A stretch of DNA of 64,000 nt from Minisyncoccota bacterium (GTDB lineage: Bacteria; Patescibacteriota; Minisyncoccia; Phycocordibacterales; PALSA-1337): assembly GCA_041662725.1 (NCBI GenBank), contig JBAZRX010000001.1, positions 85 through 64,084 on the forward strand. Reading direction: 5' to 3'. Positions 1-64,000 of this stretch are shown here, piece after piece (position 1 is the first letter of the stretch; every line of letters starts with the position of its first letter). The translations under genes were made by a program, and so were the position numbers. A model generated the notes under the pieces. That model did no database searches, was not told where the DNA came from, and worked only from the letters and a program-made list of their open reading frames with translations.

Positions 1-144
1 AAAACCGTTATCCACAGTTACTGCTTGCAGGTTTTTATCGGTAACATAGATATGGCTACAGAGGATAATCGTCGTAAAGATGCTTATTTGTTAACCAAAG
101 GCTACCGATAATGGTGGCTTTTTTTATACTTAAACAAGGATTAA

Positions 145-1059
145 TCAAAACGCAAAAGAAAAATAGCTCGTAACCTCATAGAATTGACTATGCAAAATCT
201 CGCCAGCATTGGTGTGATAGATCAAATCAAAATCGTCTATACCTTTTTTCTCCATAACCATAAGCAGTGCAATGATCGATGGTGGCGAATCTACATATGC
301 ACTATTTAAATTAATTATTTTTTCATAATCCTTAGCTCTCATAAGTTTCAGTGTGATCTCATCATTTATTTCAGCCTGACTTTTATCTTGATAATGAGAA
401 AAATCCATTGAAGCCAATATCACCGTCTTTTTATTTATTCTTGGAACAAGAGTTTCGACCATATTTTTTATTTGTTCCATTTCAAGATTTCCTGAAAGAA
501 TTATTGGAACAACTTTAGCATCAGGAATATAATATTTTATGAATGGCACAATACTTCCAATGGAATGCTCCTTATCAAGTACTTCTTCGTCAAGATAAAG
601 TATTTTCTTATCATTTAATTCTCTAACAAACTCAATATCCGGCTCAACAATCCCAAAAGGAGTTTCCCAGCCAGAAGTACTAGATAAAATCGGTTCTTCA
701 CCAAGTTCATAATGGTTAGGACCAATAAGAATTATTGTCTCTGGTTTTTGTTTCGCCAAATTTTTGAAAAAATCAGCAATAATGAAACTCGGCAACAAAT
801 GATGAGGAACTACCCCACCGATAATCGGCTTGGGGTAGTTTTTATCACTATATTTAACTTTCTCAATCGCATCTGTAAAAGTTGAAGAATCGAAGAAATA
901 AGCTTGATGGGTAGATGAGGCAATAGATTTATTAAGATTTTCTTCCTTAAACTTAACCTCTGTTGTTGGATAGACTACAAATATAAAAATAATGCAGATC
1001 AAAATACTAAATAGTATTTTATACGCGAGATGATATTTTTTTATATTTATCATATCCAT
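145..1059 (-). CDS. MEMO1-family protein (AmmeMemoRadiSam system protein B-like) with N-terminal signal/TM segment
   Basis: 304 aa. Motifs 'IIGGVVPHHLL', 'ILIGPNHYELGEEPILS', 'WETPFGIV' and 'MDFSHY' align with conserved MEMO1/UPF0103 blocks (APHAGY..., LGPSHH..., DxSH). Hydrophobic N-terminus 'ILFSILICIIFIFVV'. 3' end overlaps the start of the A2M gene by 41 nt. Confidence 0.8.
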   Translation of the reverse strand: MDMINIKKYHLAYKILFSILICIIFIFVVYPTTEVKFKEENLNKSIASSTHQAYFFDSSTFTDAIEKVKYSDKNYPKPIIGGVVPHHLLPSFIIADFFKNLAKQKPETIILIGPNHYELGEEPILSSTSGWETPFGIVEPDIEFVRELNDKKILYLDEEVLDKEHSIGSIVPFIKYYIPDAKVVPIILSGNLEMEQIKNMVETLVPRINKKTVILASMDFSHYQDKSQAEINDEITLKLMRAKDYEKIINLNSAYVDSPPSIIALLMVMEKKGIDDFDLIYHTNAGEILHSQFYEVTSYFSFAF

Positions 1060-4000
1060 GTGTTATACCAGCAATAATCAACATTAACAGAATAATATAT
1101 CCCATAACTCTATATTTTGTCTGCATATCACTTACACCTGTTTGATCTCCCTGATTAAATACCGACTTTGATTTCTGTCCCGTAATAGTAACAACATCTG
1201 TTCCTGTACGACCGTTGATCTCTGGTTCGTACATGAGACTAGCACGTGCTGGTGGAACATTGAATGTCCCCCTAGACACAACTCTCGCCTGATAAGTTAA
1301 ATCCATAGTACTATTGTGGACATAAGAGAACGATGCAATAATTCCATTTTTTGTATATTCTCTATCACCTCCCCAGTAATAATACGAGGAAGGATTGTAA
1401 GCAGAAGATGATCTTTCGTTCTCAAAACTCTTATTTATCGGGACAAGTCCTGCTGGTAGTTCATCTTCAATCACAAGATATCGACTTTCAGGAGGAATAT
1501 TCAAAACCCGAATATTAATATCAACAACATCCCCTATCCCAAAACTACTACTATAAGTTCTCGTAATATCCAGACCGTTATTTTTAGAAGCCGAATCTTT
1601 ACCAGTTCTAAATTGATCAAATACAAATGTTGAATAGATTTGATTATCATTCAATGGTTCAATACGAAGTCTTGCACCATGTGTAAGAAGGTTTGGATCA
1701 ATAGAAATTGTTTTAGTATCAAATACTCCCTGAAGTGTTCCGCTGTCTATCATTTTTTCGCCAATCAAAACTTTGTAAGATGTACTACTTCCTTTACTAT
1801 ACTTTTTAGTAAATTCAAGAAGAGCGTCTATAGTTTGTGACGTAGCAAAAGTATTATGCCAATAATCAGATTTCCTTTCAGAAACAAGATATCTAGCGGC
1901 CCCAATCGTCATTTCTTCCGATGCACCAGCCTCAAGCAAAGCTCTCAGAGCCAAAGCTGTGGAAGCTTCACGAGACCCAAAGAATTTCCAAGTTCCAGCA
2001 TTCCAATACTTCTTACCATTTTCTTCATATGCAGTTTCCTGTAGAAGATCATAGCCATTGGTACTTCGATCTGTAAAACCGTTTCGAATATTAGACAATA
2101 ACCCTAAAGCTATTATATCTGGTGTTGAAGTACCAAAGTTTTTTATTTCTTCCTTTCCAAGTGGAGAATCGAGAAGTGACAAGGTATAAATGTAGCCAAT
2201 ACGTGTTATAGGATCACTAATCTTCGGTAACTCATTTTCAAATCGTGTTTTTGTTGATTCATACAAATCTCTTGGAACAACTGCACCTATTTTCTCAGCT
2301 CTCTTCAGATATTCGATAACATAACCAGTGATAAATGGGTTAACTTCTCCATACCACCATCCCCAACCACCTCGGCCATCTTTCAGAATGGATAACCTAT
2401 CTATTCCAGTTTTCATAAAACCCTGCAAATCCTTATCGCCAATTATTTTTCTGAAGATAGATTCATTTTCTTTGATAATCACCGCCGGCACAAAACGACT
2501 CGTGGTTTGTTCCACACATCCATATGGATATTGCAACAAATAATCAATAGCTGGAGGTAAAGTACCAAACAATGAGGCTGACAGATATAGATTGGCTTTT
2601 GATGATGAAGCATTCGTATCTGGGAATCGAATCGTATCGTAAATCACATTACCCTCTCCAACAAACGAAGTCCTCTCATTAAAACCAAATTCTTGTACAG
2701 GAATCTTTACACTCACAATATCTTTTTCTTCAGGATTATTATTGGACTGTAAACTTGTTTTAACTTCAGCAATTCCAGGTTTAAGAACATTCAATTTCCA
2801 TAAAGTTTCAACGAAACTATTATTATCAATAATAAGAGATACTGTTTTATTACCAATCACACTGCCTCCCATGAAAGACAGAGCATTTTCGAATTGTTTA
2901 CTTGATCCAGTAAAGTTATGAGAGAGAGTGGATATAGTCACATCATCTCCAATTCTCAGAATATTAGGAAGGATCGGACGAACTATTACGGATTTTGTTA
3001 CAAGCAAATCAGTAGCATTTTCACCGACTTTAGTATCGTAAGTCACGGCCAAACCTTGGACTAACCAAGTAGTCAAATTGTCTGGTAATACAAATCTTAC
3101 AACGGCATTACCATTTGCATCTGTTTGTATTTGAGGATTCCAATATGCTACATCAGCGAAACTATCCCTTACACTTCCCCCATCACCTTTTTGGTTGTGA
3201 ACATATATGTTACCAGCAAAATATGTTGCCTTGTTTTCTACTGTGAGATTATAAACCGCTGTTTTACCAGCTTGCCACTCGATTGAATTTACTTTTACTT
3301 CTTTGTTATTTTTATCAATCAATAAATCACCAATCTGGATATTCCCCACATCTTTCCAGCTATTATTAACCCACACACGATGCTCTGGAGTAACTTTTAT
3401 ATTGCCATTCAATATCAAATAACCATCCGTAATTATTGAATGAACTTTTTTTACAGTAGCTTTTACTAATGTTGGATCAATTTCACTCCTTCTGGTCAAA
3501 ACCTGATCGCCAACTTTAATATCTTTTATCTGTTTTAGACCATTTGGTGTAAGTATCAAAGTTTCTCCAACAAAACATCCTTTTTCAGCTCCGCCACTTG
3601 ATGTAATCCCTTCAAATGAATTTTTATAGCTTGTAGAATTATATCTCTTACCCCAAAACACATCTATAATTTTGGCCCTCTGTTCGCTTATAAGCTCATA
3701 GAGTGATTTATCAACAGCCCATACAGCAACTTCAGAAGAGATTGGCAAACCGGAAGAATCAGTAGTTTTTATCCGAAGCTCCACAGTTTCTCCTGGAGCA
3801 TACTTTTTAGCACCTGGAATAATAGATACATTTATTTCTTTACTACTCTTACTGAGAGTTACTGCTTTTGATGAGGAATTGAATAAATGATTTCCTTTAG
3901 TTGTAAAAGTAGAGGCAGATACAAAAACATTTGGCAGATCAGTATTGAATGTAGGGACATAGATTGTACTTGTATATCCAGGAACTGATGTTACAAAATA

Positions 4001-6004
4001 TCTTCTGACCCTATCACGTTCAATAGTTATTAAGACATCCTTATTAGGATCTCCTAGAGAGATGTTTACAGGAACATTCTCGCCAGGAGAAAATTCTCTA
4101 TCCTGTGCTTTCAACGTAACAACTCCAGAACTGTTCTCGGTGTAATAAGGCACATTCTCTTTTGTAATCCATAAAGATAATTTCTTTTCATAAATATTAC
4201 CTTGTCGATCAGAAACTTTAAGATACAAACTATGACTACCTGTTTTCTGAGGAACGTACACTACTACCGCTTCACCTTTGTCATTTGTAGTAACAGAAAA
4301 GTTTGGTAGGTTTTCCTCAACAAAATGATAATTATAATAACCTTGTGAATTTAAAAGATTTTTATCATCTCTTAACCACTCTCCACGAATTGGAAACACA
4401 GAAATATTTACATTAGAAACTGGAGCATCAGAGTGAGATAGAAGCGTTAGTGGTATTGATATTGATTGCTCAGCTTTTGCATAATATTCGTAGTTACCAG
4501 CACGGATACTATATTCATTTCCTCGTAGCAAAATATTTTTACTAGCTCTAACAGGATTACCACTCTGATCTTGATAACTCGCTTCCACAGAAATAATAGA
4601 AAAGGCATCTCTAGGAAGCATATACGTACCAAAAACAATTTCAGCTTCACCTTTATCATTCAATTCAATCTCTTCATTTTTGATTTCATTTTTTCCGTAA
4701 TAATACCCGCTATAACCATATTTTTTGTAATATTCTAAATTCTCCTCTGTGTAATATTGATTCGCAGAATATTTGACTGAATATTTAACTTTTCCACCAG
4801 AGATTGCTTGACCAGAAAAATACTTACCAGAAAAATGAAGTGAGACGTTTTCTCCTTGTAAAAATTCATCTTTTTCTACATTAATGTCTAAATTATATTC
4901 AGGTTTTCGATAATATTCGACATTAAAATCTGTAACTGTACGTAAATACCATTCCCTATCAGATGTTTCGCCTATATTTACTGATATTTGGTAGGTTCCA
5001 GGACGTGCAGTATTTTCAAGACTGTATTCACCAGATATTGTCCCATTAGCAGAAATTGGATATTTCTTCTCAAATAACAGATTCGTCGAATTGTAATCCT
5101 TATACACCTTTACTGTAACCAATCCAGTAGGAATACTATACTCCGCATTGTCATCATTTCGAATAATTGCTTTAAAATAAACTTTATCACCGGGAGTATA
5201 GAGAGGTCGATCTGTAAAAAGTAAGTACTTTGTATTTACCTTGGAAGTACTGAAGTTTTGGTAATTATAATAATCACTCGGTAGATTCAATATTATCAAC
5301 GTCTGACCTTCTGATGAATTTACAAACCCAACATCGGCATTTACTGATTGTAATGTTTTTGCAATCCCGTCTGAATCTATTGGCGAACTAGAAAGATAAG
5401 TAGGTTTATCTTTGAGACTAAATATTTCAATGCTTCCAGAATTAACTTTTTTCCCTGTAACTATGTTTTGAGTCCATAAAATAATTTCCTTATTACCTTC
5501 TCTGGCCATAGTACCGATCGATGTACGTACCACAGCTGAAAATGTTTGTTCACCATCTGAACTGTATGCCCGCAAAAGCCAAAAACCAACTCCTTCTATC
5601 GGTAACAATGTTTTTTCTCCTATCCCCTTAGTATCAATTGTCACAATTTTTTTCAACTTAGAAACATCCGGAACATTCGCTATGTACTTTTCACTATTAT
5701 CAACCTTATATGTCAAAAAATTCAAAAATTCATCTTTTGAAAAATTATAAACATCTATTTTTACATCTCGTTTAACATCATCATAAGCAGAAATCTTTAT
5801 TGATGGCTCTTGATGTGTCCCCCATACAATCAATCTGCGACTTGAATATTGACCTTCAACAGCATCAACAATACCAATTTTTCTATAAGTATTATCTGCT
5901 GAAACATAATGACTAGAATTTAACAACACCACTATTGCAGTTGTAATCAATAAAACCACCGCAATAACTTTTGAAAGTCTATTCAAATTCACATTTTTGG
6001 GCAT
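1019..6004 (-). CDS. alpha-2-macroglobulin family protein (thioester-containing), membrane-anchored, with internal Hint/BIL domain
   Basis: 1661 aa. N-terminal hydrophobic anchor. 'YPYGCVEQTT' thioester CxEQ motif. 'VLPDNLTTW' A2M-domain motif. Size matches bacterial A2M (ECAM/YfhM, ~1650 aa). Repeated Ig-like beta-rich segments. Confidence 0.85.
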   Translation of the reverse strand: MPKNVNLNRLSKVIAVVLLITTAIVVLLNSSHYVSADNTYRKIGIVDAVEGQYSSRRLIVWGTHQEPSIKISAYDDVKRDVKIDVYNFSKDEFLNFLTYKVDNSEKYIANVPDVSKLKKIVTIDTKGIGEKTLLPIEGVGFWLLRAYSSDGEQTFSAVVRTSIGTMAREGNKEIILWTQNIVTGKKVNSGSIEIFSLKDKPTYLSSSPIDSDGIAKTLQSVNADVGFVNSSEGQTLIILNLPSDYYNYQNFSTSKVNTKYLLFTDRPLYTPGDKVYFKAIIRNDDNAEYSIPTGLVTVKVYKDYNSTNLLFEKKYPISANGTISGEYSLENTARPGTYQISVNIGETSDREWYLRTVTDFNVEYYRKPEYNLDINVEKDEFLQGENVSLHFSGKYFSGQAISGGKVKYSVKYSANQYYTEENLEYYKKYGYSGYYYGKNEIKNEEIELNDKGEAEIVFGTYMLPRDAFSIISVEASYQDQSGNPVRASKNILLRGNEYSIRAGNYEYYAKAEQSISIPLTLLSHSDAPVSNVNISVFPIRGEWLRDDKNLLNSQGYYNYHFVEENLPNFSVTTNDKGEAVVVYVPQKTGSHSLYLKVSDRQGNIYEKKLSLWITKENVPYYTENSSGVVTLKAQDREFSPGENVPVNISLGDPNKDVLITIERDRVRRYFVTSVPGYTSTIYVPTFNTDLPNVFVSASTFTTKGNHLFNSSSKAVTLSKSSKEINVSIIPGAKKYAPGETVELRIKTTDSSGLPISSEVAVWAVDKSLYELISEQRAKIIDVFWGKRYNSTSYKNSFEGITSSGGAEKGCFVGETLILTPNGLKQIKDIKVGDQVLTRRSEIDPTLVKATVKKVHSIITDGYLILNGNIKVTPEHRVWVNNSWKDVGNIQIGDLLIDKNNKEVKVNSIEWQAGKTAVYNLTVENKATYFAGNIYVHNQKGDGGSVRDSFADVAYWNPQIQTDANGNAVVRFVLPDNLTTWLVQGLAVTYDTKVGENATDLLVTKSVIVRPILPNILRIGDDVTISTLSHNFTGSSKQFENALSFMGGSVIGNKTVSLIIDNNSFVETLWKLNVLKPGIAEVKTSLQSNNNPEEKDIVSVKIPVQEFGFNERTSFVGEGNVIYDTIRFPDTNASSSKANLYLSASLFGTLPPAIDYLLQYPYGCVEQTTSRFVPAVIIKENESIFRKIIGDKDLQGFMKTGIDRLSILKDGRGGWGWWYGEVNPFITGYVIEYLKRAEKIGAVVPRDLYESTKTRFENELPKISDPITRIGYIYTLSLLDSPLGKEEIKNFGTSTPDIIALGLLSNIRNGFTDRSTNGYDLLQETAYEENGKKYWNAGTWKFFGSREASTALALRALLEAGASEEMTIGAARYLVSERKSDYWHNTFATSQTIDALLEFTKKYSKGSSTSYKVLIGEKMIDSGTLQGVFDTKTISIDPNLLTHGARLRIEPLNDNQIYSTFVFDQFRTGKDSASKNNGLDITRTYSSSFGIGDVVDINIRVLNIPPESRYLVIEDELPAGLVPINKSFENERSSSAYNPSSYYYWGGDREYTKNGIIASFSYVHNSTMDLTYQARVVSRGTFNVPPARASLMYEPEINGRTGTDVVTITGQKSKSVFNQGDQTGVSDMQTKYRVMGYIILLMLIIAGITHGYDKYKKISSRV
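2507..2518 (-). other. thioester motif CVEQ of A2M
   Basis: Codons for C-V-E-Q; Cys at 2516..2518 on the minus strand. Confidence 0.8.
3194..3577 (-). other. Hint (intein-like / bacterial intein-like) domain embedded in the A2M ORF (residues 810-937)
   Basis: Begins 'CFVGETLILTPNGLK' (Hint block A with Cys1) and ends 'NIYVHN' (block G, terminal Asn). 128 aa with no endonuclease domain. +1 residue is Gln. Confidence 0.65.
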
Positions 6005-6094
6005 AAAAATAATTTATCGTCTAGTAATATAGGCATTATACAACAAAGAAACAAGAAGAGTTTTGCGAATCAGAGATAAATTCCCTGTGGTAAC

Positions 6095-6598
6095 TTACCT
6101 CACCAACGATAAATCACCGTTAACAATTACAGGTTTCATTCCTATAATTTCTTGTTTATAAGTAAGTTCTGATGATATTGAATTTAATATGTATATTTTC
6201 TTCCTGAGATAAAAAGCAACACCAATCTCAATCAAAGTGTTACCACCAACATATCCGCTAATACCTCTTTTATCGGGATTGATAACCAAGATCCCATCAC
6301 ACCAATCAATCTTCTCGTAATGATCTCTGATAGCCCCTTCTTTGAGATCCCAGATCTTGTGTCCTATCGGAAATCCGTCAATACCGCCATTCTGTTCGAT
6401 ATATTGACCAAAATAGACTTTTTTACCACCACCAAATTCTGGCGGAACTTCTAAAGCAAGTTCAGGTATTTTCACTTCAAAACCACGTTTGACTAACTCA
6501 TCCCTAGCTTGTTCCATTTCTTTATAAAAACCAATACTGCCACAAATTGTTATTTTCATAATTTTATTTATTAGATTATCTTTAATTCTTTTAACCAA
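6095..6598 (-). CDS. nucleoside 2-deoxyribosyltransferase-like / DNPH1(Rcl)-like protein
   Basis: 167 aa. 'MKITICGS...' start like NDT-family proteins. 'YVGGNTLIEIGVAFYLRKKIYIL' matches the catalytic-Glu block (GTxxExGxAxxxGKP). True start may be the internal Met (~6559). Overlaps the NUDIX gene by 28 nt. Confidence 0.5.
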   Translation of the reverse strand: MVKRIKDNLINKIMKITICGSIGFYKEMEQARDELVKRGFEVKIPELALEVPPEFGGGKKVYFGQYIEQNGGIDGFPIGHKIWDLKEGAIRDHYEKIDWCDGILVINPDKRGISGYVGGNTLIEIGVAFYLRKKIYILNSISSELTYKQEIIGMKPVIVNGDLSLVR

Positions 6599-7038
6599 TC
6601 ATACCAGACCGGCTCCAAACCTGGCGACTCTTCCCACTCATTTTGCTTGATATCTCCACTAAGATATCTTTCGGTTTTATCTGCAAGTAATTTCAAATCA
6701 TCAGATGAATAAAATCCCGCTTGCTTCGTTTCATCTTCGCTCCTTTTTACCTCTCCGCTAGTTTCAACTTTATATATTTTCCAATAATGCCAACTACCAC
6801 CTTCCCGACGACACGGATTTTCTTTTCGACCTTCAATCAATAATTCAATATTTTTTGAATCTAATCCAACTTCTTCTTTGAGCTCACGTTCTGCGGAATG
6901 TTCAAAGGAACTATCTAGATCGAGATGACCAGCTGGAGGTGCAAAACCAAATGGCGGTCTTTTTCTTTCGATCAGCAGTAACTTCCCATCTTTCCAGACC
7001 AACATCCCGACGCTCTTGTTGTCACATTTATTTGTCAT
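6571..7038 (-). CDS. NUDIX hydrolase
   Basis: 155 aa. Nudix box 'GHLDLDSSFEHSAERELKEEVGL' (GX5EX7REUXEEXGU). Confidence 0.8.
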   Translation of the reverse strand: MTNKCDNKSVGMLVWKDGKLLLIERKRPPFGFAPPAGHLDLDSSFEHSAERELKEEVGLDSKNIELLIEGRKENPCRREGGSWHYWKIYKVETSGEVKRSEDETKQAGFYSSDDLKLLADKTERYLSGDIKQNEWEESPGLEPVWYDWLKELKII

Positions 7039-7178
7039 GTTATTTTAATTTCTTTACAAATTCTACTGGTGAAGAAATAATTTCCCTGAAAAGAATGTAA
7101 CTGCACAATAGCTGTTTTCATGATTGATAATTATACTACATCGATATAATAAATAACCCTAGACTTATGGCCTTTTTA

Positions 7179-8219
7179 TTACACAACTTTTCTTATTTTT
7201 TTTGAAGATGATTTTCTAACCTTTACACTTTCGATTGCTTTCAATGCAACTTCATCAAAATCGACATCTTGTTTGGCTTCTATCTGTTTATATTCATCAA
7301 ACTTTTTCTCTGCAATTTCCTTCATTAATTCATGAGAAATTCTACCAGCTGACTGCAAAATATCTCTCCCATTCAACTTCAAGAAACCATCCAGCTTTTC
7401 TATCCAATTTTTCATAGTCATAGGTATTCTACGACGAGCTTGTTCGGTAGCGAAAATCAGATACTGTTCAACAAGAGCGTTGAGTTGTGTTAATTCCTCA
7501 ATATTATAATAATTTTTAGCAATTATAACTTCTTCTTTTGTCGGTTTGGCTCCCCTCCAATTAGTAAGTCCTAAATTATTTTTACCACTATCAATCCTAC
7601 CAACAACAATTTCCGCCGCAGTGTTCCCTGTAACCGCATAATGTACTTTATTTTGTACTGTTTTAAAAAATAAAAGACTTTGATCATCTGTTGGATCATA
7701 ATCAACACTGGTTGCGTATATATCAGTAATCTTCCTGTAAAATCGCTTCTCAGAAGAGCGGATATCAGCAATCCTCTGTGTTAATTCTTCAAAATAATCA
7801 AATGGCAAGTCGGGATTTTTCAGGCGCTCATCATCCAGAACAAAGCCTTTGACTACATACTCACTAAGCCTAGCTGTTGCCCATTGGCGAAAAGCAGTAG
7901 CGACAGAACTTTTGACACGATAGCCTACAGAAATAATCATATCTAAATTATAGTACTCAACATCCCTAGAAACCGCTCTACTACCTTCTTTTTGAACTGT
8001 AAAGAATTTCTTTACAGTTGAATCTTCTGATAATTCTTTCTCCTCAATTACATTTTTTATATGCTGACCAATGTTTTGCTTCGTTGTTTGGAATAAGTCA
8101 GCTAAAGCATTTTGTGTCAACCACACCGTATCACCATCAAAACGAACATCGATTTTGACGTTTCCTTTTTGATCTTTATATATAACGATTTGTGAGTTGG
8201 AAGCTTTCATCCCTATCAT
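7179..8219 (-). CDS. RhuM-family (virulence-protein RhuM-like) protein
   Basis: 346 aa. 'YYNLDMIISVGYRVKS' and overall length/composition typical of Virulence_RhuM family proteins. Confidence 0.65.
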   Translation of the reverse strand: MIGMKASNSQIVIYKDQKGNVKIDVRFDGDTVWLTQNALADLFQTTKQNIGQHIKNVIEEKELSEDSTVKKFFTVQKEGSRAVSRDVEYYNLDMIISVGYRVKSSVATAFRQWATARLSEYVVKGFVLDDERLKNPDLPFDYFEELTQRIADIRSSEKRFYRKITDIYATSVDYDPTDDQSLLFFKTVQNKVHYAVTGNTAAEIVVGRIDSGKNNLGLTNWRGAKPTKEEVIIAKNYYNIEELTQLNALVEQYLIFATEQARRRIPMTMKNWIEKLDGFLKLNGRDILQSAGRISHELMKEIAEKKFDEYKQIEAKQDVDFDEVALKAIESVKVRKSSSKKIRKVV

Positions 8220-8345
8220 ATTACTCTGATTTATTTATTTTTCATCTTTACAATCTTGTCTAATCCAACTCAAATACAAAACCATTCCTACTCCAAAACC
8301 AAAGTGGTGGATGCATGTCGATAGATTGTTATCAATCCTCATATT

Positions 8346-8600
8346 TTACGACAAGTGTTTTGAAACCAACTTTGTCATTTCAAACATATTGACTACATCC
8401 TTACCTCCGAACACCTTCTTCAATGCTTCATCAGCATTAATATTGCGCTTATTCTTTGGATCCTGAAGATTCTTACCTTTAATGTATACCCAGATTTTCT
8501 TAACAACTTCCGATCTTGGCATAGGTCCAGGACCAATTACAACAGCCAAATCGGCGCTGATATTTAATGGCTTCATAAACGCAGAATTCTCTTTTGTCAT
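8346..8600 (-). CDS. SWIB/MDM2 domain protein
   Basis: 84 aa. 'PRSEVVKKIWVYIKGKNLQDPKNKR...ADEALKKVFG...MFEMTKLVSKHL' matches the SWIB fold consensus. Confidence 0.7.
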   Translation of the reverse strand: MTKENSAFMKPLNISADLAVVIGPGPMPRSEVVKKIWVYIKGKNLQDPKNKRNINADEALKKVFGGKDVVNMFEMTKLVSKHLS

Positions 8601-8721
8601 ATTATTTAAAAAATTATTATTAAACTTTACCTAATAAACTATATCCTAACTAATACTAAACTCCTAATAGGCTTATTTCGTTATTTTGAAGAAATAAATT
8701 TTCTATTAAGGTACGGATCAT

Positions 8722-8814
8722 TGGCGGAGAGGGCGGGATTCGAACCCGCGAAGCCGTTTAACGGGCTTACCTCGTTAGCAGTGAGGCGCTTTCGACCAGC
8801 TCAGCCACCTCTCC
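8722..8814 (-). tRNA. tRNA-Ser (anticodon GCU), class II with long variable arm, CCA encoded
   Basis: rc reads GGAGAGG-TG-GCT...; anticodon loop CUGCUAA (identical to E. coli tRNA-Ser GCU); T-arm GCGGG-TTCGAAT-CCCGC; acceptor CCTCTCC-G-CCA. Confidence 0.85.
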
Positions 8815-8867
8815 CCGATAGATTCATTCTTGCATAAAAACATTTATATTTCTAGTATAATAAACTT

Positions 8868-11051
8868 ATGACCATTTCTATTACCTCCCCGATCAGCGAA
8901 CGTTTCCGTATTACACCAATACAAAAAATTGCTTTGAAGCGTTTAGGGATAGAAACTATTGAAGATCTTCTCTACCACTTCCCTGTACGTTATGGCGATA
9001 CTGCTGAAGCTAAAAATATTGATTCTCTGCAAGCTGGAGATACTGCTGTAATCTTCGGTAAAATTACAGGTCTTAAAACTAGCAAGGGTTGGAAATCAAA
9101 AGTTCCTATGGCCGATGGTTATGTTGAAGATGAGACTGGTCGTATTCATTGTGTTTGGTTCAATCAACCTTATGTTGCGAAAATGTTTACAGATAACATG
9201 TTAGTAAGAATTGAAGGAAAAATTTCACAAAAAAGAATTTCTAAAGATCTGACTTCCACACCACAAACAGAGATCAAAAGAGAAATTCTATATTTCTCTA
9301 ATCCCAAGATAGAAGTAGTCAATTCACTACCTACAGGAGTTGGCGATTCCCTTTTCGGTAACGGTAATGAAGCTCATACTTTATACCCAATCTACCCAGA
9401 ATCACGCGGTATTTCTTCTACTTGGATATATCATGCTCTGCAAAAAATATTTAGAAGCGGAGTATTGGAAACATTAGAAGATCCTATCCCTGAAGATATT
9501 CTAGAAAAATACCATTTACCAGGAATAAAAACTGCTTTTATTTGGATTCACGCACCAATAAATCGTGATCATGCTCTTTCGGCACGTAAGAGATTTTCAT
9601 TTGAAGAAGTATTCGTTATTCAACTTGGTAAAAAAAGAGCTAGAAAAGAATATGAGACTTATCCTTCATTTCTCGTAGAAACAAGCAAGAAAAATGTTCA
9701 GGAATTCGTTAAACGCTTTCCATTTCAAGCTACTAACGCACAAAACCGTGCTATTGAGAATATTATTTCTGATATGAAGCGTGAATACGCCATGTCACGA
9801 TTACTTGAAGGAGATGTTGGCTCCGGTAAAACCGCCGTAGCCGCCGCTAGTGCATATGCAGTAATAGTCTCTAAATTACAAACTGCTTATATGTGCCCTA
9901 CGGAAATATTAGCTACTCAACACTTTGAATCTTTCATTAAATACTTTTCTTTTATGCCAATACAAATCGGTCTTATCACCGGTTCTGGTTGTCGTAAGTT
10001 TCCTTCTAAAGTAAATCCAAAAGGCTGGACAGATATTTCACGTGCACAATTATTGAAATGGGTCGCTAATGGAGAAATTGCTGTTCTCATCGGTACCCAC
10101 GCACTAATTCAAAAGTCTGTTGAATTCAAAAACCTTGCTTATGTAATTATTGATGAACAACATCGATTCGGCACAGCCCAAAGAGCAAAACTGGTAAAAA
10201 AGAATAATATCGCTCCTCACTTACTTTCCATGACAGCCACACCAATCCCTCGAACACTAGCTCTCACTATGTATGGAGACCTTGATCTTACTTTACTTGA
10301 TGAATCCCCGGCTGGAAGAAAACCTATTATCACAGAATTAGTTTTACCAGGTAAACGTGAAGAAGTGTACGAAAAAATTCGTAAAGAATTACAAACTGGT
10401 CGACAAATGTATGTAATCTGCCCACGCATTAATGAACCTGATCCGGAAAAAGAAGCCGCCATTATTGCCAAATCAGTCAAAGAAGAAGCTAAACGTCTGA
10501 AAAAAGAAATTTTTCCTGAATACGAAATCGGTATTCTCCACGGCAAAATGAGACCGAGTGAGAAAAATTCTGTAATGCGACAATTTAACAATGGAACAAT
10601 CAAAATACTATGCGCGACTTCAGTGGTAGAAGTAGGTGTAAATGTACCAAATGCTACTGTAATAATTATTGAGGGTGCAGAGAGATTCGGTTTAGCACAA
10701 CTTCATCAACTTCGTGGTCGTGTCATGAGAAGTACTGATCAAGCGTATTGCTATGCTTTTACAGAAACTAATTCTGCAAAATCTATAGATCGTCTTAAAG
10801 CTTTGCAGACAGCCAAGAACGGATTTGAATTAGCGGAACTTGATCTTGCTCAGCGTGGAGCAGGTCAACTGTCTGGAAATCAACAATGGGGTGTTTCTGA
10901 TATTGCTATGGAAGCCTTACAAAATTTGAAAATGGTAGAAGCGGCAAGAACAGAGGCAGTGAGACTTATCAATGAGGATCCTGCTCTTACAAAATATCCT
11001 ATATTGAATAAAAAAATTACTCTACATTCGAAAGATGCTCACTTTGAATAA
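8868..11051 (+). CDS. recG: ATP-dependent DNA helicase RecG
   Basis: 727 aa. Walker A 'GDVGSGKT', 'IIDEQHRFG' (DExH), 'QLRGRV' helicase C motif, N-terminal wedge region. Confidence 0.9.
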   Translation: MTISITSPISERFRITPIQKIALKRLGIETIEDLLYHFPVRYGDTAEAKNIDSLQAGDTAVIFGKITGLKTSKGWKSKVPMADGYVEDETGRIHCVWFNQPYVAKMFTDNMLVRIEGKISQKRISKDLTSTPQTEIKREILYFSNPKIEVVNSLPTGVGDSLFGNGNEAHTLYPIYPESRGISSTWIYHALQKIFRSGVLETLEDPIPEDILEKYHLPGIKTAFIWIHAPINRDHALSARKRFSFEEVFVIQLGKKRARKEYETYPSFLVETSKKNVQEFVKRFPFQATNAQNRAIENIISDMKREYAMSRLLEGDVGSGKTAVAAASAYAVIVSKLQTAYMCPTEILATQHFESFIKYFSFMPIQIGLITGSGCRKFPSKVNPKGWTDISRAQLLKWVANGEIAVLIGTHALIQKSVEFKNLAYVIIDEQHRFGTAQRAKLVKKNNIAPHLLSMTATPIPRTLALTMYGDLDLTLLDESPAGRKPIITELVLPGKREEVYEKIRKELQTGRQMYVICPRINEPDPEKEAAIIAKSVKEEAKRLKKEIFPEYEIGILHGKMRPSEKNSVMRQFNNGTIKILCATSVVEVGVNVPNATVIIIEGAERFGLAQLHQLRGRVMRSTDQAYCYAFTETNSAKSIDRLKALQTAKNGFELAELDLAQRGAGQLSGNQQWGVSDIAMEALQNLKMVEAARTEAVRLINEDPALTKYPILNKKITLHSKDAHFE

Positions 11052-11120
11052 TGCAAATAAAGAGATCTGGTTATATAATTAAAACAGCAGTTCTATAGCT
11101 TATAAACTAAATTAAAAGCT

Positions 11121-11198
11121 ATGACTATACTATTAGTCGTAATTATTTTTGTAGTAGGTTACGTAGCCGGTTTCGTTAGCGCTATAAGATTATTCTAA
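11121..11198 (+). CDS. tiny hydrophobic peptide (25 aa, MTILLVVIIFVVGYVAGFVSAIRLF), speculative
   Basis: Read directly from sequence between recG and the tRNA. Single predicted TM span; no clear SD. Confidence 0.15.
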   Translation: MTILLVVIIFVVGYVAGFVSAIRLF

Positions 11199-11221
11199 TG
11201 CTAAGTCTCTGCAAATGTATG

Positions 11222-11295
11222 TCCGCCCCCTAGGATTCGAACCTAGGACCCTCGAGGTATAAGCTCGATGCTCTAACCAACTGAGCTAGGGGCGG
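11222..11295 (-). tRNA. tRNA with anticodon UAU (predicted tRNA-Ile reading AUA)
   Basis: rc folds as CCGCCCC-TA-GCTC-AGTTGGTTA-GAGC-A-TCGAG-CTTATAC-CTCGA-GGGTC-CTAGG-TTCGAAT-CCTAG-GGGGCGG-A. Anticodon positions 34-36 = TAT. CCA not encoded. Confidence 0.75.
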
Positions 11296-11307
11296 ATAAA
11301 CCCTATA

Positions 11308-13245
11308 TTAGAGCATAACTCCCTTTTGATCAATTAGATCATCTTTCTTTTTCATTACAATCCCCTGCGCAATTAATATTGCTTCATATTCTTCACGTTC
11401 TATAGTTTCCTTTTCAATAAGACGATGAGCAATAGCATCAAAAGCTTTTTTATTAGCTGAGATAGTTTTCTTAGCAAGTTCACGACCATCAGTCATAATA
11501 CGAGAAACTTCAGAATCAACTTCTGCGGCAACTTTCTCAGAATATTCACGGTCTGATACACCCATACCAAACAGAACCTTTCCTTGTGGACTCTCTAATG
11601 CGATAGGACCAATTTTATCTGACATCCCATAGAGCGTAACCATATCTCTAGCCAAAGCTGTAGCTACTTGAAGATCATTAGAAGCACCAGTTGTAAGATC
11701 TCCAAAGACCATCATTTCAGCAACATAACCTCCTAATGAAACTGCAATATCATCAAGAAACTCTTTTCGAGATTGAAGTCTGCGTTCTTCGAAAGGTAAT
11801 TTCAAAGTGTAACCAGCGGCACGACCGCGAGAAATAATAGAAATTTTATGAACAGGGTCAGCATGAGGTAAGATTGAAGAAATTAAAGCATGGCCAGATT
11901 CATGATATGCCGTAATTTCTTTTTCTTTAATTGAAAGAATATGACTCCTACGCTCTGGACCAAGCATAACTTTTTCTATAGAACGAATAAGATCAAACTG
12001 CCCTATCTTGGTACGGTCTTCGCGAGCCGCAAGAATAGCCGCTTCATTCATCAGCGATGCTAGATCTGCTCCAGAAAAACCAGGCGTACGCTCAGCAACA
12101 ACTTGCATGTTTACATCTTCAGCTAACTGCTTCTTTGCAGAATGTATAGCAAGAATAGCCTCACGATCACTACGATCTGGAACATCAATAACCACACGAC
12201 GATCAAATCTTCCTGGTCGCAAAAGTGCTGGATCTAGAACATCAGGACGATTCGTTGCCGCCATGACAATAACTTTTTCATTAGGCTCAAATCCGTCCAT
12301 CTCTACAAGAATCTGATTCAAAGTTTGCTCACGTTCATCGTTACCACCACCCATACCAGAACCACGAGCACGTCCAACAGCATCTATCTCATCAACGAAA
12401 ACAATAGCTGGAGCTACATCCTTAGCCATCTTGAAAAGATCACGAACACGTGACGCTCCTACTCCGACGAACATTTCTACGAATTCGGAACCAGAAATAG
12501 AAAAGAAAGCTACTCCAGCCTCACCAGCAACAGCACGGGCAAGCAAAGTTTTACCTGTTCCAGGAGCACCCATGAGAATAACTCCCTTAGGAATTTCTGC
12601 ACCAATTTCAATAAATTTCTTAGGATTTTTTAGAAAATCAACAATCTCCATTAATTCCTGTTTAGCTTCTTTAGCCCCCGCAACATCTTTGAAAGTGACC
12701 TTCTGTTTTATATCTGAAGGTAATGTTATACGAGCTTTTGATTGACCGAAAGCCATAGCCTGCATTCCTGCCCCGCGCATTTGTCTTGAAATAAGCCAAA
12801 CAAAAAATATCAAGAATATAATCGGAGCTAAAAATGGTGCAAGTTCACCAACCCAATACCAAAAACCACTTGGCTGTCCAACTGTGATAGTGGTGGAAGC
12901 TAATTTTGATGACATTACCCCCAGACGAGTTAGCGATTCTGTTAAAGAAGAATCGTATTCTTTTTGTGCTATTTTTTTAGTTTTATCGGCATAAGTAGCT
13001 ACAACATTATTTCCAGAAAGATTCAACGACATGATTCCGCCATTTTGAATATCAAAAGCAATTTTTGAAAGAGGTACTGGAGTAGCTAAATCAGTTTTTA
13101 TGGAATATTGAGAGTAAATAGCAGAGATAATCAAGAACACCAAGATAATCGTGGATATTATGTTCAAAAAGCTCATGCGTGGTTGGAACATACCTTTAGG
13201 AGCTTTATTGCCGTTATTCTGGTTATTTATACCGCTATTTGCCAT
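11308..13245 (-). CDS. ftsH: ATP-dependent zinc metalloprotease FtsH
   Basis: 645 aa. N-terminal TM, AAA module '[18 protein letters not shown]', second-region homology, 'HESGHAL' zinc site. Confidence 0.95.
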
Positions 13246-13280
13246 ATTTAGTTGATTATACAGAAAAACGCTGTAAATGA

Positions 13281-13303
13281 AAGAAAAAAGACGCCGAAGC
13301 GTC
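13281..13303 (-). terminator. rho-independent terminator after ORF 13332..13745
   Basis: Minus-strand stem GACGC-TTCG-GCGTC followed by TTTTTT. Confidence 0.6.
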
Positions 13304-13331
13304 TGTGTCCTAATCTGAAAAAATTATCTCC

Positions 13332-13745
13332 TTAATGGAGAACAATATTTTTATGTTTAGTAAAATTTGTAATAGGATGACTGTAACCCGTGAGACCAGC
13401 TTCTCTGGACAAGTCATCCTTGCGTTCAAAATCACCCTTTCGAAACGTACGTTTCATCCAAAGAGCCGCTCTCGATATAAAACGTGTAGTACCCCTAAAA
13501 CCAAGTGATCCACAATTTTTACAACGAGAATATTTGTAAGTATCATAGAACATACCAGTTCTTGATACATGAGAAACATTCGGACTCGGATTCATGTAGA
13601 AGTAATGTTTCATGAACACGCAACCGCATATCTTGCACCTTTCTTGAATCATTCTCTTCACACGATGTGCTACAAACCAAAAAATGGTAACGACAATCGC
13701 AGTGATAACGATAATCGATACGATCGATGTTGTCGTCAATGTCAT
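13332..13745 (-). CDS. hypothetical membrane-anchored zinc-ribbon protein
   Basis: 137 aa. N-terminal TM 'IVSIIVITAIVVTIFWFV', then CKICGC...CKNCGS cysteine pairs. Confidence 0.4.
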   Translation of the reverse strand: MTLTTTSIVSIIVITAIVVTIFWFVAHRVKRMIQERCKICGCVFMKHYFYMNPSPNVSHVSRTGMFYDTYKYSRCKNCGSLGFRGTTRFISRAALWMKRTFRKGDFERKDDLSREAGLTGYSHPITNFTKHKNIVLH

Positions 13746-13823
13746 AAAACCTCCATTAATCTAATTATTTATTTCTTATCAATTCCTTATACAAATTACC
13801 ACGTATTGATGTCTTTGACAAAT

Positions 13824-14420
13824 TTATGGAATTGGTTGTCCTTCTGATTGCCAAACCTTAACTGACTCTATTGGATGAAATAACATTATTACATTTAAAG
13901 TTAAATTATCTCTAACCCAAAAGAGACAACCGAGTTCAAGAATAATTATCAATAATATTGCAAACCATATTTTTGATATCTTGGCGATAAGAAAACCTAA
14001 CGACATCATAAGAATATCAGAAAGTGAATTTAAGACACTATCACCAAAATACCCTAGTGCAATAGTTGCTTCTCTATAACGATTAATAATAAAGGAAGAA
14101 TTTTCAAAAAGTTCCCATGCGCCTTCTAAAATAAGTGCGATTAAAAAACGATATTTTATTGGCAATCTCTTAGCTACAAGTGACAAAAATGCAAAAAATA
14201 AAATCCCATGAATAATATGAGAGAAAGAATAAATATCTGCAACACGTTGAGAAGTCTCATTACCCCAAATATTATTATCCCAAAATGCAAACTTCCCATC
14301 AGGGCCTAATACGGAACGACCAAAATATAATTCAATAACCGCAACTGCGCTAAGTACAATAATTGTACTAAGTATAATAAAACGGTGCTCCTTTAAAAAA
14401 GAAATTATTTTTTGAAACAT
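13824..14420 (-). CDS. hypothetical integral membrane protein
   Basis: 198 aa with ~5 hydrophobic segments; no recognisable catalytic motif. Confidence 0.45.
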   Translation of the reverse strand: MFQKIISFLKEHRFIILSTIIVLSAVAVIELYFGRSVLGPDGKFAFWDNNIWGNETSQRVADIYSFSHIIHGILFFAFLSLVAKRLPIKYRFLIALILEGAWELFENSSFIINRYREATIALGYFGDSVLNSLSDILMMSLGFLIAKISKIWFAILLIIILELGCLFWVRDNLTLNVIMLFHPIESVKVWQSEGQPIP

Positions 14421-14524
14421 TTTAGAAGTTTATATGTGATCCTGTATAGTTTACTATAAACAAAACTTATCTGCATATTAATCAACTTTTTTAGACAGAA
14501 ACACCTTAAGATATTTCTACCATC

Positions 14525-15292
14525 TCACATTATTTCTAAAAAAAGCGGTAAATGATCGGAGACTTCGTGATTTAATACTTTAAAATCAACTTCTTTTAAA
14601 TTCTTTGATAAAAATATGTAATCAGCAAACTTATCTTTTTTATTATAAAACGAGCTTCTAGTAGATTGAATATCATATTTTTTAACCAAATTTAACATTC
14701 CAGTTGATTCCAAGATTTTTACACTTTCAGTATCTGGCAGAAGATTAAAATCCCCACAGAGAACGTACTCCCCTTTAAGAGAATTCGTAAACTTAACAAT
14801 ATTCTTTGATTGATTTATTCTGTCATCACAATCAGTCTTCCCTTTTCCATTCCATAATCCATGAAAATTTATAATAGTTAGTGGTTCTTGATCTATCATA
14901 ACCGTAACATACTGAATATTTCTAGCGTGATTCCCAATATCTCCATTTGGAATATGTCCTTTCTCTAGATAAACAAATAATTCTCCCTCAGCTATTACAT
15001 TTAATTTCTTACTTACCATCATTAATAATCCATAATTGTTCAAAAAATGAGGACGAAAATATGCTGTATGTTCAGAGAGCGTATTTGATATATCCTGCAT
15101 ACCACTAGTCATGATCCTACTTTGATCAATTGCTAAGCCACCTGCACTATGACCATTATAATCGTCATATGGCGCTGACCATATTTCCTGAAGACAAAAT
15201 ATATCTACACTATCTTTGTGCTCATTAAAAAAATTAATTAGGCTATCTTTTCCAGCCCTACCACCCCATGTGTTTAGAGTAATTATTTTCAT
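14525..15292 (-). CDS. endonuclease/exonuclease/phosphatase (EEP) family protein
   Basis: 255 aa. 'IITLNTWGG', 'FCLQEIW', 'GDFNLLPDT', 'SDHLPLFLEI' EEP catalytic blocks. Confidence 0.75.
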   Translation of the reverse strand: MKIITLNTWGGRAGKDSLINFFNEHKDSVDIFCLQEIWSAPYDDYNGHSAGGLAIDQSRIMTSGMQDISNTLSEHTAYFRPHFLNNYGLLMMVSKKLNVIAEGELFVYLEKGHIPNGDIGNHARNIQYVTVMIDQEPLTIINFHGLWNGKGKTDCDDRINQSKNIVKFTNSLKGEYVLCGDFNLLPDTESVKILESTGMLNLVKKYDIQSTRSSFYNKKDKFADYIFLSKNLKEVDFKVLNHEVSDHLPLFLEIM

Positions 15293-15463
15293 GTCAAAAT
15301 CATAACTCTAAATTCACAAATCGACTAGACCGATCTGGGAATATTAATAATAATTTCTTTTGGCTTTATAACAGTGCAATTATATGTGCTTGCACTGCGC
15401 AGCTCCGATAGAAGCGAATGCGTGTGCTTGCACTGCGTAGCTCGCGATTAGCGAGCGAAGCAG

Positions 15464-15826
15464 TGGAGATGGGCGGAATCGAACCGCCGTGCAACTGATA
15501 TGATTCGAACGATTCTACGGTGGTAGAAAACTTTATATTTAATGCTCTTACTGAAAAGGTTTTCAAAACATAAGAGCACGATCTCTAGATTTCGGTAAAT
15601 AAGGTGAGAAGTCCTATTTACCTACATTCAAGTTATAACACTCGGTCCTCGAGTTAGAATCCCCCGAGGCGAGCGCGCCCTTTAAACAAAGGCGAATGCA
15701 AAGTCCTTTTGTCCGAAATACGGAGAAACGGTTGTTTTAGCATTTAGAATTTCCATCAGATTTACGAGTTAATGGTGCTCGCACCGCACGAACGAACATG
15801 ATCGATTGTCTATGCCGATCATCCCC
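15464..15826 (-). ncRNA. ssrA: tmRNA (ssrA)
   Basis: rc starts GGGGATG... and ends ...GGCGGTTCGATTCCGCCCATCTCCA (tRNA-like T-arm plus acceptor pairing with the 5' GGGGATG). ~363 nt. Lies immediately downstream of smpB on the same strand. Candidate tag ORF GCT AAA ACA ACC GTT TCT CCG TAT TTC GGA CAA AAG GAC TTT GCA TTC GCC TTT GTT TAA (AKTTVSPYFGQKDFAFAFV*). Confidence 0.75.
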
Positions 15827-15949
15827 TCATTTTTGGTATTGCAAAAATGAGATCGGAAGATTTTTCATGGCGAAGCCGTGAAAAATTTCCGATCAAACTT
15901 CGATTTTAATACATCAAAATCGAAGTCAAATCTTTACAATTACACTTTT

Positions 15950-16402
15950 TCAACGATCTCTAAACTCCCTTCTTATCACCCTATCTGTCTCGCGTTTTTT
16001 CGTAGTTTCGCGTTTGTCGTATTTTTTCTTTCCTCTCACAACCGCTACAGATACTTTGATAAGCTTGGTCTTATTATATATTGAAATAGGCACGATTGTC
16101 AATCCTTTACCCTTACCAGCCTCAATATCTGCTAACTTTGCAATTTCTTTTTTATTTAAAAGAAGTCGACGGTTCCTACGTGGTTCATAACCAGAGGGTG
16201 TATTATTTTCTTGATACGGCGGTATAAATACATTCATGGCATAAGCTTCCCCGCCACGAATTATCACATATGAGCCATCCAATGAACCCTGCCCTTTCTT
16301 TAATGATTTAACTTCAAAACCGAGCAATTCAATACCTGCCTCAAATTTCTCTAATATTTCATAATCAAAATGGGCTTTTTTATAATCTACCAATGTAGTC
16401 AT
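15950..16402 (-). CDS. smpB: SsrA-binding protein SmpB
   Basis: Listed ORF runs to 16480; conserved core begins at the internal 'MTTLVDYKKAHFDYEILEKFEAGIELLGFEVKSL'. C-terminal 'RGKKKYDKRE' tail typical of SmpB. Confidence 0.85.
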   Translation of the reverse strand: MTTLVDYKKAHFDYEILEKFEAGIELLGFEVKSLKKGQGSLDGSYVIIRGGEAYAMNVFIPPYQENNTPSGYEPRRNRRLLLNKKEIAKLADIEAGKGKGLTIVPISIYNKTKLIKVSVAVVRGKKKYDKRETTKKRETDRVIRREFRDR

Positions 16403-16466
16403 AGTGATAATATCGTAACATAAAAAAAGGCCAAGCACTGCACTTAGCCGTTTTACGTGATTCATT

Positions 16467-16943
16467 TTATCTAATAACACAGTGATAACACTGTGAACAT
16501 CTATATATTGAGAATGGATCCTCCAAATGTGAAAAATTCATTTTGCTCCAACATTTTGAACATATCTGCCAATACTCGCCATCTGGTCGCCGCTCGATAT
16601 ATCTGCATTTCCAGCATATCTTGGCAACCAGAGTTTCGACAGTGTGTTCACCAGGACCTAATTCATTATCTTGGCCCCAAACTTCTTCCAAAGAATGCTG
16701 GCAATTTCTTTGAATTTGTTCCAACTCCTCATTGAGTTTGTTGAATAAACCAATAGCCTCTCGGATCTTAATCACTATCGTCTCAACTTTCCATTTAACC
16801 TCATCAGGAAGTATTCTAGCATTCGCTAGGCTTAATGCTTTTTGCAAGCATCCCAAATATTCCCGCGGTCGATCCAATTCACAGACTTGAATCGGGTCTT
16901 TATTAATATCTGTACTAATATTTCTAGTGCTTTCTTCTTTCAT
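16467..16943 (-). CDS. hypothetical cysteine-rich protein
   Basis: 158 aa; C-terminal 'CWKCRY...CSKCW...CSQCYHC' metal-binding-like clusters. Confidence 0.4.
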   Translation of the reverse strand: MKEESTRNISTDINKDPIQVCELDRPREYLGCLQKALSLANARILPDEVKWKVETIVIKIREAIGLFNKLNEELEQIQRNCQHSLEEVWGQDNELGPGEHTVETLVAKICWKCRYIERRPDGEYWQICSKCWSKMNFSHLEDPFSIYRCSQCYHCVIR

Positions 16944-17071
16944 TTTTCACCTCTCTAATAGGCATATTACTCACAATTACAATCTCGTCAAACGCTATCT
17001 ATCAAGCTCTCTATCAGCATCTTCACAACCTCAACATTAAGTAGTAATCTTATTCGAGAAAGTGAGGTTCC

Positions 17072-17278
17072 ATGAAAACAAAAACCGAAAGAAACAGATG
17101 TGTTCTGTCTTTTGTTATTGGTCTAGCATTTGCCGCAGTTGGCATATATAGCATCATTACCGACGTGAACAATATTAAGGCCATAAATCACGAGCTCCTA
17201 CATTCAATAGAATTTTTTACTGTTATCGGTCTAGCATTAACAGTTACGTCTCTAGTTGCATATTACGCACCAGATTAA
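17072..17278 (+). CDS. hypothetical small two-TM membrane protein
   Basis: 68 aa with two hydrophobic helices. Confidence 0.3.
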   Translation: MKTKTERNRCVLSFVIGLAFAAVGIYSIITDVNNIKAINHELLHSIEFFTVIGLALTVTSLVAYYAPD

Positions 17279-17320
17279 ACCAACTTTTATGGAATTATTC
17301 CAAACGCACCAAAGCCTCTG

Positions 17321-18436
17321 GTGCGTTTTTACTTCTATTGTCGTATAATCACCCTTATCATGCCTTCCCCTACTTCTTGGAAACTCTACAATCAAAATGA
17401 AGAGGCTTGGAATTCAATGCTCAATGATTGTGCTAACGCTAAAGAAAGTATTGTCTTGGAACAATTCATCTTCTTTAATGATGAATTCGGTCAGAAATTG
17501 ATAGATGTATGTGTAGAAAGAGCCGCCGCCGGTGTCAAAGTAAGATTCCTATGGGATGCCGCTGGTAGTTTTACTTTTTGGGGATCAAATGTTGCTAAAG
17601 ATTTGCAGACAAAAGGGATTGAACTTCTTTTTTGGAAAACACTTATCCCTGGTTACTTTAAGATACCGAACATGCGTTCATGGTATCTACGCAATCATAG
17701 ACGTACATTAGTTATAGATGAAAAAATCGGTTACACAGGCAGTATCTGTGTATATGATAGTTTCAAAAATTGGCGTGACACCAATGTACGACTTGAAGGT
17801 CCTGTTGTATCAGAAATGTCTAATGCTTTTGAACGTATGTGGGCTCGTGCTAATTCAATCAAATTACCTAAGAAAAAATCATCTAGTGATAGAGAATTTA
17901 GATACATTACAAACTATCCTGCCCCTGGCCGAAGACATATATATGCGACCATAATAAAAGCTATACGTGGAGCTCGCAAAAATGTCTACATTACTACACC
18001 GTATTTTGTTCCAACACATCGTCTAATCAAGGCTATCAAATCAACCACCAAAAAGGGTGTTGATGTTCGCCTTATTATCCCAGAAAAATCAGACTATTAC
18101 GCTGTTGATCTAGGAGCACGAGCTTTTTTCAAAACACTTTTACAATCAGGTGTACGGATCTTTCTTTATTCTGAAAATATGATACACAGCAAATCTATAG
18201 TAGTTGACGGCACGTGGGCTACGGTTGGTTCTATGAATATGGACAGTGCCAGTATGCTTTATAATTTTGAAGCTAATATAGTAACTACTAATAATGCTTT
18301 TACACAGGAATTAACTAATCATTTTATAAATGATCTTAAAGAAACCAAAGAAGTATCTCTAACTGAATGGCAAAATAGGTTTTTCCTAGAAAAAATACCA
18401 GAAATATTGATAAGATTGGTAAAGAAATTTTTATAA
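17321..18436 (+). CDS. cls: cardiolipin synthase / phospholipase D family protein
   Basis: Two HKD motifs: 'NHRRTLVIDEKIGYTGSICV' and 'HSKSIVVDGTWATVGSMNMD'. True start may be the internal 'MPSPTSW' (~17360). Confidence 0.8.
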   Translation: MRFYFYCRIITLIMPSPTSWKLYNQNEEAWNSMLNDCANAKESIVLEQFIFFNDEFGQKLIDVCVERAAAGVKVRFLWDAAGSFTFWGSNVAKDLQTKGIELLFWKTLIPGYFKIPNMRSWYLRNHRRTLVIDEKIGYTGSICVYDSFKNWRDTNVRLEGPVVSEMSNAFERMWARANSIKLPKKKSSSDREFRYITNYPAPGRRHIYATIIKAIRGARKNVYITTPYFVPTHRLIKAIKSTTKKGVDVRLIIPEKSDYYAVDLGARAFFKTLLQSGVRIFLYSENMIHSKSIVVDGTWATVGSMNMDSASMLYNFEANIVTTNNAFTQELTNHFINDLKETKEVSLTEWQNRFFLEKIPEILIRLVKKFL

Positions 18437-18484
18437 TTAGTTTTAAGAAAAAAATTATTCATTAAGCTAGAAAAAGAACGTACA

Positions 18485-18509
18485 CCCCAGCTAAAGCTGG
18501 GGGTTTTCT
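18485..18509 (+). terminator. rho-independent terminator after cls
   Basis: CCCCAGC-TAAA-GCTGGGG then TTTTCT. Confidence 0.65.
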
Positions 18510-18511
18510 GG

Positions 18512-18550
18512 TTAAAAGAAAGAGCCTCCGCAAAAAAATTACGGAGGCTC
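18512..18550 (-). terminator. rho-independent terminator after ORF 18557..19267
   Basis: GAGCCTCCG-loop-CGGAGGCTC followed on the minus strand by a U-tract. Confidence 0.6.
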
Positions 18551-18556
18551 AAGTAA

Positions 18557-19267
18557 TCACTGCTTCCAGGCAGCCGACAAGCCGAGGCTGTTATCGTGGC
18601 TGTCATCCCAATAGCTGTCGACGTGTAGGCCCTCATCGAAGCGACCGACGCAGACGTAGCGACCGTCCGAGTCGCAACTGGACGTCCGAACATAAACACC
18701 CTCGAAGAGTCGGACCCCACGAACCTCGAAATAGGTCGTGATGAACCAGCTCATCTCAGCGACGTTCGGCACCTTCTCGAGCGCAGACAGAAGCTTGTTC
18801 TGCTCGCCCCAGGTTTTACTGGTTGAGTTCGAAACAGGCGTCTTCTTGATCAGGAGCCAGCCGAAGGACGTTTTGTCTTCGCGAGCGAACTTCTGGTCGG
18901 AATACCAACCACCCGTCTCCGAGTAGAAGTGGGCGGACTGGATCTCCCGAACATCGAGCGTGGACATCGCCGTGGGTGGCGCAGGCATGACGGCGTAACC
19001 GTTGTCCTTGCACCACTTGAGCACGTCTTCTGACGGCAGACTTTCGGCAAGCGCCATGATCTGTTCGACTGTGTAAACAATGCTCGGGCGAACTTTCGTG
19101 ATTTCCTCGGGTGTAATGAAATCCGCACCGAGGATTGACTGGGCCAGACTGTAATCGGGCGCTTTGGTTGAGAAGCGACGGAACGTTTCGGTAGCTCTCT
19201 GTCCTTTCGGACTGTCTGCGGTTACCAGTGCAGACGTGTTCAATGTTTTCATCGACATCATCTCCAT
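18557..19267 (-). CDS. hypothetical protein in a compositionally foreign (high-GC) gene
   Basis: 236 aa ORF with GC-rich codons (gcg/cgc/gac abundant), unlike the AT-rich flanks. No recognisable motif. Confidence 0.5.
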   Translation of the reverse strand: MEMMSMKTLNTSALVTADSPKGQRATETFRRFSTKAPDYSLAQSILGADFITPEEITKVRPSIVYTVEQIMALAESLPSEDVLKWCKDNGYAVMPAPPTAMSTLDVREIQSAHFYSETGGWYSDQKFAREDKTSFGWLLIKKTPVSNSTSKTWGEQNKLLSALEKVPNVAEMSWFITTYFEVRGVRLFEGVYVRTSSCDSDGRYVCVGRFDEGLHVDSYWDDSHDNSLGLSAAWKQ

Positions 19268-19320
19268 TTGCTGATTTACCGAGAACGCTCGGAACGTCTT
19301 ATCTCATTTAGTAAAATGAC

Positions 19321-19423
19321 CTACTGGGTCAGTTTGAGACGAGCCCTTTATTGCCAAAATTAGGCTCAAAAAGTTTACCCGTCCATAGCTTTATAGCAAA
19401 GAAGGGCTCGTCTCAATCAGTAG
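19321..19423. repeat. imperfect inverted repeat (~26-bp arms, 53-nt spacer) in the divergent region between the high-GC ORF and infC
   Basis: 'ctactgggtcagtttgagacgagccctt' versus 'aagggctcgtctcaatcagtag'. Confidence 0.6.
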
Positions 19424-19566
19424 ATTAACTTGCTAAATCAACAATGATTTTCTATCAAAGAACTACCATAATAGTATACACCTATTATCAGTATCTGTCA
19501 ATACCATTATTTCATTGTCAATTAACTATGAATATGCTATAAATAACCCTTGTAACATATAAGCCA

Positions 19567-20076
19567 TTGGCAATACGAGTCAAAATAAATCATCAAATTA
19601 AGGCGCCGGAATTGCGCGTCGTTACAGCCGAAGGAGAGAATCTCGGTGTAATAAGTCTTTCTGTGGCTCTAGCAGAGGCACAAAAGCGGGGGCTTGATCT
19701 TATTGAGATCTCCCCTACAGCAATACCACCAGTAGCCAAGATAATGGATTTTGGCAAATATCAGTACGATGAAAAGAAAAAGAATAAGATTGCTAAGAGT
19801 AAAACTCAGATGAGTGAGCTCAAGGTAGTCCAGATCAAGATAGGCACAGGAGACCATGATTTAGAACTAAAAGCTAAAAATATCTCCAAATGGCTTACTG
19901 AGGGTAATCGTGTAAAAGTAGATTTATTTCTTATCGGACGTGCTAAGTACATGGAAATGAAATTCTTGAAAGAACGTATGGACCGCGTCCTAAAACTTAT
20001 TACTATTGAATACAAGATTAGCCAAGAAGTAGTAAAAGGTCCAAAAGGTTTGAGTATGGTTATTGAAAAAAAGTAA
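19567..20076 (+). CDS. infC: translation initiation factor IF-3
   Basis: 169 aa. 'INHQIKAPELRVVTAEGENLGV...' matches the IF3 N- and C-domains. Reading frame starts on TTG (non-AUG start typical of infC autoregulation). Confidence 0.9.
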   Translation: MAIRVKINHQIKAPELRVVTAEGENLGVISLSVALAEAQKRGLDLIEISPTAIPPVAKIMDFGKYQYDEKKKNKIAKSKTQMSELKVVQIKIGTGDHDLELKAKNISKWLTEGNRVKVDLFLIGRAKYMEMKFLKERMDRVLKLITIEYKISQEVVKGPKGLSMVIEKK

Positions 20077-20079
20077 AAA

Positions 20080-20230
20080 CTCATAACTCAAAATGCAAAA
20101 CTTAAACACAATAATAGTGCAAAATTCAAAACTCAAAATGCAAAACTTAAACACAGAATTTAATATTAAAAGATCAAGCATTTCAAAAGATGCGATTAAA
20201 CTTTGCACTTTGAGTTTTGCATTTTAAATT
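20080..20230. repeat. UGCAAA-family hairpin repeat, copy C1 (internally duplicated)
   Basis: 'ctcaaaatgcaaaacttaaacaca' occurs twice, followed by inverted 'ctttgcactttgagttttgcatttt'. ~95% identical to the rc of 32519..32625. Confidence 0.8.
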
Positions 20231-20237
20231 AACCACC

Positions 20238-20432
20238 ATGTCAATAAAAACAAATAAATCATTCTCAAAACGTTTCAAAGTTACCAGAAATGGCAAGATA
20301 ACTTCACGTAGACCTGGACAGAACCATTTCAACGCCAAAGAGCGTACAGGAACAAGTATGAGTAAGCGTCGAACTGTTAACGTGTTTATGGACAATAAAG
20401 CCAAAAGCAGATTTTTAGCAACTTCTAACTAA
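20238..20432 (+). CDS. rpmI: 50S ribosomal protein L35
   Basis: 'MSIKTNKSFSKRFKVTRNGKITSRRPGQNHFNAK' L35 consensus; listed ORF begins 21 nt upstream. Confidence 0.85.
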   Translation: MSIKTNKSFSKRFKVTRNGKITSRRPGQNHFNAKERTGTSMSKRRTVNVFMDNKAKSRFLATSN

Positions 20433-20449
20433 CTTTTAATACTAATAAC

Positions 20450-20794
20450 ATGACCAGAGTCAAAAAAGCCGTAAATGCCCTAAAAAATCGTCGTTCAGTT
20501 CTCAAAGCCGCCAAAGGTTTTCGCTTCCGCCGTTCTACCAACGAGGCCGCCGCTAATGATGCTCTTGCACATGCTGGTGCCTATTCATTTGCACATCGTC
20601 GCGACAAAAAGGGCGATTTTCGCCGTCTTTGGAATGTAAAGATTAATGCCGCTCTTCGTCCTCTTGGTTTTTCTTACTCAAAGTTTATTGGGGCCGCAAA
20701 AAAGAAAGGAATCGCCCTAGACCGCAAAACTCTAGCAAATCTAGCAGAATTCCAGCCAGATACTTTCAAGAAAGTCGTTGAATCTGTAAAGTAG
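20450..20794 (+). CDS. rplT: 50S ribosomal protein L20
   Basis: 'MTRVKKAVNALKNRRSVLKAAKGFRFRR...' L20. Confidence 0.9.
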   Translation: MTRVKKAVNALKNRRSVLKAAKGFRFRRSTNEAAANDALAHAGAYSFAHRRDKKGDFRRLWNVKINAALRPLGFSYSKFIGAAKKKGIALDRKTLANLAEFQPDTFKKVVESVK

Positions 20795-20795
20795 T

Positions 20796-22178
20796 TTAAA
20801 TTTTATAAGTTACACCTCTTTCTGGCACTATAGCCTTTACTCCTAGTTCATCGTTAATTCTCTGTGCTAAATGCATAGAAACTCCTGGTTCCCCCATTAC
20901 AACAAACACTTGTTTCAATTTTTCTGTACCTGTAGAAACAAATTCTACTAAATGATCACTATCTTTGTGCGCAGAGTAACCATAAAGAGTTTCTATACAT
21001 GCTTTTACTTTTACAACCTCCTTATTAATATGTACTTTCTTGGCTCCATCAGCTAATTGGCGACCTAAGGAACCAACAGTTTGATAACCAACTAACAAAA
21101 TAGTGTTTTTTGGATCAGGTAAATAATGCTTCTCATGACTGATCACCCGACCACCAACCGACATCCCTGAGCCAGCTAAAATAATTTTAGCGCCTTTCAA
21201 ATGATCTATAACCCGCGATTCATCTTGGGACATAGTATATTCAAGTTGTGGAAATGCAAAGATATCGTCACCATGCCTTATTTGTTCCTTAACATAATCA
21301 TTGAATAAATCATTACCCTCTTTATAAATCTGTGTAGCTTTGATCGCCAAAGGAGAATCAACAAATACTGGGACTTTTGGAATTATTTTACGTTCAACCA
21401 TATTATTTAATTCATAAAGCAGAACTTGTGTACGGTCCATTGAGAATGCAGGAATAACGAGTGTACCACCACGAGCAATAGTATCCTTTATAACTTTTTC
21501 AAATTTATTTGTGCGTTCTTCTATATTTTCATGATTACGATCACCGTAAACACTTTCCATGATCAAATAATCTATATCCCCAACATCTTCAGTGTTTCTT
21601 AGTAAAGGTGCTGGTGAATTACCAAGATCGCCAGTGAATAGGACTTTTAGAGGCACAGCCTCTGTTTGACCTCTTGAAACAACCTCAACCATTGCTGAAC
21701 CTAATATATGTCCAGCATCTTTGAAAGTAATTGAGAGATCTTCAGATACTTTGAAAAGTTCGTGATATTTTATCGTCTTCCACAAAGGAAAAATTGCTTG
21801 AACATCTTCAATGTTATACAAAGGTTCTAACCCTTCTTGTACCGCCTCCATTTCTAAAATACGAACAGCGTCATCTAAAATAATTTCCGCCAAAGCTTTT
21901 GTTTCGGGTGTTGAATAAATAGGTCCTTTATAACCTTCTTTCACTAATTTTGGAATACGACCAATATGATCCAAATGAGCATGAGTAATGAAAAGTGCAT
22001 CAATAGAAGAAAGATCATAAGAAAATGCTACACGATTTTCCTCCATAACTACCCTATCGCCCTGCACAAGCCCACAATCAACAAGAACTTTCGTACCTGT
22101 TGGTGATTCAAAAAGAAAATTAGCACCTGTAACAGTACCGACCCCAGAATAAAATGTTACTTTAGAATTATTTTCCAT
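20796..22178 (-). CDS. MBL-fold beta-CASP ribonuclease (RNase J / CPSF-like)
   Basis: 460 aa. 'HAHLDHIG' HxHxDH motif, beta-CASP region, C-terminal RNA-metabolising domain. Confidence 0.7.
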   Translation of the reverse strand: MENNSKVTFYSGVGTVTGANFLFESPTGTKVLVDCGLVQGDRVVMEENRVAFSYDLSSIDALFITHAHLDHIGRIPKLVKEGYKGPIYSTPETKALAEIILDDAVRILEMEAVQEGLEPLYNIEDVQAIFPLWKTIKYHELFKVSEDLSITFKDAGHILGSAMVEVVSRGQTEAVPLKVLFTGDLGNSPAPLLRNTEDVGDIDYLIMESVYGDRNHENIEERTNKFEKVIKDTIARGGTLVIPAFSMDRTQVLLYELNNMVERKIIPKVPVFVDSPLAIKATQIYKEGNDLFNDYVKEQIRHGDDIFAFPQLEYTMSQDESRVIDHLKGAKIILAGSGMSVGGRVISHEKHYLPDPKNTILLVGYQTVGSLGRQLADGAKKVHINKEVVKVKACIETLYGYSAHKDSDHLVEFVSTGTEKLKQVFVVMGEPGVSMHLAQRINDELGVKAIVPERGVTYKI

Positions 22179-22180
22179 AA

Positions 22181-22552
22181 TTAATTTTTATTTCTAACAA
22201 ACCAAATAGCTATTCCGCCACCAATAATATCATTTAAAAAGTCTTTGGCTGAATTGAAATAATATAATCTCGTCCCTGGTATATATCCGGAAATATTATA
22301 ATAAGCCTCAATAGTTTCCCAAATTATACCTATTACAAGCACTCCGATCATGATACTCAAGCTCTTAAATCTCAACCTCAACCCACTAGAATTAATCAAA
22401 GCGGATATAAATAGCCCTATACCAATACCTCCTAATACATGTAGTGGTATATCAATGAGGGGTATTGAAATGTACAAGCCATCTATAGCGAAAATCTGCC
22501 CTATTAGAACAATGCAGAGAATTATAAGCGACCAGATGTATGTTACCACCAA
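22181..22552 (-). CDS. hypothetical small membrane protein
   Basis: 123 aa, four hydrophobic segments. Confidence 0.4.
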   Translation of the reverse strand: MVVTYIWSLIILCIVLIGQIFAIDGLYISIPLIDIPLHVLGGIGIGLFISALINSSGLRLRFKSLSIMIGVLVIGIIWETIEAYYNISGYIPGTRLYYFNSAKDFLNDIIGGGIAIWFVRNKN

Positions 22553-22871
22553 GCAATTATACGTGAGAAACCAGGAAAAAGAAAAAGCCTGCTTATAAAA
22601 AGTAGACTTTTTCTAATAGATCGCAAGAGTAGAATACCTGTTAGACAGATTGGCACCTAGCACCAAACGCCACAAAGGGTCGCAGATGAAATTGAACAGC
22701 TCTACCTGTTCGTCAGTTTCCAGCAAAAATTAATTTTGTAGGATTTTACTCTTGCAACCTGATTATATTTTATTCTTCCTACCAATAAGTACAAGTGTAT
22801 AAATAGTTCGAACACATTCTTTGACAAAGAATCAAGAACAGATTATTGAACAAATATTTTTATAATTCAAA

Positions 22872-23480
22872 CTATTCCAAGATCCCATCTAAATCGACGT
22901 CATATAACATCGCCTCAGCAATATGTCTGTAATCAAAGAGTTCTTCTTTTTTAAACCAATGTGCAATCTCATCAAGAGCTTCTTTAGGTGAACCTGAAGC
23001 GTGAACTAGATTACGTACGGCACGTCCATCAACATCACTCATACGATACGAATCAAGAACAAAATCACCACGAATGGTACCCATATCAGAAGTAAGAGGT
23101 TCAGTACCTCCTGTAATTTTGCGAACAATTTCAACAGCATGTGCTCCCTGCCATACCATAGCTATAACTGGCCCCTTGGTCATATAATTTACTAAATTCT
23201 TTAGAATAATAGCGGTAATCTTTAGCGGATCTGTAGAAGGTGGAGTTAAACCTTTATCTGTATAACCTTTAATAGTTTTCAAACCTGTTTTAATACGCCA
23301 TTCTGGATCTAAAGTATAGTGTTTTTCAATAAGTTCAGGAGTTGGTATTGTCATTTTAATTCCAACTAATTTAAGTCCTATCTTTTCGTATCTCTTGATT
23401 ATCTCTCCAATAAGAGACCTCTGAATACCATCTGGCTTAATAACAACTAGCGTACGCTCATATTTTGGGTGTTTTTTCAT
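22872..23480 (-). CDS. ndk: nucleoside diphosphate kinase (with internal insertion)
   Basis: 'ERTLVVIKPDGIQR...GEII.R.E..GLK' N-terminal NDK block and 'NLVHASGSPKEALDEIAHWF' active-site His block. Listed ORF starts 39 nt further upstream. Confidence 0.8.
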   Translation of the reverse strand: MKKHPKYERTLVVIKPDGIQRSLIGEIIKRYEKIGLKLVGIKMTIPTPELIEKHYTLDPEWRIKTGLKTIKGYTDKGLTPPSTDPLKITAIILKNLVNYMTKGPVIAMVWQGAHAVEIVRKITGGTEPLTSDMGTIRGDFVLDSYRMSDVDGRAVRNLVHASGSPKEALDEIAHWFKKEELFDYRHIAEAMLYDVDLDGILE

Positions 23481-23545
23481 AATTCGTTTATTATATGGGA
23501 AAAGTAAGGAATGAAGCAAGAGGAGAGTAGCCCTTAAGGGCTACT

Positions 23546-24334
23546 CTACATTGTCAAAACTTCTGCCCCACTCTTCGTAATCACAATGGTATGTTCAAAA
23601 TGTGCGCTTGGACTGCCATCTGCTGTTCTATACGTCCAACCATCTTTATCAAGTTTAATATTCTTTGTACCAATGTTAAACATCGGTTCAATAGCAATAA
23701 CCATTCCAGGTTTCAAAACTTCTCCTTTACCAGATTCACCGAAATTAGGAACATAGGGATCTTCGTGAACACTGTAACCAACACCATGACCAGCAAGTTC
23801 TTCAACTACTCCATATTTGAAAGGTAAAGCTGTTCTAGAAATAGCATTACCAATATCACCAATCCTCTTCCCTCCTTTAGCGGCTTTTATCCCGGCAAAA
23901 AGTGCCTTCTTTGTAACTTCTATTAATTGTTCTAACTCTAGAGAAATCTTACCAACTGGAACAGTTACTGCGGCGTCAGTAATAAGCCCTTTGTGTGTAA
24001 GACCAAGATCAAGAGAAACGATGTCACCTTCTTTAAGAATCTTATCGGTTTCATTAGGAATACCATGAACAATTTCATCATTTACGGAAACACACAAAGC
24101 CGCTGGGTAAGAACTCTTTGAACCAGCAGGTTTGTAATTAAGAAAAGCTCCTTTATCACCACCTTCAGCAATAAGTTCTAATGCGCGTTTTTCTAATTCA
24201 TAAGAATGAACACCTGGACGGATCATTGAAGATAATTCATTCAAAATAAAAGCGTGTCGTTTACCACCTTCACGGAGAATTTGTATATCTTCTTTTGTTT
24301 TTGTTGTGATCATGTGAGAATTAAACAATTGCAC
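23546..24334 (-). CDS. map: type I methionine aminopeptidase
   Basis: 262 aa; conserved MetAP metal-ligand blocks (D..D..H..E..E). Confidence 0.9.
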   Translation of the reverse strand: MQLFNSHMITTKTKEDIQILREGGKRHAFILNELSSMIRPGVHSYELEKRALELIAEGGDKGAFLNYKPAGSKSSYPAALCVSVNDEIVHGIPNETDKILKEGDIVSLDLGLTHKGLITDAAVTVPVGKISLELEQLIEVTKKALFAGIKAAKGGKRIGDIGNAISRTALPFKYGVVEELAGHGVGYSVHEDPYVPNFGESGKGEVLKPGMVIAIEPMFNIGTKNIKLDKDGWTYRTADGSPSAHFEHTIVITKSGAEVLTM

Positions 24335-24425
24335 AATTTAATAATTAAACAATTGCACAATTTAACAATCCCACAATTGAATAGATACAAGTTGTTTTAA
24401 TTGTCATATTGTAGAATTGTTTAAT
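24319..24425. repeat. ACAATT-family hairpin repeat A1 (arms of tandem 8-bp nnACAATT units; contains a 24-bp internal direct duplication)
   Basis: 'ttaaacaattgcacaattta' x2 ... loop ... 'ttaattgtcatattgtagaattgtttaat'. The right arm encodes the last 7 codons of adk (LNNSTI*). Confidence 0.8.
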
Positions 24426-25024
24426 CTTTCCATAATATCCTTATGAATCTCTTCTACCGACCTTTCTCCAAATATCTTCAAAAAATTATATTTTGGATTA
24501 CCATCATAATAAGAGAGAGTTGGTACAACTTCAGTTTCATACCAAGATAAACGCTCTTTTATATCTTCTTCATTATCATCTATACGCTTTCTAGCTAATA
24601 AACGTTTCAATGCCTCTTCAGAACTAATTTCGATATTCACTAACCATGGTTTTGAAAGATTATAAAAATCAAAAATAGAATTTAGTACACCAGCCTCATG
24701 AAATCTTCTAGGAGTACCATCAAAAATAAGATGTTCATTACCTGTATATTTCTCTGAAAGAACCTTTATCCATAAATATACGGGTAGAAATTCAGGCTGA
24801 AGACCACCTTTATCGTATATCTCTTTTGACTTAATCTGTGTAAAAGTTGGACCATTAATAAATTCTCTTAATTCTTTACCTGTCTCTATATGCAAAATAT
24901 CTCTTGCTGGATCCTTTTCTTTTAAAGCTTTTATTAAAAGCTCCACCTGTGTACCTTTACCACAGCCAGAGCGACCTATAAATATAAATGATTGAGGAAT
25001 CATAAGCTTAAGTTTACAGTGCAA
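24404..25024 (-). CDS. adk: adenylate kinase
   Basis: P-loop 'GRSGCGKGTQ', LID and NMP-binding regions. Confidence 0.9.
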   Translation of the reverse strand: MHCKLKLMIPQSFIFIGRSGCGKGTQVELLIKALKEKDPARDILHIETGKELREFINGPTFTQIKSKEIYDKGGLQPEFLPVYLWIKVLSEKYTGNEHLIFDGTPRRFHEAGVLNSIFDFYNLSKPWLVNIEISSEEALKRLLARKRIDDNEEDIKERLSWYETEVVPTLSYYDGNPKYNFLKIFGERSVEEIHKDIMERLNNSTI

Positions 25025-25082
25025 AAGATAAAATGCAAAGTTCTTTGAATTGAACTCTGCATTTCGCCTTTTGCACTATTTT
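25005..25082. repeat. UGCAAA-family hairpin, copy C3, in the secY–adk spacer
   Basis: 'agtgcaaaagataaaatgcaaagttc ... gaactctgcatttcgccttttgcact' inverted repeat. Confidence 0.6.
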
Positions 25083-26370
25083 AATACTCTCTCATTGCTA
25101 CCTGAGCATCTACTTTCTTTAACAAATCAAGAACTACAGAAACAACGATTAGAAGGGCTGTTCCACCAACAGCAACAGAACGATCATTGCCTGGAGAAAA
25201 AGCTTGGATAATAAGTGGAAGAATAGCGACAGCACCAAGGAAAAGCGCACCAACAAGCGTAATGCGAGTCACAATATTACCTATATGTTCCTGTGTATCC
25301 TCACCTGGTCGTACGCCCGGAATAAATGCTCCTGAACGTTGAAGATTTTCTGAGATCATCTTTGGATCAAAAGTTACAGCTGTATAGAAATATGTGAAAA
25401 GTACAACTAAAACAAAGTAGACGGCGCCATAGAACCATTGATTATTGAAGAGTGTCACTACATAAGAAGCCAAACTTGCGATAGTTGGGTAAGCGGCCCA
25501 CTTAGCTAAAGCTGATGCAATAATCTGAGGAAACATCAATATGGAAAGAGCGAAGATTATTGGAATAACGCCAGATTGATTAAGACGTAATGGTAAATAA
25601 GTTGATGAGCCACCGTATACTTTATTACCACGCACTTGTTTAGCATAAGTTACAGGCACAGAGCGTTCAGCTTCCGTAACATAGACTACACCAGCAACAG
25701 AAGCAATAGCGATGACTAACACTGCAAGGTAGAAAGGAAGATCTGATGCTCCAGCTGTAATAATTTTCTGATAATTTTGTACAATTGCCGTAGGTAAACT
25801 GGAAACGATACCAGCAAATATAATAAGTGAAACACCGTTGCCTATACCAAATTCTGATATAAGTTCACCGATCCACATAAGTAACATTGAACCAGCAGAT
25901 ACAACAATAACGTTAACAATGAAAGAGAATATATCCATTTGCGGTAATACATTCTGTGATTGCAAAAGAATAATGAAACCAATACCTTGAACAACAGCCA
26001 AAGGCGCACCGATAAGGCGAGAATACTGTGAAAGTTTCATGCGTCCAGCATCACCTTCTTCATGCATAAGAGCTTTCCATGAAGGAAACATCATGGTCAA
26101 TAACTGGATAATGATAGAAGCTGTGATAAAAGGACCAACACCAAGCATAACTATGGAAAGGTTTGAAAGACCTCCTCCAGAAAATATATTCAAAAACCCA
26201 AGAAGTTGACTAGAGGAGAGTAATTTTGCTAACGCTACAGGGTCAATTCCTGGAATAGGAATAGATGCTAATGCGCGAAATATTACAAGAGCAATAACAG
26301 CAAAACCAATCCTCTTTCTTAAGATTGGATCTCTGAAAGCTATCGTTACTTTTTCTATAAAATTTTGCAT
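25081..26370 (-). CDS. secY: preprotein translocase subunit SecY
   Basis: 429 aa, 10 TM; conserved SecY plug/TM2-TM7 blocks. Confidence 0.95.
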   Translation of the reverse strand: MQNFIEKVTIAFRDPILRKRIGFAVIALVIFRALASIPIPGIDPVALAKLLSSSQLLGFLNIFSGGGLSNLSIVMLGVGPFITASIIIQLLTMMFPSWKALMHEEGDAGRMKLSQYSRLIGAPLAVVQGIGFIILLQSQNVLPQMDIFSFIVNVIVVSAGSMLLMWIGELISEFGIGNGVSLIIFAGIVSSLPTAIVQNYQKIITAGASDLPFYLAVLVIAIASVAGVVYVTEAERSVPVTYAKQVRGNKVYGGSSTYLPLRLNQSGVIPIIFALSILMFPQIIASALAKWAAYPTIASLASYVVTLFNNQWFYGAVYFVLVVLFTYFYTAVTFDPKMISENLQRSGAFIPGVRPGEDTQEHIGNIVTRITLVGALFLGAVAILPLIIQAFSPGNDRSVAVGGTALLIVVSVVLDLLKKVDAQVAMREY

Positions 26371-26396
26371 GAGAATTATTTAATTTACTTCTTCTC

Positions 26397-26570
26397 TTAC
26401 TTCACAACCTTGTCAGATTTCGCAACTTTCTTAGGTTTTTCAGTCTTTACTGCAGAAACTTCTTTCTTTTCGGGCTTAGCAACTTTTTCCTTCTTTGGTG
26501 CCGCCTTCTTTTTAGCTGATTTAACAATCTGTACTTCAGTTTTTACTTTTACAATAACCCTAGAAGCCAA
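26397..26570 (-). CDS. possible lysine-rich small protein (or frameshifted K-rich tail of L15) in the rplO–secY spacer
   Basis: Open frame 'ASRVIVKVKTEVQIVKSAKKKAAPKKEKVAKPEKKEVSAVKTEKPKKVAKSDKVVK' with coding-like AAG/AAA/GCN/CCN codon pattern. Candidate TTG start at 26568..26570. Overlaps the rplO 3' end in another frame. Confidence 0.3.
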   Translation of the reverse strand: MASRVIVKVKTEVQIVKSAKKKAAPKKEKVAKPEKKEVSAVKTEKPKKVAKSDKVVK

Positions 26571-27010
26571 TCCGTAATAGAACCACCAGCTTTTACAATC
26601 TTCTCGCGAGCAGAACCAGAAACAGCACAACCAGAGATCTTAAAAGCCTTCGTAACTTCACCGTCGCCCAAAATTTTAATATAAGGAATATGGCCTGATC
26701 CTGTAGAAACAACACCTTTTTCTATAAGAGTCGTAGGGGTTATCTCTGCATTAACAGAAAAAACTGTTTCAATATCTGAAAGATTAACTACTGTTGCTCT
26801 TTCCTGAAAAGATTTATTAGAATTTTTACCACGACCACGTAACTTTGGAACACGCTTGATAATATCGCGCCACTCTGGACGACGTTTATTACCAGAACGA
26901 GCAGATTGACCTTTACCTCCACGACCTGATGTTTTGCCACGCTTACCTCCACGAGCAACAATCATGCGCTTTGTGTTTGGATATTTTCTTTGTAGTTGAT
27001 TTGATTGCAT
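26549..27010 (-). CDS. rplO: 50S ribosomal protein L15
   Basis: Gly/Arg-rich N-terminus 'GGKRGKTSGRGGKGQ...' and C-terminal 'AREKIVKAGGS'. Confidence 0.9.
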   Translation of the reverse strand: MQSNQLQRKYPNTKRMIVARGGKRGKTSGRGGKGQSARSGNKRRPEWRDIIKRVPKLRGRGKNSNKSFQERATVVNLSDIETVFSVNAEITPTTLIEKGVVSTGSGHIPYIKILGDGEVTKAFKISGCAVSGSAREKIVKAGGSITDWLLGLL

Positions 27011-27030
27011 GGTATTTATTTATTCCACAA

Positions 27031-27810
27031 TTATTTTCTCTCAACTGGCTTCCTCCCACGTAAAGTAGCTCTTGTTTCCTTACTAAGATTCTTCAAAGCT
27101 TCAATAGCGGCCTTTGCATTATTCAAACGATTTTTACTACCTGACATGAATTTAGCACAGACATCTTTGATACCAGCCAATTCAATAACAGCACGAGCTG
27201 AGCTTCCAGCAACCACTCCACTTCCACGAGCTGGGAAAATCTTTATGACCGAACTACCGTACTTACCTTCAACAGCATGAGGAATGATCATTTGAGGAGA
27301 CATAACAACTTTAATAAGATTCTTTTTAGCTTCACGAGTCGCCTTCTCTACTGATAAAGCAGTATCTCCACCTTTACCTAAACCAACACCTACGCGTCCT
27401 TTATGATCTCCTGCAACAACAGCAACACTGAAAGTATATCTACGTCCTCCTGCCGCCACACGAGTCACACGACGAATATCAATAATCTTGGAATCAAACT
27501 CTGGCTTTACCCTCTCGCGTGGTTCACCACGACCACCTCTAGGACCACCACGGCTTTGACCTTGCCCCGCTCCACCATGTCCACCTCGTCTAGCTGGATC
27601 ACCTCTCATTTTGCGTCCAGGTGTAAACTTATTAGGAGTTGGAGTATTTGTTGCTACAGACGGAACAGTATCTATAACATCTATAGCAGAAGCTACTTCA
27701 GGAACCAATGCATTTGCATCAACACCAGAAGCAGGAATTTTCACATCTAAATCTACTGTTTCGTTAACAGCTTGTACTTCTTTATTTATTTTAATATCTT
27801 TGTCTTTCAT
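27031..27810 (-). CDS. rpsE: 30S ribosomal protein S5 with ~95-aa N-terminal extension (RGG-rich)
   Basis: Core 'KIIDIRRVTRVAAGGRRYTFSVAVVAGDHKGRVGVGLGKG...' preceded by 'RRGGHGGAGQGQSRGGPRGGRGEPRER'. Confidence 0.9.
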   Translation of the reverse strand: MKDKDIKINKEVQAVNETVDLDVKIPASGVDANALVPEVASAIDVIDTVPSVATNTPTPNKFTPGRKMRGDPARRGGHGGAGQGQSRGGPRGGRGEPRERVKPEFDSKIIDIRRVTRVAAGGRRYTFSVAVVAGDHKGRVGVGLGKGGDTALSVEKATREAKKNLIKVVMSPQMIIPHAVEGKYGSSVIKIFPARGSGVVAGSSARAVIELAGIKDVCAKFMSGSKNRLNNAKAAIEALKNLSKETRATLRGRKPVERK

Positions 27811-27818
27811 AATATTTA

Positions 27819-28169
27819 TTAGAACTCTAATCCTCCTTCTCTTGCAGAAAGAGCAACCATCTTAATCTTACCTGTATAAAGATACCCTGCACGATCAAAA
27901 ACTACTTTGGTTATTTTAGCGGCCTTGGCTTTCTTGGCAATTTCAAGACCTACCTCTTTAGCACATTCTACGGGTTTTAAACCTTTCATCTTACGAGTAT
28001 CAACAGCAACCAAAGTATGACCCTTATCGTCATTTATAATTTGGGCATAAATATATTTATGAGATTTGAAAACTGCCAAACGAGGTCGTTCTGCTGTACC
28101 ATGAATCTTGGCACGAACACGAGCCTTTCTTCTAGCAAATATTAAATCTTGTTTTTGTAATGTATTCAT
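27819..28169 (-). CDS. rplR: 50S ribosomal protein L18
   Basis: 'ARRKARVRAKIHGTAERPRLAVFKSHKYIYAQ...' Listed ORF extends to 28244 and overlaps rplF; internal Met at ~28169 is the likely start. Confidence 0.85.
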   Translation of the reverse strand: MNTLQKQDLIFARRKARVRAKIHGTAERPRLAVFKSHKYIYAQIINDDKGHTLVAVDTRKMKGLKPVECAKEVGLEIAKKAKAAKITKVVFDRAGYLYTGKIKMVALSAREGGLEF

Positions 28170-28179
28170 ATGCTTAATT

Positions 28180-28713
28180 TTATGCAGCCTTTTTACCTTG
28201 CTTTCTGCGAACAACTTCATCTGAATAATGAACTCCCTTTCCAAGATAAGGTTCTGGTTTCTTCAAAGCTCTAATCTGAGCGGCGAATTGTCCAACTTTT
28301 TCACAATCAATACCTGAAATTGTAACTGTATTTTTCTCAGATGTAATCTTGAGATCTTCTGGGATAGGTACAACAATCTGATGTGAGAAACCGAGTGCTA
28401 AAACCAAATCTTTCCCTTTTATATCAGCCTTATAACCAATACCTTCAATAACAAGTTTCTTTTCATAAGCCTTATTAACACCAGCAATCATATTTTTTAT
28501 ATGAGAAGCATATGTACCCCAAAGAGCTTTTGCTTGAATACTTTCATTTTGTAAGGTAAGCGTAATACCATTTGCATCAATAACAATATTTATGTGTGAC
28601 TTTATAACTTTAGATAAAGTACCGAGAGGACCTTTGATCGTCATAACGCCACCAGAAAAAGACGCTTCTGTTTTAGCTGGCAATACAATAGGTTTTTTTG
28701 CGATGCGTGACAT
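28180..28713 (-). CDS. rplF: 50S ribosomal protein L6
   Basis: Two-domain L6 'MSRIAKKPIVLPAKTEASFSGGVMTIKGPLGTL...'. Confidence 0.9.
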   Translation of the reverse strand: MSRIAKKPIVLPAKTEASFSGGVMTIKGPLGTLSKVIKSHINIVIDANGITLTLQNESIQAKALWGTYASHIKNMIAGVNKAYEKKLVIEGIGYKADIKGKDLVLALGFSHQIVVPIPEDLKITSEKNTVTISGIDCEKVGQFAAQIRALKKPEPYLGKGVHYSDEVVRRKQGKKAA

Positions 28714-28722
28714 ATATTTTTA

Positions 28723-29115
28723 TTACCAAATTCTAAACAAGACTTCTCCACCGACATTATTCTTCTTAGCTTCAACATCGGTCATAATACCTTTTGGAGT
28801 AGAGAGGAAGGTGTTACCAAAGCCACTTCTGTATGAACGAATATCACCAGATCTAACATAAATACGTCTTGATGACTTAGAAATACGTTCTACTCCATGA
28901 ATACGGGCTCCTGTAGCAAAATAAACAAGTCCAATTTCTAATTCCCTTGTAAAAGGCTTACCCTTCTTTTCAATGGTAGAAACGTATCCAGCCTTCTTTA
29001 AAGCATGTGCGACATTTTCAACAAATTTTGATTGGGAAACAATAACAAAAGGCTTTTTAGCATTACTGCTGTTCTTGAGACGAATTATAAAATCTGAAAT
29101 AGGGTCGGTTACCAT
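28723..29115 (-). CDS. rpsH: 30S ribosomal protein S8
   Basis: '[21 protein letters not shown]...' S8. Confidence 0.9.
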
Positions 29116-29294
29116 GATGATTTTTTTATACCTGGAATATTTCCATTGTTAGCAAATTCACGGAAGCAAATACGACAAAGATCAAAATCTCTCATGTAGC
29201 CATGCTTTCGTCCACATCGGAAACATCGACGAACTACGCGCGACTTAAATTTCGGCTTCTTCTTTGATCTTGCTATAACTGATGTTTTTGCCAT
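29109..29294 (-). CDS. rpsN: 30S ribosomal protein S14, type Z (zinc-binding)
   Basis: 61 aa. '[23 protein letters not shown]' four-Cys motif. Confidence 0.9.
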
Positions 29295-29505
29295 TTATTT
29301 TTATTCCTTCGTAGCTCTGCGAAGCGGAGCGTAGTAGGAGATATTTTTGAACAAAACGAGGATTGGTTAGCTATTTACCTTGAGCGAGGGCTACCCTCTA
29401 TCCAAGCTAATCTGCTTCCAATCACTGTATTTCGTACAAATTCCTTAAAAACTAAGGTATTTAAGATACTAGCAGATGAGAGAAAAATGTGCAAATTTTC
29501 TAAAC

Positions 29506-30060
29506 CTATTTCTTCACTTCCTCCCTCTTCAACGGTAATCCTAAATGTTCCAAGAAAGCCAATGTGGTCTTCTTATCTTTTGAAGTAGTAACTATGGTAA
29601 TTGCAAATCCAAAAACGTTTTTCAAATCTTCATCAGATGTTTCTGGAAAAATAGTATGCTCTTTGATACCAAGAGTATAATTACCCATAGCATCAACTGA
29701 ACCACGTGATAATCCACGGAAGTCCTTCGTACGAGGTAAGGCTACATGAACAAGACGATCTAAAAACTCATTCATTCGGCGACCACGAATAGTAATGATA
29801 TAACCAATAGGGTCACCTGTACGTGTCTTGAATGACGCAATAGCTTTCTTTGTAGCACGTACAGCTGGCTTTTGACCTGTAATCTTGGCCAATCTGTCAG
29901 CAATAAGTTCTATTTTGTTCTTATCTTTAACTGATCCAAATCCATTAGAAATAACCACTTTAACTAAACGTGGTGCTTGCATTGGATTCTTAAGATTAAG
30001 TGGGCCTTTTAGAGCCTCAAATGCATTTTTACTTAATTCATTTACAGTTGTGTATGACAT
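29506..30060 (-). CDS. rplE: 50S ribosomal protein L5
   Basis: 184 aa L5 consensus. A 211-nt spacer separates it from rpsN. Confidence 0.9.
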   Translation of the reverse strand: MSYTTVNELSKNAFEALKGPLNLKNPMQAPRLVKVVISNGFGSVKDKNKIELIADRLAKITGQKPAVRATKKAIASFKTRTGDPIGYIITIRGRRMNEFLDRLVHVALPRTKDFRGLSRGSVDAMGNYTLGIKEHTIFPETSDEDLKNVFGFAITIVTTSKDKKTTLAFLEHLGLPLKREEVKK

Positions 30061-30065
30061 GGTGG

Positions 30066-30206
30066 TTAATTAAACAATTCTACGATATAACAATTAGATA
30101 ATTACACAATTCTACAATATGACAATCAAATAGCTATAAATTGTGTTAATTGTTTAATTGTCATATTGTAGAATTGTCATATTGTTTAATTGTTTAATTT
30201 TTTAAT
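30066..30206. repeat. ACAATT-family hairpin repeat A2 (largest; ~60-bp arms of 8-bp units nnAATTGT)
   Basis: Left 'ttaattaaacaattctacgatataacaattagataattacacaattctacaatatgacaat', loop 'caaatagctata', right 'aaattgtgttaattgtttaattgtcatattgtagaattgtcatattgtttaattgtttaatt'. Confidence 0.85.
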
Positions 30207-30426
30207 TTTTTTCTGCTAATTTAACTTTTGAAGCACTAAACGGCATTTCTCTAACAACTGTCTGACCTTTTTGTCCTTGCTTCCTAGCACGTTCATGCTT
30301 TTTCACTGTATTCATGCCCTCAATAACAATCTTATTACTACGTGGAAAAGCCCTAACAACCTTGCCGGTTTTACCCTTATCGTCTCCAGATAATATTATG
30401 ACTGTATCTCCTTTTTTGATATGCAT
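30202..30426 (-). CDS. rplX: 50S ribosomal protein L24
   Basis: 'MHIKKGDTVIILSGDDKGKTGKVVRAF...' KOW motif. Confidence 0.85.
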   Translation of the reverse strand: MHIKKGDTVIILSGDDKGKTGKVVRAFPRSNKIVIEGMNTVKKHERARKQGQKGQTVVREMPFSASKVKLAEKN

Positions 30427-30435
30427 GATGGTTTA

Positions 30436-30478
30436 TTTAACAATTCTACAATATAACAATTAAACAATTACAATTAAA
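30436..30478. repeat. ACAATT-family single-arm tandem array A3
   Basis: 'aacaattctacaatataacaattaaacaattacaatt'. Confidence 0.7.
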
Positions 30479-30845
30479 CGATTTCGGCGGCCTTAGAAGC
30501 AATAGTTTTGAAGCCTGCTTCACCGATCTCTCTTGGAATTGGACCGAAGATACGCCCAGCGATTGGCTCTTTCTTCTCCTTTTCAATAATCACAACAGCG
30601 TTTTCATCAAAACGAATATATGAACCATCTTTACGACGTAATGGCTTGGTCTGTCTAACAACAACAGCACGAAGAACATCTTTCTTTTTGATAGCCTTAC
30701 GAGGTTCTGCTTTTTGAACAGAGAGAATAACCATCTCACCAATTTCAGCATATCTCTTGCGACTTGCCCCGAGCACTTTAAAAATACGGCCTATTTTGGC
30801 TCCGGAATTATCAGCAATATTTACTATCGAACGTGGTTGTATCAT
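30474..30845 (-). CDS. rplN: 50S ribosomal protein L14
   Basis: 'MIQPRSIVNIADNSGAKIGRIFKVLG...' L14. Confidence 0.9.
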   Translation of the reverse strand: MIQPRSIVNIADNSGAKIGRIFKVLGASRKRYAEIGEMVILSVQKAEPRKAIKKKDVLRAVVVRQTKPLRRKDGSYIRFDENAVVIIEKEKKEPIAGRIFGPIPREIGEAGFKTIASKAAEIV

Positions 30846-30847
30846 GG

Positions 30848-31105
30848 TTATGAAATAACTTTAAATGCTTTATTCTTAGAAATCGGCCTGCAAGATTCTA
30901 TTGTAGCTTTATCCCCTATTTTCTTTGTATTACCAACATCGTGTGCCATTAACTTCGTATGTTTGGTTTGAAACTTATGATATTTCTCATGTTTAATAAA
31001 ACGCTCAATTTTGACAATAACTGTATCTTTCATCTTGTCAGAAACAACCACGCCTGAATATGTCTGGCGTCTTGGCTTATTTTCGGTTGTTTGTACTGTT
31101 GTCAT
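30848..31105 (-). CDS. rpsQ: 30S ribosomal protein S17
   Basis: 85 aa S17 OB-fold consensus. Confidence 0.9.
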   Translation of the reverse strand: MTTVQTTENKPRRQTYSGVVVSDKMKDTVIVKIERFIKHEKYHKFQTKHTKLMAHDVGNTKKIGDKATIESCRPISKNKAFKVIS

Positions 31106-31133
31106 GTGATTTGTGATATTACTTTAAATTTAC

Positions 31134-31334
31134 CTAATTGTCTATATTCTTTGACCTTAATGTTAAAGATGTCATTATTCTCGCAATATCTTTCTTTATA
31201 TTTCTACCCTGTTTCACATTCTTAGCTTTTGCTCCTGCAGCACCAAAACGGAACACTCTCAAAGATTCACGCTTTTCTGAGAGCATCTTTGTAAGATCTG
31301 GTACTGTTTTAATTGTAATATCTTTCATTTTCAT
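31134..31334 (-). CDS. rpmC: 50S ribosomal protein L29
   Basis: 66 aa 'LTKMLSEKRESLRVFRF...' L29. Confidence 0.85.
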   Translation of the reverse strand: MKMKDITIKTVPDLTKMLSEKRESLRVFRFGAAGAKAKNVKQGRNIKKDIARIMTSLTLRSKNIDN

Positions 31335-31350
31335 ATAATTCTTATGTGTT

Positions 31351-31404
31351 TATTCGTAGATTTGTATATTTGTAGCTCATTCGCATAATTCGTAAATTCG
31401 TAGT
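31351..31404. promoter_or_regulatory. ACGAAT-family motif B1 upstream of rpmC
   Basis: 'tattcgtagatttgtatatttgtagctcattcgcataattcgtaaattcgtagttt' shares the ~40-nt core with 44700..44746 and 52450..52488. Confidence 0.6.
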
Positions 31405-31830
31405 TTATATTCTAGCAACTATTCTTGATTTAACTGGTAATTTAGTTCCAGCCTTACGAAGTGCTTCACTAGCTATCTCCTGATCAACACCATCAATTTC
31501 AAACATAATACGACCTGGTTTAACTTCAGCGATAAAACCGACTGGATCACCTTTACCTTTACCCATCTTTACTTCAGCTGGCTTCTGAGTATAAGGATGA
31601 TCAGGAAAAATACGAACCCAGACTTTACCAGATTTTGTAGCATAACGTGCCATAACTTTACGTGCAGATTCAATCTGATTAGAAGTAATGCGGGCATAAT
31701 TAACAGCCTTCAATCCATATGAACCAAAAGATACTTTTATACCTCGTGTATCAGCATGAGCAGCCTCCTTGACCGGATGCATACGCATTGTGAACCACTT
31801 TCGATGTTTTACTTTTTTTGGAAATAACAT
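31405..31830 (-). CDS. rplP: 50S ribosomal protein L16
   Basis: 141 aa L16. Confidence 0.9.
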
Positions 31831-31839
31831 GGTAGTTAA

Positions 31840-32535
31840 TTAACTGTTTTTCTGATCCTTCTTAAATATCTCTCCTTTATAAATCCATACCTTAATTCCA
31901 ATATCTCCGTATGTCATATGGGCCTTCTCGCGAGCAAAATCAATGTCAGCACGCAATGTCTGTAAAGGAATACGTCCACGCTTCATATCTTCGCTTCTAG
32001 CGATCTCTGCCCCTCCCAAGCGACCTCCTAGATGGATTCTTATCCCTTGTACCTCTTTGTTGGCCATAATCTTTTCTACAGATTGCTTCATAACACGACG
32101 GAAAGGTAAGCGCTTTTCCAAAGATTCAGCCACCATCATTGCAACTATAGAAGCATTAGATGCTGGACTGCGTATTTCCTCAATATCAATCTTTAGTTCT
32201 TGATTAGCAATTTCTGCTTTATTTTCACGTAACAAACGCAAAAGTTTCTCACGTAATTTAACAACTCCATCTCCAGCCTTACCTATAAGCATACCTGGTC
32301 TTGAAGTCTTAACAATAACACGCAAAACCTTTTGATTACGTTCTATATCAATTCCACCGAGGAAATTAGCCCTTAAATGTTCTACCAGAAACTCACGAAT
32401 GAGTAAATCTGCCTTGAGAGCAGTACGGTATCCTTTATTCACAAGAAACCAACGACTATTCCAATCGCGGATGATTCCTAATCTATGTGAATATGGGTGA
32501 ACGGTGTGTGACATGATAATTAAGTTAAAATGCAA
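31840..32535 (-). CDS. rpsC: 30S ribosomal protein S3
   Basis: KH domain + S3-C; probable start at the internal 'MSHTVHPYSHRLG' (~32514). Confidence 0.9.
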   Translation of the reverse strand: MHFNLIIMSHTVHPYSHRLGIIRDWNSRWFLVNKGYRTALKADLLIREFLVEHLRANFLGGIDIERNQKVLRVIVKTSRPGMLIGKAGDGVVKLREKLLRLLRENKAEIANQELKIDIEEIRSPASNASIVAMMVAESLEKRLPFRRVMKQSVEKIMANKEVQGIRIHLGGRLGGAEIARSEDMKRGRIPLQTLRADIDFAREKAHMTYGDIGIKVWIYKGEIFKKDQKNS

Positions 32536-32625
32536 AAGTCAAAATGCAAAGTTTAATCGCATTATTTGAAATGCTTGATCTTTTAATATTAAATTTTGTG
32601 TTTAAGTTTTGCATTTTGAGTTATG
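32519..32625. repeat. UGCAAA-family hairpin repeat, copy C2 (reverse complement of C1)
   Basis: rc is 'cataactcaaaatgcaaaacttaaacacaaaatttaatattaaaagatcaagcatttcaaataatgcgattaaactttgcattttgacttttgcatttt', ~95% identical to 20128..20228. Confidence 0.85.
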
Positions 32626-32627
32626 AA

Positions 32628-32966
32628 TTATGGGTTTTTCTTTGAGGCTAAGGTAATGCTCACATGACTAGTTCTCTTTTTGATTGGATGTGCTGAACCA
32701 CGAGAAACTGGCATGCTTCTTTTCATAACAAATCCTTGATCAACACGAATTTCCTTTACAAAAAGATCTGTACTGTCAATTTTGAAATTATTTTTAGCAT
32801 TAGCAACAGCTGAGGCTAAAAGATCGTTTAGAGGACCTCCAGCTTTTTTATCAACATGTGTAAGTATATTATTAGCATCAAAAACGCTTTTACCGCGAAC
32901 CATATTTGCAACAACACGGACCTTACGAGGAGAAATACGATAATTTTTAAGTGAAGCGGTAATCAT
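32628..32966 (-). CDS. rplV: 50S ribosomal protein L22
   Basis: 112 aa L22. Confidence 0.9.
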   Translation of the reverse strand: MITASLKNYRISPRKVRVVANMVRGKSVFDANNILTHVDKKAGGPLNDLLASAVANAKNNFKIDSTDLFVKEIRVDQGFVMKRSMPVSRGSAHPIKKRTSHVSITLASKKNP

Positions 32967-32975
32967 GGTAGTGGA

Positions 32976-33326
32976 TTATTTCTTTGGTGCGGCGGCAGTA
33001 GTAGCGGCTTCTTTTGCTGATTTAGCGGCAGTCATCTCAGCTTCCTTGGCCTTCAACTCTATCTCCTTCTGCATCTTACCTCCATGTCTTATAAATTTCT
33101 TTGTAGACGAAAATTCACCGAGGCGGTGTCCAACCATGTCCTCGGTTACCAAAACATCTATATGTATCCTTCCGTTATGTACTCCAAAAGTAAAACCCAC
33201 CATTTCTGGTGAAATTTGTGAGCGACGTGCCCATGTTTTTATAGAAGCTGTTGTAGCAGGCTTTTTGCCAGAAATCTTCTTCAAAAGATTTTCATCAACA
33301 TATGGGCCTTTCTTAAGCGATCTTGA
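32976..33326 (-). CDS. rpsS: 30S ribosomal protein S19 with A/K-rich C-terminal extension
   Basis: Core '[19 protein letters not shown]...[18 protein letters not shown]' plus tail '[25 protein letters not shown]'. Listed ORF starts 72 nt upstream. Confidence 0.9.
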
Positions 33327-33473
33327 CATAAAGTTATAGTATAAAAAATGCTCTAAAGAGCGTTCCTGCATGTTAACAGAGCGGCCTATTGAAGTCAAGA
33401 AACCGTGCAGGACTCTTTGTTGTTTTAGAAATCTTATCTATGTTTACTACAATATAGCTTTTTATTGTTTATA

Positions 33474-34325
33474 CTACACATTAACCTTTTTTTCAGTATT
33501 TACAAACATAGAAATCAGAGAGATAAGGAGGTAGATATACCAAGGAATATTAACACCAAAAATAATACCTAGAACAACGTCAATTATAATCGCTAACGTT
33601 ATAGCATATAAGCCTAATTTGAATGCCTGTCTATAAGTTACATCTATCTTACGTACCTTGTTTATTATCCAAAATATGAATGATCCAATCGTAATTGTTA
33701 ATAAATTCACAATAGTGTAAATAAAGAATAGGCCAGCGAAAAAGCCAACAATAATAAATGGAATCACTAATTTTATATATGGCTGTATCTTTGATATCTC
33801 TTCACCAAACTTAACTTTGTCTAATACCATATTAGGTACTGACTTCAAACTTTGAACAGATAGTTTCCCTTTATTGTTGTCTGGATAGACTAGATAATCT
33901 CTTGTAAGAAACGCAAACGTCTTATTATCATCAAATAATTCAGGTGTTAAAGAAGACTTCGTATCTATAACCAAGATATTTTCTGGAATTATTTCTTCCT
34001 CAGTTTTATTACTGAATTTATTAGACAATACTTCAGGAAGAGGAATATAGTATGGTTCTTGAACATTTGTTGATACCTGACCGTCCTGGAAAGTAATCTT
34101 TAATTCTTGTGGAAATGCATTAGTTAATATATCAAATGTTTCCTGAGAAAACACATTACTAATTATTGGAATAACTTGAAAGCATGCAACAATAGCTGTT
34201 ATTATCGTTACAAGTAGAATAAGTTTAAAAAAGTATTTAAATGCTTTTCCGAGACTAGTACTTTTCTGTTCAACATAGAAAGCTGGATTATAAACACTAT
34301 CTTTAATTGTTTTGAATATTGTCAT
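33474..34325 (-). CDS. hypothetical integral membrane protein (DUF1189-like?)
   Basis: 283 aa, N-terminal and C-terminal TM clusters around a soluble middle. Confidence 0.45.
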   Translation of the reverse strand: MTIFKTIKDSVYNPAFYVEQKSTSLGKAFKYFFKLILLVTIITAIVACFQVIPIISNVFSQETFDILTNAFPQELKITFQDGQVSTNVQEPYYIPLPEVLSNKFSNKTEEEIIPENILVIDTKSSLTPELFDDNKTFAFLTRDYLVYPDNNKGKLSVQSLKSVPNMVLDKVKFGEEISKIQPYIKLVIPFIIVGFFAGLFFIYTIVNLLTITIGSFIFWIINKVRKIDVTYRQAFKLGLYAITLAIIIDVVLGIIFGVNIPWYIYLLISLISMFVNTEKKVNV

Positions 34326-34424
34326 AAAAATGATTTATTTAAATAAAACCGACTGATTCGATTAAGACTAATTGTAAAACAAATTGATAATTTTAGCTAA
34401 TGATTGAATCATTACTTATGCGTT

Positions 34425-34729
34425 TAGAGCTTGGTAAATATGTTCTTTCATAACACTTGGTTGTAATTCAAATAATTGCACAATATGACAATTTAACAAT
34501 TAAGCTTGTTTCTAGCAAAACCCCACCACACTCATGTTCTAGAGCATTTCGCAGGCGTCGGGGAAATGTAATCCGCATACCTACGACACGACGCCGAGAA
34601 TAGACGGCCTTGCGAGTCTTTCGTTATTCGAGCAAGGCCGATCGTGCTCTAGAACATGAGTGTGGTGGGGTTTTGCTTAGAGATGGCGATCTTGCGAGTG
34701 TTATGAAAGAACATATTTACCAAGCTCTA
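34425..34729. repeat. 305-bp nested palindromic element (MITE-like or structured regulatory RNA/DNA)
   Basis: Outer perfect 33-bp IR (34425..34457 vs 34697..34729). Inner perfect 32-bp IR (34515..34546 vs 34645..34676). GC-rich core with further short IRs (ggccttgc/gcaaggcc). Contains an ACAATT-family arm at 34462..34505. Confidence 0.85.
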
Positions 34730-34740
34730 TACACGGTATT

Positions 34741-35577
34741 ATGATATTATTAGTTCATATGTTTTATGAACTATTTATTAATGGGTCACCTATTCTTAAT
34801 GGTAATGTTGTTGTCGTATTTACACTTATTTTCTCATTCTTAGCAATAATCTTAGCTCTTATTACCTATACTATTAGAAAGATAAAAGAAAATGAATCAC
34901 AAAAATATGAATTCATTACTATTATCGCTCACAAATTTCGCACACCGTTAACTTCAATAAAATGGCTTGCTTTGTCATTAATACAAAAAGAAACAGACCC
35001 TTATAAAAAACAAGACTTAGAAGATATCAACAAGTCCAATCAAAAACTCATAGATCTTACTGGAACTTTGATAGAATTGACCGAAAACGCTAATTCAAGC
35101 AAAGCTTCATATGTTTTTGAACGATTATCCTTATGTTCCCTAGTGCGTGATGTCTCCGATACATTTAAAGACTCTTTCCATAAGAAAAATATATTCTTTT
35201 CCGTCAGCTGTTCGGAGGAAATTTTTGTTAAAGCTGATAGACCAAGATTGGAATTTGTAATTCAAACTATTTTAGAAAATGCGCGCAATTATACATCTCC
35301 AGGCAAGAATGTTGATGTTTTTGTGTCTCGCTTACATCGCAGAGCTATTATCACTGTAGTAGATCATGGTATAGGCATAGACCAAAAAGATATTTCAAAG
35401 ATTTTTTCAAAATTCTATAGAACTCAAAATGCAAAATCTTTTGATACCGAAGGATTCGGTGTAGGTTTATACCTGGCAAAATCAATTATAAGACATCACC
35501 GAGGTAAAATAGAGATATTTTCTGAAGGAATAGATAAAGGCTCAACTTTCTCAATTGTCTTACCTAAAGTAAAATAA
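34741..35577 (+). CDS. sensor histidine kinase (orphan; no adjacent response regulator)
   Basis: 278 aa. One N-terminal TM, H-box 'IAHKFRTPLTSIKW', N/G1/G2 boxes 'ILENARNYT', 'DHGIGID', 'GFGVGLYLAKSII'. Confidence 0.8.
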   Translation: MILLVHMFYELFINGSPILNGNVVVVFTLIFSFLAIILALITYTIRKIKENESQKYEFITIIAHKFRTPLTSIKWLALSLIQKETDPYKKQDLEDINKSNQKLIDLTGTLIELTENANSSKASYVFERLSLCSLVRDVSDTFKDSFHKKNIFFSVSCSEEIFVKADRPRLEFVIQTILENARNYTSPGKNVDVFVSRLHRRAIITVVDHGIGIDQKDISKIFSKFYRTQNAKSFDTEGFGVGLYLAKSIIRHHRGKIEIFSEGIDKGSTFSIVLPKVK

Positions 35578-35700
35578 TCGACTACTAAATCGTCGAATAC
35601 CGTAAAAATGACACGTATTTACGAGTCTTTGTTCGCTAGAATAAAGAAAAATAGTTTATCAAAAATCTTTTTAGTTGTATTTACGATAGATCTAAGCATT

Positions 35701-36555
35701 TTATACACTACTTCTCATATTCTTTCCTGGCTGGCGTCTGGAAACAACATAAACATTTGAATATTTCTTTGATCGACGTGTTCTCTGACCCTTTCCTGCC
35801 GGTTTACCCCACATGGTCTTCAAACGACGCAAACCACGACCTTGTCTTTGTTCACCACCACCATATGGGTGATCTACGGGGTTCATGGCTGAACCACGTA
35901 CTGTTGGGCGAATACCCATCCAACGTGAACGACCGGCTTTACCTATGTTCACAAGACGAGACTCTTCGTTAGAAACCGCACCGATAGATGCCCAAGAATC
36001 TTCATGAATCTTTCTAACTTCTGTTGATGGCATCTTAATGTGTGTATATCCAGCATCGTTAGCAACTACTTGAGCAAAAGAACCAGCAGAACGAACTAAC
36101 TTTGCACCACTTTTTGGCTTAACTTCAATATTATAAATAAATGTACCGACTGGAATCTTCTTTAAAGGTAAACGATTACCTATTTCAATAGGGGCATTTT
36201 CCGAAACGATAAATGAATTACCAACTTTCATTGTCTTTGGTAAAAGAACATAACGTTTTGCACCATCTTTATAATTTACAATACCGATATAACCAGTACG
36301 AAAAGGATCATACTCAACAGTTTTAACAGTCGCAATAATATCTTTCTTATCATACATAAAATCAATCTCTCTATAGAGTTTCTTGTGTCCTCCACCATGA
36401 TGGCGAGTAGTAATGCGTCCAGCAGAATTGCGTCCCACATCACGTTTCATTCCATGAGTAAGAGACTTGTTTGGTTCTGACACAGTCAAATATTCTTTGA
36501 ACGGTAAAACCGTCATATGTCTCCTTGATTTACTTGTTGGATTAAATGATTTCAT
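35701..36555 (-). CDS. rplB: 50S ribosomal protein L2
   Basis: 284 aa L2 consensus including 'HHGGGHKKLYR' region and C-terminal 'GGGEQRQGRG'. Confidence 0.95.
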   Translation of the reverse strand: MKSFNPTSKSRRHMTVLPFKEYLTVSEPNKSLTHGMKRDVGRNSAGRITTRHHGGGHKKLYREIDFMYDKKDIIATVKTVEYDPFRTGYIGIVNYKDGAKRYVLLPKTMKVGNSFIVSENAPIEIGNRLPLKKIPVGTFIYNIEVKPKSGAKLVRSAGSFAQVVANDAGYTHIKMPSTEVRKIHEDSWASIGAVSNEESRLVNIGKAGRSRWMGIRPTVRGSAMNPVDHPYGGGEQRQGRGLRRLKTMWGKPAGKGQRTRRSKKYSNVYVVSRRQPGKNMRSSV

Positions 36556-36572
36556 GGTAATTGATTTCTATG

Positions 36573-37034
36573 TTATACAAAGTCAATTTTCTCTCCCTTC
36601 TTTACAGTCACGATAGCCTTACGAATTCCTGATACTGTTCCTTTGCGGCCTTTTACAAAGACCTTTCTTTCTGGTGTATTGATCATAGCAATCTTGACAG
36701 GATTTACCTTGTAAAGAGCGATAATAGCCTTAGAAACCATCATTTTATTAGCATCCTTGGTTACCTTAAATGTATAAACACCACTTTGACTCAAAATACC
36801 AGATTTCTCTGTAATACAAGGACTGATAATAACCGACGCTGTATTTGATGCAGAACCAGAACTGAGTATTGGAGCTGTAATACTTTTTGTTGCAACAGCT
36901 TTTGTTGATTTGGAAGAAACCAATTTTTGAACCTTTTGTTCCTTATATGACCCTTTTTCAGATGCGCTTTTAGTCACCTTGGCTTCTTGCTCAAGCTTCT
37001 CATCTTTTCTTTTTTTAAATCCGAATATTGCCAT
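36573..37034 (-). CDS. rplW: 50S ribosomal protein L23 with ~60-aa K/S-rich N-terminal extension
   Basis: Core 'VIISPCITEKSGILSQSGVYTFKVTKDANKMMVSKAIIALYKV...' preceded by low-complexity 'KRKDEKLEQEAKVTKSASEKGSYKEQKVQKLVSSKSTKAVATKS'. Confidence 0.85.
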   Translation of the reverse strand: MAIFGFKKRKDEKLEQEAKVTKSASEKGSYKEQKVQKLVSSKSTKAVATKSITAPILSSGSASNTASVIISPCITEKSGILSQSGVYTFKVTKDANKMMVSKAIIALYKVNPVKIAMINTPERKVFVKGRKGTVSGIRKAIVTVKKGEKIDFV

Positions 37035-37039
37035 GGTAT

Positions 37040-37702
37040 TTATTTTACTGTCTTAGCGACAAGCATCTTTAAAGAAACTTCTGGGTTAACAATTACTAAA
37101 TAAGTATGATTCAAAATTGATACTGGATTAATATTACGAAATTCTTCTATTGAAATGTTGCCCATATTATTAAAACTCTTTTCAACTGACTCAACCTTCT
37201 TATCCATAGCTATTACTGCAGTATTAATTCTTTTTGTTAAAAGCCTTTCATAACCTTTGATTCCTGCGAGGGCTGAAACAATATTTTTTGCTTCCTTTGT
37301 CTTTGGCTTGGTTATATCTACATTATCAACAAAGATGATTTCCCCTTCTTTAAATTTCTTTGATAAAACAGTAAAAAGAGCCTTAGTTCTGACTTTTTTA
37401 TTGATCTTTCTATCAAAATTCTTATCATTACGAGGACCGTGAGCACCACCACCAACCCATATAGGAGATCTTGATGAGCCATGACGAGCACGTCCAGTAC
37501 CCTTCTGTTTCCAAGGCTTCTTTCCACCTCCACGAACCTCTCCACGAGTCTTTGTATGAGCAATATTGGTACGAGAGTTGGAATTCATAAGACGTACAAC
37601 TTCATGAACTAGATCGGCATTCCAAGGAACACCAAAAATATTCTCTGGTAAAGAAATTTTACCTGTTGATTTACCTATTTGATTGTAGATAGTAGCTTCC
37701 AT
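37040..37702 (-). CDS. rplD: 50S ribosomal protein L4
   Basis: 220 aa; 'RGEVRGGGKKPWKQKGTGRARHGS' L4 loop. Confidence 0.9.
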   Translation of the reverse strand: MEATIYNQIGKSTGKISLPENIFGVPWNADLVHEVVRLMNSNSRTNIAHTKTRGEVRGGGKKPWKQKGTGRARHGSSRSPIWVGGGAHGPRNDKNFDRKINKKVRTKALFTVLSKKFKEGEIIFVDNVDITKPKTKEAKNIVSALAGIKGYERLLTKRINTAVIAMDKKVESVEKSFNNMGNISIEEFRNINPVSILNHTYLVIVNPEVSLKMLVAKTVK

Positions 37703-37769
37703 GAAAGAAAATTGGCTCTAATGAGCGTGCAAAGCATCTTAACAGAGGCGTGAAGTGAAGTCAAATGAC

Positions 37770-38282
37770 TCATTCTGTTGAATATTTCAATGCAAATACG
37801 ATTGCAGTTATCACTACGAATATACCTATACTATAAGTTAAATATGCCAAAGTATTTGTGTATGAAAGTAAATTCAGCTGTGAAAGCAAGTAATTCCAAT
37901 CATGCATTGAAGAATCCCCTCCTAGCAACGGTAATTGCTGAACTATGGCATCACCCATATAAACAGATACGTTTATTATATTGTACCCAACCCACAACAG
38001 GAGTAACGAGGCTGAAAAAAATTCTTTACGAAAAAAGAAGTAGTTTGCAAAAATAAGCGGAACAAATACTTGAAGAATAGACCCGCCAAGCATTTGTATA
38101 AATTCACCAAAAAATATAAAGATTGAATGACCGGCCTCATGAATAATGAGATCTACATTATCAATAAAATGCCAATCATTTAAATTTGAAATACAATTAA
38201 AAAAATATAACCCTAAAATTATCGTCATTATCAAACGGTAATAATTTATTTTCACTGAGTTGATATTTTTGTCATTACTCAT
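37770..38282 (-). CDS. hypothetical membrane protein with HEAGH (HExxH) motif – putative membrane metallopeptidase
   Basis: 170 aa, 4-5 TM; 'LIIHEAGHSIFIFFGE' within a hydrophobic context. Confidence 0.4.
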   Translation of the reverse strand: MSNDKNINSVKINYYRLIMTIILGLYFFNCISNLNDWHFIDNVDLIIHEAGHSIFIFFGEFIQMLGGSILQVFVPLIFANYFFFRKEFFSASLLLLWVGYNIINVSVYMGDAIVQQLPLLGGDSSMHDWNYLLSQLNLLSYTNTLAYLTYSIGIFVVITAIVFALKYSTE

Positions 38283-38309
38283 ATCTATATCTTAAAAACT
38301 ACTAGGTAT

Positions 38310-39551
38310 TTATTCATAACGAAGCGCTTCTATTGGACTTTTCTTTGAAGCTTGTCTAGCAGGATAACCACCAAATATAAGACCTATAAGAGCCGATACA
38401 GAAAGACCTAGAATTGCACCGTCCCAAGGAAAAACAAATGTCCAATTAACACCTAAACCTTTAGACAAAACTATAGCGGCTATAAGAGCTAGAGAAGCTC
38501 CTAAAATAATACCTATAATTCCACCTATAGCTGTAAGCATAACCGCTTCAAGAAGAAATTGGGTTAGAATATCTCTATCAGTAGCACCTAAGGCTTTGCG
38601 TAAACCTATCTCACGTGTACGCTCTGTTACAGCCACAAGCATAATATTCATAATACCTACACCGCCTACAAACAAAGCAATTGAAGCTACGGCCACAAGA
38701 AACCAAGTTAAAGCAGATGTAATAGTTCCAAGTCTATTAGCCAGATCTTCTTGAGTTTGAACATAAAAATCATCTTTAGAAGAATCGGTAATACCATGAG
38801 ATTCCCTAAGAGTCCTACGAACATCTTCAGCTGTAGACTGAACTTGGTTATCAGTTTTCGCCTGGATAATAAAATGATGATAATACTTAATACCAAGCAT
38901 GTAATTATTTGCTGTTGTGTAAGGAACAACCACTGCCTCATCAAAATTAAATAATGAACCACCACCACCCTTCTCTAAGACTCCTACAATTTTAAGATTA
39001 CGATTCTTTAATTTTATCTTCTGTCCTATTGGATTTTCACCATCAATAAATAAATGCTCAACTACTTTTGCACCTATAACTGCCACATCCGCACGAGAAG
39101 AGACGTCATCTAGAGCAAAGAAATCTCCTTCAGCTATTTTCGCATCGAATATATCAGCAAGAAGCTCCGTACCTCCAAAAATAGATACTTGATAAACTTC
39201 AGATTTATATGAGGCTGAATCAGCACCAGCAACAAGAGGCATAAGTACTTTCAGATCTGGAACATTAGTTAATTTCATGAGCTCTCTTATGTCTTTATCT
39301 TTAAGAGAATCACTAAACATCTGAGCAGAATCAGATGGTCCAGTAGGTTCTCTCCCAGGAGTAACTATTATTGTGTTTGTTCCTAATCCCTGTACTTGCC
39401 CAAGGATAAGCTCTTGTGCACCAGCTCCAATTGAAACAACCATCATAATAGCTGTGATACCGATCACAATGCCTAGAATCGTCAAAAATGATCTTGATCT
39501 ATTCGTAGTAAGTCCGGTTAATGCTGTTTTTATTGAGTGTTTCCAAGTCAT
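38310..39551 (-). CDS. ABC transporter permease (MacB/FtsX family)
   Basis: N-terminal TM, large extracytoplasmic domain, C-terminal FtsX 4-TM bundle. Listed ORF extends to 39620 and overlaps the ATPase gene; start placed at the internal 'MTWKHSIKTAL'. Confidence 0.8.
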   Translation of the reverse strand: MTWKHSIKTALTGLTTNRSRSFLTILGIVIGITAIMMVVSIGAGAQELILGQVQGLGTNTIIVTPGREPTGPSDSAQMFSDSLKDKDIRELMKLTNVPDLKVLMPLVAGADSASYKSEVYQVSIFGGTELLADIFDAKIAEGDFFALDDVSSRADVAVIGAKVVEHLFIDGENPIGQKIKLKNRNLKIVGVLEKGGGGSLFNFDEAVVVPYTTANNYMLGIKYYHHFIIQAKTDNQVQSTAEDVRRTLRESHGITDSSKDDFYVQTQEDLANRLGTITSALTWFLVAVASIALFVGGVGIMNIMLVAVTERTREIGLRKALGATDRDILTQFLLEAVMLTAIGGIIGIILGASLALIAAIVLSKGLGVNWTFVFPWDGAILGLSVSALIGLIFGGYPARQASKKSPIEALRYE

Positions 39552-39567
39552 AAAATAACAATTTGCC

Positions 39568-40284
39568 TTATTTAACAAATTCATCACTAGCTGTAAGTCT
39601 TTTTTTAACTTTCGTATCACTTTCTATCTCCCCATCCATGAGTCTAATAATACGCTCCGCATGTTCTGCAGTAGAAGTCTCATGAGTTATAAGGACGATG
39701 GTTTTTCCATGTTCTTCATTCAAATGCTGTATGATAGCCATAACATTTTTCCCTGACTTAGAATCAAGATTACCAGTAGGTTCATCAGCAAAGATTACTT
39801 CAGGGTCAGTAACTAATGCCCTAGCGATAGCTACACGTTGTTTCTCTCCACCAGAAAGTTCTGACGGTTGGTGGTACATCCTATGCTCCAAACCAACAGA
39901 TATAACTGCTTTGCGAGCTCTCTCTTCCCATTCATTTTCAGAAACTTTTGAGTAATACAGCGGTAATTTCACATTTTCAAGTACAGATGTGCGTGGTAAA
40001 AGATTAAACATTTGGAAAACAAAACCAATTTCACGGTTACGTAAATCGGCTAATTCATCACTAGTATATGTTGATACATTTTTTCCATTAAAAGTATAAC
40101 GCCCGCCAGTTGGAGTGTCTAAAAGACCAAGTAAATGCAGTAATGTTGATTTACCACTACCAGAAGGGCCCATAATAGCCAAAAACTCACCTTTACGGAC
40201 GGAAAAAGATACTTTATTTAAAGCAATAGTATCTATACCATCATCGTATGACTTTTTTAGGTTGTTTACATCTATTATGTTCAT
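39568..40284 (-). CDS. ABC transporter ATP-binding protein (MacB/LolD-type)
   Basis: Walker A 'GPSGSGKST', signature 'LSGGEKQRVAIARAL', Walker B 'IFADEPTGNLD'. Confidence 0.9.
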   Translation of the reverse strand: MNIIDVNNLKKSYDDGIDTIALNKVSFSVRKGEFLAIMGPSGSGKSTLLHLLGLLDTPTGGRYTFNGKNVSTYTSDELADLRNREIGFVFQMFNLLPRTSVLENVKLPLYYSKVSENEWEERARKAVISVGLEHRMYHQPSELSGGEKQRVAIARALVTDPEVIFADEPTGNLDSKSGKNVMAIIQHLNEEHGKTIVLITHETSTAEHAERIIRLMDGEIESDTKVKKRLTASDEFVK

Positions 40285-40289
40285 GAAAA

Positions 40290-40378
40290 TTTAACAATTA
40301 CACAATTAGACAATTTAACAATTGAGACGCCGTGCTTTAATTGTTCAATTGTGTAATTGTTAAATTGTAGAATTACTA
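40290..40378. repeat. ACAATT-family hairpin repeat A5
   Basis: 'aacaattacacaattagacaatttaacaattg' – loop 'agacgccgtgcttt' – 'aattgttcaattgtgtaattgttaaattg'. Confidence 0.8.
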
Positions 40379-41902
40379 TTTTACATACGTCACAATCTTA
40401 TCCCCTGCTCTCAATCCTGAAATAATTTCAACCATACCATCTGAACCTTTAAGACCAACTTCTACAGGTATTGATACAAAACTTTTACCATCAGATCCAA
40501 GAAGACGCACATTTTTTGTTCCAGAAACATCAATAATAGTTCTTGTAGGAACAGTAATCACGTTACTGCGTTCACGAGTCAGTATATCTAAGTTAGCGGT
40601 CATGCCAGAACGAATACGCTCATCTTTCTGTAAAAAATGTAAAGTAACTTTATAAGTAGGTACGCCTTCCAATATTGTTTCAGCCGGGTCCATAGTAACT
40701 GCTACTGCCGGAAAATCCACATTCTGACCATAAGCATCCAAAGTAGTAGAAGCATAATTACCAATAACAATCTTAGCAATATCAGCTTCTGGAACATAAG
40801 CTTCTATTTTATATACATCATCACTTTGAACTCCATACACAATCTTACCTGCCTGAACAAATTCACCCACACTAGGATCTGCACGAGTAATAATGCCGCT
40901 AATAGGAGAAACTATTCTATCTTTTTCATATTCTGCTTTATATGCTGCTACCAGAGCGGCTTGTGCCGCAATAGTTTGAGCAGATGACCCCGTCTTTCTT
41001 AAAATAAAATTGCTATCAGCTTGTTCATACGCTGACAAAGCATTTTCCAAACCAGTTTTCGCACTAGTAATTGAAGCTATAGCTTGATTCGTTAATGTAA
41101 GGCCTGAGTTTATTGATGAAACATAAGTATCAATAGTAGCCTGAGTTAAACCAGAATTACCTAGATTTAGATTATTAACAATAGTAGAAAGGCTACTCAT
41201 AAAATCTCTCACCACATTTACATACATATCTGCTTTTGAAATAAGAATATTTATATTATCTGTTGATGTTACAGCATCAATATCTGCTTTCCACTTAACT
41301 AAAGTTTCAGCTACTGAAATACGTGACATGTTAATTGTATTTTTTTCAGTTTGAGACTGAGTACGTACTTTTATTTCAGGGTTAGCACTTTGAGGACTAT
41401 CAAATAATGAATCGGCATAGTTTGTAATAGCACTTTGTGCCTGTACATAAGCCGTTCTAGAAGCATCAAAAGCTTCTTGTTTAGCATTCGCAAGAGAAAC
41501 TTTAGCTGTATTAACCTTTGATTGTTCCACTGCAAGTTCTTGTGAATTCAGATTGCGAGATAAATCATCCAACTTAGCTTGTGCTGAAGCAAGATTAGCA
41601 GCATCACCAGAACTGTTAAGCCCAGCAATCAGCGAACCTTTTTCTATTTTATCCCCAACTTTGACATTAATAGTTTTAATAATTCCACCTTTTTCAAAAG
41701 CCAAATCCGCCTTACCAACTGGAGATATTTTACCAGTAACACTAACTTTTTCTGTAATATTACCAACAGTAGCTACAGCGAATTCTATATTAACAGCAGG
41801 ATTTCTATTATAAAAAATAAATACTAGTACAATCGCAAGTATTACTACAAAAATAAAAACATATTTGTTTTTAATATAATGCTTAAAAAAAGATCTTTTC
41901 AT
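40376..41902 (-). CDS. efflux periplasmic adaptor (HlyD/MacA-like) protein
   Basis: N-terminal TM, long coiled-coil region, beta-barrel/lipoyl-like C-terminus. Listed ORF extends to 41962 across a GC-rich palindrome; start placed at 'MKRSFFKHY'. Confidence 0.65.
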   Translation of the reverse strand: MKRSFFKHYIKNKYVFIFVVILAIVLVFIFYNRNPAVNIEFAVATVGNITEKVSVTGKISPVGKADLAFEKGGIIKTINVKVGDKIEKGSLIAGLNSSGDAANLASAQAKLDDLSRNLNSQELAVEQSKVNTAKVSLANAKQEAFDASRTAYVQAQSAITNYADSLFDSPQSANPEIKVRTQSQTEKNTINMSRISVAETLVKWKADIDAVTSTDNINILISKADMYVNVVRDFMSSLSTIVNNLNLGNSGLTQATIDTYVSSINSGLTLTNQAIASITSAKTGLENALSAYEQADSNFILRKTGSSAQTIAAQAALVAAYKAEYEKDRIVSPISGIITRADPSVGEFVQAGKIVYGVQSDDVYKIEAYVPEADIAKIVIGNYASTTLDAYGQNVDFPAVAVTMDPAETILEGVPTYKVTLHFLQKDERIRSGMTANLDILTRERSNVITVPTRTIIDVSGTKNVRLLGSDGKSFVSIPVEVGLKGSDGMVEIISGLRAGDKIVTYVK

Positions 41903-41918
41903 AAACAAATACATTGTA

Positions 41919-41952
41919 CCACGAGGCCTCGCCTCGAGGCGAGGCCTCGTGG
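41919..41952. promoter_or_regulatory. perfect 34-bp GC-rich palindrome upstream of the efflux operon
   Basis: 'ccacgaggcctcgcctcgaggcgaggcctcgtgg' is its own reverse complement; stark GC contrast with the surroundings. Confidence 0.7.
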
Positions 41953-42035
41953 AAATCGCCATAAAAAGTCTTAAGCAAACAAATATCCGTAGATTTTCTT
42001 AAGTAAAGCAGACAAAAACAAACTAGATATTAAGA

Positions 42036-42066
42036 AGCACGAAAAATCCCCTGCAGGGGATTTTTC
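42036..42066 (-). terminator. rho-independent (bidirectional) terminator after rplC
   Basis: 'aaaaatcccctgcaggggattttt'. Confidence 0.65.
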
Positions 42067-42166
42067 TAGTCCTCAATGATTTTTCTGCTGAAAAATCATT
42101 TGCGGAGCCTCTTCATACCTATTTGTTTTCGTCTGCTACTATTTTATCGCTATGGAACACTAAAAT

Positions 42167-42772
42167 TTAACCCACTATCTCCACAAGCGTTCCCCTTCTT
42201 CCAGGAATAGCTCCTGAAACGTATAAAACACTTTCTTCAGCATCAATGTGAGCAACTTTAAGATTGGTAACGGTAATACGATCACTACCCATACGTCCTG
42301 CCATACGCATACCTACCGGAACATGTGTACGTAAGCCACCACCGATAGAACCTGCTTCACGTTCAGAGTGTTTCTGACCATGAGAACGAGGTCCTCCTCC
42401 GAAACCATGACGTTTTACAACACCCTGAAAACCTTTACCTTTGGAAACTGCTGTAACCATTACAGTATCACCTGGTTTGAACTGTGATATTTCTATCTTA
42501 TCTCCAACTTTAAGCGTAGGACTTTCAACACGAAATTCCTTAACTGAAGCAAATGATCCTAATTCCTTGAAATGACCTTTTTGTGGTTTATTTATACGAT
42601 TTGGATTACGAGAACCCTCGCCTATCTGTACAGCTTCATAACCATCTGTGTCTTTGGTGCGAACTTGTGTAACGACATTTCCACGTATAACTACTGCTGT
42701 AACTGGAATAGCAACACCAGAGGCATCGTATATTTGTGTCATATTCAGTTTTCTTCCTAGAATAAATTTCAT
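42167..42772 (-). CDS. rplC: 50S ribosomal protein L3
   Basis: 201 aa L3 consensus. Confidence 0.9.
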   Translation of the reverse strand: MKFILGRKLNMTQIYDASGVAIPVTAVVIRGNVVTQVRTKDTDGYEAVQIGEGSRNPNRINKPQKGHFKELGSFASVKEFRVESPTLKVGDKIEISQFKPGDTVMVTAVSKGKGFQGVVKRHGFGGGPRSHGQKHSEREAGSIGGGLRTHVPVGMRMAGRMGSDRITVTNLKVAHIDAEESVLYVSGAIPGRRGTLVEIVG

Positions 42773-42785
42773 GTGAATTTCTGTA

Positions 42786-43172
42786 TTACATCATCTTTAC
42801 ATCAATGTTAACTCCTGATGGCAAGCTAAGGTTAGTTAACGCTTCAATAACTTTTGGATTCGGATTAATAATATCAATCAAACGCTTGTGAACTCTCATT
42901 TCAAACTGCTCACGAGAATTCTTATCAATAAAAGACGCGCGATTTACGGTGTATTTCTTGATTTCCGTTGGCAAAGGTACTGGACCATGGATCTCAGCAT
43001 CATAACGAGCCGCTGTATCCATAATCTGTTTCAATGAAGCATCTAAAATCTTATGCTCATAAGCACGTACGCGAATGCGTAGATGTTGAACCTCGCCAGC
43101 AATCTTAGCTTTTTTAATTCTAGGATGTTTGACTGATTTAGACTCTTTTTTAATTGTTTCTTTTGTTGCCAT
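42786..43172 (-). CDS. rpsJ: 30S ribosomal protein S10 (with ~25-aa K-rich N-terminal extension)
   Basis: 'HLRIRVRAYEHKILDAS...' S10 core. Confidence 0.9.
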   Translation of the reverse strand: MATKETIKKESKSVKHPRIKKAKIAGEVQHLRIRVRAYEHKILDASLKQIMDTAARYDAEIHGPVPLPTEIKKYTVNRASFIDKNSREQFEMRVHKRLIDIINPNPKVIEALTNLSLPSGVNIDVKMM

Positions 43173-43182
43173 AATATTTAAT

Positions 43183-43269
43183 ATTCAACAATTTAACAAT
43201 TCCACAATTTAACAATCAAAACACCGTGTTCTAATTGTTAAATTGTCATATTGTTGAATTGTTAAATTA
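43183..43269. repeat. ACAATT-family hairpin repeat A6 (tuf–rpsJ spacer)
   Basis: 'caacaatttaacaattccacaatttaacaat' – loop 'caaaacaccgtgttc' – 'taattgttaaattgtcatattgttgaattgttaaatt'. Confidence 0.8.
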
Positions 43270-44457
43270 CTACGCGATCACTTTTGTTACAACACCAGCA
43301 CCCACAGTCTTTCCTCCTTCACGAACAGCAAATCTCTGTTTATCTTCAAGAGCAACTGGAGCAACGAGCTTTACTTTGAAAGTAATAGTATCTCCTGGCA
43401 TAACCATCTCAACCTTTTCAGGAAGAGTTACTTCACCAGTAACATCAGTAGTACGAATATAAAACTGAGGCTTATAACCTGTAAAGAATGGAGTGTGACG
43501 ACCACCTTCTTCCTTCTTCAAAACGTAAACTTCTGACTCAAATTCTGTATGAGGTTTGACAGACCCTGTCTTGGCAAGAACCTGACCTCTTGAAACATCA
43601 TCTTTAGCTGTACCACGAAGAAGAACTCCGGCGTTATCTCCAGCCATTCCCTCTTTGAGAGATTTATTAAACATTTCAATACCTGTAACAGTAGTCTTGG
43701 TTGTATCCTTGAAACCTACAATTTCAACTTCCTCACCAACCTTGATCATACCGCGTTCAATACGACCAGTAACCACAGTTCCACGACCTTCAATAGAGAA
43801 GATATCCTCAATAGGCATAAGGAAAGGCTTATCAACCTCACGAACTGGAGCTGGAATATAAGTATCAAGTGCGTTCATGAGCTCATCAATCTTTGTTGAC
43901 CATGTAGCATCACCATTCAAAGCATTTGAGGCTGAACCACGAATAATAGGAACATTTTTACCATCAAACTTGTTCTTCGTAAGAAGTTCGCGAACTTCCT
44001 CTTCAACAAGATCAATAAGATCTGTCTCAGGAACGAGATCACACTTGTTCAAGAAGACTACAATCTTTGGAACACCCACTTGGTAAGCCAAAAGAACGTG
44101 CTCACGTGTTTGTGGCATAACACCATCAGTTGCAGAAACGACGAGAATAGCTCCGTCCATTTGAGCGGCACCTGTAATCATGTTCTTAATAAAGTCGGCG
44201 TGTCCTGGACAGTCAATGTGAGCATAGTGACGAGTAGGAGTTTCGTACTCTACGTGAGACAAAGAAATTGTAACTGTCTTTGTAGCATCACGAACAGTAC
44301 CACCCTTTGTGATATCAGCGTATGCTTTAACATTTGCTAAACCTTTCTTGGATTGAACGGCCAAGATAGCTGCTGTCAAAGTAGACTTCCCGTGGTCAAT
44401 GTGACCAATGGTTCCAACGTTGATATGCGGCTTGTTGCGATTAAATTCTGCTGCCAT
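43270..44457 (-). CDS. tuf: elongation factor Tu
   Basis: 395 aa; 'GHIDHGKST', 'DCPGHADF', 'NKCD' GTPase motifs. Confidence 0.95.
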
Positions 44458-44635
44458 GTGATTATTGATTTAGTGCCCTGATTTTTTGGATCTTATCGTT
44501 AACGGTTGTGTGCAAACGCTAGCGATAGAGATCCAAAAAAAAGGGATAAATTATTAATAGTTAATAAATAATAATGAACTAAAGACTAACAAAACGCAGG
44601 GTCTGCGCTTGTATCATAAGATAGCATAACGCAAT

Positions 44636-44746
44636 AAAATTCGCAAATTTTTTTCTACGAATCTACGAATATGCGAATGAAACACAGCATCTGCGATTAT
44701 TCGTAGATTCGTAGCCCATTCGCATAATTCGTAGATTCGTAGTTTA
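44636..44746. promoter_or_regulatory. ACGAAT-family hairpin B2 (upstream of tuf, immediately downstream of the giant gene)
   Basis: Left arm 'ctacgaatctacgaatatgcgaatg', right arm 'cattcgcataattcgtagattcgtag'; 8-bp ctACGAAT units. Confidence 0.75.
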
Positions 44747-47700
44747 CTTAGCAAAATATTCTCCTAAAGAATCCCAAACTGAAGCTCTTCCACTAGTACT
44801 ATTATTTACAGAAGTTGGTGCTGAATTAGGGGTTGGTGTAGGAGTTGGTGTAGGTTTTATTAAATTATAATATTCTGCTGTATTCATCAGAACGCCTTTT
44901 ATATAACTAATATCATAACCAGAATTTACCCAGTAATCTAAACCAGCTTGATCTGGATTACGTTTAAGTAAAGTTACGTACAACTGAGTTATATCATTAA
45001 TTCTTGCTTGTTTTGGAGAAATTGTTGATGTTGGGGTTGGGGTTAAAGTTGGTGTAGGTGTTGGTGAATAATACGGTTTTGTTGTTGGTGAAGGAGAAGG
45101 AGTAATTACTGAAGATTGTGCCTTCACAGTTGTTGTTTGACTTGAAACTATTGATGAAACAGGAATAACCGCAACAGCCTGTGAACCATCGGTGAATTTA
45201 ACTATAAGTTTACCGCCATACCATGTTGTTATTGACTCTTTTTGACCATAGAGCATATAGACTTGAGAACTATATGATGCTTGACCAAGAGGCAAAACGT
45301 CATAATACTTATCATTAAATTGAGTACTTGAGCCCTGTATAACAATAACAAGTGGATATGGCTTTCTACCATAAGAATCAAGTTCGGCACTTGTTGACCA
45401 CGCTTCACCATTATTATCACTCAAAACAGTTATTGATTTTATACTTTTTCCACCAGCACTATTGATTTTCATTTCCATACGCCATCCCCAATCAGATGGA
45501 TCTTTACTTATATACCCACGTCCAGAACTAAATTGATCCCAAGCACCAGCACGATCTTCATTGGCGCTATACACAACAGCTTTAATAGTGCCATCAAATG
45601 TAGGGTAATTCGATGACGGTGTTTGTGTAGGGGTAGGATTTAAAGAAACAGCAGAAGTTTTAATTGTAGACTGTGTTACTTTTGCATATGTTGGTGGAAG
45701 ACTAAGCTTCTCTTCGTCTGATGCTATAACTGTTTTACCATCTTTTACTGAAAGAAGTTCGGCCTTAGCAACAACAGTTTGGACAACACTGGTATTATTT
45801 TTAAATATCACATCAATAAAACCGTCAGGAGCAACTTTATTTTTTACACCACAAGCAAGACCGCCGTTTACATTAGTTGGAGCTGAAGCGACAACACCTG
45901 TAGGACAGACGATTGAAAGAATCCAATCAAACTCATCAACTTGACTGTTTGTAGAATAACGTACACGAATACCTTCATTAGTTCCGATTATTTTTGAAGA
46001 AAGAGTAAAAACAGAAGAAGAAACTGGGGCTGTAATAGAAGATTGTGCCGAATTAGAAACTTTAACTTTTATAGTATTACTTTTTATAGCTTCATTTTTA
46101 GCATTTAAGGACATTAAATATAAATTGTAATCACCATCAACAATAGAAGTAGTTGGCTCATTCCACCAACCATCTGGATGCACGCCACGACCTATTGTGC
46201 TAGGAATTGTAAAACTGAGTTTAGAACCATCGTATAGTGAATATCCTGTTAATGTACGAACATCATGAGAATACCCCACTGACCATGTTTTTGAGCCATC
46301 AACTGTTGTAAGAATAATATTTCCTGTTCTACCAGCACCTGTTGCATAAATTGTTAATAAAGATCCTACTGAAACAGGCTGAGGTGCAACTCGGCTTATT
46401 TCTGGTTGTACTCCACTTACTGGAGGAATAATACTAAAAAAATCATTACTATCATCACAAATATCTGTTCCTGCTTTACATACCCTTGCCTTATATTGAC
46501 CAACAGAAATTTGACTAGGATACGTAGAAAATCCGAGTGACTGTGCATTTTTATTTGATGGTTTTAAATTTAACTGGATAGGACTTGGTATAACTTGACC
46601 AGATGAATTTAGTAACTTTACATCAACTGATTGGGTAGGATCTATGGAATCCCATATAACACTCAATGATTCGCCCTGTGCTATTTTTTCTCCTCCATTA
46701 GGTGAAACAATAACAACACTACCCCTATTAGGAGCTGGAACGTCAACTTTAGCCTTAACCGCTTTTGCATTACATGATGCATTTATTTTTTTTAAAGTAA
46801 AAGGTCCAGCAACGCCAGTTGAAGGAACTCCGATTGATGTTTGAAATGCTTTTACTGCGGCTTTGGTATCAGAACCAAAATATCCCTTCAGAGCATTACC
46901 TAAAGAAATACTCGGAATATCAAAACCGTTATTGATCAACCATGTTTGCAAAGCTACGACTTCTGATCCAGAACTACCTACAGAAAGGCCAGAGTTTTCT
47001 AAAGCAAAGATAGCTGAGAAGTTGTAACACAAACTTATTCCTGAAGAAGCTTTGAATTTAGAGTTAGTTGAATCAACTGAACTATCCGCCACAGTACACA
47101 CATATCCGGTAGGACATCCTTCAGGTTGAACAGCTAGAGGTGTACAAACATAACCTTCAGGACATGAAAAAGGAAGTGTACAAATATATCCAACAGGACA
47201 TAAAACAGAAGATTGCTCTAGTGCATCCCCTACAGCGGCAACAAGTCTTGTATCTCTTGGTACAAGACTAACTGGACTAGAACTCGGCATTGGTGTTGGA
47301 GAAGATGAAGATGTTGGAGAAGTTGAAGGAGTCGGTGTAGGAGATGGAGTTGAAGAAGGTGTAGGAGATGGAGTTGGAGTAATAATCGGTGTTGGGGTAG
47401 GAGTAGAAGCTGGAGATGGCGTTGGTGTTGAAGAAGGAGCTACTGAAGGAGTCGGCGAAGAATAATAACTTGAAGTTGGAGATGGTGAAGGTGTATATGT
47501 TGGTGAGTAAGTAGATGTTGGGGAAGGAGTATATGTTGGGGAATAAGAAGAAGTTGGTATAGGAGTAGAAGTTGGTCTAGGTGTATATGTTGGTGAGTAA
47601 GTAGAAGTCGGAACAGGAGTTGCTGAAGATACTGGTCTAGGAGTAGCTGAGTAAGCAGGAATTGGAGTTGTTGCTGGAACATAAGCAGGACTTGGAGAGA

Positions 47701-49063
47701 TAGAACGCATACACCTATCACCTATCTTAGTGTAACCAGGAGGACAAGATGCTGGTGAAGGTGAAGCTGCTGGTGCTGATGAATACGTAGGAGCAGAAGA
47801 AACCGCTGGAGTAGCTTGTGGTGTACTAACTGGTAACGTTGTTGGTGAAGAGCCTGTAATTAACGAAGTGGCAAATCTTAAAGCGCTTGAGTATGTATTA
47901 CGTATTCTTCCGAAGAAACCAGTTGATGCTGCTGGAGTTGGGGCTGGGGTGGAAACTACTGGACGATTCAATGTAGTAAAAACACCTTCTCTTGTTAACA
48001 CACCAGACCAAGTATAGAAATTATCTAAACCAGTAGTTTGATTAGTAACAGTTTTTCCCCCTACAGTGTAATCAATATCCTTAACTGCCATAAGCAAGTT
48101 AAGGGAAGGATTGTTTGGAGTGAAAGGAAGTGCTTGGTTTGATGATACCTGACCATTCAAAACAACTGTATATGTACCACCATCCCCGATAGTTGCATCA
48201 GACGGAGTCACATATATATTCATAATACTTGCTGTGTATGCATTCTGTTTGTTCCCTGCTGTCGATGTTACATAGGCACCATTTGTCTGTGTTGATGATG
48301 CAAATACAAGAGTGAAGTCTTTAAGGGTAGGTTTAACCATCACTCCTCCAACTGCTTTAGCTTTAAGAGTAATAGTTCCGAATAGAGAGCTTGAGGCTAC
48401 ATCTTTTACACCTGGTGCTGAAAAAATATCAGCACTTACGAATGACCAGTCGACGCGAGGATATGTTGTATTTGACAAAGTACTATTACAAAGACCATTT
48501 CTAGGATAATCAAGACTTAATTCCTTTGTATTTGTCTTAAAATCCATTAAATCTCTAATTTCAACTCTAGCCACCCTTCCACCAACGTTAAAAGTAATAT
48601 CTCTAATTGCCATAAAGAGATTTTGGGCTGAACAAATATCAGGATTATTAGACATAACAGCACCGTAAATTGTTACTGTGTATTCTTCTCCATCATTAAT
48701 CGTAGGTTTATTTGGTGTAACAACAATAGATCTGATGACCCCAGAATAGATAGAATTTGAAGAATCAATACGTTTAAAAGGTTTGTATATTTCCGTACTG
48801 GAAGCAAAAATTAAACTAAAATCGCTAGCCTTTGGCTTAACTATCGTTCCTCCAACCGCTTTAACTTTAAGAGTAATAGTTCCGGTTAGAGAGCTTGAAG
48901 CTACATCTTTTACACCTGGTGTTGAAGCAATATCGGAACTTACGAAGGACCAAGAGGCACGAGGAGAGGTAGCCTGCGCCTCAACTTTCGTTATTTCACC
49001 AGAGAAAACCGCAAACGATAATACTGTTAGCGAAATAAAGAAAGAAAATAATATTTTTTTCAT
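44744..49063 (-). CDS. giant secreted multidomain protein (PT-rich linkers, PG_binding_1-like and DUF4214-like domains)
   Basis: 1439 aa. Signal peptide. Tandem duplicated ~55-aa module ([36 protein letters not shown] / [37 protein letters not shown]). '[12 protein letters not shown]' repeats. Three 'CPxGYxCT' repeats. '[16 protein letters not shown]...[14 protein letters not shown]...GVAGPFT' peptidoglycan-binding-like. C-terminal '[22 protein letters not shown]' DUF4214-like. Confidence 0.8.
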
Positions 49064-49204
49064 AATTTAAAATAGAGACTAATAATAATTGATAATAATT
49101 TTGATATAAAAAAACAAGTTATAGCATCCGAGATATTTCGGATACTTAGCTAACCAACATAATAACACCATATCTTTATAAAGAACATAGGATAATGTTG
49201 TGGG

Positions 49205-49240
49205 TAATACAAAAAGAACCTGTGTAAAACAAGTTCTTTT
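49205..49240 (-). terminator. rho-independent terminator after fusA
   Basis: Minus-strand 'AAGAAC-ttgttttacacag-GTTCTT' followed by a U-run. Confidence 0.55.
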
Positions 49241-49275
49241 TGTATTTATATTTTTACTTACTAAATAAAACTTTA

Positions 49276-51420
49276 TTACTTCCTTTTTTCTATTATCTCT
49301 TGAGCCACATTACTTGGTACAACATCATAATGATCAAATTCCATCATGGCACTTCCTTGACCTGAAGTCATAGAACGAAGTTGGGTTGTATAACCGAACA
49401 TCTCTGACAGTGGAACTTTAGCAATAATAGAAATAACTTGGCCTTTTGGTTGACTACCTTCAATCTGACCACGCTTGGAAGCGATAGAACCATTGATATC
49501 ACCCATATATTTCTCTGGAGCCACAACTTCAAGTTTCATTATAGGTTCCAGAATAACAGGTTTAGCACGCTTAGCGGCATCTTGGAAAGCTTGAGAAGCG
49601 GCAATCTTGTAGGCAATTTCAGAAGAGTCAACATCGTGGTATGAACCGAATGTGAGTTCACAAGAAACATTAACCATCTTATAACCAGCTACAATACCGC
49701 GATCCATGGCTTCATGGACACCCTTTTCAACCGCAGGAATAAATTCATTTGGAATTACACCACCTTTGATTGAGTTTATAAACTCAAAATCATCATAGCG
49801 TTTGACATATTTAGGAATCTTTTCCCCTTCTGGCCATGGTTCCATCGGCTTAAGAGTTAGACGAACGTGACCATATTGACCTTTACCACCAGTCTGCTTG
49901 ATATATTTATGTTCAGCTTCAGCAGTACTCTGAATAGTCTCACGATATGCTACTTGTGGTTCACCAACATTAGCTTCCACGCTAAATTCTCGCTTCATAC
50001 GATCAACCATGATTTCCAAATGAAGTTCGCCCATTCCAGAAATAATAGTTTCTCCAGTTTCTTGATTGGATGAAACTCTAAAGGTTGGATCTTCGTTACC
50101 AAGTTTATGAAGTGCTATACCCATTTTTTCTTGATCAGCTTTAGTCTTTGGTTCAATACGCAAAGAAACGACCGGCTCCATAAATTTGATAGTTTCTAGA
50201 ACGATAGGATTTTTTTCATCACAGAAAGTATTGGAAGTAAGAGCATCTTTCAGACCTACCGCAGCGGCGATTTCTCCGGAAAAGACTTTCTTTACTTCTT
50301 CACGGGCATCAGCTTGCAAACGCACAATACGGCCTAAACGCTCTCTTTTTCCAGTAGATGAATTGTAAATATATGTTCCAGCTTCAATAGTTCCTGAATA
50401 AACTCTAAAGAATGTTAATTGTCCAACGAATGGATCGTTCTGTAACTTGAAAGCAAGGGCACAGAAAGGTTCTTCATCTGAAGGATGGCGAAGAATTTCT
50501 TCTCCTGTATTTGGGTCAATACCTTTGACAGCTTCAATATCTAGAGGAGATGGTAAATAATCAACAACCGCATCAAGAATCAATTGAATTCCAACGTTTT
50601 TCAAAGCTGAACCAGTGAAAACTGGAAATATTTCATTTTTAATAACAGCTACACGAGCAATCTTTTTCAAAACATCAACAGAAATTTCTTTACCTTCTAA
50701 ATATTGTTGCATAGCCGTATCATCATGTTCAACTATCTTTTCTACCAACTCTGCATGATACTTCTTGGCATCTTCCAAAAGTTCAGCTGGAATTTCTTTT
50801 TCAACAATATTAACTCCTTTTTCTCCTTCAAAATAATAAGCTTTCATGCGCATAAGATCTACAACACCTACATGGTCACCCTCTGTTCCTATAGGGATTT
50901 GGAATCTAACTGCGCGCTTATTTAATCTTTCAACAATAGATTTGAATGATTTTTCAAAAGAAGCACCCATACGATCCATTTTGTTGATAAAACAAAGACG
51001 TGGCACTTTACTTTCATCAGCGTAACGCCAATTTGTTTCTGATTGAGGTTCTACGCCAGCCACACCGTCAAATACCACAACGGCACCATCTAGAACACGT
51101 AGAGAACGTTTCACTTCCACTGTAAAATCGATGTGTCCTGGAGTATCTATAACGTTAAAACGAGTCTTTTTGGAAAGATCTGTTTTTGGCATATAAGTTG
51201 GATTCCAGAAACAAGTAATGGCCGCAGCTGTAATAGTAATGCCACGCTCCCTTTCCTGTTCCATCCAGTCTGTAGTGGTCTCACCTTCGTGAACTTCTCC
51301 AATTTTATGGATCATTCCAGTATAAAATAGAATACGTTCTGACGTAGTTGTCTTGCCCGCATCAATGTGAGCAATAACTCCAAAGTTTCTAACTTGTGCT
51401 AATGGATAATCGCGATTCAT
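49276..51420 (-). CDS. fusA: elongation factor G
   Basis: 714 aa; 'AHIDAGKTT', 'DTPGHIDF', domain IV/V consensus. Confidence 0.95.
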   Translation of the reverse strand: MNRDYPLAQVRNFGVIAHIDAGKTTTSERILFYTGMIHKIGEVHEGETTTDWMEQERERGITITAAAITCFWNPTYMPKTDLSKKTRFNVIDTPGHIDFTVEVKRSLRVLDGAVVVFDGVAGVEPQSETNWRYADESKVPRLCFINKMDRMGASFEKSFKSIVERLNKRAVRFQIPIGTEGDHVGVVDLMRMKAYYFEGEKGVNIVEKEIPAELLEDAKKYHAELVEKIVEHDDTAMQQYLEGKEISVDVLKKIARVAVIKNEIFPVFTGSALKNVGIQLILDAVVDYLPSPLDIEAVKGIDPNTGEEILRHPSDEEPFCALAFKLQNDPFVGQLTFFRVYSGTIEAGTYIYNSSTGKRERLGRIVRLQADAREEVKKVFSGEIAAAVGLKDALTSNTFCDEKNPIVLETIKFMEPVVSLRIEPKTKADQEKMGIALHKLGNEDPTFRVSSNQETGETIISGMGELHLEIMVDRMKREFSVEANVGEPQVAYRETIQSTAEAEHKYIKQTGGKGQYGHVRLTLKPMEPWPEGEKIPKYVKRYDDFEFINSIKGGVIPNEFIPAVEKGVHEAMDRGIVAGYKMVNVSCELTFGSYHDVDSSEIAYKIAASQAFQDAAKRAKPVILEPIMKLEVVAPEKYMGDINGSIASKRGQIEGSQPKGQVISIIAKVPLSEMFGYTTQLRSMTSGQGSAMMEFDHYDVVPSNVAQEIIEKRK

Positions 51421-51461
51421 GTTTATATTTGAATTTAAGATTTAATTTTTAAGATTGTATT

Positions 51462-51932
51462 TTACCATGCAAAGTGTGCAAAAGCTTTGTTAGCTTCAGC
51501 CATCTTGTGGACATTCTCGCGTTTCTTAACAGCTTCACCTTCATTTTTGGAAGCAGAAATAATTTCATCGGCTAATTTCATATATATCGGAGCTCCCTTT
51601 TTAGAACGGGCGGCTTCAATAATCCACTTCATAGATAAAGCTTGTTTGCGTTCTGGACGGACTTCACGAGGAACCTGGTAGTTTGCTCCACCCACACGAC
51701 GTGAGCGTACTTCCATAGCAGGAGAGGTATTTTTCAAAGCCGCTTCAAATACTTCTAATGGATTCTCTACTTTGGCCTTTTCTTTAATAGCATTCATACA
51801 ATCTGCAACAATGCCACGTGCGATATTCTTCTTACCAGACTCCATAATGTAATTTGTAAACTTGGATAGCTTCAAAGAACTGTAGGTAATATCTGGCTTT
51901 AAATCTCTTTTTATGTTTAGTTTTCTTCTCAT
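51462..51932 (-). CDS. rpsG: 30S ribosomal protein S7
   Basis: 156 aa S7. Confidence 0.9.
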   Translation of the reverse strand: MRRKLNIKRDLKPDITYSSLKLSKFTNYIMESGKKNIARGIVADCMNAIKEKAKVENPLEVFEAALKNTSPAMEVRSRRVGGANYQVPREVRPERKQALSMKWIIEAARSKKGAPIYMKLADEIISASKNEGEAVKKRENVHKMAEANKAFAHFAW

Positions 51933-51943
51933 GGTATTTTAAA

Positions 51944-52360
51944 TTATTTAGCAGCTTTCGGCCTTTTATTACCATATTGACTACGACCTTTTCTCCTTGC
52001 TTCAACACCTGCACAGTCCAAAACTCCACGAACAATAGAATAACGTAATCCTACATCCTTAACACGACCTCCACGAAGAAGGACTACTGCGTGTTCTTGC
52101 AAGTTATGACCCATTCCTGGAACATAAGCTGTTACTTCCATACCATTAGTAAGTCTTACACGGGCAATCTTACGAATAGCCGAGTTAGGTTTCTTTGGAG
52201 TTTTTGTAGTAACTTTAGTGCAAACTCCGCGTTTAAATGGAGCCGGAAAGAATATTGGACGATTTTTGATCGTATTGAAAGTACGAGTCAAAGCTATAGA
52301 TTTAGATTTTCTCTTAAAAAGTTTTCGATTCTTTTTGGTTAATTGATTGATTGTTGGCAT
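51944..52360 (-). CDS. rpsL: 30S ribosomal protein S12
   Basis: '[19 protein letters not shown]...' S12. Confidence 0.9.
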
Positions 52361-52380
52361 ATTTTAATAATATTTTTTAT

Positions 52381-52488
52381 AACGAATCTACAAATTATGC
52401 GAATGACTACAAATCTACAAATATTTGCAAACATTATGTTTCATTTGCATATTCGTAGCCCATTCGCATAATTCGTTAATTCGTAGTT
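52381..52488. promoter_or_regulatory. ACGAAT-family hairpin B3 upstream of rpsL (likely str-operon promoter region)
   Basis: 'acgaatctacaaattatgcgaatg' ... 'cattcgcataattcgttaattcgtag'. Core 'attcgtagcccattcgcataattcgt' identical to B2. Confidence 0.75.
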
Positions 52489-52814
52489 GGCAATTATGAA
52501 TTCTTCACCGTTTTTGGTTTGAGTATGTCTTTCAACTTAGCCTTGCAATCTAGGCCTTGTTATAGACAAATACCATAACGATTACTCATTTTTGCCTTAA
52601 TAAATGTACAATCTCTAATGAAAGAGACAGTGGGGGTACAGTAACATAAAAGAAATCATGGTGCAATGAATCGCAAGAATCTATTTTATCAAAATGGTAA
52701 AAAAGATTGGTGACGCTTATTTACAAGGTTTTAATTTTGCCATGAATGAATCATAAGCCTATGCTGTTATTAAATTTGATGTAGATTTCCAACACTAACC
52801 AGAACCAATTAACA

Positions 52815-52850
52815 GGTAAAAAGAAAGAGCAAGTTGTTAGCTTGCTCTTT
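52815..52850 (-). terminator. rho-independent terminator after ORF 52870..53580
   Basis: 'aaagagcaag-ttgtta-gcttgctcttt' hairpin with minus-strand U-tract. Confidence 0.6.
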
Positions 52851-52869
52851 ATGAAAATCCGGTCTCGGA

Positions 52870-53580
52870 TTATTTAGGAATAATTCCTGCCGCTTTTTCC
52901 GCCGCGACGATTTGTGCCGGTGTAAATGGAACGTTGGTATAATTCCAAATGATACCAAACTTCTGTTCGATTTCGACTTTGTTTTCGGCGTCGGTTTTCA
53001 CACGTTCATTCTTCGGACGAGGTTTAGTTCGACCACATTTCTTGCAGAACTTACCCATAGCTCCAGTGCCAGCAACTCCACCGTGAATCATTCCTCGCTC
53101 ATACTTATGCCTACATTTTGTGGCACAGGCATTGCAGGTTAACCACTCACATTCTAAACAGCTGATCATTTGAGCTTGGCAGTGCTTACAAAATCCGAGA
53201 GTGATGACAATTGACTTTACACCGTCAACATCGGAGGTATTCAAGAAAATCGGACTGCATCCTCCAAAGTAGCAGGAATCTCGCAAACCGCAAATTACAC
53301 TCTTGTCGCCGTTGGTTGTTCCTTTGAGAGTAAGACGAACACCACCCACCATAACTGTATCCTCAATAGTTACGTTGTTTTTAACTTGTGTTCGTGGTTT
53401 GACCGTCGATCCAAAATACAAGTTAATTTTGCAGTAATTGCCATCATCCTCTCGATTTCCGTAGATGAACTTGTCGCCTTTTTTCAATATTGGGATGAGA
53501 TGAGTAAACAGCTCGTGCTCATCTTTTTCAACGGGTACCAATGTTAACGTGGCTACTTTATCGTTACGAATAACTTTCAT
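52870..53580 (-). CDS. hypothetical Cys-rich (multi zinc-ribbon) protein
   Basis: 236 aa. 'CKHCQAQMISCLECEWLTCNACATKC' and 'CKKCGRTKP' clusters; 3' quarter is noticeably GC-richer. Confidence 0.4.
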   Translation of the reverse strand: MKVIRNDKVATLTLVPVEKDEHELFTHLIPILKKGDKFIYGNREDDGNYCKINLYFGSTVKPRTQVKNNVTIEDTVMVGGVRLTLKGTTNGDKSVICGLRDSCYFGGCSPIFLNTSDVDGVKSIVITLGFCKHCQAQMISCLECEWLTCNACATKCRHKYERGMIHGGVAGTGAMGKFCKKCGRTKPRPKNERVKTDAENKVEIEQKFGIIWNYTNVPFTPAQIVAAEKAAGIIPK

Positions 53581-53776
53581 TATTTATTTTCCTTTCAAGT
53601 TACATAGCGCATATTTTATGCACTATTGGTTTAATCCACCATAACAGTATCTTTTTATAGTATGCAACTTATTGTATTATCTGTCAATTTAATTCCTGCA
53701 CTTATTTAATTGATAAGTGTAATATGTATGCGAACTTAGTTACGAGTAAAAAATATACGATACAGAACGTGAGCAA

Positions 53777-54385
53777 TTAAGCTCCAATTCCTGTAATCAA
53801 TTTAAACACCCATGGAATTATTGGTGAGATAATCTGCCAAAGAAAAACTACTAAAATAACTATAAAAATAGGAGCATACATTTCCATAGTCATACGAATA
53901 CGTCCGTATTGTTGAGGTAACCAAGCAAATAATAATTTTGAACCATCAAGTGGTGGTAAAGGAATAAGATTAAAAATAGCGAGAACGATATTAATGACCA
54001 CAATATACGATGCAATTTCTACAAATGATGTAATAGTTGTAGCACCTGCAATAGAAAAACGAATGATTATCCCGAAGATAATGGCAATTAAAAGATTAGA
54101 AGCTGGACCAGCTAAAGCAATTAAAAATTCTCCCTGGCGCTTATTCTTTAAGTTATACGGATTAAATTCAACAGGTTTAGCCCAGCCAAAGGTGAAACCA
54201 GCTAAAGAAGTTACTAATGGTACTAAAATAGAGCCAACAGGATCAATATGCTTCAAAGGATTCAGGGTTAATCTTCCCTGTAATCGTGCTGTTGGGTCTC
54301 CTAAACGATCAGCCATAAAGCCATGAGAGACTTCGTGAATAATGACTGAGAATATAAGTATTATGATAGAAAATGTTGTTAACAT
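53777..54385 (-). CDS. site-2 protease family (M50) membrane metalloprotease
   Basis: 'IIHEVSHGF' HExxH in TM1 and 'NLIPLPPLDGSKL' LDG motif. Confidence 0.75.
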   Translation of the reverse strand: MLTTFSIIILIFSVIIHEVSHGFMADRLGDPTARLQGRLTLNPLKHIDPVGSILVPLVTSLAGFTFGWAKPVEFNPYNLKNKRQGEFLIALAGPASNLLIAIIFGIIIRFSIAGATTITSFVEIASYIVVINIVLAIFNLIPLPPLDGSKLLFAWLPQQYGRIRMTMEMYAPIFIVILVVFLWQIISPIIPWVFKLITGIGA

Positions 54386-54456
54386 TGGATTAATGGAAAA
54401 GGCATTTTTTGCCTTTTACATTTGTCTATGTTACCATACTTCCCACTAATACTTTT

Positions 54457-54699
54457 ATGTCAAAAATCTGTCAAATAACAAAAAGAGGTTCAATTGTTGG
54501 TGGTCGTTACTCCAACCGTACTCGTGCTACACAATTCAATCCTTGTGGAGCCATTCGCAAATATCCAAATCTTCAAAAGAAGCGAATTTACGTTCCTGAA
54601 TTAAAGAAAACTGTAATTCTAAATATTTCTACTAGAGCACTTCGTACTATTGAGAAAAACGGTGCTTTCAAAACACTAAAGAAAGCGGGGTTAATATAA
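54457..54699 (+). CDS. rpmB: 50S ribosomal protein L28
   Basis: 'MSKICQITKRGSIVGGRYSNRTRATQFNP...' L28 consensus (listed ORF begins 48 nt upstream). Confidence 0.8.
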   Translation: MSKICQITKRGSIVGGRYSNRTRATQFNPCGAIRKYPNLQKKRIYVPELKKTVILNISTRALRTIEKNGAFKTLKKAGLI

Positions 54700-55668
54700 C
54701 ACGTCCGACCTCCCAGAAATATCGGCGACGCTGACTCCAATACCATCTGAAGTTATTTTAATAGCTCCCCTCTCTTTTAAGTTAAACCTATTTTCATCAA
54801 GAACATAACCTAATGGATCTTTAATTTCCTTTTTCTTTAAAGATGCTGTTTTTGAGTCTTTAACCGATTTGGTTGAGGTATTTCTAATCAATTTTGAATA
54901 AATCAAATACTTTGGTCGTAATTTATCCATTAATACTGGAGATATGTTCACCGGTAAAGCACTATGTGAAACGATTAGAATATCCGTAGTAATCTCATTC
55001 GTTTTGGTTGTTTCGTCAATAATCGGCGATGTTGAAGCAATGAATTTCTGCACCTTATTTGAAGCGTTTCCGAGAAATGTTACTGAGGTGGCGCCTAGAG
55101 AAATGCTAAAGAGTATCTCTGGAGCACTAGCTTTGGAATATGCAAACCTATCTTGATGTACAGGAAAAAATACATGTAAATCAGTTTTATTATCTAAATG
55201 AATATTGTCTCCAGCTATTAATTCTTGAGTTTTGATAACTTCACGCTGTAAAGTATCAGTAAATGTGGAAAATATCTGATCTGATGAACTAGCAATTCCG
55301 AGAACTTCTAAATTAATTCCTGAAATATAAGCTTCGCTCACATCGTATCTCTCAATAATATCAATAAGACCAGAAATATTTTTACCTTCAGTATTAGTAG
55401 CGATAATCTTATCAATGCGCCGTGAATAAAAAGGTAGAATATCTGTAAGCTTACGAACAATTTCTGAATTTGATCCACCGTCAATCAAAACCCTTTTATC
55501 TTCTGGGGTACGAATAAACATGGAGCGTCCGCTTGAAAGTACAAAAACATATATTTCTAGAATTGGTGGTCGTGCTTCAATCTTCCAAATATACGCACCA
55601 AGACTACTCGCTACAGCGGTAGTTGCAGCAACAACAAGAAGTGGTTTAGATATACTTTTAATACTCAT
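54691..55668 (-). CDS. ComEC C-terminal-like MBL-fold protein (metal-binding motif degenerate), membrane-anchored
   Basis: 'LEIYVFVLSSGRSMFIRTPEDKRVLIDGG' matches the ComEC lactamase_B block, but the HxHxDH position reads 'ATNTEGKNISG'. N-terminal TM. Confidence 0.5.
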   Translation of the reverse strand: MSIKSISKPLLVVAATTAVASSLGAYIWKIEARPPILEIYVFVLSSGRSMFIRTPEDKRVLIDGGSNSEIVRKLTDILPFYSRRIDKIIATNTEGKNISGLIDIIERYDVSEAYISGINLEVLGIASSSDQIFSTFTDTLQREVIKTQELIAGDNIHLDNKTDLHVFFPVHQDRFAYSKASAPEILFSISLGATSVTFLGNASNKVQKFIASTSPIIDETTKTNEITTDILIVSHSALPVNISPVLMDKLRPKYLIYSKLIRNTSTKSVKDSKTASLKKKEIKDPLGYVLDENRFNLKERGAIKITSDGIGVSVADISGRSDVLY

Positions 55669-55685
55669 ACCGCAAGTATACTCAC

Positions 55686-55738
55686 GCGAGATAAAATCCT
55701 GATAAAGAAACGATAAAGATTTGATAAAGATTTGATAG
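55686..55738. promoter_or_regulatory. ~50-nt repeat (copy 1) in the divergent region between the MBL gene and sod
   Basis: 'gagataaaatcctgataaagaaacgataaagatttgataaagatttgatag', near-identical to 57746..57798. Confidence 0.7.
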
Positions 55739-55823
55739 TCGCTTCGCTCGTCAGAATAAAGATGATTCAGTTTTCTTAAATTAGACGTATAATAAGCAAA
55801 TACTAATAATCAATAAATAAGCC

Positions 55824-56435
55824 ATGAAAACATTTGAGACTAAAACATATAAAATACCAGTTCTAAAAGGCCTTTCACAAAAAAGTATAGACGAACACTT
55901 GAAGCTTTATGCTGGTTATGTGAAAAATTCAAATCTCGTTTTAGAAAAAATAGAAGAATTGAAAAAAGAACCAGAGAAAAATGCATATGCCTTAAGCGAA
56001 ATTAGCCGTAGATTCGGCTTCGAATATAACGGCATGCGTAATCATGAAATTTACTTCGCTTCACTTGAGGGTGGTGCAAATGCAATAAAAGAAAAAAGTC
56101 CTCTCTATCAGGCTATTACTGAAAACTGGGGTTCATTTGAAGCTTGGCTAAGTGAGTTTAAAGCTATTGCCATGACTAGAGGTATTGGCTGGGCAATGCT
56201 TTATTATGATTACAAAAACTCACGACTACTTAATGCGTGGGTTGATGAGCATCATATTGGTCAACTAAATGGCTGTGAACTGATTCTTGGACTAGATATG
56301 TGGGAACATTCCTTTGTCTTAGACTACTTACCTTCAGGAAAGAAAAATTATATTGAAGATTTCTTTGTAAATCTCAATTGGCGCGTAGTAGAAGAGAATT
56401 TTCTGGTAAAAAACAATATCGCAAATAATATATAA
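55824..56435 (+). CDS. Fe/Mn-family superoxide dismutase (divergent)
   Basis: 203 aa. C-terminal 'DMWEHSFVLDY...NLNWRVVEENF' matches the D-x-W-E-H-[STA]-[FY] signature; N-terminal 'LPVLKGL...EH...YV.N.N' helix-hairpin. 3' end overlaps the comEC 3' end by ~88 nt (convergent). Confidence 0.65.
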   Translation: MKTFETKTYKIPVLKGLSQKSIDEHLKLYAGYVKNSNLVLEKIEELKKEPEKNAYALSEISRRFGFEYNGMRNHEIYFASLEGGANAIKEKSPLYQAITENWGSFEAWLSEFKAIAMTRGIGWAMLYYDYKNSRLLNAWVDEHHIGQLNGCELILGLDMWEHSFVLDYLPSGKKNYIEDFFVNLNWRVVEENFLVKNNIANNI

Positions 56436-57742
56436 AAACCAACTACCCACCAACCAGAAAAAACTGGTATATTAACAGCCGCAAAAGGCAATTGCGCAAA
56501 TTTTTGTACCATAAATAACTCATATGAAAGTAAAAAATGTGTAATCCAACCAAAAACTTGAGCAAAAGGTAAATAAACCATACCAATTAATCCTGTAATA
56601 AAAACAAAAAACATCGTAACAGGAATAAAAGGTAAAACTAAAATATTTACAACTACTCCAATAATAGAAAGCTGGCCCATTGTATATAAAATATATGGCG
56701 AAACAAATATTTGTGTAGCAATCGTTGCCGCCACTATGCCACGAATACCAAATTTTTCTGGAATAAATATTAAATATTTTTCTACAGGTGAAGCCAGAAC
56801 AATCAAACCTAAAGTAGCTAAAAACGATAATTGAAATGATGGATCATAAAAAAGAATCATTGGATTTTGAATAAGCATAATGAGGCCAGCAAAAATCAAT
56901 GCACGAGTAACGTTGTAATCCCGACGAATCAAATCTGCCGAAAGAGCCACGCCAGCCATAAAACAAGAACGAATCACTGTGGCTCCACCACCAACCATTA
57001 TTCCAAATGCGGCTATACCTAGGCCTCCTATAGCTATTCCCCAAATACGTGGCAGAAACAATAAAATCCTTCTCATAGCATCACCAACAATAGTGATGTT
57101 ATAACCAGAAAGTACTACAATATGAATTAGTCCTACTGTACGAAAATCATTCAGTAAATCTTTACCTAAAGCAGCTTTCTCTCCCACCACAAGTCCTGAA
57201 GCTAAAGCCGCATGTGGTTCACCTAAAGTTTTTTCTAAACTATTTACAAATTTTCTTTTAAGAAAATACAACCAATAATTAATATTTGATTTCTGTCCAC
57301 CAGCTGATAAATTGGGATCTAAAATTCCAACTGTCGCACTTTTCATTTCAAAATAAATATCATTTTTAGCTAAATACCCTTTATAATTGAAAGATCTACC
57401 ATCACTACTATCAAAATTAATTGGTTGTAATAATTTTCCAGTAAACGAAATGCGATCATTAAAAATAAACTTCGGATAAAGTTTTGTCTTCATACGAATA
57501 AGAAAGTTTGCACCACATGATTTAGAAGTGCTTGCAATACTCAAAGATTCAACCGAAACAACCAGAACCTGTCCTGTTTCTTTGCGTTCTGGTTCAGAAT
57601 TAACAACACCAATACCATTTACAACTTGTTTTACACAAGAATCAACAGATGGTGGCTCTATATCAAAAGATTGCCATACACGAAATACAGCCGCCGCAAT
57701 AAAAATACTCCAAAAGATAAAAATCCCTCGCTTCATGAGCAA
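56348..57742 (-). CDS. ComEC/Rec2 DNA-uptake channel protein (DUF4131 + Competence domain only; MBL domain absent)
   Basis: 464 aa. 'LGEPHAALASGLVVGEKAALGKDLLNDFRTVGLIHIVVLSGYNITIV' Competence-domain consensus; polytopic. Confidence 0.7.
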   Translation of the reverse strand: MLMKRGIFIFWSIFIAAAVFRVWQSFDIEPPSVDSCVKQVVNGIGVVNSEPERKETGQVLVVSVESLSIASTSKSCGANFLIRMKTKLYPKFIFNDRISFTGKLLQPINFDSSDGRSFNYKGYLAKNDIYFEMKSATVGILDPNLSAGGQKSNINYWLYFLKRKFVNSLEKTLGEPHAALASGLVVGEKAALGKDLLNDFRTVGLIHIVVLSGYNITIVGDAMRRILLFLPRIWGIAIGGLGIAAFGIMVGGGATVIRSCFMAGVALSADLIRRDYNVTRALIFAGLIMLIQNPMILFYDPSFQLSFLATLGLIVLASPVEKYLIFIPEKFGIRGIVAATIATQIFVSPYILYTMGQLSIIGVVVNILVLPFIPVTMFFVFITGLIGMVYLPFAQVFGWITHFLLSYELFMVQKFAQLPFAAVNIPVFSGWWVVGFYILFAILFFTRKFSSTTRQLRFTKKSSI

Positions 57743-57745
57743 TCA

Positions 57746-57798
57746 TTTTACTCAGAAGAGATAAATTCCTGATAAAGAAGTAATAAAGATTTGATAAA
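57746..57798. promoter_or_regulatory. ~50-nt repeat (copy 2) immediately upstream of comEC
   Basis: 'gagataaattcctgataaagaagtaataaagatttgataaagattatagag'. Confidence 0.7.
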
Positions 57799-57800
57799 GA

Positions 57801-60797
57801 TTATAGAGTAGGTGTAATTTCAGGAGTAGGTTCTAAAACCGGTTCTGGAGTAGGTGTTAAAAGAGGTGTGAGTTCTGGTGTTGGAGTAAGAGTTACTTCA
57901 GGAGTAATCGTAGGTTCAGTTGGAGTAGCTGTTGGTGTTGGAAAAACTATTGGTTCTGGAGTTACGATAGGTTCTGTAGAAGTAGCGATGAACTCAGTTG
58001 AAGTGGCTACAGAAGGTGTTGAAGTTGAGGTTGGAGTTACTGTTGGAACTGGAGTCGCTTCTGGCGTAGGCGTGGATATTGGTGAAGCAATTGAAGGTGT
58101 AGGAGTTGGAGTTAATGAAGTTAAAGAGATTGTACTACTAGCGTTAATTAATAATGCTTTAATTTGGTCTTCATTAAGACAGGTCTCCCCAACACACAAC
58201 ATATCTGTTTTCACCCTCGTAAACACCCCACTCACCGCGGTAATCGTATTCATCGCAAGGTTCCCTATTGATTTGATAAGATCAAGAACAGCAGTAGCGA
58301 TCTTTTCAATAAATGACTGTGAATTGATGTAATCTGTAGTACTGGCTGTAGTGGTAGAAACAATTAAACTCCAGTTTTCAAGGTTTAAGAGACGACTATT
58401 TAAAGAAAGTGTAGTACTTCCTACATTAGTGATGAAATCATCAATTTTAGTGTTTAAGCCAGAGAATGTCAGAGCTTGTTCTTCAGCTGTAGTACTGGCT
58501 AAAGCATCTAGATTAGCTCTTAGAGTGTTTAATGATCTATTAAAGCAAGTAACACTGTTAGAACAGATGTCTCCTAAGATGTTCAGATTACCTTCTTCAT
58601 CTATGTTGAGTATAGAATCTCCTTTTTGATTCTGTAGAAAGAGAGCTTGTGGTACAGCGTCACTTAATGCTTCAGTGAATCTGAAGTTGTTGGCAAAGAT
58701 TAAGTCACCTGTGTATGTATTATCTGCTCTAAAGCCTCCTATGACTCTTATATTACCTATGATGGTAGAAGTAGCTAATGGAGTGTTTATAGTTAGAGTA
58801 CCATCGGAGTTGATTTGGAAGACGGTGGTGGTGGCAGAAGCTGTGGAGGTTGAAACAGCAAAGATTGGAGTTGTCTGGTTTGACGAACCTGCTACAGAGA
58901 GTTTGGTGTATGGAGAAGTGGTACCGATGCCGACGTTGCCTCTATCAAAAGTAAGAACATCAGGGTATGAAGTACCATTAGTCTGGTCAAATGTCCATCT
59001 AACAACACCTGCTGTAACAGATTGTTTAAGTTTCAAATTGTATGCCATATCTAATGTGTTATATCCCCACATTTGACTTACTATTTGATCACCACCATTT
59101 TTGGTATCAATATGAAGGTATGCTTGTGGTGAAGTTGTTCCAATACCAACTTTACTAGATGTAATTCTCATAACTTCACTATTGTTAGCATAAAAAGTTG
59201 GGAAATATCCTGAATGGAAAGAACCTATTCTTACCTCACCTGTTAAATTATTTCCGGTAATTCCACCAAATACAACACCGCTTGTTCCAGTCATTTTTAA
59301 TCCAATATCATCACTAGAATTTAATGGTTTTAAAGTAATTATAGGTAAGTCATCTGTAGATCCTTGAATAAACAACATGCCACTTTTTGTTCCTGTCCCT
59401 AAAGCAATAGGACCACCAAATGAACTTGTAGTTGTTCCTGCTGTGTAGATGGCGTAATTTTTTGTTGTACCCTTAGATAATTGAGGTATATAAACTCCGT
59501 AGTTATTCACAACAGTTCCACTACCTGTTGGATCAGCAGAGTAGGAACCATACATATTTGTTACTGTTCCATAATTAACCGATGGAACATTCACAAAACC
59601 ATACATTGTATCCATTGTTCCAGACGAACTGTAATTTGCTCCATTTTGAAAAGCAGCATAGTGTCCATAGTCAGCAACACCTCCGACAAATATTCTTCCA
59701 TCAAAAGAGTTATAAGAAATTGTACCGCTTCTGACTACATATGAACTATCAGAAAAAGCATGCCCATTTCCACTAACAGAATCATTAACTGATCTACTGA
59801 TTAGTATTTGTGAATCAACACTGTTATTATTTACTCCACTACCCACATGTAATATCGCTAGCGGATTCACTGTCCCAATCCCGACATTTCCAGCAGAAGT
59901 AATTGCCAAAGCCCTATAACTTGCATTTGTGGCTAAAGCATCAGAAGTAGTACCGATATAAAATTGACCGGAATTAGATTCTATAAACCAATGTTTTTGA
60001 TTAGTTGAAGCATCTGTATCAGAAAGTGTAATCTTTGGCGCTGTAGCTCCGGCAACTTGAAGGAGTGAAGTTGGGCTCGTCGTCCCCACCCCCACATTCC
60101 CTCCTCCTGTCGCTAAATAAGTAGAACCTGTTGTGGTTAGTTGAGTAGTTGAAGCATATCCAAGAGTTGTAAGTCCTGTCACATTCAAAGTAGATGAGAA
60201 AACACCTGTCGTTCCAGAGAATGAAGAGCTAGTGATAGCAGAACCAGAGATGTCACCTCCTGTAATAGATGGGCTAGTTATGGCACCATTGTTTGACACA
60301 GAAGAAACTGAAGCACCTGCGCTTCTAGCACTGCTATCTGCTTGTCTAGAGATACGGTCATATATAGCTTGCAGATCTGAAGAAGAGACATTCGCTGTTA
60401 GATTAGACTTAACAGTGTTTAACTGTGATTGAAGTGCTTGTACTTTAGCTTGAAGGTTAGCTAACAGTTGTTGATTATTTGATGTTGATTGTTGAGCAGG
60501 TGTTGTTTGTTCTACAGATGATGTTGGTGAATCTACATTATTGGTAGGATAATCGTTATCAAGTGTTTTGGTAGTTTGAACAGTATTATCTATATTACTG
60601 TTCTCTAATAACTCTGTTGGTGCTTCTGGTGTTTCTTCTACAGGACAAGTGAATACTAAACACTTAACACTATTCCAGATGCTAGCTAGAAGACTAAGGG
60701 GATTGTAATTAAAGGACGCTTCAGAGAATGAAGGTAGAACAAGAATAGCTACTATAAGTACGATTAAGATTCGCTTGCTGTAGGTGTTTAAATTCAT
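57801..60797 (-). CDS. giant secreted repeat protein with tail-fibre-like NVGIGTTSP repeats and PT-rich C-terminus
   Basis: 998 aa. Signal peptide. S/T/G-rich beta-repeat body with 'GNVGIGTVNPLAILHV', 'SKVGIGTTSPQAYLHI', 'GNVGIGTTSPYTKLSV'. C-terminal 'PTPTPSIASPISTPTPEATPVPTVTPTSTSTP...' tail. Confidence 0.7.
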   Translation of the reverse strand: MNLNTYSKRILIVLIVAILVLPSFSEASFNYNPLSLLASIWNSVKCLVFTCPVEETPEAPTELLENSNIDNTVQTTKTLDNDYPTNNVDSPTSSVEQTTPAQQSTSNNQQLLANLQAKVQALQSQLNTVKSNLTANVSSSDLQAIYDRISRQADSSARSAGASVSSVSNNGAITSPSITGGDISGSAITSSSFSGTTGVFSSTLNVTGLTTLGYASTTQLTTTGSTYLATGGGNVGVGTTSPTSLLQVAGATAPKITLSDTDASTNQKHWFIESNSGQFYIGTTSDALATNASYRALAITSAGNVGIGTVNPLAILHVGSGVNNNSVDSQILISRSVNDSVSGNGHAFSDSSYVVRSGTISYNSFDGRIFVGGVADYGHYAAFQNGANYSSSGTMDTMYGFVNVPSVNYGTVTNMYGSYSADPTGSGTVVNNYGVYIPQLSKGTTKNYAIYTAGTTTSSFGGPIALGTGTKSGMLFIQGSTDDLPIITLKPLNSSDDIGLKMTGTSGVVFGGITGNNLTGEVRIGSFHSGYFPTFYANNSEVMRITSSKVGIGTTSPQAYLHIDTKNGGDQIVSQMWGYNTLDMAYNLKLKQSVTAGVVRWTFDQTNGTSYPDVLTFDRGNVGIGTTSPYTKLSVAGSSNQTTPIFAVSTSTASATTTVFQINSDGTLTINTPLATSTIIGNIRVIGGFRADNTYTGDLIFANNFRFTEALSDAVPQALFLQNQKGDSILNIDEEGNLNILGDICSNSVTCFNRSLNTLRANLDALASTTAEEQALTFSGLNTKIDDFITNVGSTTLSLNSRLLNLENWSLIVSTTTASTTDYINSQSFIEKIATAVLDLIKSIGNLAMNTITAVSGVFTRVKTDMLCVGETCLNEDQIKALLINASSTISLTSLTPTPTPSIASPISTPTPEATPVPTVTPTSTSTPSVATSTEFIATSTEPIVTPEPIVFPTPTATPTEPTITPEVTLTPTPELTPLLTPTPEPVLEPTPEITPTL

Positions 60798-60884
60798 GTG
60801 TAAGATAAGGAATCCAGAGTTAAAAAACGCAGGGATTACTTGGTTGTAATTATATCAGAATTTATGAGGGGGGGGAAAAAATAG

Positions 60885-61000
60885 AGGGTGGGGATAACTA
60901 CTCTGGCTTAGGCTCTTATTGATTATTATTAGATATACCTAATACTACCCAATACTACCCAATTATACAAATGAGTCTTCTTCTACCCATGGGGATAACT
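60885..61000. repeat. direct repeats in the upstream region of the 57801..60797 gene
   Basis: 'ggggataactactc' at 60885..60898 and 60987..61000; tandem 'aatactaccc' x2 at ~60940..60962. Confidence 0.6.
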
Positions 61001-62321
61001 ACTCATTCTTAATATTTATCTCAATCCTAGATACATTTTTCGGTACTTTAGCCCACATAGGCAAAAGTTCTCCGGTAGCGGATTCAATAACAGAACTGTA
61101 GGTTCTAAAGACACTTTCTGTTTCTATTAGTGAAATACCAGCTAATTTACCCTTTATTTCTTCAATTGGTACTATACCAATAAGTTTTACATTACCCTTT
61201 GCATGAATTACTAAAGAAGTTTTTTTATCAGGTGAAAAGTCTTTAATATTATTGATCACCACGTCTAACGATTCCAAACCTGGAGCTGTATAAGAAAATG
61301 GTTCAAACAAAGATGTTGCACTACTACCAGCAAGAGCATCTATAAGAGCTTTCCTTGGAAATAAAATAGCATAGATCGTACCCTGTTCAGATACAGTAGC
61401 AGTCCCTGGTTTACCATCACCTGTCATAGGAACTCCAAATGTCGTTATGTAATTGGAATCATACATAATATATTCTTCTGGAATTTGTGACTTCACTTGC
61501 GACAATAGAGAAGTTGTCAGATTTGTTTTCAAAGCCGCAGTTGTTGAAGCCATAAGAGCTGGATTTATAATTTTCTTTGTACCAGAAAATCCACCTGCAA
61601 TATCTGTTAGGAGACGAGCGTAAACAGAATCGTATTTGACTGAACCTTTGTAAGCAACTATTTTTAAATCTCCAACTATACCCAACTTGGAAATATTATA
61701 ATTCTGTCCAGGTTGATCCGCGATAATACTTACATTAATTTTTCCTGCCACAATAGTACCAGTCGTTGACTTCGTATATCCTGGTACCACTATAGAACTA
61801 GTTAATTTATATAAAAGATTATTATCTCCAGACAAACGTGTACCAGCAATAAGTCGTATAGGTTGTGCACTAAAATTATTATATACAGTTACCTTACCTG
61901 TAGATTTTGTATTGGTTGTCGCACCGTTTGTAGCCGCTACTGTTGTTGATGCTGTGGCACGTATAGTCACAAGCTTATAAGGTATAATGCCATTTTTTGA
62001 TACTTTTTCTGATGAAGCTTCTGCTATATAAGGCTTTGTACCATTTATAACAATAGGTACTACCTTAGGAACTATAGTGAATATAGCTTTAGAATAAAGT
62101 GTTGAAGCGAAATATCCAGCAATTGCAATAATTACAAAAATTCCCAAAGTAACTGCCAACCACTTGAAATGACGACTCTTCTCACGACGTTGTGGTGGCG
62201 GAGGAGGAGTTATAGGCATACGCTTTAAAGGTTCTTTTACACGACGAACATGTATATCACGAGTTACGTCATGTATTTCACGATGATTTGCAGGAACTAT
62301 ATCTTCAACTCTTCTTGGCAT
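60999..62321 (-). CDS. hypothetical bitopic membrane protein (PilN/PilO-like placement downstream of a PilM-like gene)
   Basis: 440 aa. Cytoplasmic 'PPPPPQRREK' N-terminus, single TM 'WLAVTLGIFVIIAIAGYF', large T/S-rich extracytoplasmic domain. Confidence 0.35.
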   Translation of the reverse strand: MPRRVEDIVPANHREIHDVTRDIHVRRVKEPLKRMPITPPPPPQRREKSRHFKWLAVTLGIFVIIAIAGYFASTLYSKAIFTIVPKVVPIVINGTKPYIAEASSEKVSKNGIIPYKLVTIRATASTTVAATNGATTNTKSTGKVTVYNNFSAQPIRLIAGTRLSGDNNLLYKLTSSIVVPGYTKSTTGTIVAGKINVSIIADQPGQNYNISKLGIVGDLKIVAYKGSVKYDSVYARLLTDIAGGFSGTKKIINPALMASTTAALKTNLTTSLLSQVKSQIPEEYIMYDSNYITTFGVPMTGDGKPGTATVSEQGTIYAILFPRKALIDALAGSSATSLFEPFSYTAPGLESLDVVINNIKDFSPDKKTSLVIHAKGNVKLIGIVPIEEIKGKLAGISLIETESVFRTYSSVIESATGELLPMWAKVPKNVSRIEINIKNE

Positions 62322-62349
62322 ATAGCGTAATTATAGCATTAGTGGAATA

Positions 62350-63462
62350 TTATTCCATACTGTGAATAGCAACTGGTAAAAGATTAGATTCAGAGACTAA
62401 AGTAATCTTTATTTTTGGATATGCTTTCTGAAGTATTTCTGCAAAACAATTTTCATGTGCACAAGCTAAAAGAATTATTTTGTTAAAGTTTTGAATTTTC
62501 TGTGTAGAAATTGAAAAAACTTTACTAAGTTCACCCGTCCAACCTCCAGATATATTTTCAATTGAGGAATATACTTTTTTATTTTGTACTGGATCTAGAC
62601 GACGAGCTGTGTAAAGAGTAATCATAGAATCTGTTACATGGTGATTTATTTTCGTAGAGGCAGATATTTTCCTTATGAATGTATGTGTTCCAAACGGATA
62701 TGATCCAAAAAAGACACATGCCCGATCGTTAATAATAGCCACATCAGTTAACTCACCGTGGACATGTATAATAGCGTAATTTTTATCAGTAATTAGAGAT
62801 TTTTCTGCACCAATAAATTGTAATAACAATGATGAATGGAAACGTACTTTATGTGGATTAACAATGTGTTCACAAAGAGACGCAAATCGTTCCATGGTAT
62901 GTGTCCCAACTACAGATACTGTAAATGATACATCCAGTTTACGCGCTTCTTTATTTTGCCAATCACTAATTGAGTAACCATTTAAACGTACATCAAATAT
63001 TTTTTCCTCTACAACACGAATAGGTTCAGATTGTGACGGTATCATCTTCGCTCTTTCTTTTTCAATAAGTTCTGTAATGTATTCATGAGTAATCTTTGTC
63101 TCTTTTTCAAAGGTTGTAGAAATAAGCTTTGCTTGAGAAATCATCCACGGAGAAGAAAGTGAGAAATGCACAGAAGAAATCTTCTTGGGAAGATCATTAT
63201 CTTTACTTGCTGAAGAAAGAATATGCAGATGTCTAAGCGTTGTTTCTACAGCTTCACGAATAGCTTTTTCAGTTGTTTTTATTAGATAACGACTATCGGT
63301 ATGAGGTTTCCATGGTACTGGTATAGCGCACGTAAAAATGACTTTAGGAACATTAGATTCAATCTTATCTTTTTCCATAAGAATCAATGACCCATGAACA
63401 GCGCAACTTTCTACGCCAAGCAATAAAACTAATTTTTCATTATTACCATTAGAAAAGAGCAT
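62350..63462 (-). CDS. PilM-like / actin-fold (ASKHA) protein, putative
   Basis: 370 aa. N-terminal 'LVLLLGVESCAVHGSLILMEK' resembles the first phosphate-binding loop of PilM/FtsA-like proteins. Identification is weak. Confidence 0.3.
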   Translation of the reverse strand: MLFSNGNNEKLVLLLGVESCAVHGSLILMEKDKIESNVPKVIFTCAIPVPWKPHTDSRYLIKTTEKAIREAVETTLRHLHILSSASKDNDLPKKISSVHFSLSSPWMISQAKLISTTFEKETKITHEYITELIEKERAKMIPSQSEPIRVVEEKIFDVRLNGYSISDWQNKEARKLDVSFTVSVVGTHTMERFASLCEHIVNPHKVRFHSSLLLQFIGAEKSLITDKNYAIIHVHGELTDVAIINDRACVFFGSYPFGTHTFIRKISASTKINHHVTDSMITLYTARRLDPVQNKKVYSSIENISGGWTGELSKVFSISTQKIQNFNKIILLACAHENCFAEILQKAYPKIKITLVSESNLLPVAIHSME

Positions 63463-63483
63463 GGGATAATTATAACACTATTT

Positions 63484-64000
63484 TTATTGCAAAACCGCTT
63501 TAATTCTTCTCACTCCTTGCGCGACAGCTTCTTCTTTTTGGATCTTAAAACGCCACTTACCTTCTGGACCAGCTAAATCTTTAGTGTTTGAAACGTGAGG
63601 ACCGCCACAGAATTCTTTGGAATAAGCGGAATCTAGATCATTACCGATAAAATAGATTGAAATCTCATCGCCATACTTATCGCCGAAGAAGTGTCGAGCG
63701 CCAGTTTTTTCTGCCTCATTCAGGGACATTACAACTTTCTGGACTGGTAAGACGGCTTGAATCTTGGAATTTACAATATCTTCAACCTTCTTTTTTTCTT
63801 CATCAGTCATTTTTGTACCGTGAGAGAAGTCGAATCTTAGACGTTCTTCGGTAATATTTGAACCTTTCTGCATGACTTCATCGCCAAATATGTCATGTAG
63901 AGCTTGATGAAGTAAGTGTGTGGCTGTGTGATATCTCACGACCATTTCATTGTCTGTACTCGCCAAACCACCTTTGAATTTTTGTTCGGCTCCAAGTCGA
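63484..64000 (-). CDS. alaS: alanyl-tRNA synthetase, C-terminal portion (editing domain); gene continues beyond the window edge
   Basis: 'RYHTATHLLHQALHDIFGDEV.QKGS' (HxxxH zinc site) and 'EFCGGPHVSNT' (CxxxH) editing-domain motifs. Frame remains open to position 64000. Confidence 0.7.
   Translation of the reverse strand, partial: RLGAEQKFKGGLASTDNEMVVRYHTATHLLHQALHDIFGDEVMQKGSNITEERLRFDFSHGTKMTDEEKKKVEDIVNSKIQAVLPVQKVVMSLNEAEKTGARHFFGDKYGDEISIYFIGNDLDSAYSKEFCGGPHVSNTKDLAGPEGKWRFKIQKEEAVAQGVRRIKAVLQ

Follow-up and report, generated by a model that had tools for sequence, protein, structure and literature searches.

The window, i.e. the whole stretch of 64,000 nucleotides analyzed here, contains a translation-gene cluster in the order fusA, a gene for a 1439-aa protein, tuf, S10, L3, a HlyD/ABC/MacB transporter, L4, L23 and L2, followed by genes for a histidine kinase and a DUF1189 protein, then by S19, L22, S3, L16, L29, S17, L14, L24, L5, S14, S8, L6, L18, S5 and L15, and finally by SecY, Adk, Map and Ndk. 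The cluster is encoded on the minus strand and the histidine kinase gene on the plus strand. An earlier note on this DNA had reported six loci at which an 8-bp unit of the ACAATT type forms arrays. Inspection of the sequence located all six in the window, at 24319–24425 (designated A1), 30066–30206 (A2), 30436–30478 (A3), 34462–34505 (A4), about 40288–40376 (A5, given as starting at 40290 in the note) and 43183–43269 (A6).

The periodicity of these arrays is significant. The pattern ACAATNNNACAAT, in which ACAAT is repeated at an exact 8-bp phase, occurs 32 times in the window, as compared to 0.50 ± 0.66 occurrences expected from 100 shuffles (maximum 3). The plain hexamer ACAATT is not enriched (91 occurrences versus 82.5 expected), and therefore the signal resides in phasing and clustering of the unit rather than in base composition, which disposes of a composition artefact. 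Tandem Repeats Finder called arrays with periods of 8, 16 and 24 at each of the six loci, and a sliding lag-identity scan of the window detected short periodicities only at lags 8, 16 and 24. A score at lag 18 goes back to a coding repeat elsewhere in the window that is unrelated to these arrays, and a seventh in-phase site at 10580–10600 is a coincidence within ordinary recG-like coding sequence. An artefact of assembly could also be rejected, since an independent Logan assembly (run SRR18595301) is 100% identical to the window over positions 22912–26074, which span the array at 24319–24425.

The unit of this family, subsequently designated family A, reads nnACAATt. In a logo derived from 48 phased units, the five core positions carry 1.5–2.0 bits and position 8 carries about 1 bit, but the two spacer positions carry merely 0.2–0.3 bits. 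Plain slippage followed by drift does not predict an invariant core, and its presence beside free spacer positions hints at some sequence constraint. The ACAAT core is also retained in copies that possess a single arm. Complete elements are 85–141 nt in size with 31–48 paired positions, and family-A copies have the termini ATTwAACAATT ... AATTGTTwAAT in common. A 16-mer, ACAATTCTACAATATG, is present in A1, A2 and A3, and A5 and A6 share the terminal unit TAGTAATT as well as the loop motif ACRCCGTG, which bears out the resemblance of loops described earlier. These common termini and loops indicate that the copies spread by copying. The two arms of an element differ by insertion or deletion of whole units, e.g. 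by a 16-nt bulge in A2, and Tandem Repeats Finder detected duplicated arm blocks of period 16/24 with 85–96% matches. From these patterns the arms can be seen to have grown and shrunk in place through duplication or loss of blocks of 8, 16 and 24 nt, with the arms staying largely complementary.

The earlier note had described all six loci as facing, mutually complementary arrays. This holds for A1, A2, A5 and A6, all on the minus strand, which as RNA reach predicted folding energies of −27 to −41 kcal/mol (z −4.3 to −8.7), but A3 and A4 are single arms without a fold (z +0.2 to +0.3). A2 fills the spacer between L24 (stop codon at 30202–30204) and L5 (start codon at 30058–30060); its arms extend over about 30068–30130 (ACAAT on the plus strand) and 30139–30201 (ATTGT) and comprise 7–8 octamers each, with a predicted energy of −40.8 kcal/mol (z −7.8). 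A6 lies between tuf and rpsJ (S10; loop aaaACACCGTGttct, z −8.7) and A5 between the genes for the HlyD-like protein and the ABC ATPase (loop gagACGCCGTGcttt, z −7.2), both of which are transporter genes located inside the S10 cluster. A1, located between adk and map, has unequal arms of 7 and 3 units (z −4.3). The one-armed A3 fills the L14-L24 spacer on the minus strand as (AUUGUnn)n in the mRNA (z +0.29), and its first unit contains the L14 stop codon. A4, to which no strand is assigned, occupies the spacer that separates the divergent genes for the DUF1189 protein (minus) and the histidine kinase (plus), where it forms a one-sided bulge within a large nested palindrome (34422–34732). The assignment of all six loci to intercistronic positions of the minus-strand ribosomal super-operon thus needs correction for A4 and qualification for A5. 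Judged from their sequences, the six loci belong to one dispersed foldback family, with four copies that are complete and two that have one arm only.

The same architecture is found in the window with other units, giving at least three families. Family B has the plus-strand unit ATTCGTAG and is represented by one one-armed and two complete copies, all on the minus strand and with about 45 nt in common. The single arm B1 (31343–31402; unit CUACGAAU in the mRNA) is located between L16 and L29 and begins immediately 3' of the L16 TAA. B2 (44654–44742; −47.3 kcal/mol, z −9.6) likewise begins straight after a TAA, which terminates the gene for the 1439-aa protein, and lies upstream of a conserved terminator and the tuf leader. 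B3 (52380–52487; z −8.8) is found upstream of rpsL (S12). Every family-B unit, including the terminal one, contains CTAC/GTAG. Family C comprises three copies built of 7/14-nt units of the AAATGCAAA type, with z-scores between −2.4 and −10.1. C1 (20085–20220, no strand assigned; AAAAUGC-type units) lies between convergent genes and is the reverse complement of C3 (32522–32632, minus strand, between L22 and S3) across about 100 nt; C3 was inserted such that its antisense strand is the one that folds better. C2 (25018–25077, minus strand) is a short hairpin between secY and adk (z −10.1). In a scan by absolute MFE, GC-rich RNAs dominate and these AU-rich elements escape.

The elements are placed with precision relative to the genes. 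Copies lie in spacers bounded by a stop codon and the start codon that follows, with A4 in a divergent spacer and C1 between convergent genes, and the complete family-A elements occupy the stop-to-start spacers tuf-S10, HlyD-ABC, L24-L5 and adk-map. In complete elements the upstream stop codon adjoins or falls within the first unit, and the last unit stops 3–7 nt short of the downstream AUG. At the adk-map junction, one arm had been proposed to supply the last seven codons of adk. Instead, Adk matches its relatives up to '...HKDIMERL', and the distal arm of A1 encodes about the last five residues, which are not conserved (NNSTI), and the stop codon. Occupied spacers are concentrated in the translation-gene cluster at 20–53 kb (12 of 26 spacers, compared to none of 21 elsewhere in the window; Fisher p = 3.7e-4). 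Shine-Dalgarno sequences are absent, and the sequence in front of start codons is rich in A/U and terminates in ACC or CAC. With the predicted hairpin closed, the effective distance from stop to start would be 2–12 nt for family A, 13 nt for C2 and 22 nt for C3, resembling the native spacers of relatives.

These native spacers are known from the syntenic relative L131+L258, in which the genes follow the same order as in the window, the transporter within the S10 cluster included, and whose S10 is 90% identical. Counting window spacers from curated start codons, the distances in the window versus the relative are 97 versus 8 nt for tuf-S10, 91 versus 10 nt for HlyD-ABC, 113 versus 1 nt for L22-S3, 66 versus 36 nt for L16-L29, 47 versus 9 nt for L14-L24, 141 versus 16 nt for L24-L5, 77 versus 16 nt for secY-adk and 90 versus 9 nt for adk-map. 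Elements are absent at all eight of these matching junctions in the relative, where spacers measure 1–36 nt. Relative to L131 the insertions run cleanly from stop to start, as is well visible for A5, a clean insertion in comparison to the 10-nt HlyD-ABC spacer. No target-site duplication could be resolved against the empty L131 sites, whose flanks are AT-rich and diverged. At the L24-L5 junction, relatives L123, L124 and L126 (90%, 86% and 84% identical) have spacers of 16, 5 and 26 nt, respectively, and no arrays were found in L124 and L126. The 98%-identical relative L121/L122 has a 49-nt spacer at this junction, which contains a one-unit mini-hairpin of 10 bp, AAUAAUUCUA...UAGAAUUGUU, with a 3' end identical to that of A2 and a partly homologous loop. 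The assemblies L121 and L122 both break off precisely at the start codon of L24, the position of another array in the window. The comparison with relatives indicates that, in this lineage, family A was newly copied into the short spacers separating stop and start codons of co-directional genes. Searches for metagenome relatives of the DUF1189 neighbor and, by exact-protein look-up, for a record of an identical L5 protein returned none.

A different species represented by L133–L136 (S10 87% identical) carries an 88-nt period-8 foldback at the tuf-S10 junction, in which AACCATT, AACTATT and AACAATT units face AATAGTT and AATTGTT. Here, the core change from ACAAT to ACTAT is mirrored by a change from ATTGT to ATAGT in the opposite arm, and ACCAT is also present. 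The 3' end that this element has in common with its counterpart in the window is the family terminus, which makes orthology and independent insertion indistinguishable at this junction. The element is invariant in the four population samples, whose 1.8-kb flanks contain 46 variable sites, and size variation is confined to species-level relatives (49 versus 141 nt for the L24-L5 spacer). Hypervariability within populations was not seen. Likewise, the unit number does not vary across these four samples or in the independent assembly of the window, which sets the elements apart from contingency-type simple sequence repeats.

Several tests addressed conventional roles of such sequences. Promoter-like sites are not enriched in the window (72 versus 70 ± 8.8 expected). 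Genuine terminators with GC-rich stem and U-run are present at 42041–42066 and at 44592–44610, the latter upstream of tuf and conserved in L131, but the family-A hairpins, having AU-rich stems and no U-tract, are not called as intrinsic terminators. Rfam covariance models gave no match at the gathering score and, at E-values up to 1, chance-level matches to miRNA-precursor hairpins only. The boxA consensus recognized by NusB/NusE is of the GCUCUUUAACAA type; a boxA-like site was rejected, as ACAAU alone is conserved, the UUUAAC portion shows free variation and no GCUC is present. No transposase, ribbon-helix-helix protein or RNA-binding candidate was identified among 20 non-ribosomal proteins of the window that were scanned. 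Within the 64 kb, nothing thus pointed to a binding protein dedicated to the elements or to their acting as promoters or terminators.

Next to the family itself, its distribution in other genomes is informative. Species-representative genomes were scanned for four in-phase ACAAT units, yielding at least 120 prokaryotic loci. A facing inverted array was present in 14 of 120 such loci among the matches listed, and in none of 120 viral loci with the same ACAAT pattern among the matches listed. Those 14 distribute over CPR (6), Bacteroidota (6, mostly Saprospiraceae) and unclassified genomes (2). Of these facing loci, again among the matches listed, 13 of 14 are arranged as ATTGT-loop-ACAAT, the opposite of the ACAAT-loop-ATTGT arrangement of the window, and the two arrangements cannot be interconverted by flipping the strand. 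A 21-mer specific for family A had three matches in metagenome contigs, none of them from a close relative: two represent unrelated sequence, and the third belongs to a direct ACAAT array that precedes a start codon in a different genome.

When a detector was used that is agnostic of the unit, 48 of 229 periodic regions were found to face an inverted copy in the prokaryotic loci among the matches listed; the corresponding number for viral loci among the matches listed is 4 of 352, all of them low-complexity AT sequence. Periods 7 and 8 predominate among the unselected units that this detector returned among the matches listed. Identical short units reappear across phyla, and several genomes bear multiple unit families. 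The Uhrbacteria locus L076 combines ACAATnnn, GGAATTT and GGTCCGTG families, and four elements are present at a single Peribacteria locus (L056). The contexts in other genomes are tight spacers of co-directional genes in spc, L11 and atp operons: an element lies between L15 and SecY in another Patescibacterium (L075), in the secE-nusG-L11 cluster in L076, and in the atpF-atpH spacer of the cultured Flavipsychrobacter stenotrophus (L009; strain RB1R16, NZ_PPSL01000002.1, about 348,942–349,101). The copies in these genomes have loops or termini in common and are present in both orientations. As far as can be judged from sequence comparison, the elements of the window are best grouped with a wider set of array-armed hairpins that is represented in several genomes of CPR and Bacteroidota. 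The dispersal of copies, their recent lineage-specific gain or expansion and an architecture extending beyond ACAATT had escaped the earlier note.

We lean towards the view that family A is a REP/MITE-like foldback repeat, selfish or nearly neutral, which is tolerated because its hairpin folds away. In this view, copies entered short stop-to-start spacers of co-directional genes and their arms subsequently expanded by block slippage. As there is no promoter or terminator between the flanking genes, the elements are presumably transcribed as part of the polycistronic mRNA and would form AU-rich hairpins of 31–48 bp. Such a hairpin would loop the insert out and bring stop and start codon back to within 2–12 nt of each other, a distance similar to the 8–16-nt spacers of relatives. 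The restored proximity could preserve coupling of termination and reinitiation in a genome lacking Shine-Dalgarno sequences, and insertions in essential ribosomal operons would be tolerated for this reason. Six family-A copies were counted within the 64 kb. The window contains no visible transposase or other mobilizing gene, which speaks against mobility; given this and the lack of a resolved target-site duplication, we infer mobility from the distribution of the copies alone. The concentration of elements in the most highly expressed operons could also mean function rather than tolerance. The almost invariant core and the constancy of the tuf-S10 element of L133–L136 in four population samples likewise count against this view.

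The likeness to known repeats concerns mainly two groups. REPs possess GC-rich stems of 20–40 nt with an unpaired GTAG or CGTC tag at one end, and they are associated with genes for RAYT (Y1) transposases (Di Nocera et al. 2013, PMC3733652). Like REPs, REPINs and BIMEs, the elements of the window are small, non-coding, dispersed palindromes located between co-directional or convergent genes, mostly just 3' of stop codons; they would form RNA hairpins on a shared transcript, can be represented by several families in one genome, and some copies extend into the ends of genes. They differ from REPs in their size (85–141 nt), their AU-richness, their composition of tandem octamers and in that no RAYT is seen in the window. 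The termini of family A carry no GTAG/CGTC tag, and the CTAC/GTAG motif in the units of family B is suggestive for this family only. The second group are MITEs residing in operons, such as the Correia elements (CREE) of Neisseria, whose transcripts are bound by RNase III (PMC2649163), and Chunjie of Geobacter, which is cited as an operon-located MITE in PMC3184786. The elements have in common with MITEs the terminal inverted repeats, the small size, the non-coding character and the presence or absence between close genomes, here at eight junctions; moreover, they are inserted into operons without breaking them and, like the Correia elements, would yield hairpin transcripts that RNase III can bind. 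However, MITEs consist of terminal repeats of unique sequence, a core and target-site duplications, whereas the arms of the present elements are tandem arrays throughout; family A, which also includes single-arm copies, has no known parent insertion sequence. Eukaryotic Foldback transposons (Drosophila FB, Galileo, Tetris) have long inverted repeats that are made up of tandem short units in variable number. Family A resembles the FB type in this architecture only: its inverted repeats are built from tandem short sub-repeats, but the FB-type elements are eukaryotic, kilobase-scale, have units of 10–31 bp and known transposase partners, and no evolutionary link is implied. In agreement with the earlier note, which did not recognize the repeat as a described class, a full-text literature search yielded accounts of REPs, MITEs, BOX/RUP, heptamer direct repeats and, in eukaryotes, foldback elements (PMC4079207, PMC3573991); neither a bacterial hairpin with tandem-octamer arms nor intergenic repeats in Patescibacteria were found described. 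By their sequence organization, the array-armed hairpins seem to be an undescribed variant of the small dispersed palindromic repeats of the REP/MITE kind.

Among the alternatives, a role as RNA cis-elements selected by the host appears unlikely to us but survives best. The elements would then serve as sites for processing by RNase III or another dsRNA-directed activity, or as exonuclease barriers, and divide the super-operon transcript into segments of different stability, e.g. tuf versus the S10 operon. The predicted stems of 31–48 bp exceed the roughly 20 bp of dsRNA required by RNase III, and binding of Correia elements by RNase III, resulting in cleavage or protection, provides a precedent (PMC2649163). 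Strictly intercistronic positions, enrichment in highly expressed stoichiometric operons (spc, L11, atp), invariance of the tuf-S10 element of L133–L136 in four population samples and the matched changes to ACTAT and ATAGT in its two arms all fit such a role. If a paired mRNA were under selection, G·U asymmetry could be expected to favor folding of the sense strand. However, among 24 elements of known direction the sense strand folds better in 10 cases, worse in 8 and equally well in 6 (Wilcoxon p 0.68), so that this signal is lacking, and the antisense strand of C3 folds better by 18 kcal/mol. Single elements are strongly asymmetric between strands despite the absence of an overall bias towards sense, which indicates that the polarity belongs to the element and not to the host transcript. 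Moreover, close syntenic relatives manage with spacers of 1–36 nt at the same junctions, one-armed copies occur, and ribosomal proteins of one operon require equal rather than differential dosage. As secondary effects of a tolerated foldback repeat, RNase III cleavage or protection from exonucleases would nevertheless be likely, and by analogy to the Correia elements RNase III may either cleave or protect the transcripts. RNase III-type processing stems, the second interpretation in the earlier note, are thus plausible in view of the predicted stem lengths.

We are doubtful that the arrays are binding sites for a sequence-specific protein, the first of two interpretations offered in the earlier note. 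The partner could be a dsDNA-binding protein of the ribbon-helix-helix (RHH) type or an ssRNA-binding protein with one OB-fold, S1- or Csp-type domain per 7–8 nt, the latter as has been proposed for the TAACTGA heptamer repeats. The invariant 5–6-nt core next to two free positions over 48 units, its retention even in one-armed copies, the predominance of periods 7 and 8 among unselected units and the identity of short units across phyla are as expected for such sites. However, at least three unrelated units exist within 64 kb and more elsewhere, and several unrelated units with one architecture would call for several dedicated proteins; in addition, the core drifts between species (ACTAT, ACCAT). 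RHH proteins are known to bind arrays such as the 8-bp met boxes of MetJ, the 7-bp heptads of omega and the tetramer boxes of ParG. The elements resemble these operator and centromere arrays in having contiguous 7–8-bp units, direct as well as inverted, with a conserved core, but the latter are located at promoters or centromeres beside the gene of the binding protein. Here, positions are intercistronic rather than at promoters, several units are in use, the window encodes neither an RHH protein nor another candidate, and a period of 8 bp places neighboring sites on different faces of B-DNA. A further parallel are the TAACTGA heptamers, which precede start codons as direct repeats in Beggiatoaceae, Cyanobacteria and Bacteroidetes (MacGregor 2015, PMC4679880). 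Like them, the arrays consist of 7–8-nt units ending a few nt upstream of starts that lack a Shine-Dalgarno sequence, also in ribosomal-protein operons, with stop codons within the unit and a patchy distribution across phyla. The TAACTGA repeats are direct repeats with one inverted set among 170 (PMC4679880), whereas the unit here is nnACAATt, mostly in inverted pairs, and only A3 and B1 resemble the direct layout.

About equally improbable, in our estimation, is a broader scenario in which array-armed hairpins would be cis-elements of a post-transcriptional system in bacteria without Shine-Dalgarno sequences (CPR, Bacteroidota) and spread through this very property. Each 7–8-nt unit might dock one single-strand-binding domain of the S1, cold-shock or a similar type, and the equilibrium between the closed hairpin and the protein-coated open strand might set mRNA processing and coupling in ribosomal and ATP synthase operons. 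The invariant core, the preference for 7–8-nt units and the recurrence of units across phyla keep docking of a trans-acting factor alive as an idea.

Purely local origin, i.e. slippage and quasi-palindrome template switching starting from a small resident hairpin with neither mobility nor function, has still less to commend it and we give it little credence. The one-unit hairpin with partly homologous loop at the same place in L121/L122 could be such a starting point, and block duplications, whole-unit indels between arms and the presence of several unit families per genome would follow from it readily. Yet, one unit with the same termini and loops is found at six junctions whose ancestral spacers of 8–16 nt are unrelated, and families B and C have 45–100 nt of non-periodic sequence in common between loci, in both orientations. 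Recurrence of unit, termini and loops at separate junctions together with this non-periodic sequence requires copying between loci. Finally, it is very improbable that the ribosomal operons use the elements as internal promoters or intrinsic terminators, as the few promoter-like hexamer pairs in the arrays (e.g. TTGTTA-17-TATTAT upstream of S10) and the flagging of the C2 hairpin as terminator-like are set against unenriched promoter-like sites, the contrast of the AU-rich family A without U-tract to the conserved GC-rich terminator with its U-run (44592–44610), and relatives that are nearly devoid of a spacer at these junctions.

Even the most conserved, tightly packed operons of a tiny CPR genome accept inserts of 85–141 nt, for which folding away is the suggested reason. 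Hairpin arms composed of tandem 7–8-mers represent a recognizable and apparently undescribed architecture that can be searched for systematically. Should the core reflect a trans-acting factor, the elements would give access to post-transcriptional control in organisms lacking Shine-Dalgarno-based initiation, and the cultured carrier F. stenotrophus makes the question of such a factor testable. The elements also have practical consequences for metagenome-assembled genomes: they create false gene ends, exemplified by the adk tail, which is relevant for annotation, and they break short-read assemblies, as both the L121 and the L122 assembly end at an element boundary.

Besides the foldbacks with ACAAT units, at least two further families of palindromic repeats with facing arms of short tandem units are present in the window. 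The second family (B; unit ATTCGTAG / CUACGAAU) is located at 31343-31402, 44654-44742 and 52380-52487, and all of its units, including the terminal one, carry the tetranucleotide GTAG/CTAC. The same tetranucleotide is typical of the tags of repetitive extragenic palindromes (REPs), a known class in which the tag is found at one end. The third, dispersed family (C) consists of 7/14-nt AAATGCAAA-type units at 20085-20220, 25018-25077 and 32522-32632, with copies in both orientations relative to transcription. Direct arrays were also observed: two separate spacers near a ComEC-like gene (55700-55737 and 57770-57802) share the 11-bp unit TGATAAAGATT in 3-3.5 copies, a period that suits binding on the same face of the DNA. 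Three in-phase ACAAT units at 10580-10600 lie within a recG-like gene, where they encode RQFNNGTIK. This presumably is ordinary RecG coding sequence, as in the E. coli protein, and the site was therefore rejected as a repeat element and regarded as a coding coincidence.

A very large nested palindrome (34422-34732) lies where the DUF1189 and histidine-kinase genes diverge, in the spacer that separates them. Its outer inverted repeat of 36 nt is 97% complementary, while the inner repeat is perfect over 33 nt (34514-34546 / 34645-34677) and encloses a GC-rich core of 98 nt. The predicted RNA fold reaches -169 kcal/mol (z -20.9), and no second copy was detected within the window. The palindrome could represent a structured RNA or mobile elements nested within one another.

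Repeats of related design were found in other genomes. Arrays of the heptamer GGAATTT / AAATTCC occur in an Uhrbacterium (L076, 3189-3264), a Bacteroidales (L084, 1111-1156) and a Saprospiraceae genome (L101, 3196-3226), at loci selected independently of this heptamer. Two facing arms were both read in L076; the evidence for an inverted copy in L084 and L101 is a flag of the unit-agnostic detector only. Moreover, an unrelated metagenome contig retrieved through a chance match (L128) carries three foldbacks with arms of an 11-nt unit (GAGCAAACATC; 7185-7385, 9690-9820 and 12030-12130), which have one loop in common and are present in both orientations.

The ribosomal cluster also contains additional genes. 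Between fusA and tuf lies an inserted gene (44744-49063) for a 1439-aa signal-peptide protein, with coding repeats of 18/36/54 nt at 47294-47783; the syntenic relative L131 lacks it at this position. Inside the S10 cluster, an HlyD/ABC/MacB-type transporter (38310-41962) separates L3 from L4, and L131 has one there too. The histidine-kinase gene (34741-35577), in the same cluster between L2 and S19, is placed identically in L131 and in the relative L124.

No Shine-Dalgarno sequence precedes any start codon in the window. The sequence ahead of the start codons (e.g. 30060, 30426, 43172) is rich in A/U and ends in (A/U)ACC or CAC, surroundings that resemble a Kozak context. A tRNA-Ile gene (11221-11295) has the anticodon UAU (TAT in the gene); decoding of AUA by such a tRNA is uncommon. 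Two non-coding stretches, 41850-42176 and 18437-19566, are strongly structured and relatively GC-rich. Within the former, 41914-42176 (minus strand) yields a weak tmRNA-like match (E 0.003), and adjoining it is a good terminator (42041-42066); the genuine tmRNA lies at 15461-15826.

Follow-up and report, generated by a model that had tools for sequence, protein, structure and literature searches.

Gene setting of the element and of the kinase promoter

The window analyzed here, a 64,000-nucleotide stretch from a Minisyncoccota bacterium, carries the genes of the S10/spc ribosomal operon on its minus strand. Judging by the names given to homologues, this uncultured, ultrasmall organism is a Paceibacteria-type member of the Patescibacteria; its metagenome-assembled genome encodes the proteins MFA6294833.1 and MFA6294834.1. 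In a gap of the S10 operon, between rplB (35701–36555, −) and rpsS (about 32976–33329, −), lies a 305-bp element of nested inverted repeats (34425–34729). It is flanked by a DUF1189 membrane-protein gene (33474–34325, −), which is lineage-specific at this position, and by the gene of an orphan histidine kinase with HisKA and HATPase_c domains (34759–35577, +), i.e., the setting given in a preliminary description of this DNA was confirmed. For the kinase, alignment with homologues agreed on a start at 34759, not 34741. The start codon is located inside a perfect 9-bp AT-rich hairpin (34751–34773, TAGTTCATA-tgttt-TATGAACTA).

We compared kinase promoters in an alignment of the regions upstream of five kinase genes. 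An extended −10 motif (TGnTATAAT) is common to the relatives, 14–29 nt before the ATG, and CGGTATTAT at 34734–34742 (+) aligned with it as the putative −10 region in the window. As the element stops 7 nt upstream of this conserved −10 box, it is not a normal kinase leader, nor is it part of the canonical kinase transcript. The extended −10 motif has lost its TG here, and the outer right arm of the element supplies TTTACC (34716–34721) at the −35 position. We infer that the element rebuilt the kinase promoter in this way, with the TG gone and a new −35-like hexamer in place.

A promoter-like TTGACT-17-TAACAT site with a GC hairpin was found directly upstream of rpsS and is conserved in three lineages, i.e., in the window (33371–33403, −) and in the relatives L002 (3739–3795) and L004 (4171–4225). 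Therefore, the genes from S19 onward seem to own a promoter. Given this site, the open reading frame call of 32976–33398 with a TTG start is too long.

Anatomy of the 305-bp element

A repeat finder located two pairs of inverted repeats. The outer arms pair without any mismatch over 33 nt (34425–34457 and its exact reverse complement 34697–34729, 30% GC), and over 36 nt with a single mismatch (34422–34457 and 34697–34732). The inner arms (34514–34546, 48% GC, and its exact reverse complement 34645–34677) are 100% complementary over 33 nt, not over 32 nt as first described. The outer arms are 239 nt apart and the inner arms 98 nt. All 66 stem pairs are Watson–Crick pairs on both strands, with no wobble and no bulge. 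The term perfect nested palindrome, used in the preliminary description, is thus correct for both arm pairs but not for the whole unit, which has unequal spacers of 56 nt on the left (34458–34513, 25% GC) and 19 nt on the right (34678–34696, 53% GC) and an asymmetric core of 98 nt (34547–34644). The core was described correctly as GC-rich and as containing short inverted repeats: it has 55% GC versus 22–24% in the flanks, and its predicted fold is a three-way junction of hairpin A (34554–34595; perfect 7-bp stem 34554–34560/34589–34595) and hairpin B (34605–34640; perfect 9-bp stem 34605–34613/34632–34640).

The boundaries of both repeat pairs are sharp. Neither beyond the ends of either pair nor between outer and inner arms did we find similarity above that of shuffled sequences. 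Within the 64-kb window, no arm sequence recurs beyond its own two sites, and the number of matches to the arms expected by chance was zero (100 dinucleotide shuffles). The two arm pairs are the longest exact repeats of any kind within the window, and the longest perfect spaced inverted repeats in the 112 kb of Paceibacteria DNA examined.

Base composition splits the unit into an AT-rich outer and a GC-rich inner module. The outer arms and the left spacer resemble host intergenic DNA in composition. The left spacer carries a half-copy of an ACAATT-unit repeat (34476–34503), of which 34480–34502 is an exact 23-mer of 43232–43254 in reverse complement. The inner arms, the core and the right spacer, grouped with them by composition, form a 183-nt block of 48–55% GC (34514–34696). 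This block contains no open reading frame, with stops in all six frames, as in the core itself. If the outer element is taken as 34427–34727, it has TA on both sides (34425–34426 and 34728–34729); as TA is self-complementary, this may be 2 bp of the repeat. At the inner module, no target-site duplication was found (flanks TTTCT and TAGAG).

Stable folding, which the preliminary description had proposed to check, was borne out. The folding energy of the 305-bp unit was −169 kcal/mol on the plus strand (z = −21) and −162 kcal/mol on the minus strand (z = −19), i.e., the plus-strand fold was better by 6.6 kcal/mol, and −104 kcal/mol was obtained for single-stranded DNA. Folded alone, the core showed modest structure (z = −2.6 and −1.9). 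The base of the inner stem has the form A4C4...G4T4 and is followed by a U-rich run on both strands; with the right arm ending in G4T4GCT (GCU in the RNA), it resembles the native bidirectional terminator GAAAAATCCCC...GGGGATTTTTC at 42041–42066. The loop of an intrinsic terminator normally has 3–8 nt. A terminator scan called no terminator in the element, which has the stem and a U-rich tail on both strands but an interior of 98 nt.

Comparison with syntenic relatives

The kinase gene is divergent from rpsS in all four syntenic relatives (L002, L004, L025 and L028) and all five Paceibacteria loci that we examined have it at this site. Ahead of the kinase, the non-coding stretch measures 251 nt in L002, 102 nt in L004, 63 nt in L025 and 157 nt in L028, and a long inverted repeat is present there in none of the four. 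In the window the stretch has 433 nt; without the 305 bp it would have a normal length of 128 nt. Because the relatives lack the palindrome and a stretch of this size is left after its removal, the palindrome is, as judged from this comparison, an insertion specific to this lineage.

The slot between rpsS and the kinase is empty in L002 and L028, holds a 140-aa open reading frame in L004, an MFS transporter in L025 and the DUF1189 gene in the window. A DUF1189 homologue in L005 is placed elsewhere in the operon, between S3 and L16. This slot, from the rpsS promoter to the divergent kinase, is a hot-spot for lineage-specific membrane-protein genes.

L002 is the closest relative, with a kinase of 74% identity, and apparently stems from the same sample. 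At 3790–3955 of L002, two direct copies of the kinase promoter region GAAACCTTGATTATGGTATAATACT flank a scaffold gap of 10 N together with 105 nt, which suggests that the corresponding site has an unresolved insertion or duplication.

Palindromic families and GC-rich islands in the window

At least three families of multi-copy intergenic palindromes occur in the window. The ACAATT-unit arrays (24309–24436, 30068–30211, 30435–30470, 40283–40373 and 43183–43268, in addition to the half-copy in the element) are AT-rich palindromes of 8-nt units (NNACAATT ... loop ... AATTGTNN). They occupy junctions between genes of the ribosomal and ABC-transporter operons; in L002 and L004, these junctions measure 9–37 nt and are free of such arrays. 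The ribosomal L24–L5 junction has 141 nt in the window versus 16–29 nt in the relatives, and the array copy at this place seems to have deprived L24 of its C-terminal tail. For L14–L24, the junction has 47 nt here versus 9 nt in L002 and 37 nt in L004, which has a repeat array of its own.

Members of the second family, AAAATGCAAA (core CTCAAAATGCAAAAC...GTTTTGCATTTTGAG), were found at 20081–20231, 32536–32627 and 25018–25077. Its two long copies are about 95% identical, and one has a 45-nt internal tandem duplication. The family fills the gap after infC and the S3–L22 junction, which has 92 nt here versus 1–5 nt in the relatives. The third family, AATTATGCGAATG/CATTCGCATAATT, is partly palindromic and occurs at the L16–L29 junction (31378–31390), upstream of a 1439-aa open reading frame at 44744–49063 (44707–44732), and near 52.4 kb (52382–52484). 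These other families are AT-rich and imperfect (75–95%). This streamlined CPR genome carries many lineage-specific palindromic insertions, even within ribosomal-protein operons, among which the 305-bp element is the largest and the only perfect one. Outside the window, L004 has its own array of GATTTAA units at an intergenic site (1372–1408) and L008 has ACTTTATA/AAGTTATA units forming intergenic palindromes (3928–4234). Lineage-specific unit arrays may be a general feature of Paceibacteria.

Perfect GC-rich palindromes of the terminator type were located at 41919–41952 (34 bp), 42041–42066 (26 bp) and 23524–23547 (24 bp). The 34-bp palindrome CCACGAGGCCTCGCCTCGAGGCGAGGCCTCGTGG lies at the called 5′ end of a 528-aa open reading frame (40376–41962), the counterpart of the RND-like gene of L004. 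The 26-bp palindrome, which is bidirectional-terminator-like, is found downstream of rplC and 90 nt from the 34-bp one. More broadly, an ABC-transporter/FtsX/RND-like gene set is located between rplC and rplD of the S10 operon in both the window (38310–41962) and L004 (7792–11274), where the set in the window was assigned by synteny and size with L004.

The window has 36% GC, and its strongest GC peaks include a tRNA (8725–8814, one of two) and the tmRNA; the element ranks alongside them. A GC-rich island at 18515–19275 (up to 64% GC) coincides with a 236-aa open reading frame (18557–19267, −), for which we found no Pfam match and no credible Rfam match. This is probably a horizontally acquired gene.

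Two further observations concern regions remote from the element. A 1661-aa alpha-2-macroglobulin-like protein (1019–6004, −) has Hint/pretoxin-HINT matches at residues of about 810–937, between its bait-region and A2M domains; the Hint region could be an intein-like insertion. Three consecutive open reading frames of 998, 440 and 370 aa without Pfam match (57801–63462, −) adjoin a ComEC-type competence gene (56348–57742).

Searches for copies, homologues and partner genes

The preliminary description had suggested a search for further copies of the unit. None of the arms or the core has a second copy within the 64-kb window, where the left spacer alone matches elsewhere. Exact words of the inner arms gave no match or chance matches, i.e., of word length and in unrelated DNA, in the genome, metagenome and viral collections; the lineage is apparently absent from genome_contigs. 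Exact words of the outer arms in the metagenome and viral collections, as well as three core or arm words in the viral collection, matched at chance level only. The chance matches had exactly word length and sat in unrelated GC-rich genes. With blastn, no match was obtained against phages and plasmids. As a control we used an 18-mer of the multi-copy ACAATT repeat of the window. In genome_contigs, it found no Paceibacteria and only chance matches in unrelated phyla. Since this repeat too found no Paceibacteria, the lineage appears to be absent from genome_contigs and the negative homologue searches weigh little. The flanking genes are on record in one genome.

Rfam covariance models did not match the element on either strand, neither at the gathering threshold nor at E ≤ 10; the families covered include 6S, SRP and Y RNA, ribozymes, riboswitches and omega/HEARO RNAs. 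ARAGORN found no tRNA or tmRNA in the element. Among the 40 open reading frames scanned across the window, none had a transposase, recombinase or reverse transcriptase domain. Several known element types were rejected. A retron would have its RVT domain, which is missing in the window, where the neighbours are the kinase and DUF1189 genes. For an integron attC site, a lox/FRT-type site, a tRNA-like element, a coding fragment or a telomere-like repeat, the defining partner gene or motif is missing. No match to an adapter or vector was recognized.

Interpretation of the element

We tentatively read the element as a composite, non-autonomous and non-coding foldback insertion of the MITE/REP-like class that colonized this Paceibacteria genome. 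It would have an AT-rich shell of about 141 bp without cargo, with the 33-bp terminal inverted repeats, the possible TA flanks and the ACAATT half-copy, and nested in this shell a GC-rich hairpin module of 164 bp, in which further 33-bp inverted repeats enclose a forked core. The element may have arrived by transposition or by replication template-switching. There would be no dedicated function, and any consequences would be side effects. Transcripts crossing the element in either direction would form perfect 33-bp duplexes, and the inner hairpin might pose a two-way transcription barrier between the kinase and the DUF1189–rpsS unit.

This reading accounts for the extra 305 bp compared with four syntenic relatives that have no long inverted repeats, for the sharp edges of both repeat pairs and for the unrelated sequences of the two arm pairs. 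It also fits the composition of the modules, where outer arms and left spacer have 25–30% GC versus 52–53% in the inner element and right spacer, the host-specific ACAATT repeat inside the shell, and the inner stem base with its likeness to the terminator at 42041–42066. The 305 bp hold no open reading frame and no Rfam family, and at least three multi-copy palindromic families widen tight operon junctions in the same genome. These other families are AT-rich and imperfect, however, whereas the arms described here are perfect and, like the core, single-copy in 64 kb. Related sequences were found neither in the genome and metagenome nor in the viral, phage and plasmid collections, with the lineage seemingly absent from genome_contigs. 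The TA flanks are indistinguishable from a 2-bp extension of the repeat, the inner module lacks a target duplication, and no transposase, recombinase or reverse transcriptase is encoded in the 40 open reading frames. Two independent nested insertions at one site would moreover be unparsimonious, and a terminator-like role is purely inferred, as the interior has 98 nt compared with the usual 3–8-nt loop. For the MITE proposed in the preliminary description, the sharp terminal repeats, the possible TA flanks, the non-coding character, the absence from relatives and a genome full of other palindromic insertions speak in favour, whereas neither a second copy nor a transposase was found in the window, nor an unambiguous target duplication at the element. 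Among the three candidates proposed there, a MITE-like element is the sole leading survivor and still an unproven candidate.

It is somewhat unlikely that the palindrome arose in situ and is immobile and neutral, i.e., by template-switching or quasi-palindrome correction around the native GC-rich terminator-type and ACAATT hairpins. Such an origin would need two events for two sharp-edged and unrelated 33-bp inverted duplications, and neither microhomology nor a donor copy was identified. On the other hand, the genome is unusually rich in palindromes, including perfect GC-rich ones of 34, 26 and 24 bp, and the single-copy element has native motifs in its interior. The arms are free of mismatches and of G–U-type decay, which fits recent or continuing homogenization at the DNA level.

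We consider it unlikely that the GC-rich module (34514–34696) is the gene of a structured non-coding RNA, i.e., of a stable RNA or sRNA, the long stems serving for processing by RNase III or as a giant terminator. The rank of the element among the GC peaks next to the tRNA at 8725–8814 and the tmRNA points in this direction, but the GC-rich islands of this DNA also include a probable foreign protein gene. The core with its three-way junction, the plus-strand fold favoured by 6.6 kcal/mol and the U-rich run after the stem would suit an RNA, but by itself the core has only modest structure (z = −2.6 and −1.9), and 66 stem pairs that are all Watson–Crick, with no wobble or bulge, are atypical for selection at the RNA level. 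The possible promoter upstream (34447–34476) matches in 9 of 12 positions, in DNA where such matches are common. Rfam was negative even at E ≤ 10, and the syntenic site lacks the module in four relatives.

We regard it as quite unlikely that the element is a DNA inversion switch (inverton), possibly a two-layered one, in which a recombinase encoded elsewhere flips the outer segment, the inner segment or both. A flip would then redirect an internal promoter from the kinase to the DUF1189–rpsS side. The repeats are perfect, sharp-edged and of typical length, and they surround an asymmetric segment in a divergent promoter region. One hybrid promoter-like site combines TTCATA from the arm with AATAAT from the left spacer; it points towards the kinase in the assembled orientation and would point towards DUF1189 once the outer segment is inverted, but its match is weak (9 of 12). 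Moreover, none of the 40 open reading frames of the window encodes a recombinase, and the GC-rich, internally hairpinned core is left unexplained. A precedent for an invertible switch upstream of a signal-transduction operon is the cmr switch of Clostridioides difficile. A literature search on inverted repeats or invertons in Patescibacteria found nothing relevant. The stronger claim of a two-layer inversion switch formed by the nested repeats, and with it of the first inverton to be described from Patescibacteria, is distinctly improbable. In that case, the hybrid promoter, whose −35 lies in the arm and whose −10 lies in the left spacer, would be moved by the outer flip from the kinase side to the DUF1189/rpsS side, an inner-core flip would change the terminator-like barrier, and an ultrasmall epibiont would gain a phase-variable choice between sensor kinase and membrane protein.

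An assembly artefact, in full or as part of the perfection of the arms, is very unlikely. Collapsing of bulges in an assembly graph can make near-identical repeats look identical. The source contig comes from a JGI assembly, and the exact arm length of 33 bp in both pairs is an uncomfortable coincidence with the smallest k-mer that the JGI workflow uses in metaSPAdes (33, 55, 77, 99, 127; doi 10.1101/2020.09.30.320929). However, a de Bruijn graph cannot invent a shared 33-mer, as both contexts must occur in the reads. In addition, Logan contig L001 (k = 31, run SRR18595301) matches the window without a difference and has its end at 34454. Its final 31-mer directly precedes the first one that both outer arms share, so that the contig stops one base short of it. 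If both contexts are in the reads, a de Bruijn graph has to branch at exactly this place. An independent assembly at k = 31 thus supports the outer repeat, while the inner repeat is known from one assembly. No further independent contigs were on record when the kinase, L2 and two small internal open reading frames were looked up by exact match. The flanks show the same synteny as in the relatives, and the unique asymmetric core and unequal spacers are unlike the products of fold-back chimeras.

A structured 5′ leader of the kinase mRNA, proposed in the preliminary description and requiring a promoter left of 34425, is most improbable: a promoter-like site exists at 34384–34412 and the whole unit folds as a very stable hairpin directly ahead of the kinase, but the extended −10 of the relatives aligns to 34734–34742, i.e., 3′ of the palindrome, and their upstream regions are short (63–251 nt) and without comparable structure. 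The large cruciform-forming regulatory element also proposed there is unlikely given loops of 98 and 239 nt, with which extrusion from duplex DNA is very unfavourable.

By itself, the element is an orphan structural oddity in one metagenome-assembled genome. If it is a MITE, it points to transposition in genomes that otherwise show no sign of such activity; if it proved to be an inversion switch or a novel RNA, the phylum would have its first regulatory element of this type.

Comparison with known systems

Invertons such as fimS, the promoter switches of Bacteroides or cmr, flg and cwpV of C. difficile can have their recombinase encoded far away. Like them, the element has perfect inverted repeats in the range of 10–40 bp that bracket an asymmetric segment of 100–300 bp next to a promoter. 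Unlike them, it has two nested repeat pairs and a GC-rich, hairpinned interior, in a window without recombinase.

As with RNase III processing stems, long stretches of complementary sequence flank a structured, GC-rich core, and the genome is AT-rich. An example of this type is found in L008, where a 24-nt inverted repeat surrounds an RNA gene, probably 5S rRNA, upstream of DUF1189. In contrast to such stems, those of the element have no mismatch or wobble, the core belongs to no known RNA family, and the relatives lack it. The order of A-run, GC-rich perfect stem and T-run on both strands is that of native bidirectional terminators, e.g., at 42041–42066. The stem of the element is 33 bp long, however, with a structured interior of 98 nt, and lies between divergent and not convergent genes.

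Like REP/BIME/REPIN and ERIC sequences, the element is palindromic, intergenic and hairpin-forming and resides inside an operon. Unlike these, its arms and GC-rich core match no multi-copy family in the window, where no RAYT-type transposase was seen either. Correia elements (CREE/NEMIS) of Neisseria and similar MITEs occur in tens to hundreds of copies with a recognizable consensus. Our element has one copy in 64 kb, no consensus and perfect arms, and it differs from them also by its nested second hairpin module of different base composition. As Correia elements do, it combines a non-coding length of about 100–300 bp with terminal inverted repeats of about 26–33 bp and possible TA flanks, lies in an intergenic, promoter-proximal position, can contribute promoter hexamers, and would form long hairpins in transcripts.

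Follow-up and report, generated by a model that had tools for sequence, protein, structure and literature searches.

A MacB-type pump module between rplC and rplD in a Paceibacteria clade, with a REP-like palindrome at its predicted promoter

In the 64-kb stretch of Minisyncoccota DNA analysed here (hereafter the window), a MacB-type tripartite pump and a HExxH membrane protein separate rplC from rplD within the S10 ribosomal protein cluster, as a preliminary description had stated. The insertion is genuine and of long standing, and three independent sister lineages share it. Terminators after rplC, -10 boxes ahead of the adaptor gene and a near-invariant promoter and leader ahead of rplD stand at matching positions in the four lineages, so that the operon now seems to be wired as three predicted transcription units. 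The perfect palindrome that abuts the predicted pump promoter is a REP-like dispersed repeat of a Parcubacteria family, whose dispersal and association with a RAYT-like gene were observed in another lineage. An old module, three predicted units and a palindrome that is one copy of a dispersed family make up the explanation that we consider probable. On the minus strand, the list of open reading frames gives the order tuf-rpsJ-rplC, adaptor-ATPase-MacB permease-HEAGH protein and rplD-rplW-rplB, the identities of rpsJ, rplC, rplD and rplW being backed by Pfam and NCBIfam. Every feature of the preliminary description was found where it had been placed, except for the start of the terminator.

35701..37702, minus strand: rplD (37040-37702), rplW (36573-37034) and rplB (35701-36555), downstream ribosomal unit (Pfam, ORFs)
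37731..37764, minus strand: predicted dedicated rplD promoter (TTGACT, 17 nt, TG-n-TAAGAT), with conserved leader to ATG 37702
37770..38282, minus strand: HEAGH protein, 170 aa, about four TM helices and an interfacial helix bearing HExxH, unannotated family
38310..39551, minus strand: MacB-type permease (MacB_PCD 1.9e-41, FtsX 8.8e-21)
39568..40284, minus strand: ABC ATPase of MacB/LolD/YknY type, a polypeptide of its own (ABC_tran 2.2e-35)
40285..40375, no strand assigned: AT-rich hairpin of 8-nt AATTGTNN periods filling the adaptor/ATPase spacer (-27.4 kcal/mol)
40376..41902, minus strand: membrane-anchored adaptor (MFP; MacA/YknX-like), 508 aa, N-terminal TM, no Cys/lipobox
41913..41921, minus strand: putative extended -10 element TGGTACAAT for the pump unit (10 nt to the ATG), read from the sequence
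41919..41952, no strand assigned: REP-like perfect palindrome CCACGAGGCCTCGCCTCGAGGCGAGGCCTCGTGG, 17+17 dyad, 34 bp
42004..42140, minus strand: composite inverted repeat, about 135 nt long, in which two hairpins are enclosed by an outer stem (about 32 bp)
42041..42066, minus strand: predicted intrinsic terminator after rplC, perfect hairpin GAAAAATCCCCTGCAGGGGATTTTTC, GC core CCCC/GGGG, T run
42075..42100, minus strand: AT-rich hairpin AATGATTTTTC-AGCA-GAAAAATCATT, 11-bp perfect arms (-9.0 kcal/mol)
42167..42772, minus strand: rplC (L3), closing gene of the upstream unit (Pfam Ribosomal_L3)
42786..43172, minus strand: rpsJ (S10) (Pfam Ribosomal_S10 8.1e-32; ORF list)
43270-44457, minus strand: tuf, upstream of rpsJ (ORF list)

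Synteny in relatives was read in independent assemblies from JGI, ENA and Logan. Three other Paceibacteria lineages (L082/L083, L110 and L111/L112) carry the insertion in the order rplC-MFP-(EamA)-ABC-MacB-(416-aa ORF)-HEAGH-rplD, each with an intrinsic terminator after rplC, and the EamA-type gene of L083 stands where the window has the adaptor/ATPase spacer hairpin. In the other informative GTDB species loci rplC adjoins rplD without exception (79/79). Identity among the four lineages reaches 84-88% for L3 and 54-63% for the HEAGH protein.

The ancestor of one Paceibacteria (CPR) clade probably gained the four-gene membrane module between rplC and rplD, and tuf-rpsJ-rplC would now form a first unit ending at the intrinsic terminator. 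The strong terminator of the preliminary description is present, its proposed start at 42036 being 5 nt too generous: the hairpin (42041-42066) has 13-bp perfect arms and a folding energy of -14.8 kcal/mol, and is matched on the minus strand by a consensus terminator scan. Terminator hairpins of unrelated sequence, followed by a T run, occupy the same place directly after rplC in L083, L110 and L111. The second unit, pump and HEAGH genes, would have an extended -10 box to itself, only 8-10 nt upstream of the adaptor start codon, which would leave its mRNA practically without a leader. The adaptor start at ATG 41902 (MKRS...) fits the starts of its orthologues (MKKS), and TGnTAnAAT is found 8-10 nt ahead of the adaptor ATG in all four lineages, as TGTTATAAT or TGATATAAT in L083, L111 and L110. 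The third unit, rplD-rplW-rplB, would be read from a sigma-70-type promoter that is new and, like the leader after it, almost invariant, both lying between the HEAGH gene and rplD; this promoter was found independently, with its TG, by a promoter scan, is unique in the window, and its blocks and those of the leader (TTGACTTCA, CTCTGTTAAGATGCTTT, CACGCTC and ATTTTCTTTCATGGAAGC) are invariant across four otherwise unalignable spacers. The terminator and both promoters are sequence predictions in CPR, for which promoter rules are not established, and it is from them that we infer the actual transcription boundaries.

The terminator is also surrounded by a composite inverted repeat absent from the preliminary description. 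Its arms (42107-42137 against 42007-42038, by self-match) enclose both the terminator hairpin and the hairpin at 42075-42100, and its RNA fold of -67 kcal/mol (z = -10.6) was as good in 0 of 200 shuffles.

The palindrome consists of a constant 26-nt apex, G-AGGCCTCGCCTCGAGGCGAGGCCT-C, on a copy-specific base, CCAC/GTGG. It is the most GC-rich 34-mer of the window (76%, for a window GC of 36% overall) and its longest perfect hairpin, and is unique there even when 3 mismatches are allowed (0/100 shuffles). The preliminary description had considered that abundant copies would mark a generic repeat; the window holds a single one, and the dispersal is seen in related genomes. On other contigs, all from Parcubacteria, the 24-nt core was found intergenically as 26 exact copies, 5 compensated variants (G>A/C>T) and 9 half forms; with the window's own, 32 palindrome copies carry 22 different complementary lower stems, and all are intergenic. 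The same core was met in 22 metagenome stretches of Parcubacteria; the other lineage holds at least 31 in intergenic DNA. The copies there are spread across 18 contigs or more, and most lie shortly after a stop codon (within 21 nt) and beside unrelated genes. The density there is about one exact copy per 20-40 kb, so that one copy in 64 kb is not unexpected.

One of these loci, L105, links the core to a transposase: its ORF 3110-3667 matches Y1_Tnp, has the REP-associated tyrosine transposase as its sole NCBIfam match, and is flanked by palindrome copies, at 4 nt on one side and 15 nt on the other. In L033 a homologous RAYT-like gene is bracketed likewise by a different 24-nt perfect palindrome with copy-specific complementary flanks; no RAYT homologue was found within the 64-kb window. 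A core that is dispersed and flanks both sides of a RAYT-like IS200-family gene argues for a REP-like repeat and against an operator or insertion scar, and only in the window's lineage would a copy have come to lie right beside the -10 box. REPs carry a 5' GTAG-type tetranucleotide, which is lacking here; the present palindromes also differ in being perfect, their 24-26-nt apex is constant while their base varies between copies yet stays complementary, and the RAYT-like proteins score below the NCBIfam curated cut-off (33 and 74 bits versus 80). What is shared with REP/REPIN elements and RAYT transposases (PMC3116915, PMC3337134, PMC5581495, PMC3479197) are short extragenic palindromes in many dispersed copies, singlet (half) and doublet forms, and a Y1 transposase gene of the IS200 family, with HFH as HUH motif and YIHLNP as Tyr motif, bracketed by repeat copies. 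No description of REP/RAYT in Patescibacteria was found in the searchable literature, and the CPR repeat family is modestly novel.

The preliminary description had regarded the palindrome as an operator or a recombination scar, and both proposals founder on its absence from the sister lineages, on the core dispersed elsewhere and on the bracketed RAYT-like gene. In the former case, a dimeric repressor bound to the dyad over the -35/spacer would control the efflux unit; the perfect 17+17 dyad does abut the predicted -10 box and covers exactly the -35/spacer position where an operator would be, and an unrelated GC hairpin stands at about -35 in L110 as well. We hold such control to be very unlikely, since the palindrome is missing from the corresponding promoters of the three lineages that share the module, an identical core recurs on many contigs of another lineage, mostly near stop codons and beside unrelated genes, and around a RAYT-like gene, and no regulator gene occurs within the module (ORF list and Pfam). 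It is harder still to believe that recombination left the palindrome behind, as a scar or att-like site, when the pump module came in: the palindrome is compositionally foreign and lies at one border of the inserted block, but the insertion is common to four lineages and the palindrome is present in only one, and must therefore have arrived later; moreover, the HEAGH/rplD border bears no counterpart, being occupied by a conserved promoter, and in GC content the pump genes do not differ from the DNA around them. The preliminary description had also envisaged relatives with the insertion, without the palindrome and with read-through transcription; the palindrome is indeed missing from them, and terminators are found instead of read-through.

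One might suspect an artefact of assembly, or a synthetic linker, at the rplC-pump junction or in the palindrome, because the core contains StuI-XhoI-StuI sites, because perfect palindromes trouble assemblers, and because Logan contigs of the same sample end within the rplC-adaptor spacer, near the hairpins, and also inside the gene for the permease; the palindrome is not covered by any independent assembly. Yet the same gene order is found in independent JGI, ENA and Logan assemblies of three other lineages, the core occupies natural intergenic sites in many independent JGI assemblies and has a cognate transposase context, and the flank complementarity extends over only 2-10 nt, unlike a read-length fold-back, which makes an artefact highly improbable. 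Local co-option of a REP copy concerns function only and is compatible with our main explanation. The copy might act as an RNA hairpin without U-tract, backing the rplC terminator or protecting 3' ends, or might have donated the TG of an extended -10 and displaced an old -35, and in such ways may affect the pump promoter. The predicted fold of -33.5 kcal/mol lies 89 nt downstream of the terminator, the TG of TGGTACAAT falls in the last 3 nt of the palindrome, and most copies elsewhere lie just 3' of genes, like the REPs of E. coli; REPs are given a role in mRNA turnover (PMC3479197). The sister lineages, however, manage without the palindrome, whose position could simply be tolerated, and we regard co-option as doubtful.

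CPR cells are generally regarded as monoderm, and the second unit would encode a monoderm-style MacB-type ABC exporter, in which an adaptor with a TM anchor and an ATPase encoded separately join a MacB/FtsX permease, which would act by mechanotransmission without a TolC partner. The adaptor matches Pfam HlyD_3 and HlyD_D23 and, above its cut-off, TIGR01730 (HlyD/RND_mfp, 1e-42); the ATPase matches the LolD and MacB models (1e-75 and 3e-68), and the permease matches MacB NF007826 across the permease part (4.9e-68). The best PDB sequence matches are those of E. coli MacAB-TolC, with MacA for the adaptor (5nik_D, 2.7e-16) and MacB for the permease (5gko, 1.1e-60, and 5nik), and also, over the full length of the permease, that of Spr0695 (5xu1, 1.1e-40); the MacB_PCD and FtsX domains are common to both systems; unlike MacB, in which it is fused, the ATPase is here a separate gene, the 508-aa adaptor is TM-anchored and no TolC-type partner was seen. 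YknW is a Yip1-type protein, whereas the fourth protein here is a member of an HExxH family without annotation, and its linkage to the pump is not constant. There is likeness also to the monoderm pumps YknWXYZ of Bacillus and Spr0693-0694-0695 of S. pneumoniae (PMC4887032, PMC5768738, PMC5985334), which likewise combine an adaptor and a separately encoded ATPase with a MacB/FtsX permease of four TM helices and a large extracytoplasmic domain, and have no outer-membrane duct; a fourth small polytopic membrane protein is present as in yknWXYZ, and in L086 the order HEAGH-MFP-ABC-permease mirrors W-X-Y-Z and the YknX-type adaptor Pfam family matches the orthologous module. In contrast to these monoderm pumps, the module lies inside the S10 cluster: it is an ordinary pump of drug/peptide type, a substrate class that we infer, in an unusual place.

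The HEAGH protein (motif at residues 48-52) belongs to a large unannotated family with 2,828 cluster representatives. Its invariant residues are H48, E49, G51, H52, Q71, P75, Y81, F82, Y108, D111, L119, L120, G121, G122, H127, D128 and W129. Like the membrane HExxH zinc proteases (site-2 protease/M50, M50B, CPBP/Abi), it bears HExxH on a helix located at the membrane, together with further invariant acidic/His residues; the M50 motif is NxxPxxxLDGG, of which its Pro/Gly-rich stretch LPLLGGD is reminiscent. A metal site facing the outside of the membrane is the probable role of the invariant HExxH...D...GGD..HDW set. Candidate membership in the CPBP/Abi or M50-like peptidases found no support: M50, CPBP and all other Pfam, NCBIfam and PDB sequence entries gave no match, nor was there a specific fold match despite a confident structure model (pLDDT 92). 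There is no lipobox, and the N-terminal Cys is not conserved. The earlier idea that the protein processes an exported peptide thus finds no peptidase family to lean on, and its linkage to MacAB is inconsistent; homologues adjoin MacAB genes in only two of the six kinds of context examined and are often away from them, so that membership in the pump is uncertain.

In E. coli, L4 autoregulates at the S10 leader. The cluster described here keeps the genes, order and strand of the conserved S10 operon (rpsJ-rplC-rplD-rplW-rplB...; PMC8046335), but is split into separate predicted units, rplD heading its own with a conserved leader that could in principle take over L4 feedback. Two further insertions were noticed in the same clade: fusA and tuf are separated by a 1,439-aa surface protein, and rplB and rpsS by a His kinase with a DUF1189 protein.

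The efflux module of this genome, a member of the Candidatus Paceibacterota, lies inside one of the most rigid of bacterial gene orders, rpsJ-rplC-rplD, which is a common anchor for synteny and binning. A preliminary description had placed a pump, a small HExxH membrane protein (the HEAGH protein), a terminator and a GC-rich palindrome at 37770-42066, between rplC and rplD, and all of these features are confirmed in the sequence; the overall GC content of the window is 36%. Read along the minus strand, the region is arranged as follows.

43270-44457, minus: tuf
42786-43172, minus: rpsJ
42167-42772, minus: rplC
264 nt, in minus-strand order: spacer between rplC and the adaptor gene
42004-42140: composite inverted repeat of about 135 nt, which contains the predicted terminator of rplC and, at 42075-42100, an AT-rich second hairpin
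42041-42066: predicted terminator hairpin of rplC, stem with CCCC/GGGG and a TTTTT run, 3' of the stop codon
41919-41952: GC-rich palindrome, a perfect 17+17 dyad
40376-41902, minus: adaptor
39568-40284, minus: ABC ATPase
38310-39551, minus: MacB/FtsX permease
37770-38282, minus: HEAGH protein, 170 aa
37703-37764: predicted rplD promoter and leader, nearly invariant between lineages (L083 8818-8910; L110 7120-7191; L111 9120-9219)
37040-37702, minus: rplD, followed by rplW and rplB

The L3 protein was compared with one genome per GTDB species, which gave 80 loci ranging from Patescibacteria to Actinobacteria and Bacteroidota, and in every locus that reaches beyond rplC (79/79) rplD lies within 388 nt of it. 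The same rplC/rplD block as in the window is found on the contigs that encode three HEAGH homologues (P0004, P0006 and P0016; 54-63% identical), and these contigs stem from independent JGI, ENA and Logan assemblies, so that the interruption of the S10 cluster holds in three sister lineages. The order in the first (L082/L083) is rplC-adaptor-(EamA-type gene)-ATPase-permease-HEAGH-rplD, the second (L110) has an additional 416-aa ORF ahead of the HEAGH gene, and the third (L111/L112) has the block without extra genes. Since the block is common to four lineages, and since the L3 proteins of the sister lineages are 84-88% identical to that of the window while the best GTDB representative reaches 69%, the insertion is a trait that one clade has inherited, neither an assembly error nor a recent island, and the GC content of the pump genes is that of the neighbouring genes. 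When an independent assembly of the palindrome was sought by exact sequence, the adaptor (508 and 528 aa) returned no match, and L3 led to a Logan contig of 1.2 kb that stops 78 nt past rplC.

How ribosomal genes may be expressed around such an insertion is suggested by motifs that recur in the four lineages. The hairpin that follows rplC has the attributes of an intrinsic terminator, i.e., a GC stem-loop and a T run past the stop codon, and a canonical stem-loop with a T run stands directly after rplC in the window, L083, L110 and L111 (4/4), their sequences being unrelated; the terminator of the preliminary description is thus retained as a predicted one with positional equivalents. The composite inverted repeat around it folds at -67 kcal/mol (z = -10.6), far better than shuffled sequence, and its two inner hairpins repeat the same 8-mers, GATTTTTC and GAAAAATC, in swapped order; it looks like a MITE and is present as a single copy within the window. 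Upstream of the adaptor ATG, a TGnTAnAAT motif ends 8-10 nt from the start codon in 4/4 lineages (TGGTACAAT in the window, TGTTATAAT in L083 and L111, TGATATAAT in L110), an arrangement that fits an extended -10 promoter and a nearly leaderless mRNA. The spacers between the HEAGH gene and rplD are otherwise unalignable and contain in all four lineages the invariant blocks TTGACTTCA, CTCTGTTAAGATGCTTT, CACGCTC and, at the start codon, ATTTTCTTTCATGGAAGC, in this order. The block CTCTGTTAAGATGCTTT is the predicted rplD promoter (TTGACT, 17 nt, TG-n-TAAGAT), a site that is unique within the window and that a generic promoter scan also found independently. A variable hairpin sits between the conserved CACGCTC and ATTTTCTTTC-ATG blocks of the leader, which has no Shine-Dalgarno sequence in any of the four lineages and could be a new L4 feedback site.

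The most economical reading of these conserved motifs is probably that of three transcription units: tuf-rpsJ-rplC would end at the predicted terminator, the pump genes would be transcribed from their own predicted extended -10 promoter, and rplD-rplW-rplB would depend on a predicted promoter of its own and the conserved leader. We also considered a ribosome-stalling attenuator between rplC and the pump, as two tiny ORFs (MKRLRK and MIFQQKNH) overlap the hairpin 42075-42100; it was rejected because L083, L110 and L111 have neither a leader ORF nor paired hairpins and each has a promoter adjoining the ATG. Likewise, a sub-threshold Rfam match to tmRNA at 41914-42176 (17.4 bits vs 47) bears no similarity to the real tmRNA of the window and is therefore a hairpin-driven false positive. 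The genuine tmRNA gene lies at 15461-15826 (107 bits), and two tRNA genes are found at 11222-11295 and 8725-8814. Neither the window spacer nor the 427-nt spacer of L111 contains a credible riboswitch or known leader. What is unusual here is the location inside rpsJ-rplC-rplD together with the apparent rewiring by a predicted terminator and two predicted promoters, and it means that a CPR clade stably tolerates a foreign membrane module in this cluster. Our literature search found no description of a pump insertion between rplC and rplD. The finding is real, its parts are mostly ordinary and their arrangement is moderately interesting; it overturns no current understanding.

The palindrome (repeat sequence AGGCCTCGCCTCGAGGCGAGGCCT) occurs once in the window, where it is the most GC-rich 34-mer and the longest perfect hairpin. 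It had been proposed as a candidate operator for a dimeric regulator or as a recombination scar. Neither proposal is upheld: the palindrome is absent from the equivalent spacers of L083, L110 and L111, a fuzzy search of all sampled sister-lineage DNA revealed no copy, and its core is dispersed in another Parcubacteria lineage. When JGI metagenome contigs were scanned for the central 24-mer, 26 exact copies were recovered in 22 stretches, on at least 18 contigs, to which are added 5 copies of a doubly compensated core variant (G>A with C>T) and nine half forms, whose stem is capped by GAGGC-GAG-GCCTC. In that lineage the loci, 190 kb in all, contain 31 copies and 9 half forms, and one 78-kb contig has four exact cores. 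Many dispersed copies are thus documented for a different Parcubacteria lineage; the 64-kb window has a single copy and no RAYT (REP-associated Y1 transposase) homologue. As exact cores are spaced at roughly one per 20-40 kb in the carrier lineage itself, a single copy in a stretch of this length is unsurprising. The carrier contigs (39-43% GC) have no nucleotide match to the window. Their gene products include RpoC, class I LysRS, GAPDH and pilins, and the LysRS shares a 90% cluster with "Parcubacteria bacterium C7867-002".

The copies have a distinctive structure. All are intergenic: the 26 exact cores lie outside credible genes, three of them overlapping only 91-97-aa ORFs of a mechanical ORF list, and at least 14 of the 26 are within 21 nt of a stop codon. 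The apex is constant over 26 nt, as the base adjoining the 24-mer is always G/C; the next position is S, and the flanks vary further out. Beyond the apex comes a foot of 2-10 bases that differs between copies and is always complementary, with 22 different feet among 32 copies; TCCGG, TCCCG and GATCG form subfamilies, and the CCACG foot of the window is a singleton. A DNA-uptake sequence was rejected, for the 12-nt half site almost never occurs alone (9 half forms vs 52 half sites within full cores), and each half form is a hairpin in its own right. So was a phage origin, in view of the lack of any IMG/VR match and of the RpoC, LysRS and GAPDH genes of the carrier contigs, and so was insertion into terminator loops: once the 26-nt apex is removed, loop-less perfect palindromes remain, which are not terminators.

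One locus of the carrier lineage (L105) links the palindrome to a transposase. Its ORF 3110-3667 (185 aa) matches Pfam Y1_Tnp at 4.9e-6, and its sole NCBIfam match is "REP-associated tyrosine transposase" (REP_Tyr_transpos, 4.2e-8, below cut-off; the RAYT-like proteins fall short of the curated NCBIfam threshold); the protein has an HUH motif (HFH) and YIHLNP. Two palindrome copies, at 3083-3106 and 3682-3705, are 4 nt and 15 nt from the ends of this gene, and a half form lies 75 nt farther out. REP repeats reportedly flank the RAYT gene, as Nunvar et al. are said to have found in 2010. The hallmark of REP/REPIN-RAYT systems is the association of dispersed extragenic palindromes with an IS200-like tyrosine transposase that is usually present in one copy (PMC3116915, PMC3337134, PMC5581495). 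The palindrome resembles REPs in being short (34 nt), palindromic and extragenic; it differs from known REP/RAYT systems in its perfect symmetry, its constant apex with a variable foot, and its CPR hosts, and the flanks of the copies contain no GTAG-like cleavage tetranucleotide at the hairpin foot of the kind that E. coli REPs possess. Given the dispersal and the palindrome-flanked RAYT-like gene, the window palindrome is best read as a REP-like copy, a member of the REP/RAYT kind, that arrived later than the pump insertion.

Homologues of the L105 protein occur in two more Patescibacteria loci (36-40% identity). In L033, a RAYT-like gene (13708-14507) stands between two copies of another perfect palindrome of 24 nt, TGTGCAACCTCCGGAGGTTGCACA, which have complementary feet of their own (CCC/GGG and CTCATT/AATGAG), so that the pattern of constant apex and copy-specific foot recurs at a second RAYT with a different palindrome. 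It is possible, albeit doubtful, that Patescibacteria own a distinct REP-RAYT variant in which a perfect apex of 24-26 nt is constant and the hairpin foot is copy-specific yet always complementary. If so, propagation would either target the centre of short pre-existing palindromes or back-copy flanking host sequence, and REP-like elements could remodel promoters, the foot here providing the TG of the extended -10 of the efflux operon. Ultra-small genomes are usually considered repeat-poor, our literature search found no REP/RAYT-type elements described in Patescibacteria, and a repeat system of this type in such genomes is a testable object. Elsewhere, RAYT-like Y1 transposase genes adjoin TGTGCAATACCTAGGTATTGCACA (L015 10637-11259) or lie between 22-nt inverted repeats (L101 3831-4561).

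At the pump promoter, the palindrome ends exactly where the -10 box begins. Its foot provides, with its final bases, the TG of TGGTACAAT, and the palindrome thus covers the spacer and the -35 position; its hairpin (-33.5 kcal/mol) has no U tract and lies 89 nt downstream of the terminator. The palindrome may have displaced the -35 element, or may act as a backup barrier or 3'-end protector, roles that E. coli REPs can serve; we regard such a local effect as unlikely. A dedicated operator, as its position would suit, is a still less probable reading because three sister lineages function without the palindrome, and an insertion scar is the least probable, below even the operator. It is worth noting that L110 has an unrelated GC hairpin, GGACCAGGTCTGACCTGGTCC (1617-1637), near the -35 of its pump promoter, in the same relative place as the palindrome of the window.

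The pump itself, known here from its genes, has nothing out of the ordinary: it belongs to the MacB (type VII ABC) family and has a monoderm layout. The permease matches PF12704 (1.9e-41, residues 21-246) and PF02687 (8.8e-21, 287-406), has the type VII architecture, in which a large extracytoplasmic MacB_PCD lies between an N-terminal TM and a three-TM FtsX bundle at the C-terminus, and aligns over its full length with the MacB and Spr0695 structures in a search of PDB sequences. The adjoining ATPase gene (ABC_tran 2.2e-35) matches the MacB-NBD (3e-68) and LolD (1e-75) models, all below equivalog cut-offs, and the adaptor scores 146 bits against TIGR01730 RND_mfp (cut-off 94.9), its best PDB match being MacA. 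The adaptor N-terminus contains no Cys and hence no lipobox (L-[AS]-[GA]-C). No TolC-type exit duct is encoded within the pump module, and TolC is not expected in a monoderm-type CPR cell. YknXYZ and Spr0693-0695 are pumps of the same layout (PMC4887032, PMC5768738, PMC5985334).

The HEAGH protein, which has a 100% identical match among NCBI entries, belongs to a large family. A word-indexed search gave 201 homologues; none of them has a Pfam domain, and those with a named source are nearly all from Patescibacteria. An exhaustive profile search gave 2,828 cluster representatives (E<=1e-3). In an alignment of 42 sequences H48, E49, G51, H52, Q71, P75, Y81, F82, Y108, D111, L119-G122, H127, D128 and W129 are invariant, so that D111, H127 and D128 are candidates for a further metal ligand beside the HExxH residues H48, E49 and H52. 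The AlphaFold2 model (pLDDT 92) has helices at 14-32, 39-54 (with HEAGH), 60-84, 88-110, 128-135 and 139-169, and the positive-inside rule suggests an outward orientation for both the HEAGH helix and the D111...LPLLGGD...HDW loop. It had been suggested that this protein could process an exported peptide, with a lipobox and an M50-like or CPBP (Abi) peptidase match as points to check. No significant match was obtained with PF02163, PF13398, PF02517 or solved members, so the site-2 protease or CPBP assignment is unsupported; the N-terminus (...LGLYFFNCIS) lacks a lipobox and its Cys is not conserved in the 42 sequences; and the peptide-processing role is left without support. The gene lies 3' of the pump in the four lineages with the S10 insertion. 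In L086 it precedes an adaptor-ATPase-permease set at a different place in the genome, which recalls the order of yknWXYZ; it is unlinked to MacB genes in four other lineages. Among P0265, P0274, P0177, P0179 and P0243/P0301, the domain is fused behind Ser/Thr protein kinase domains or ahead of NUDIX domains and also occurs in longer cyanobacterial proteins (396 aa), so that the family extends beyond CPR. It is tempting, if still tentative, to see in HEAGH an outward-facing domain, either a metal-dependent hydrolase or a sensor, which in some lineages may aid the pump. The family of small HExxH membrane proteins in CPR and cyanobacteria, large and unannotated, is in itself a testable object.

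Other junctions of the str-S10 clusters are interrupted as well. A PG_binding_1 surface protein of 1,100-1,400 aa between fusA and tuf is common to the clade; that of the window (44744-49063), shared with L083, has 1,439 aa. Between rplB and rpsS the clade also shares a small histidine kinase with two TMs, encoded on the opposite strand, and a DUF1189 protein; in the window, which has this interruption in common with L083, they lie at 33474-35577. No response regulator adjoins the kinase, and one may speculate that it might sense via the nearby MacB-type pump, in a BceS-like manner. The rpsJ/rplC junction of other Paceibacteria contains inserts of 1-4 kb (L024 677-4754; L023 1239-4799; L007 169-1578): that of L024 (Nomurabacteria) encodes a Fib_succ_major/Lcl_C protein followed by a reverse transcriptase and looks like a diversity-generating retroelement, and that of L007 encodes a sigma-70 region-4 protein. 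With such unrelated cargo at this junction, operon continuity is evidently relaxed in the group.

Further repeats were noticed in these loci. L083 has a MITE-like element of some 190 nt (7800-7995) in the interval that separates its permease gene from the HEAGH gene, and its TIRs, TGTCATTCCCGCGAAAGCGGGAATCCAG and CTGGATTCCCGCCTTCGCGGGAATGACA, are each a GC hairpin. A second perfect 24-nt palindrome of the window, AGAGTAGCCCTTAAGGGCTACTCT (23524-23547), exactly spans the gap between the minus-strand ORFs 22872-23519 and 23546-24334 and has no copy in any of the sampled loci. Finally, a second dispersed repeat is AT-rich and forms long hairpins of 8-nt AATTGTNN periods (window 40285-40375, 43175-43265, 24317-24371, 30147-30161, 30448-30470 and 34488-34502), which fill the adaptor/ATPase and tuf/rpsJ spacers; CAATTGTTAAATTGT has 17 matches in the window with up to 2 mismatches, against 0.8 expected, and similar AT-rich periodic hairpins lie 5' of rpsJ in L111, L083 and L110.

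Follow-up and report, generated by a model that had tools for sequence, protein, structure and literature searches.

In E. coli, the str operon genes rpsL, rpsG, fusA and tufA are co-transcribed. The same four-gene order and orientation is found in the 64,000-nucleotide stretch of DNA analysed here as a whole (the window), which comes from a Minisyncoccota bacterium, one of the Paceibacteria (contig JBAZRX010000001.1). Unlike in E. coli, fusA and tuf are not adjacent in the window: a gene for a protein of 1439 amino acids is placed between them, and terminator-like hairpins follow both fusA and this giant gene. This raises the question of what such a large protein does, and of whether its gene is a recent arrival or a long-standing resident of this neighborhood. 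Taken as a whole, the evidence makes it likely that the gene encodes a Sec-exported surface protein, which belongs to an inherited and diversifying fusA-linked family and occupies a site at an operon boundary.

Gene order and transcription signals at the locus

All genes of the locus lie on the minus strand, in the order rpsL (51944-52360), rpsG (51462-51932) and fusA (49276..51420), followed by a strong terminator hairpin, the giant ORF (44744..49063) and then tuf (43270..44457), with rpsJ (42786-43172) and rplC (42167-42772) tightly after it. The flanking genes were all identified by Pfam; fusA, which closes the rpsL-rpsG-fusA unit, encodes a 714-amino-acid EF-G with matches to GTP_EFTU, EFG_III, EFG_IV and EFG_C, and tuf encodes a 395-amino-acid EF-Tu. 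The gap between fusA and tuf measures 4818 bp and the giant gene is the only gene inside it, which bears out the interruption of the rpsL-rpsG-fusA-tuf order reported in a preliminary description of this DNA.

The ORF is open without interruption over its 1439 codons. Judged from its sequence it is a genuine gene and not a chance frame, because its PG_binding_1 domain scores 50.8 bits, several of its domains have homologs, and an identical protein is held by NCBI and JGI under the name “peptidoglycan-binding protein”. Records of precisely this protein come from one contig only.

The hairpin after fusA (49206..49246, minus strand) resembles an intrinsic terminator, with an 18-bp stem followed by UUUUUGU (fold −22 kcal/mol, z = −5.8), and agrees with the terminator previously placed at 49205..49240. 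Thirteen close relatives were compared, and in most of them an equivalent hairpin with a U-run follows fusA. On the 3′ side of the giant ORF the preliminary description had recognized an ACGAAT hairpin before tuf. This element is indeed present (44655..44742; fold −47.3 kcal/mol, z = −9.4), but it is one of three structures, and a canonical terminator-like site, made of a GC-rich hairpin AAGCGCAGACCCUGCGUUU and a U-rich tail, is located about 45 nt past it (44582..44610). The third structure is a long hairpin just before the tuf start (44476..44545; fold −31.3 kcal/mol, z = −7.4). The ACGAAT element occurs in three intergenic copies in the genome, the other two at 52375-52490 and 31340-31405, and was not found in 80 relatives, so that it appears genome-specific. 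Rfam, searched with the whole window, assigns none of the intergenic sequence to an RNA family, the ACGAAT and pre-tuf hairpins included.

A weak sigma-70-like match, TTTATA-17-TATTAT (49082..49110), lies 19 nt before the ORF start and agrees with the consensus at 9 of 12 positions. In the consensus scan upstream of the giant gene such matches were no commoner than in shuffled sequence, and therefore read-through from fusA into the giant gene may still occur. Since the gene is bracketed by terminator-like hairpins, its insulation from fusA transcription is plausible and it would be transcribed separately; we infer that it sits at an operon boundary, with the fusA terminator on one side and the tuf unit on the other.

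Modular composition of the 1439-residue protein

The protein begins with a predicted Sec signal peptide (aa 1–29; 48977..49063), read from the sequence with cleavage between VEA and Q, and the predicted mature form has a mass of 148 kDa and a pI of 8.8; the protein contains 16 cysteines. The signal peptide is followed by two tandem Ig-like β-sandwich domains of about 150 residues each (aa 31–200 and 201–372; 47948..48973), which match no Pfam family; eight of the ten proteins that carry the N-terminal Ig-like domain also have PG_binding_1. Modeling predicts Ig-like folds for two regions of the giant. Next comes a stalk rich in Pro, Ser and Thr (aa 373–610; 47234..47947), encoded by degenerate 18-nt periodic repeats, in which Pro makes up 24.6%, Ser 23.7% and Thr 19.3% of residues 373 to 600. 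The initial characterization as a PT-rich protein with a signal peptide is thus upheld.

The cysteine motif CPxGYxC, which the giant has in common with the proteins P0002, P0004, P0005, P0032 and P0153, occurs three times (aa 622, 634 and 650; 46994..47233) ahead of a PG_binding_1 domain (PF01471; aa 691–765; 46769..46993; Pfam E = 1.9e-13). The Pfam match (50.8 bits, where the gathering cut-off is 23) spans residues 698–760 and covers the whole model (positions 1–57). The closest PDB match of this module is the N-terminal domain of 1lbu_A (E = 4.7e-5), with weaker matches over the same 70 residues to 6tci, 7rum and 4fet; besides 1lbu, the matches comprise spore cortex-lytic enzymes and an endolysin. 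Secreted proteins with this module, such as the Zn D-Ala-D-Ala carboxypeptidase of Streptomyces albus (1lbu) and the SleB-type spore cortex-lytic enzymes, share with the giant the same module and a predicted exported context, although in the giant the module is located in the middle of an array of Ig-like domains and no catalytic partner is detected.

The PG_binding_1 domain is followed by a conserved core pair of Ig-like domains (aa 766–1015; 46019..46768), the first Kre9/KNH-like and the second IPT/TIG-like, for which the matches are generic ones to IPT/TIG, macroglobulin and fn3. Two further domains (aa 1016–1140 and 1150–1312; 45128..46018) match no Pfam family; the latter is common to the giant, L005 and P0005. 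A candidate DUF4214 domain (PF13946; aa 1345–1405; 44849..45031) is a marginal match, with 20.7 bits for the whole protein and 24.8 bits for the segment alone against a cut-off of 23.2, the latter matching 23 residues only; an identity of 44% with the corresponding stretch of P0032 speaks for it. The protein ends with a tail found by motif scan (ASIWDAIxEYF-like; 44747..44794), the signature of the fusA-linked family. Neither this tail nor the CPxGYxC motifs match a Pfam family.

No LPXTG sortase signal is present, the sole LPXTG-like string being VPSTG at residue 746, inside PG_binding_1. The signal peptide is the only hydrophobic segment, none occurring past residue 40, and there is no C-terminal membrane anchor. 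Pfam searches on eight separate segments detected no catalytic domain even at E = 1, returning marginal Ig-like hints only. The giant resembles the modular Ig-domain surface adhesins of bacteria, among them wall-associated ones of Gram-positives, which carry arrays of Big, TIG, PKD or fn3 domains on stalks rich in Pro and Thr. The resemblance lies in its signal peptide, low-complexity stalk and Ig repeats, and also in rapid domain shuffling between relatives and predicted wall attachment. It differs from them in lacking LPXTG or a C-terminal membrane anchor, so that attachment would be non-covalent via PG_binding_1, and in adding the lineage-specific IWDAIxEYF tail and the CPxGYxC motifs.

The fusA–tuf junction in relatives and the origin of the gene

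Among 80 Paceibacteria loci, fusA–tuf is the variable junction of the translation gene cluster, with a median gap of 1400 bp. The gap exceeds 500 bp in 83% of 52 relatives, and the rpsL-rpsG-fusA-tuf order is therefore not universally conserved in Paceibacteria, contrary to what the preliminary description assumed. Five other junctions have medians of about 20 bp, near or below 30 bp, with at most 2% of gaps over 500 bp. The contents of the fusA–tuf junction vary between genomes. By a crude signal-peptide rule and with loci that are not phylogenetically independent, the gap is enriched in signal-peptide proteins of at least 300 residues (19/43 vs. 32/203, p = 1e-4) and in PG_binding_1 proteins (8/159 vs. 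3/829, p = 4e-5). Throughout Paceibacteria, the cluster gains genes mainly in the fusA–tuf interval.

In some genomes the junction contains toxin-antitoxin pairs. In the str-S10 cluster of Paceibacteria as a whole, one junction is very open and two more are partly so.

Hotspots of gene gain between conserved core genes are a general concept in bacterial chromosomes, and fusA–tuf likewise takes most of the turnover while the neighboring intervals are closed. It departs from the usual hotspots in being placed inside the str-S10 translation cluster and in that its occupants in one clade are a diversifying gene family passed on by vertical descent and not mobile elements.

This fusA-linked family of Paceibacteria surface proteins is defined here. 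In all 11 informative genomes with fusA at least 80% identical, signal-peptide protein genes lie directly after fusA. Homologous secreted peptidoglycan-binding genes occupy the same spot, directly downstream of fusA and on the same strand, in relatives with fusA 83–90% identical (L081, L082/83, L084, L087, L090/91, L092 and L094), several of the loci having been retrieved by resemblance to the giant, so that the sample is non-random although position was no selection criterion. Of the informative relatives whose fusA is at least 83% identical, all but L045 have homologs at the site. In L045 (fusA 89%, among the two closest by fusA), fusA is followed by other secreted proteins, and tuf does not occur within 10 kb. 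In close relatives the locus comprises one to three genes encoding 247 to 1489 residues. A scan of 2550 ORFs for a tail resembling [IVL]W[DQN][AS][IVL]..EYF in the final 30 residues gave 10 hits, all of which are the large gene behind fusA, and the motif was never seen inside an ORF of this set. The giant carries the tail, and the gene at this site has it in eight genomes.

A search of the whole protein against 5.8 billion protein clusters gave, among the matches listed, only the giant itself and single-domain matches, and homology was then searched domain by domain. Seven of the nine homologs from the sequence-only search that were looked up adjoin fusA or tuf (P0002, P0032, P0005, P0153, P0155, P0156 and P0030), while P0056 and P0012 are family members away from fusA; in L087, found by a scan of metagenomes by sequence, homologs lie between fusA and tuf. 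The best homolog, P0153 (642 aa), is located between a fusA that is 83% identical and a tuf that is 90% identical to those of the window. Its parts follow the same order as the core of the giant, with 41% identity over the Cys motifs and PG_binding_1, 68% over the two-domain Ig pair, and the same tail; in the giant, 600 further residues separate the signal peptide from the Cys motifs. At the nucleotide level the flanks align at 74–78%, but the gap shows no similarity to the closest relatives beyond 91 nt in the PG-binding region, and orthology thus rests on the collinearity of the proteins and the tail motif.

These comparisons bear on whether the 4.3-kb gene was newly acquired by horizontal transfer between fusA and tuf in this lineage, an unusual and possibly recent insertion having been suggested previously. 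The absence of nucleotide similarity across the gap, the lack of a full-length homolog among the matches listed and the genome-to-genome differences in junction contents would all fit such an event. The gene has nevertheless a native composition, with GC 0.382, GC3 0.176 and a codon-usage distance of 0.55, which is among the lowest in the window, in contrast to the odd ORF 18557-19267 (GC 0.557, codon-usage distance 2.75), and the composition gives no sign of foreign origin. Neither flanking direct repeats around the gene, nor a tRNA gene in or beside the fusA–tuf interval, nor an integrase or any other mobility gene within it was found; missing repeats are what is expected in the absence of an insertion event. 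With collinear homologs bearing the same tail at the same site in eight related genomes, a recent insertion is largely refuted, since position and tail motif are shared with relatives, which is the finding that the preliminary description had itself set against its reading, and we regard it as very improbable. No evidence was found for an artefact, either a chimeric assembly or a long frame open by chance, although the exact protein is known from a single contig, and its probability is negligible given that the same arrangement recurs in independent assemblies from other samples (L084, L087, L090/91 and L092) and that the ORF contains several significant domain matches. By the protein and composition evidence, the gene is inherited and fast-changing, and is not a recent insertion.

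Proposed function and implications

The giant is probably an adhesin or an envelope protein, enlarged by added domains. As no catalytic domain is detected, adhesion or envelope structure is its likely role, which it would perform in a probably host-attached Paceibacteria cell. The central PG_binding_1 domain is predicted to bind peptidoglycan and would hold the protein non-covalently on the cell's own wall, with chains of Ig-like β-sandwiches extending on both sides of this anchor. On the N-terminal side, the two duplicated Ig-like domains would be placed at the tip of the Pro/Ser/Thr stalk of about 230 residues. On the C-terminal side would follow the conserved Ig pair, the two further domains, the candidate DUF4214 domain and the short conserved terminal segment, which may form an amphipathic helix.

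The family, a lineage-specific set of orthologs, has probably kept its place right behind fusA from the ancestor shared by all genomes of the clade, in which fusA is at least about 83% identical. It is defined by the signal peptide, the CPxGYxC motifs, PG_binding_1, the Kre9/TIG-like Ig pair and the IWDAIxEYF-type tail, and appears to evolve fast through domain gain, loss and shuffling and through gene splitting, having grown to 1439 residues here. Because fusA is followed by a predicted terminator of its own and a separate unit would begin with tuf, genes could be added at this point without breaking the packed ribosomal-protein genes, and such an operon boundary would explain why fusA–tuf is the main gene-gain site across Paceibacteria.

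Two other functions have to be considered. The protein could be the major S-layer or envelope-lattice protein, forming an abundant self-assembling outer layer, with its site in a highly expressed neighborhood serving strong expression. Its large size, predicted secretion and wall anchoring and arrays of Ig-like domains speak for this, as do its conserved place beside the translation genes and the fast divergence between relatives, which is usual for S-layer genes. We nonetheless consider it unlikely, if still worth keeping in mind: its Ig matches are of a generic kind, a count of 16 cysteines and a pI as basic as 8.8 are atypical for bacterial S-layer proteins, and a lattice protein is expected to be more uniform than a family that varies between one and three genes and between 247 and 1489 residues. 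Alternatively, as PG_binding_1 frequently directs hydrolases to peptidoglycan, it might serve as the targeting module of a cell-wall-remodeling enzyme, one of the unassigned domains being catalytic. The PDB relatives of the module, a D-Ala-D-Ala carboxypeptidase, spore cortex-lytic enzymes and an endolysin, are in line with this, and the approximately 300 residues without a fold assignment (aa 1016–1312) could hide such an activity. Such an enzyme is scarcely probable in view of the segment-wise Pfam searches, the Ig-like character of both modeled regions, and the relatives, which combine the modules of the giant with PKD, TIG, fn3 and Kre9-like domains and not with hydrolase domains.

A more far-reaching form of the adhesin or envelope reading is that the locus after fusA encodes the principal, rapidly diversifying surface protein of the clade, either a host-attachment determinant or an envelope layer, that the signal peptide and the IWDAIxEYF segment, possibly a helix, together represent an undescribed lineage-specific export or anchoring signal, and that expression is tied to the translation genes via partial read-through. 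We offer this as speculation, and as a whole it is rather doubtful.

The domain types of the giant are themselves ordinary, and its function is inferred. The locus was not found described in the literature on fusA and tuf of Parcubacteria, the str operon in CPR bacteria (candidate phyla radiation) or peptidoglycan-binding surface proteins of Patescibacteria. The str-S10 cluster is often taken as rigid for binning, phylogeny and contig validation, and Paceibacteria call for caution in this respect. Cultivated bacteria of the candidate phyla radiation live attached to other microbes, and to our knowledge almost nothing is known about the proteins that mediate host contact in Paceibacteria. A fast-evolving Ig-array protein, predicted to be wall-anchored and found at a fixed address, is a practical candidate for studies of host specificity, and the locus can also serve as a marker: with primers in the flanking fusA and tuf genes, differences in the cell surface between strains could be surveyed in metagenomes.

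Gene order and modules of the giant protein

The genes rpsL (51944–52360), rpsG (51462–51932), fusA (49276–51420), the giant ORF of 1439 amino acids (44744–49063), tuf (43270–44457), rpsJ (42786–43172) and rplC (42167–42772) follow one another in this order, all on the minus strand, and the known genes among them were assigned with Pfam. The preliminary description had reported a gene for a PT-rich protein with a signal peptide between fusA and tuf, preceded by a terminator, and both statements hold: a terminator-like hairpin, an 18-bp stem followed by a U-run, is located directly 3' of fusA at 49206–49246 (fold −22 kcal/mol, z = −5.8). A predicted terminator hairpin is present 3' of fusA in most of the close relatives checked as well. 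The intergenic region between the giant ORF and tuf contains three separate structures, the ACGAAT hairpin (44655–44742), a GC-rich terminator-like hairpin of canonical type, with a T-run (44582–44610), and, immediately ahead of tuf, another long hairpin (44476–44545). Matches to promoter consensus were no commoner than in shuffled sequence.

A conserved element of ~45 nt, ACTACGAAT(C/T)TACGAATTATGCGAATG(G/A)GCTACGAAT, occurs in three minus-strand copies in the window, all of them intergenic and inside ribosomal-protein clusters: just upstream of rpsL (52375–52490), after the giant gene (44640–44743) and ahead of a small ORF that follows rplP (31340–31405). Two copies fold into long hairpins of very high stability (−46 and −47 kcal/mol, z about −9), TACGAAT is counted 27 times against 9.4 expected, and none of 80 related loci contains the element.

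The giant protein starts with a typical Sec signal peptide (residues 1–29, predicted cleavage before QA), as read from the sequence. It further contains a Pro/Ser/Thr stalk encoded by degenerate 18-nt repeats (residues 373–610; 24.6% P, 23.7% S and 19.3% T over residues 373–600), three CPxGYxC motifs (622–656), a PG_binding_1 domain (691–765; Pfam match at 698–760, E = 1.9e-13, well over threshold), two domains without an assigned family (1016–1140 and 1150–1312), the second of which is common to the related locus L005 and the homolog P0005, a putative DUF4214 domain (1345–1405) and the family tail, found by motif scan (1424–1439). Neither a catalytic domain nor an LPXTG signal or membrane anchor was found by Pfam searches of segments and a motif and hydrophobicity check. 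The N-terminal domain belongs to a rare family, for which 1.84 billion proteins yielded 148 representatives, and 8 of 10 tested proteins with this domain also carry PG_binding_1. An identical protein, named ‘peptidoglycan-binding protein’, is deposited in NCBI and JGI from a Candidatus Paceibacterota MAG. Among PG_binding_1 multi-Ig surface proteins, a broad class, the giant protein is a new and enlarged member.

Homologs behind fusA in related genomes

Single-domain searches with the giant protein gave a handful of proteins, and the coding site was looked up for nine of them, chosen regardless of position. Two, P0056 and P0012, are encoded away from fusA. The order is fusA, two small genes and an 875-aa protein in L081 (P0002; fusA 85% identical), fusA, 377 aa and 1489 aa in L082/83 (P0032; 85%), fusA, 376 aa, 939 aa, 247 aa and tuf in L084 (P0005; 90%), fusA, an MNT-HepT toxin-antitoxin pair, 642 aa and tuf in L090/91 (P0153; 83%), fusA, 396 aa, 639 aa and tuf in L092 (P0155; 84%), and fusA, 857 aa and tyrS in L094 (P0030; 84%). 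In L093 (P0156) fusA was not seen, and proteins of >1971, 321 and 764 aa and an M23 peptidase precede tuf. A metagenome scan added L087 (fusA 83% identical), where proteins of 1058, 236 and 478 aa separate fusA from tuf, two of the three with PG_binding_1. Signal-peptide proteins directly follow fusA in all 11 informative genomes with fusA at least 80% identical, L045, L003 and L002 included. The gene and fusA are still together in L081, L082 and L094 although tuf lies elsewhere, which indicates linkage to the end of the rpsL-rpsG-fusA unit.

With fusA 89% identical, L045 is one of the two nearest relatives by this gene. Its region 9668–19668 contains fusA and two secreted proteins, followed directly by an apparent rpsH-rplF-rplR-rpsE-rplO-secY order, in which the names were read from ORF order and N-terminal sequences without a domain search. 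Within 10 kb, tuf and the genes that follow it in the first half of the cluster are missing, which implies either a rearrangement of the cluster or an assembly error.

P0153 and the giant protein are collinear: the Cys motifs and PG_binding_1 align at 41% identity, the pair of Ig-like domains after PG_binding_1 has 68% identity across 215 residues, and the two proteins also match in their last 12 residues. Compared with P0153, the giant protein carries ~600 additional residues after the signal peptide and ahead of the Cys motifs, and ~400 before the tail; it is thus the longer version with both ends conserved, its greater length arising most simply by domain accretion. The tail motif [IVL]W[DQN][AS][IVL]..EYF is found, in similar form, within the C-terminal 30 residues of 10 ORFs out of the 2550 in the window and all loci; each of the 10 is the large gene after fusA, and none of the 2550 has the motif internally. 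In nucleotide alignments with relatives the flanks are 74–78% identical and the fusA-tuf gap is unalignable, which indicates that the giant gene evolves much faster than its neighbors.

Cluster junctions across Paceibacteria

An EF-G search gave 80 loci from species-representative genomes, all Paceibacteria/Parcubacteria-type MAGs with fusA 59–89% identical, and the gap was measured at every cluster junction in the fetched loci. The fusA-tuf gap has a median of 1400 bp (range 108–9252) and exceeds 500 bp in 83% of cases, followed by rpsG-fusA (median 181 bp, 30%) and rpsJ-rplC (169 bp, 28%), while at rpsL-rpsG, tuf-rpsJ, rplC-rplD, rplD-rplW and rplW-rplB the medians are below 30 bp and at most 2% of gaps are that long. 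Of 52 fusA-tuf gaps, 13 are longer than 3 kb, and in 13 more loci the >3 kb downstream of fusA contain no tuf; an interrupted fusA-tuf junction is therefore the rule in this class. The contents of the gap vary from large signal-peptide proteins to toxin-antitoxin pairs, an ABC exporter and housekeeping genes. Secreted proteins of 300 aa or more (19/43 vs 32/203, p = 1e-4) and PG_binding_1 proteins (8/159 vs 3/829, p = 4e-5) are enriched there, these p-values being indicative only because the loci are phylogenetically non-independent; a crude signal-peptide rule was used.

Clear toxin-antitoxin pairs occupy the gap in L004, L014, L046 and L090 (MNT/HepT in the last). The first ORF after fusA in L068, L072, L075, L076, L077 and L079, which are more distant relatives (fusA 60–62% identical), is small (81–136 aa) and shows at its N-terminus a shared pattern, ...ENG.P..VV...EE(Y/F), reminiscent of Phd/YefM-type antitoxins. 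Some relatives, L034 (3750–9782), L036, L003, L087 (1351–2439) and L090 (1639–2755), are open at the rpsG-fusA junction too, with gaps of up to 7.4 kb; that of L034 holds a 2010-aa signal-peptide protein, and an ORF6N-domain gene is common to L087 and L090.

In the window, the S10 operon has a second interruption between rplC and rplD (37770–41962, minus strand), with an HlyD-type adaptor, an ABC ATPase, a MacB/FtsX permease and a 170-aa unknown protein. This gap exceeds 500 bp in only 1 of 46 relatives, the genes being contiguous in L087 and L090, and its interruption is a rarer event than that of fusA-tuf. A third lies after rplB, ahead of rplV-rpsC-rplP (33474–35577), and comprises an opposite-strand histidine kinase (34741–35577) and a DUF1189 protein (33474–34325); in L090, rpsS directly follows rplB. 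Elsewhere in the window, a 1661-aa alpha-2-macroglobulin homolog (1019–6004, minus strand) carries a Hint/PT-HINT (intein-like) domain at residues 810–937, between its bait-region and A2M domains, and a predicted tRNA-Ile gene (11221–11295, minus strand) has the anticodon TAT (UAU in RNA) in place of the usual lysidine-modified one, encoded as CAT.

Origin and proposed role of the locus

The preliminary description regarded the giant gene as an unusual, possibly recent insertion, a reading left unsupported by its native composition, the lack of scars and the presence of the family at the same site in close relatives. With GC 0.382, GC3 0.176 and a codon-usage distance to the rest of the window of 0.55, among the lowest of all window genes, its composition speaks against a foreign origin, and neither flanking direct repeats nor an adjoining tRNA or mobility gene was found. 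Unlike the giant gene, the 236-aa ORF at 18557–19267 (minus strand; GC 0.557, GC3 0.70, codon-usage distance 2.75) exemplifies a compositionally foreign gene in this genome of ~36% GC. Located between a PLD-family gene and infC and without a match in Pfam and Rfam searches, it looks like a recent acquisition.

The data are best explained by an ancestral surface-protein locus, linked to fusA and evolving fast, at an operon boundary that in Paceibacteria is generally open to the gain of genes. With the fusA terminator on one side and the start of the tuf unit on the other, the site would be permissive because it is such a boundary, and the closed junctions are those of tightly packed ribosomal-protein genes. 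The protein would be exported by Sec and held by PG_binding_1 on the cell's own peptidoglycan, the flexible stalk presenting the Ig-like domains outward, as an adhesin or envelope component, and diversifying pressure at the cell surface may be behind the rapid turnover of modules.

No description of a lineage-specific family with a conserved tail and a fixed address behind fusA was found in the literature searched. Genomes are known to carry variable loci between conserved core genes; what is new is that, for a whole bacterial class, one such locus is found within the str-S10 cluster and holds an inherited, diversifying surface-protein gene.
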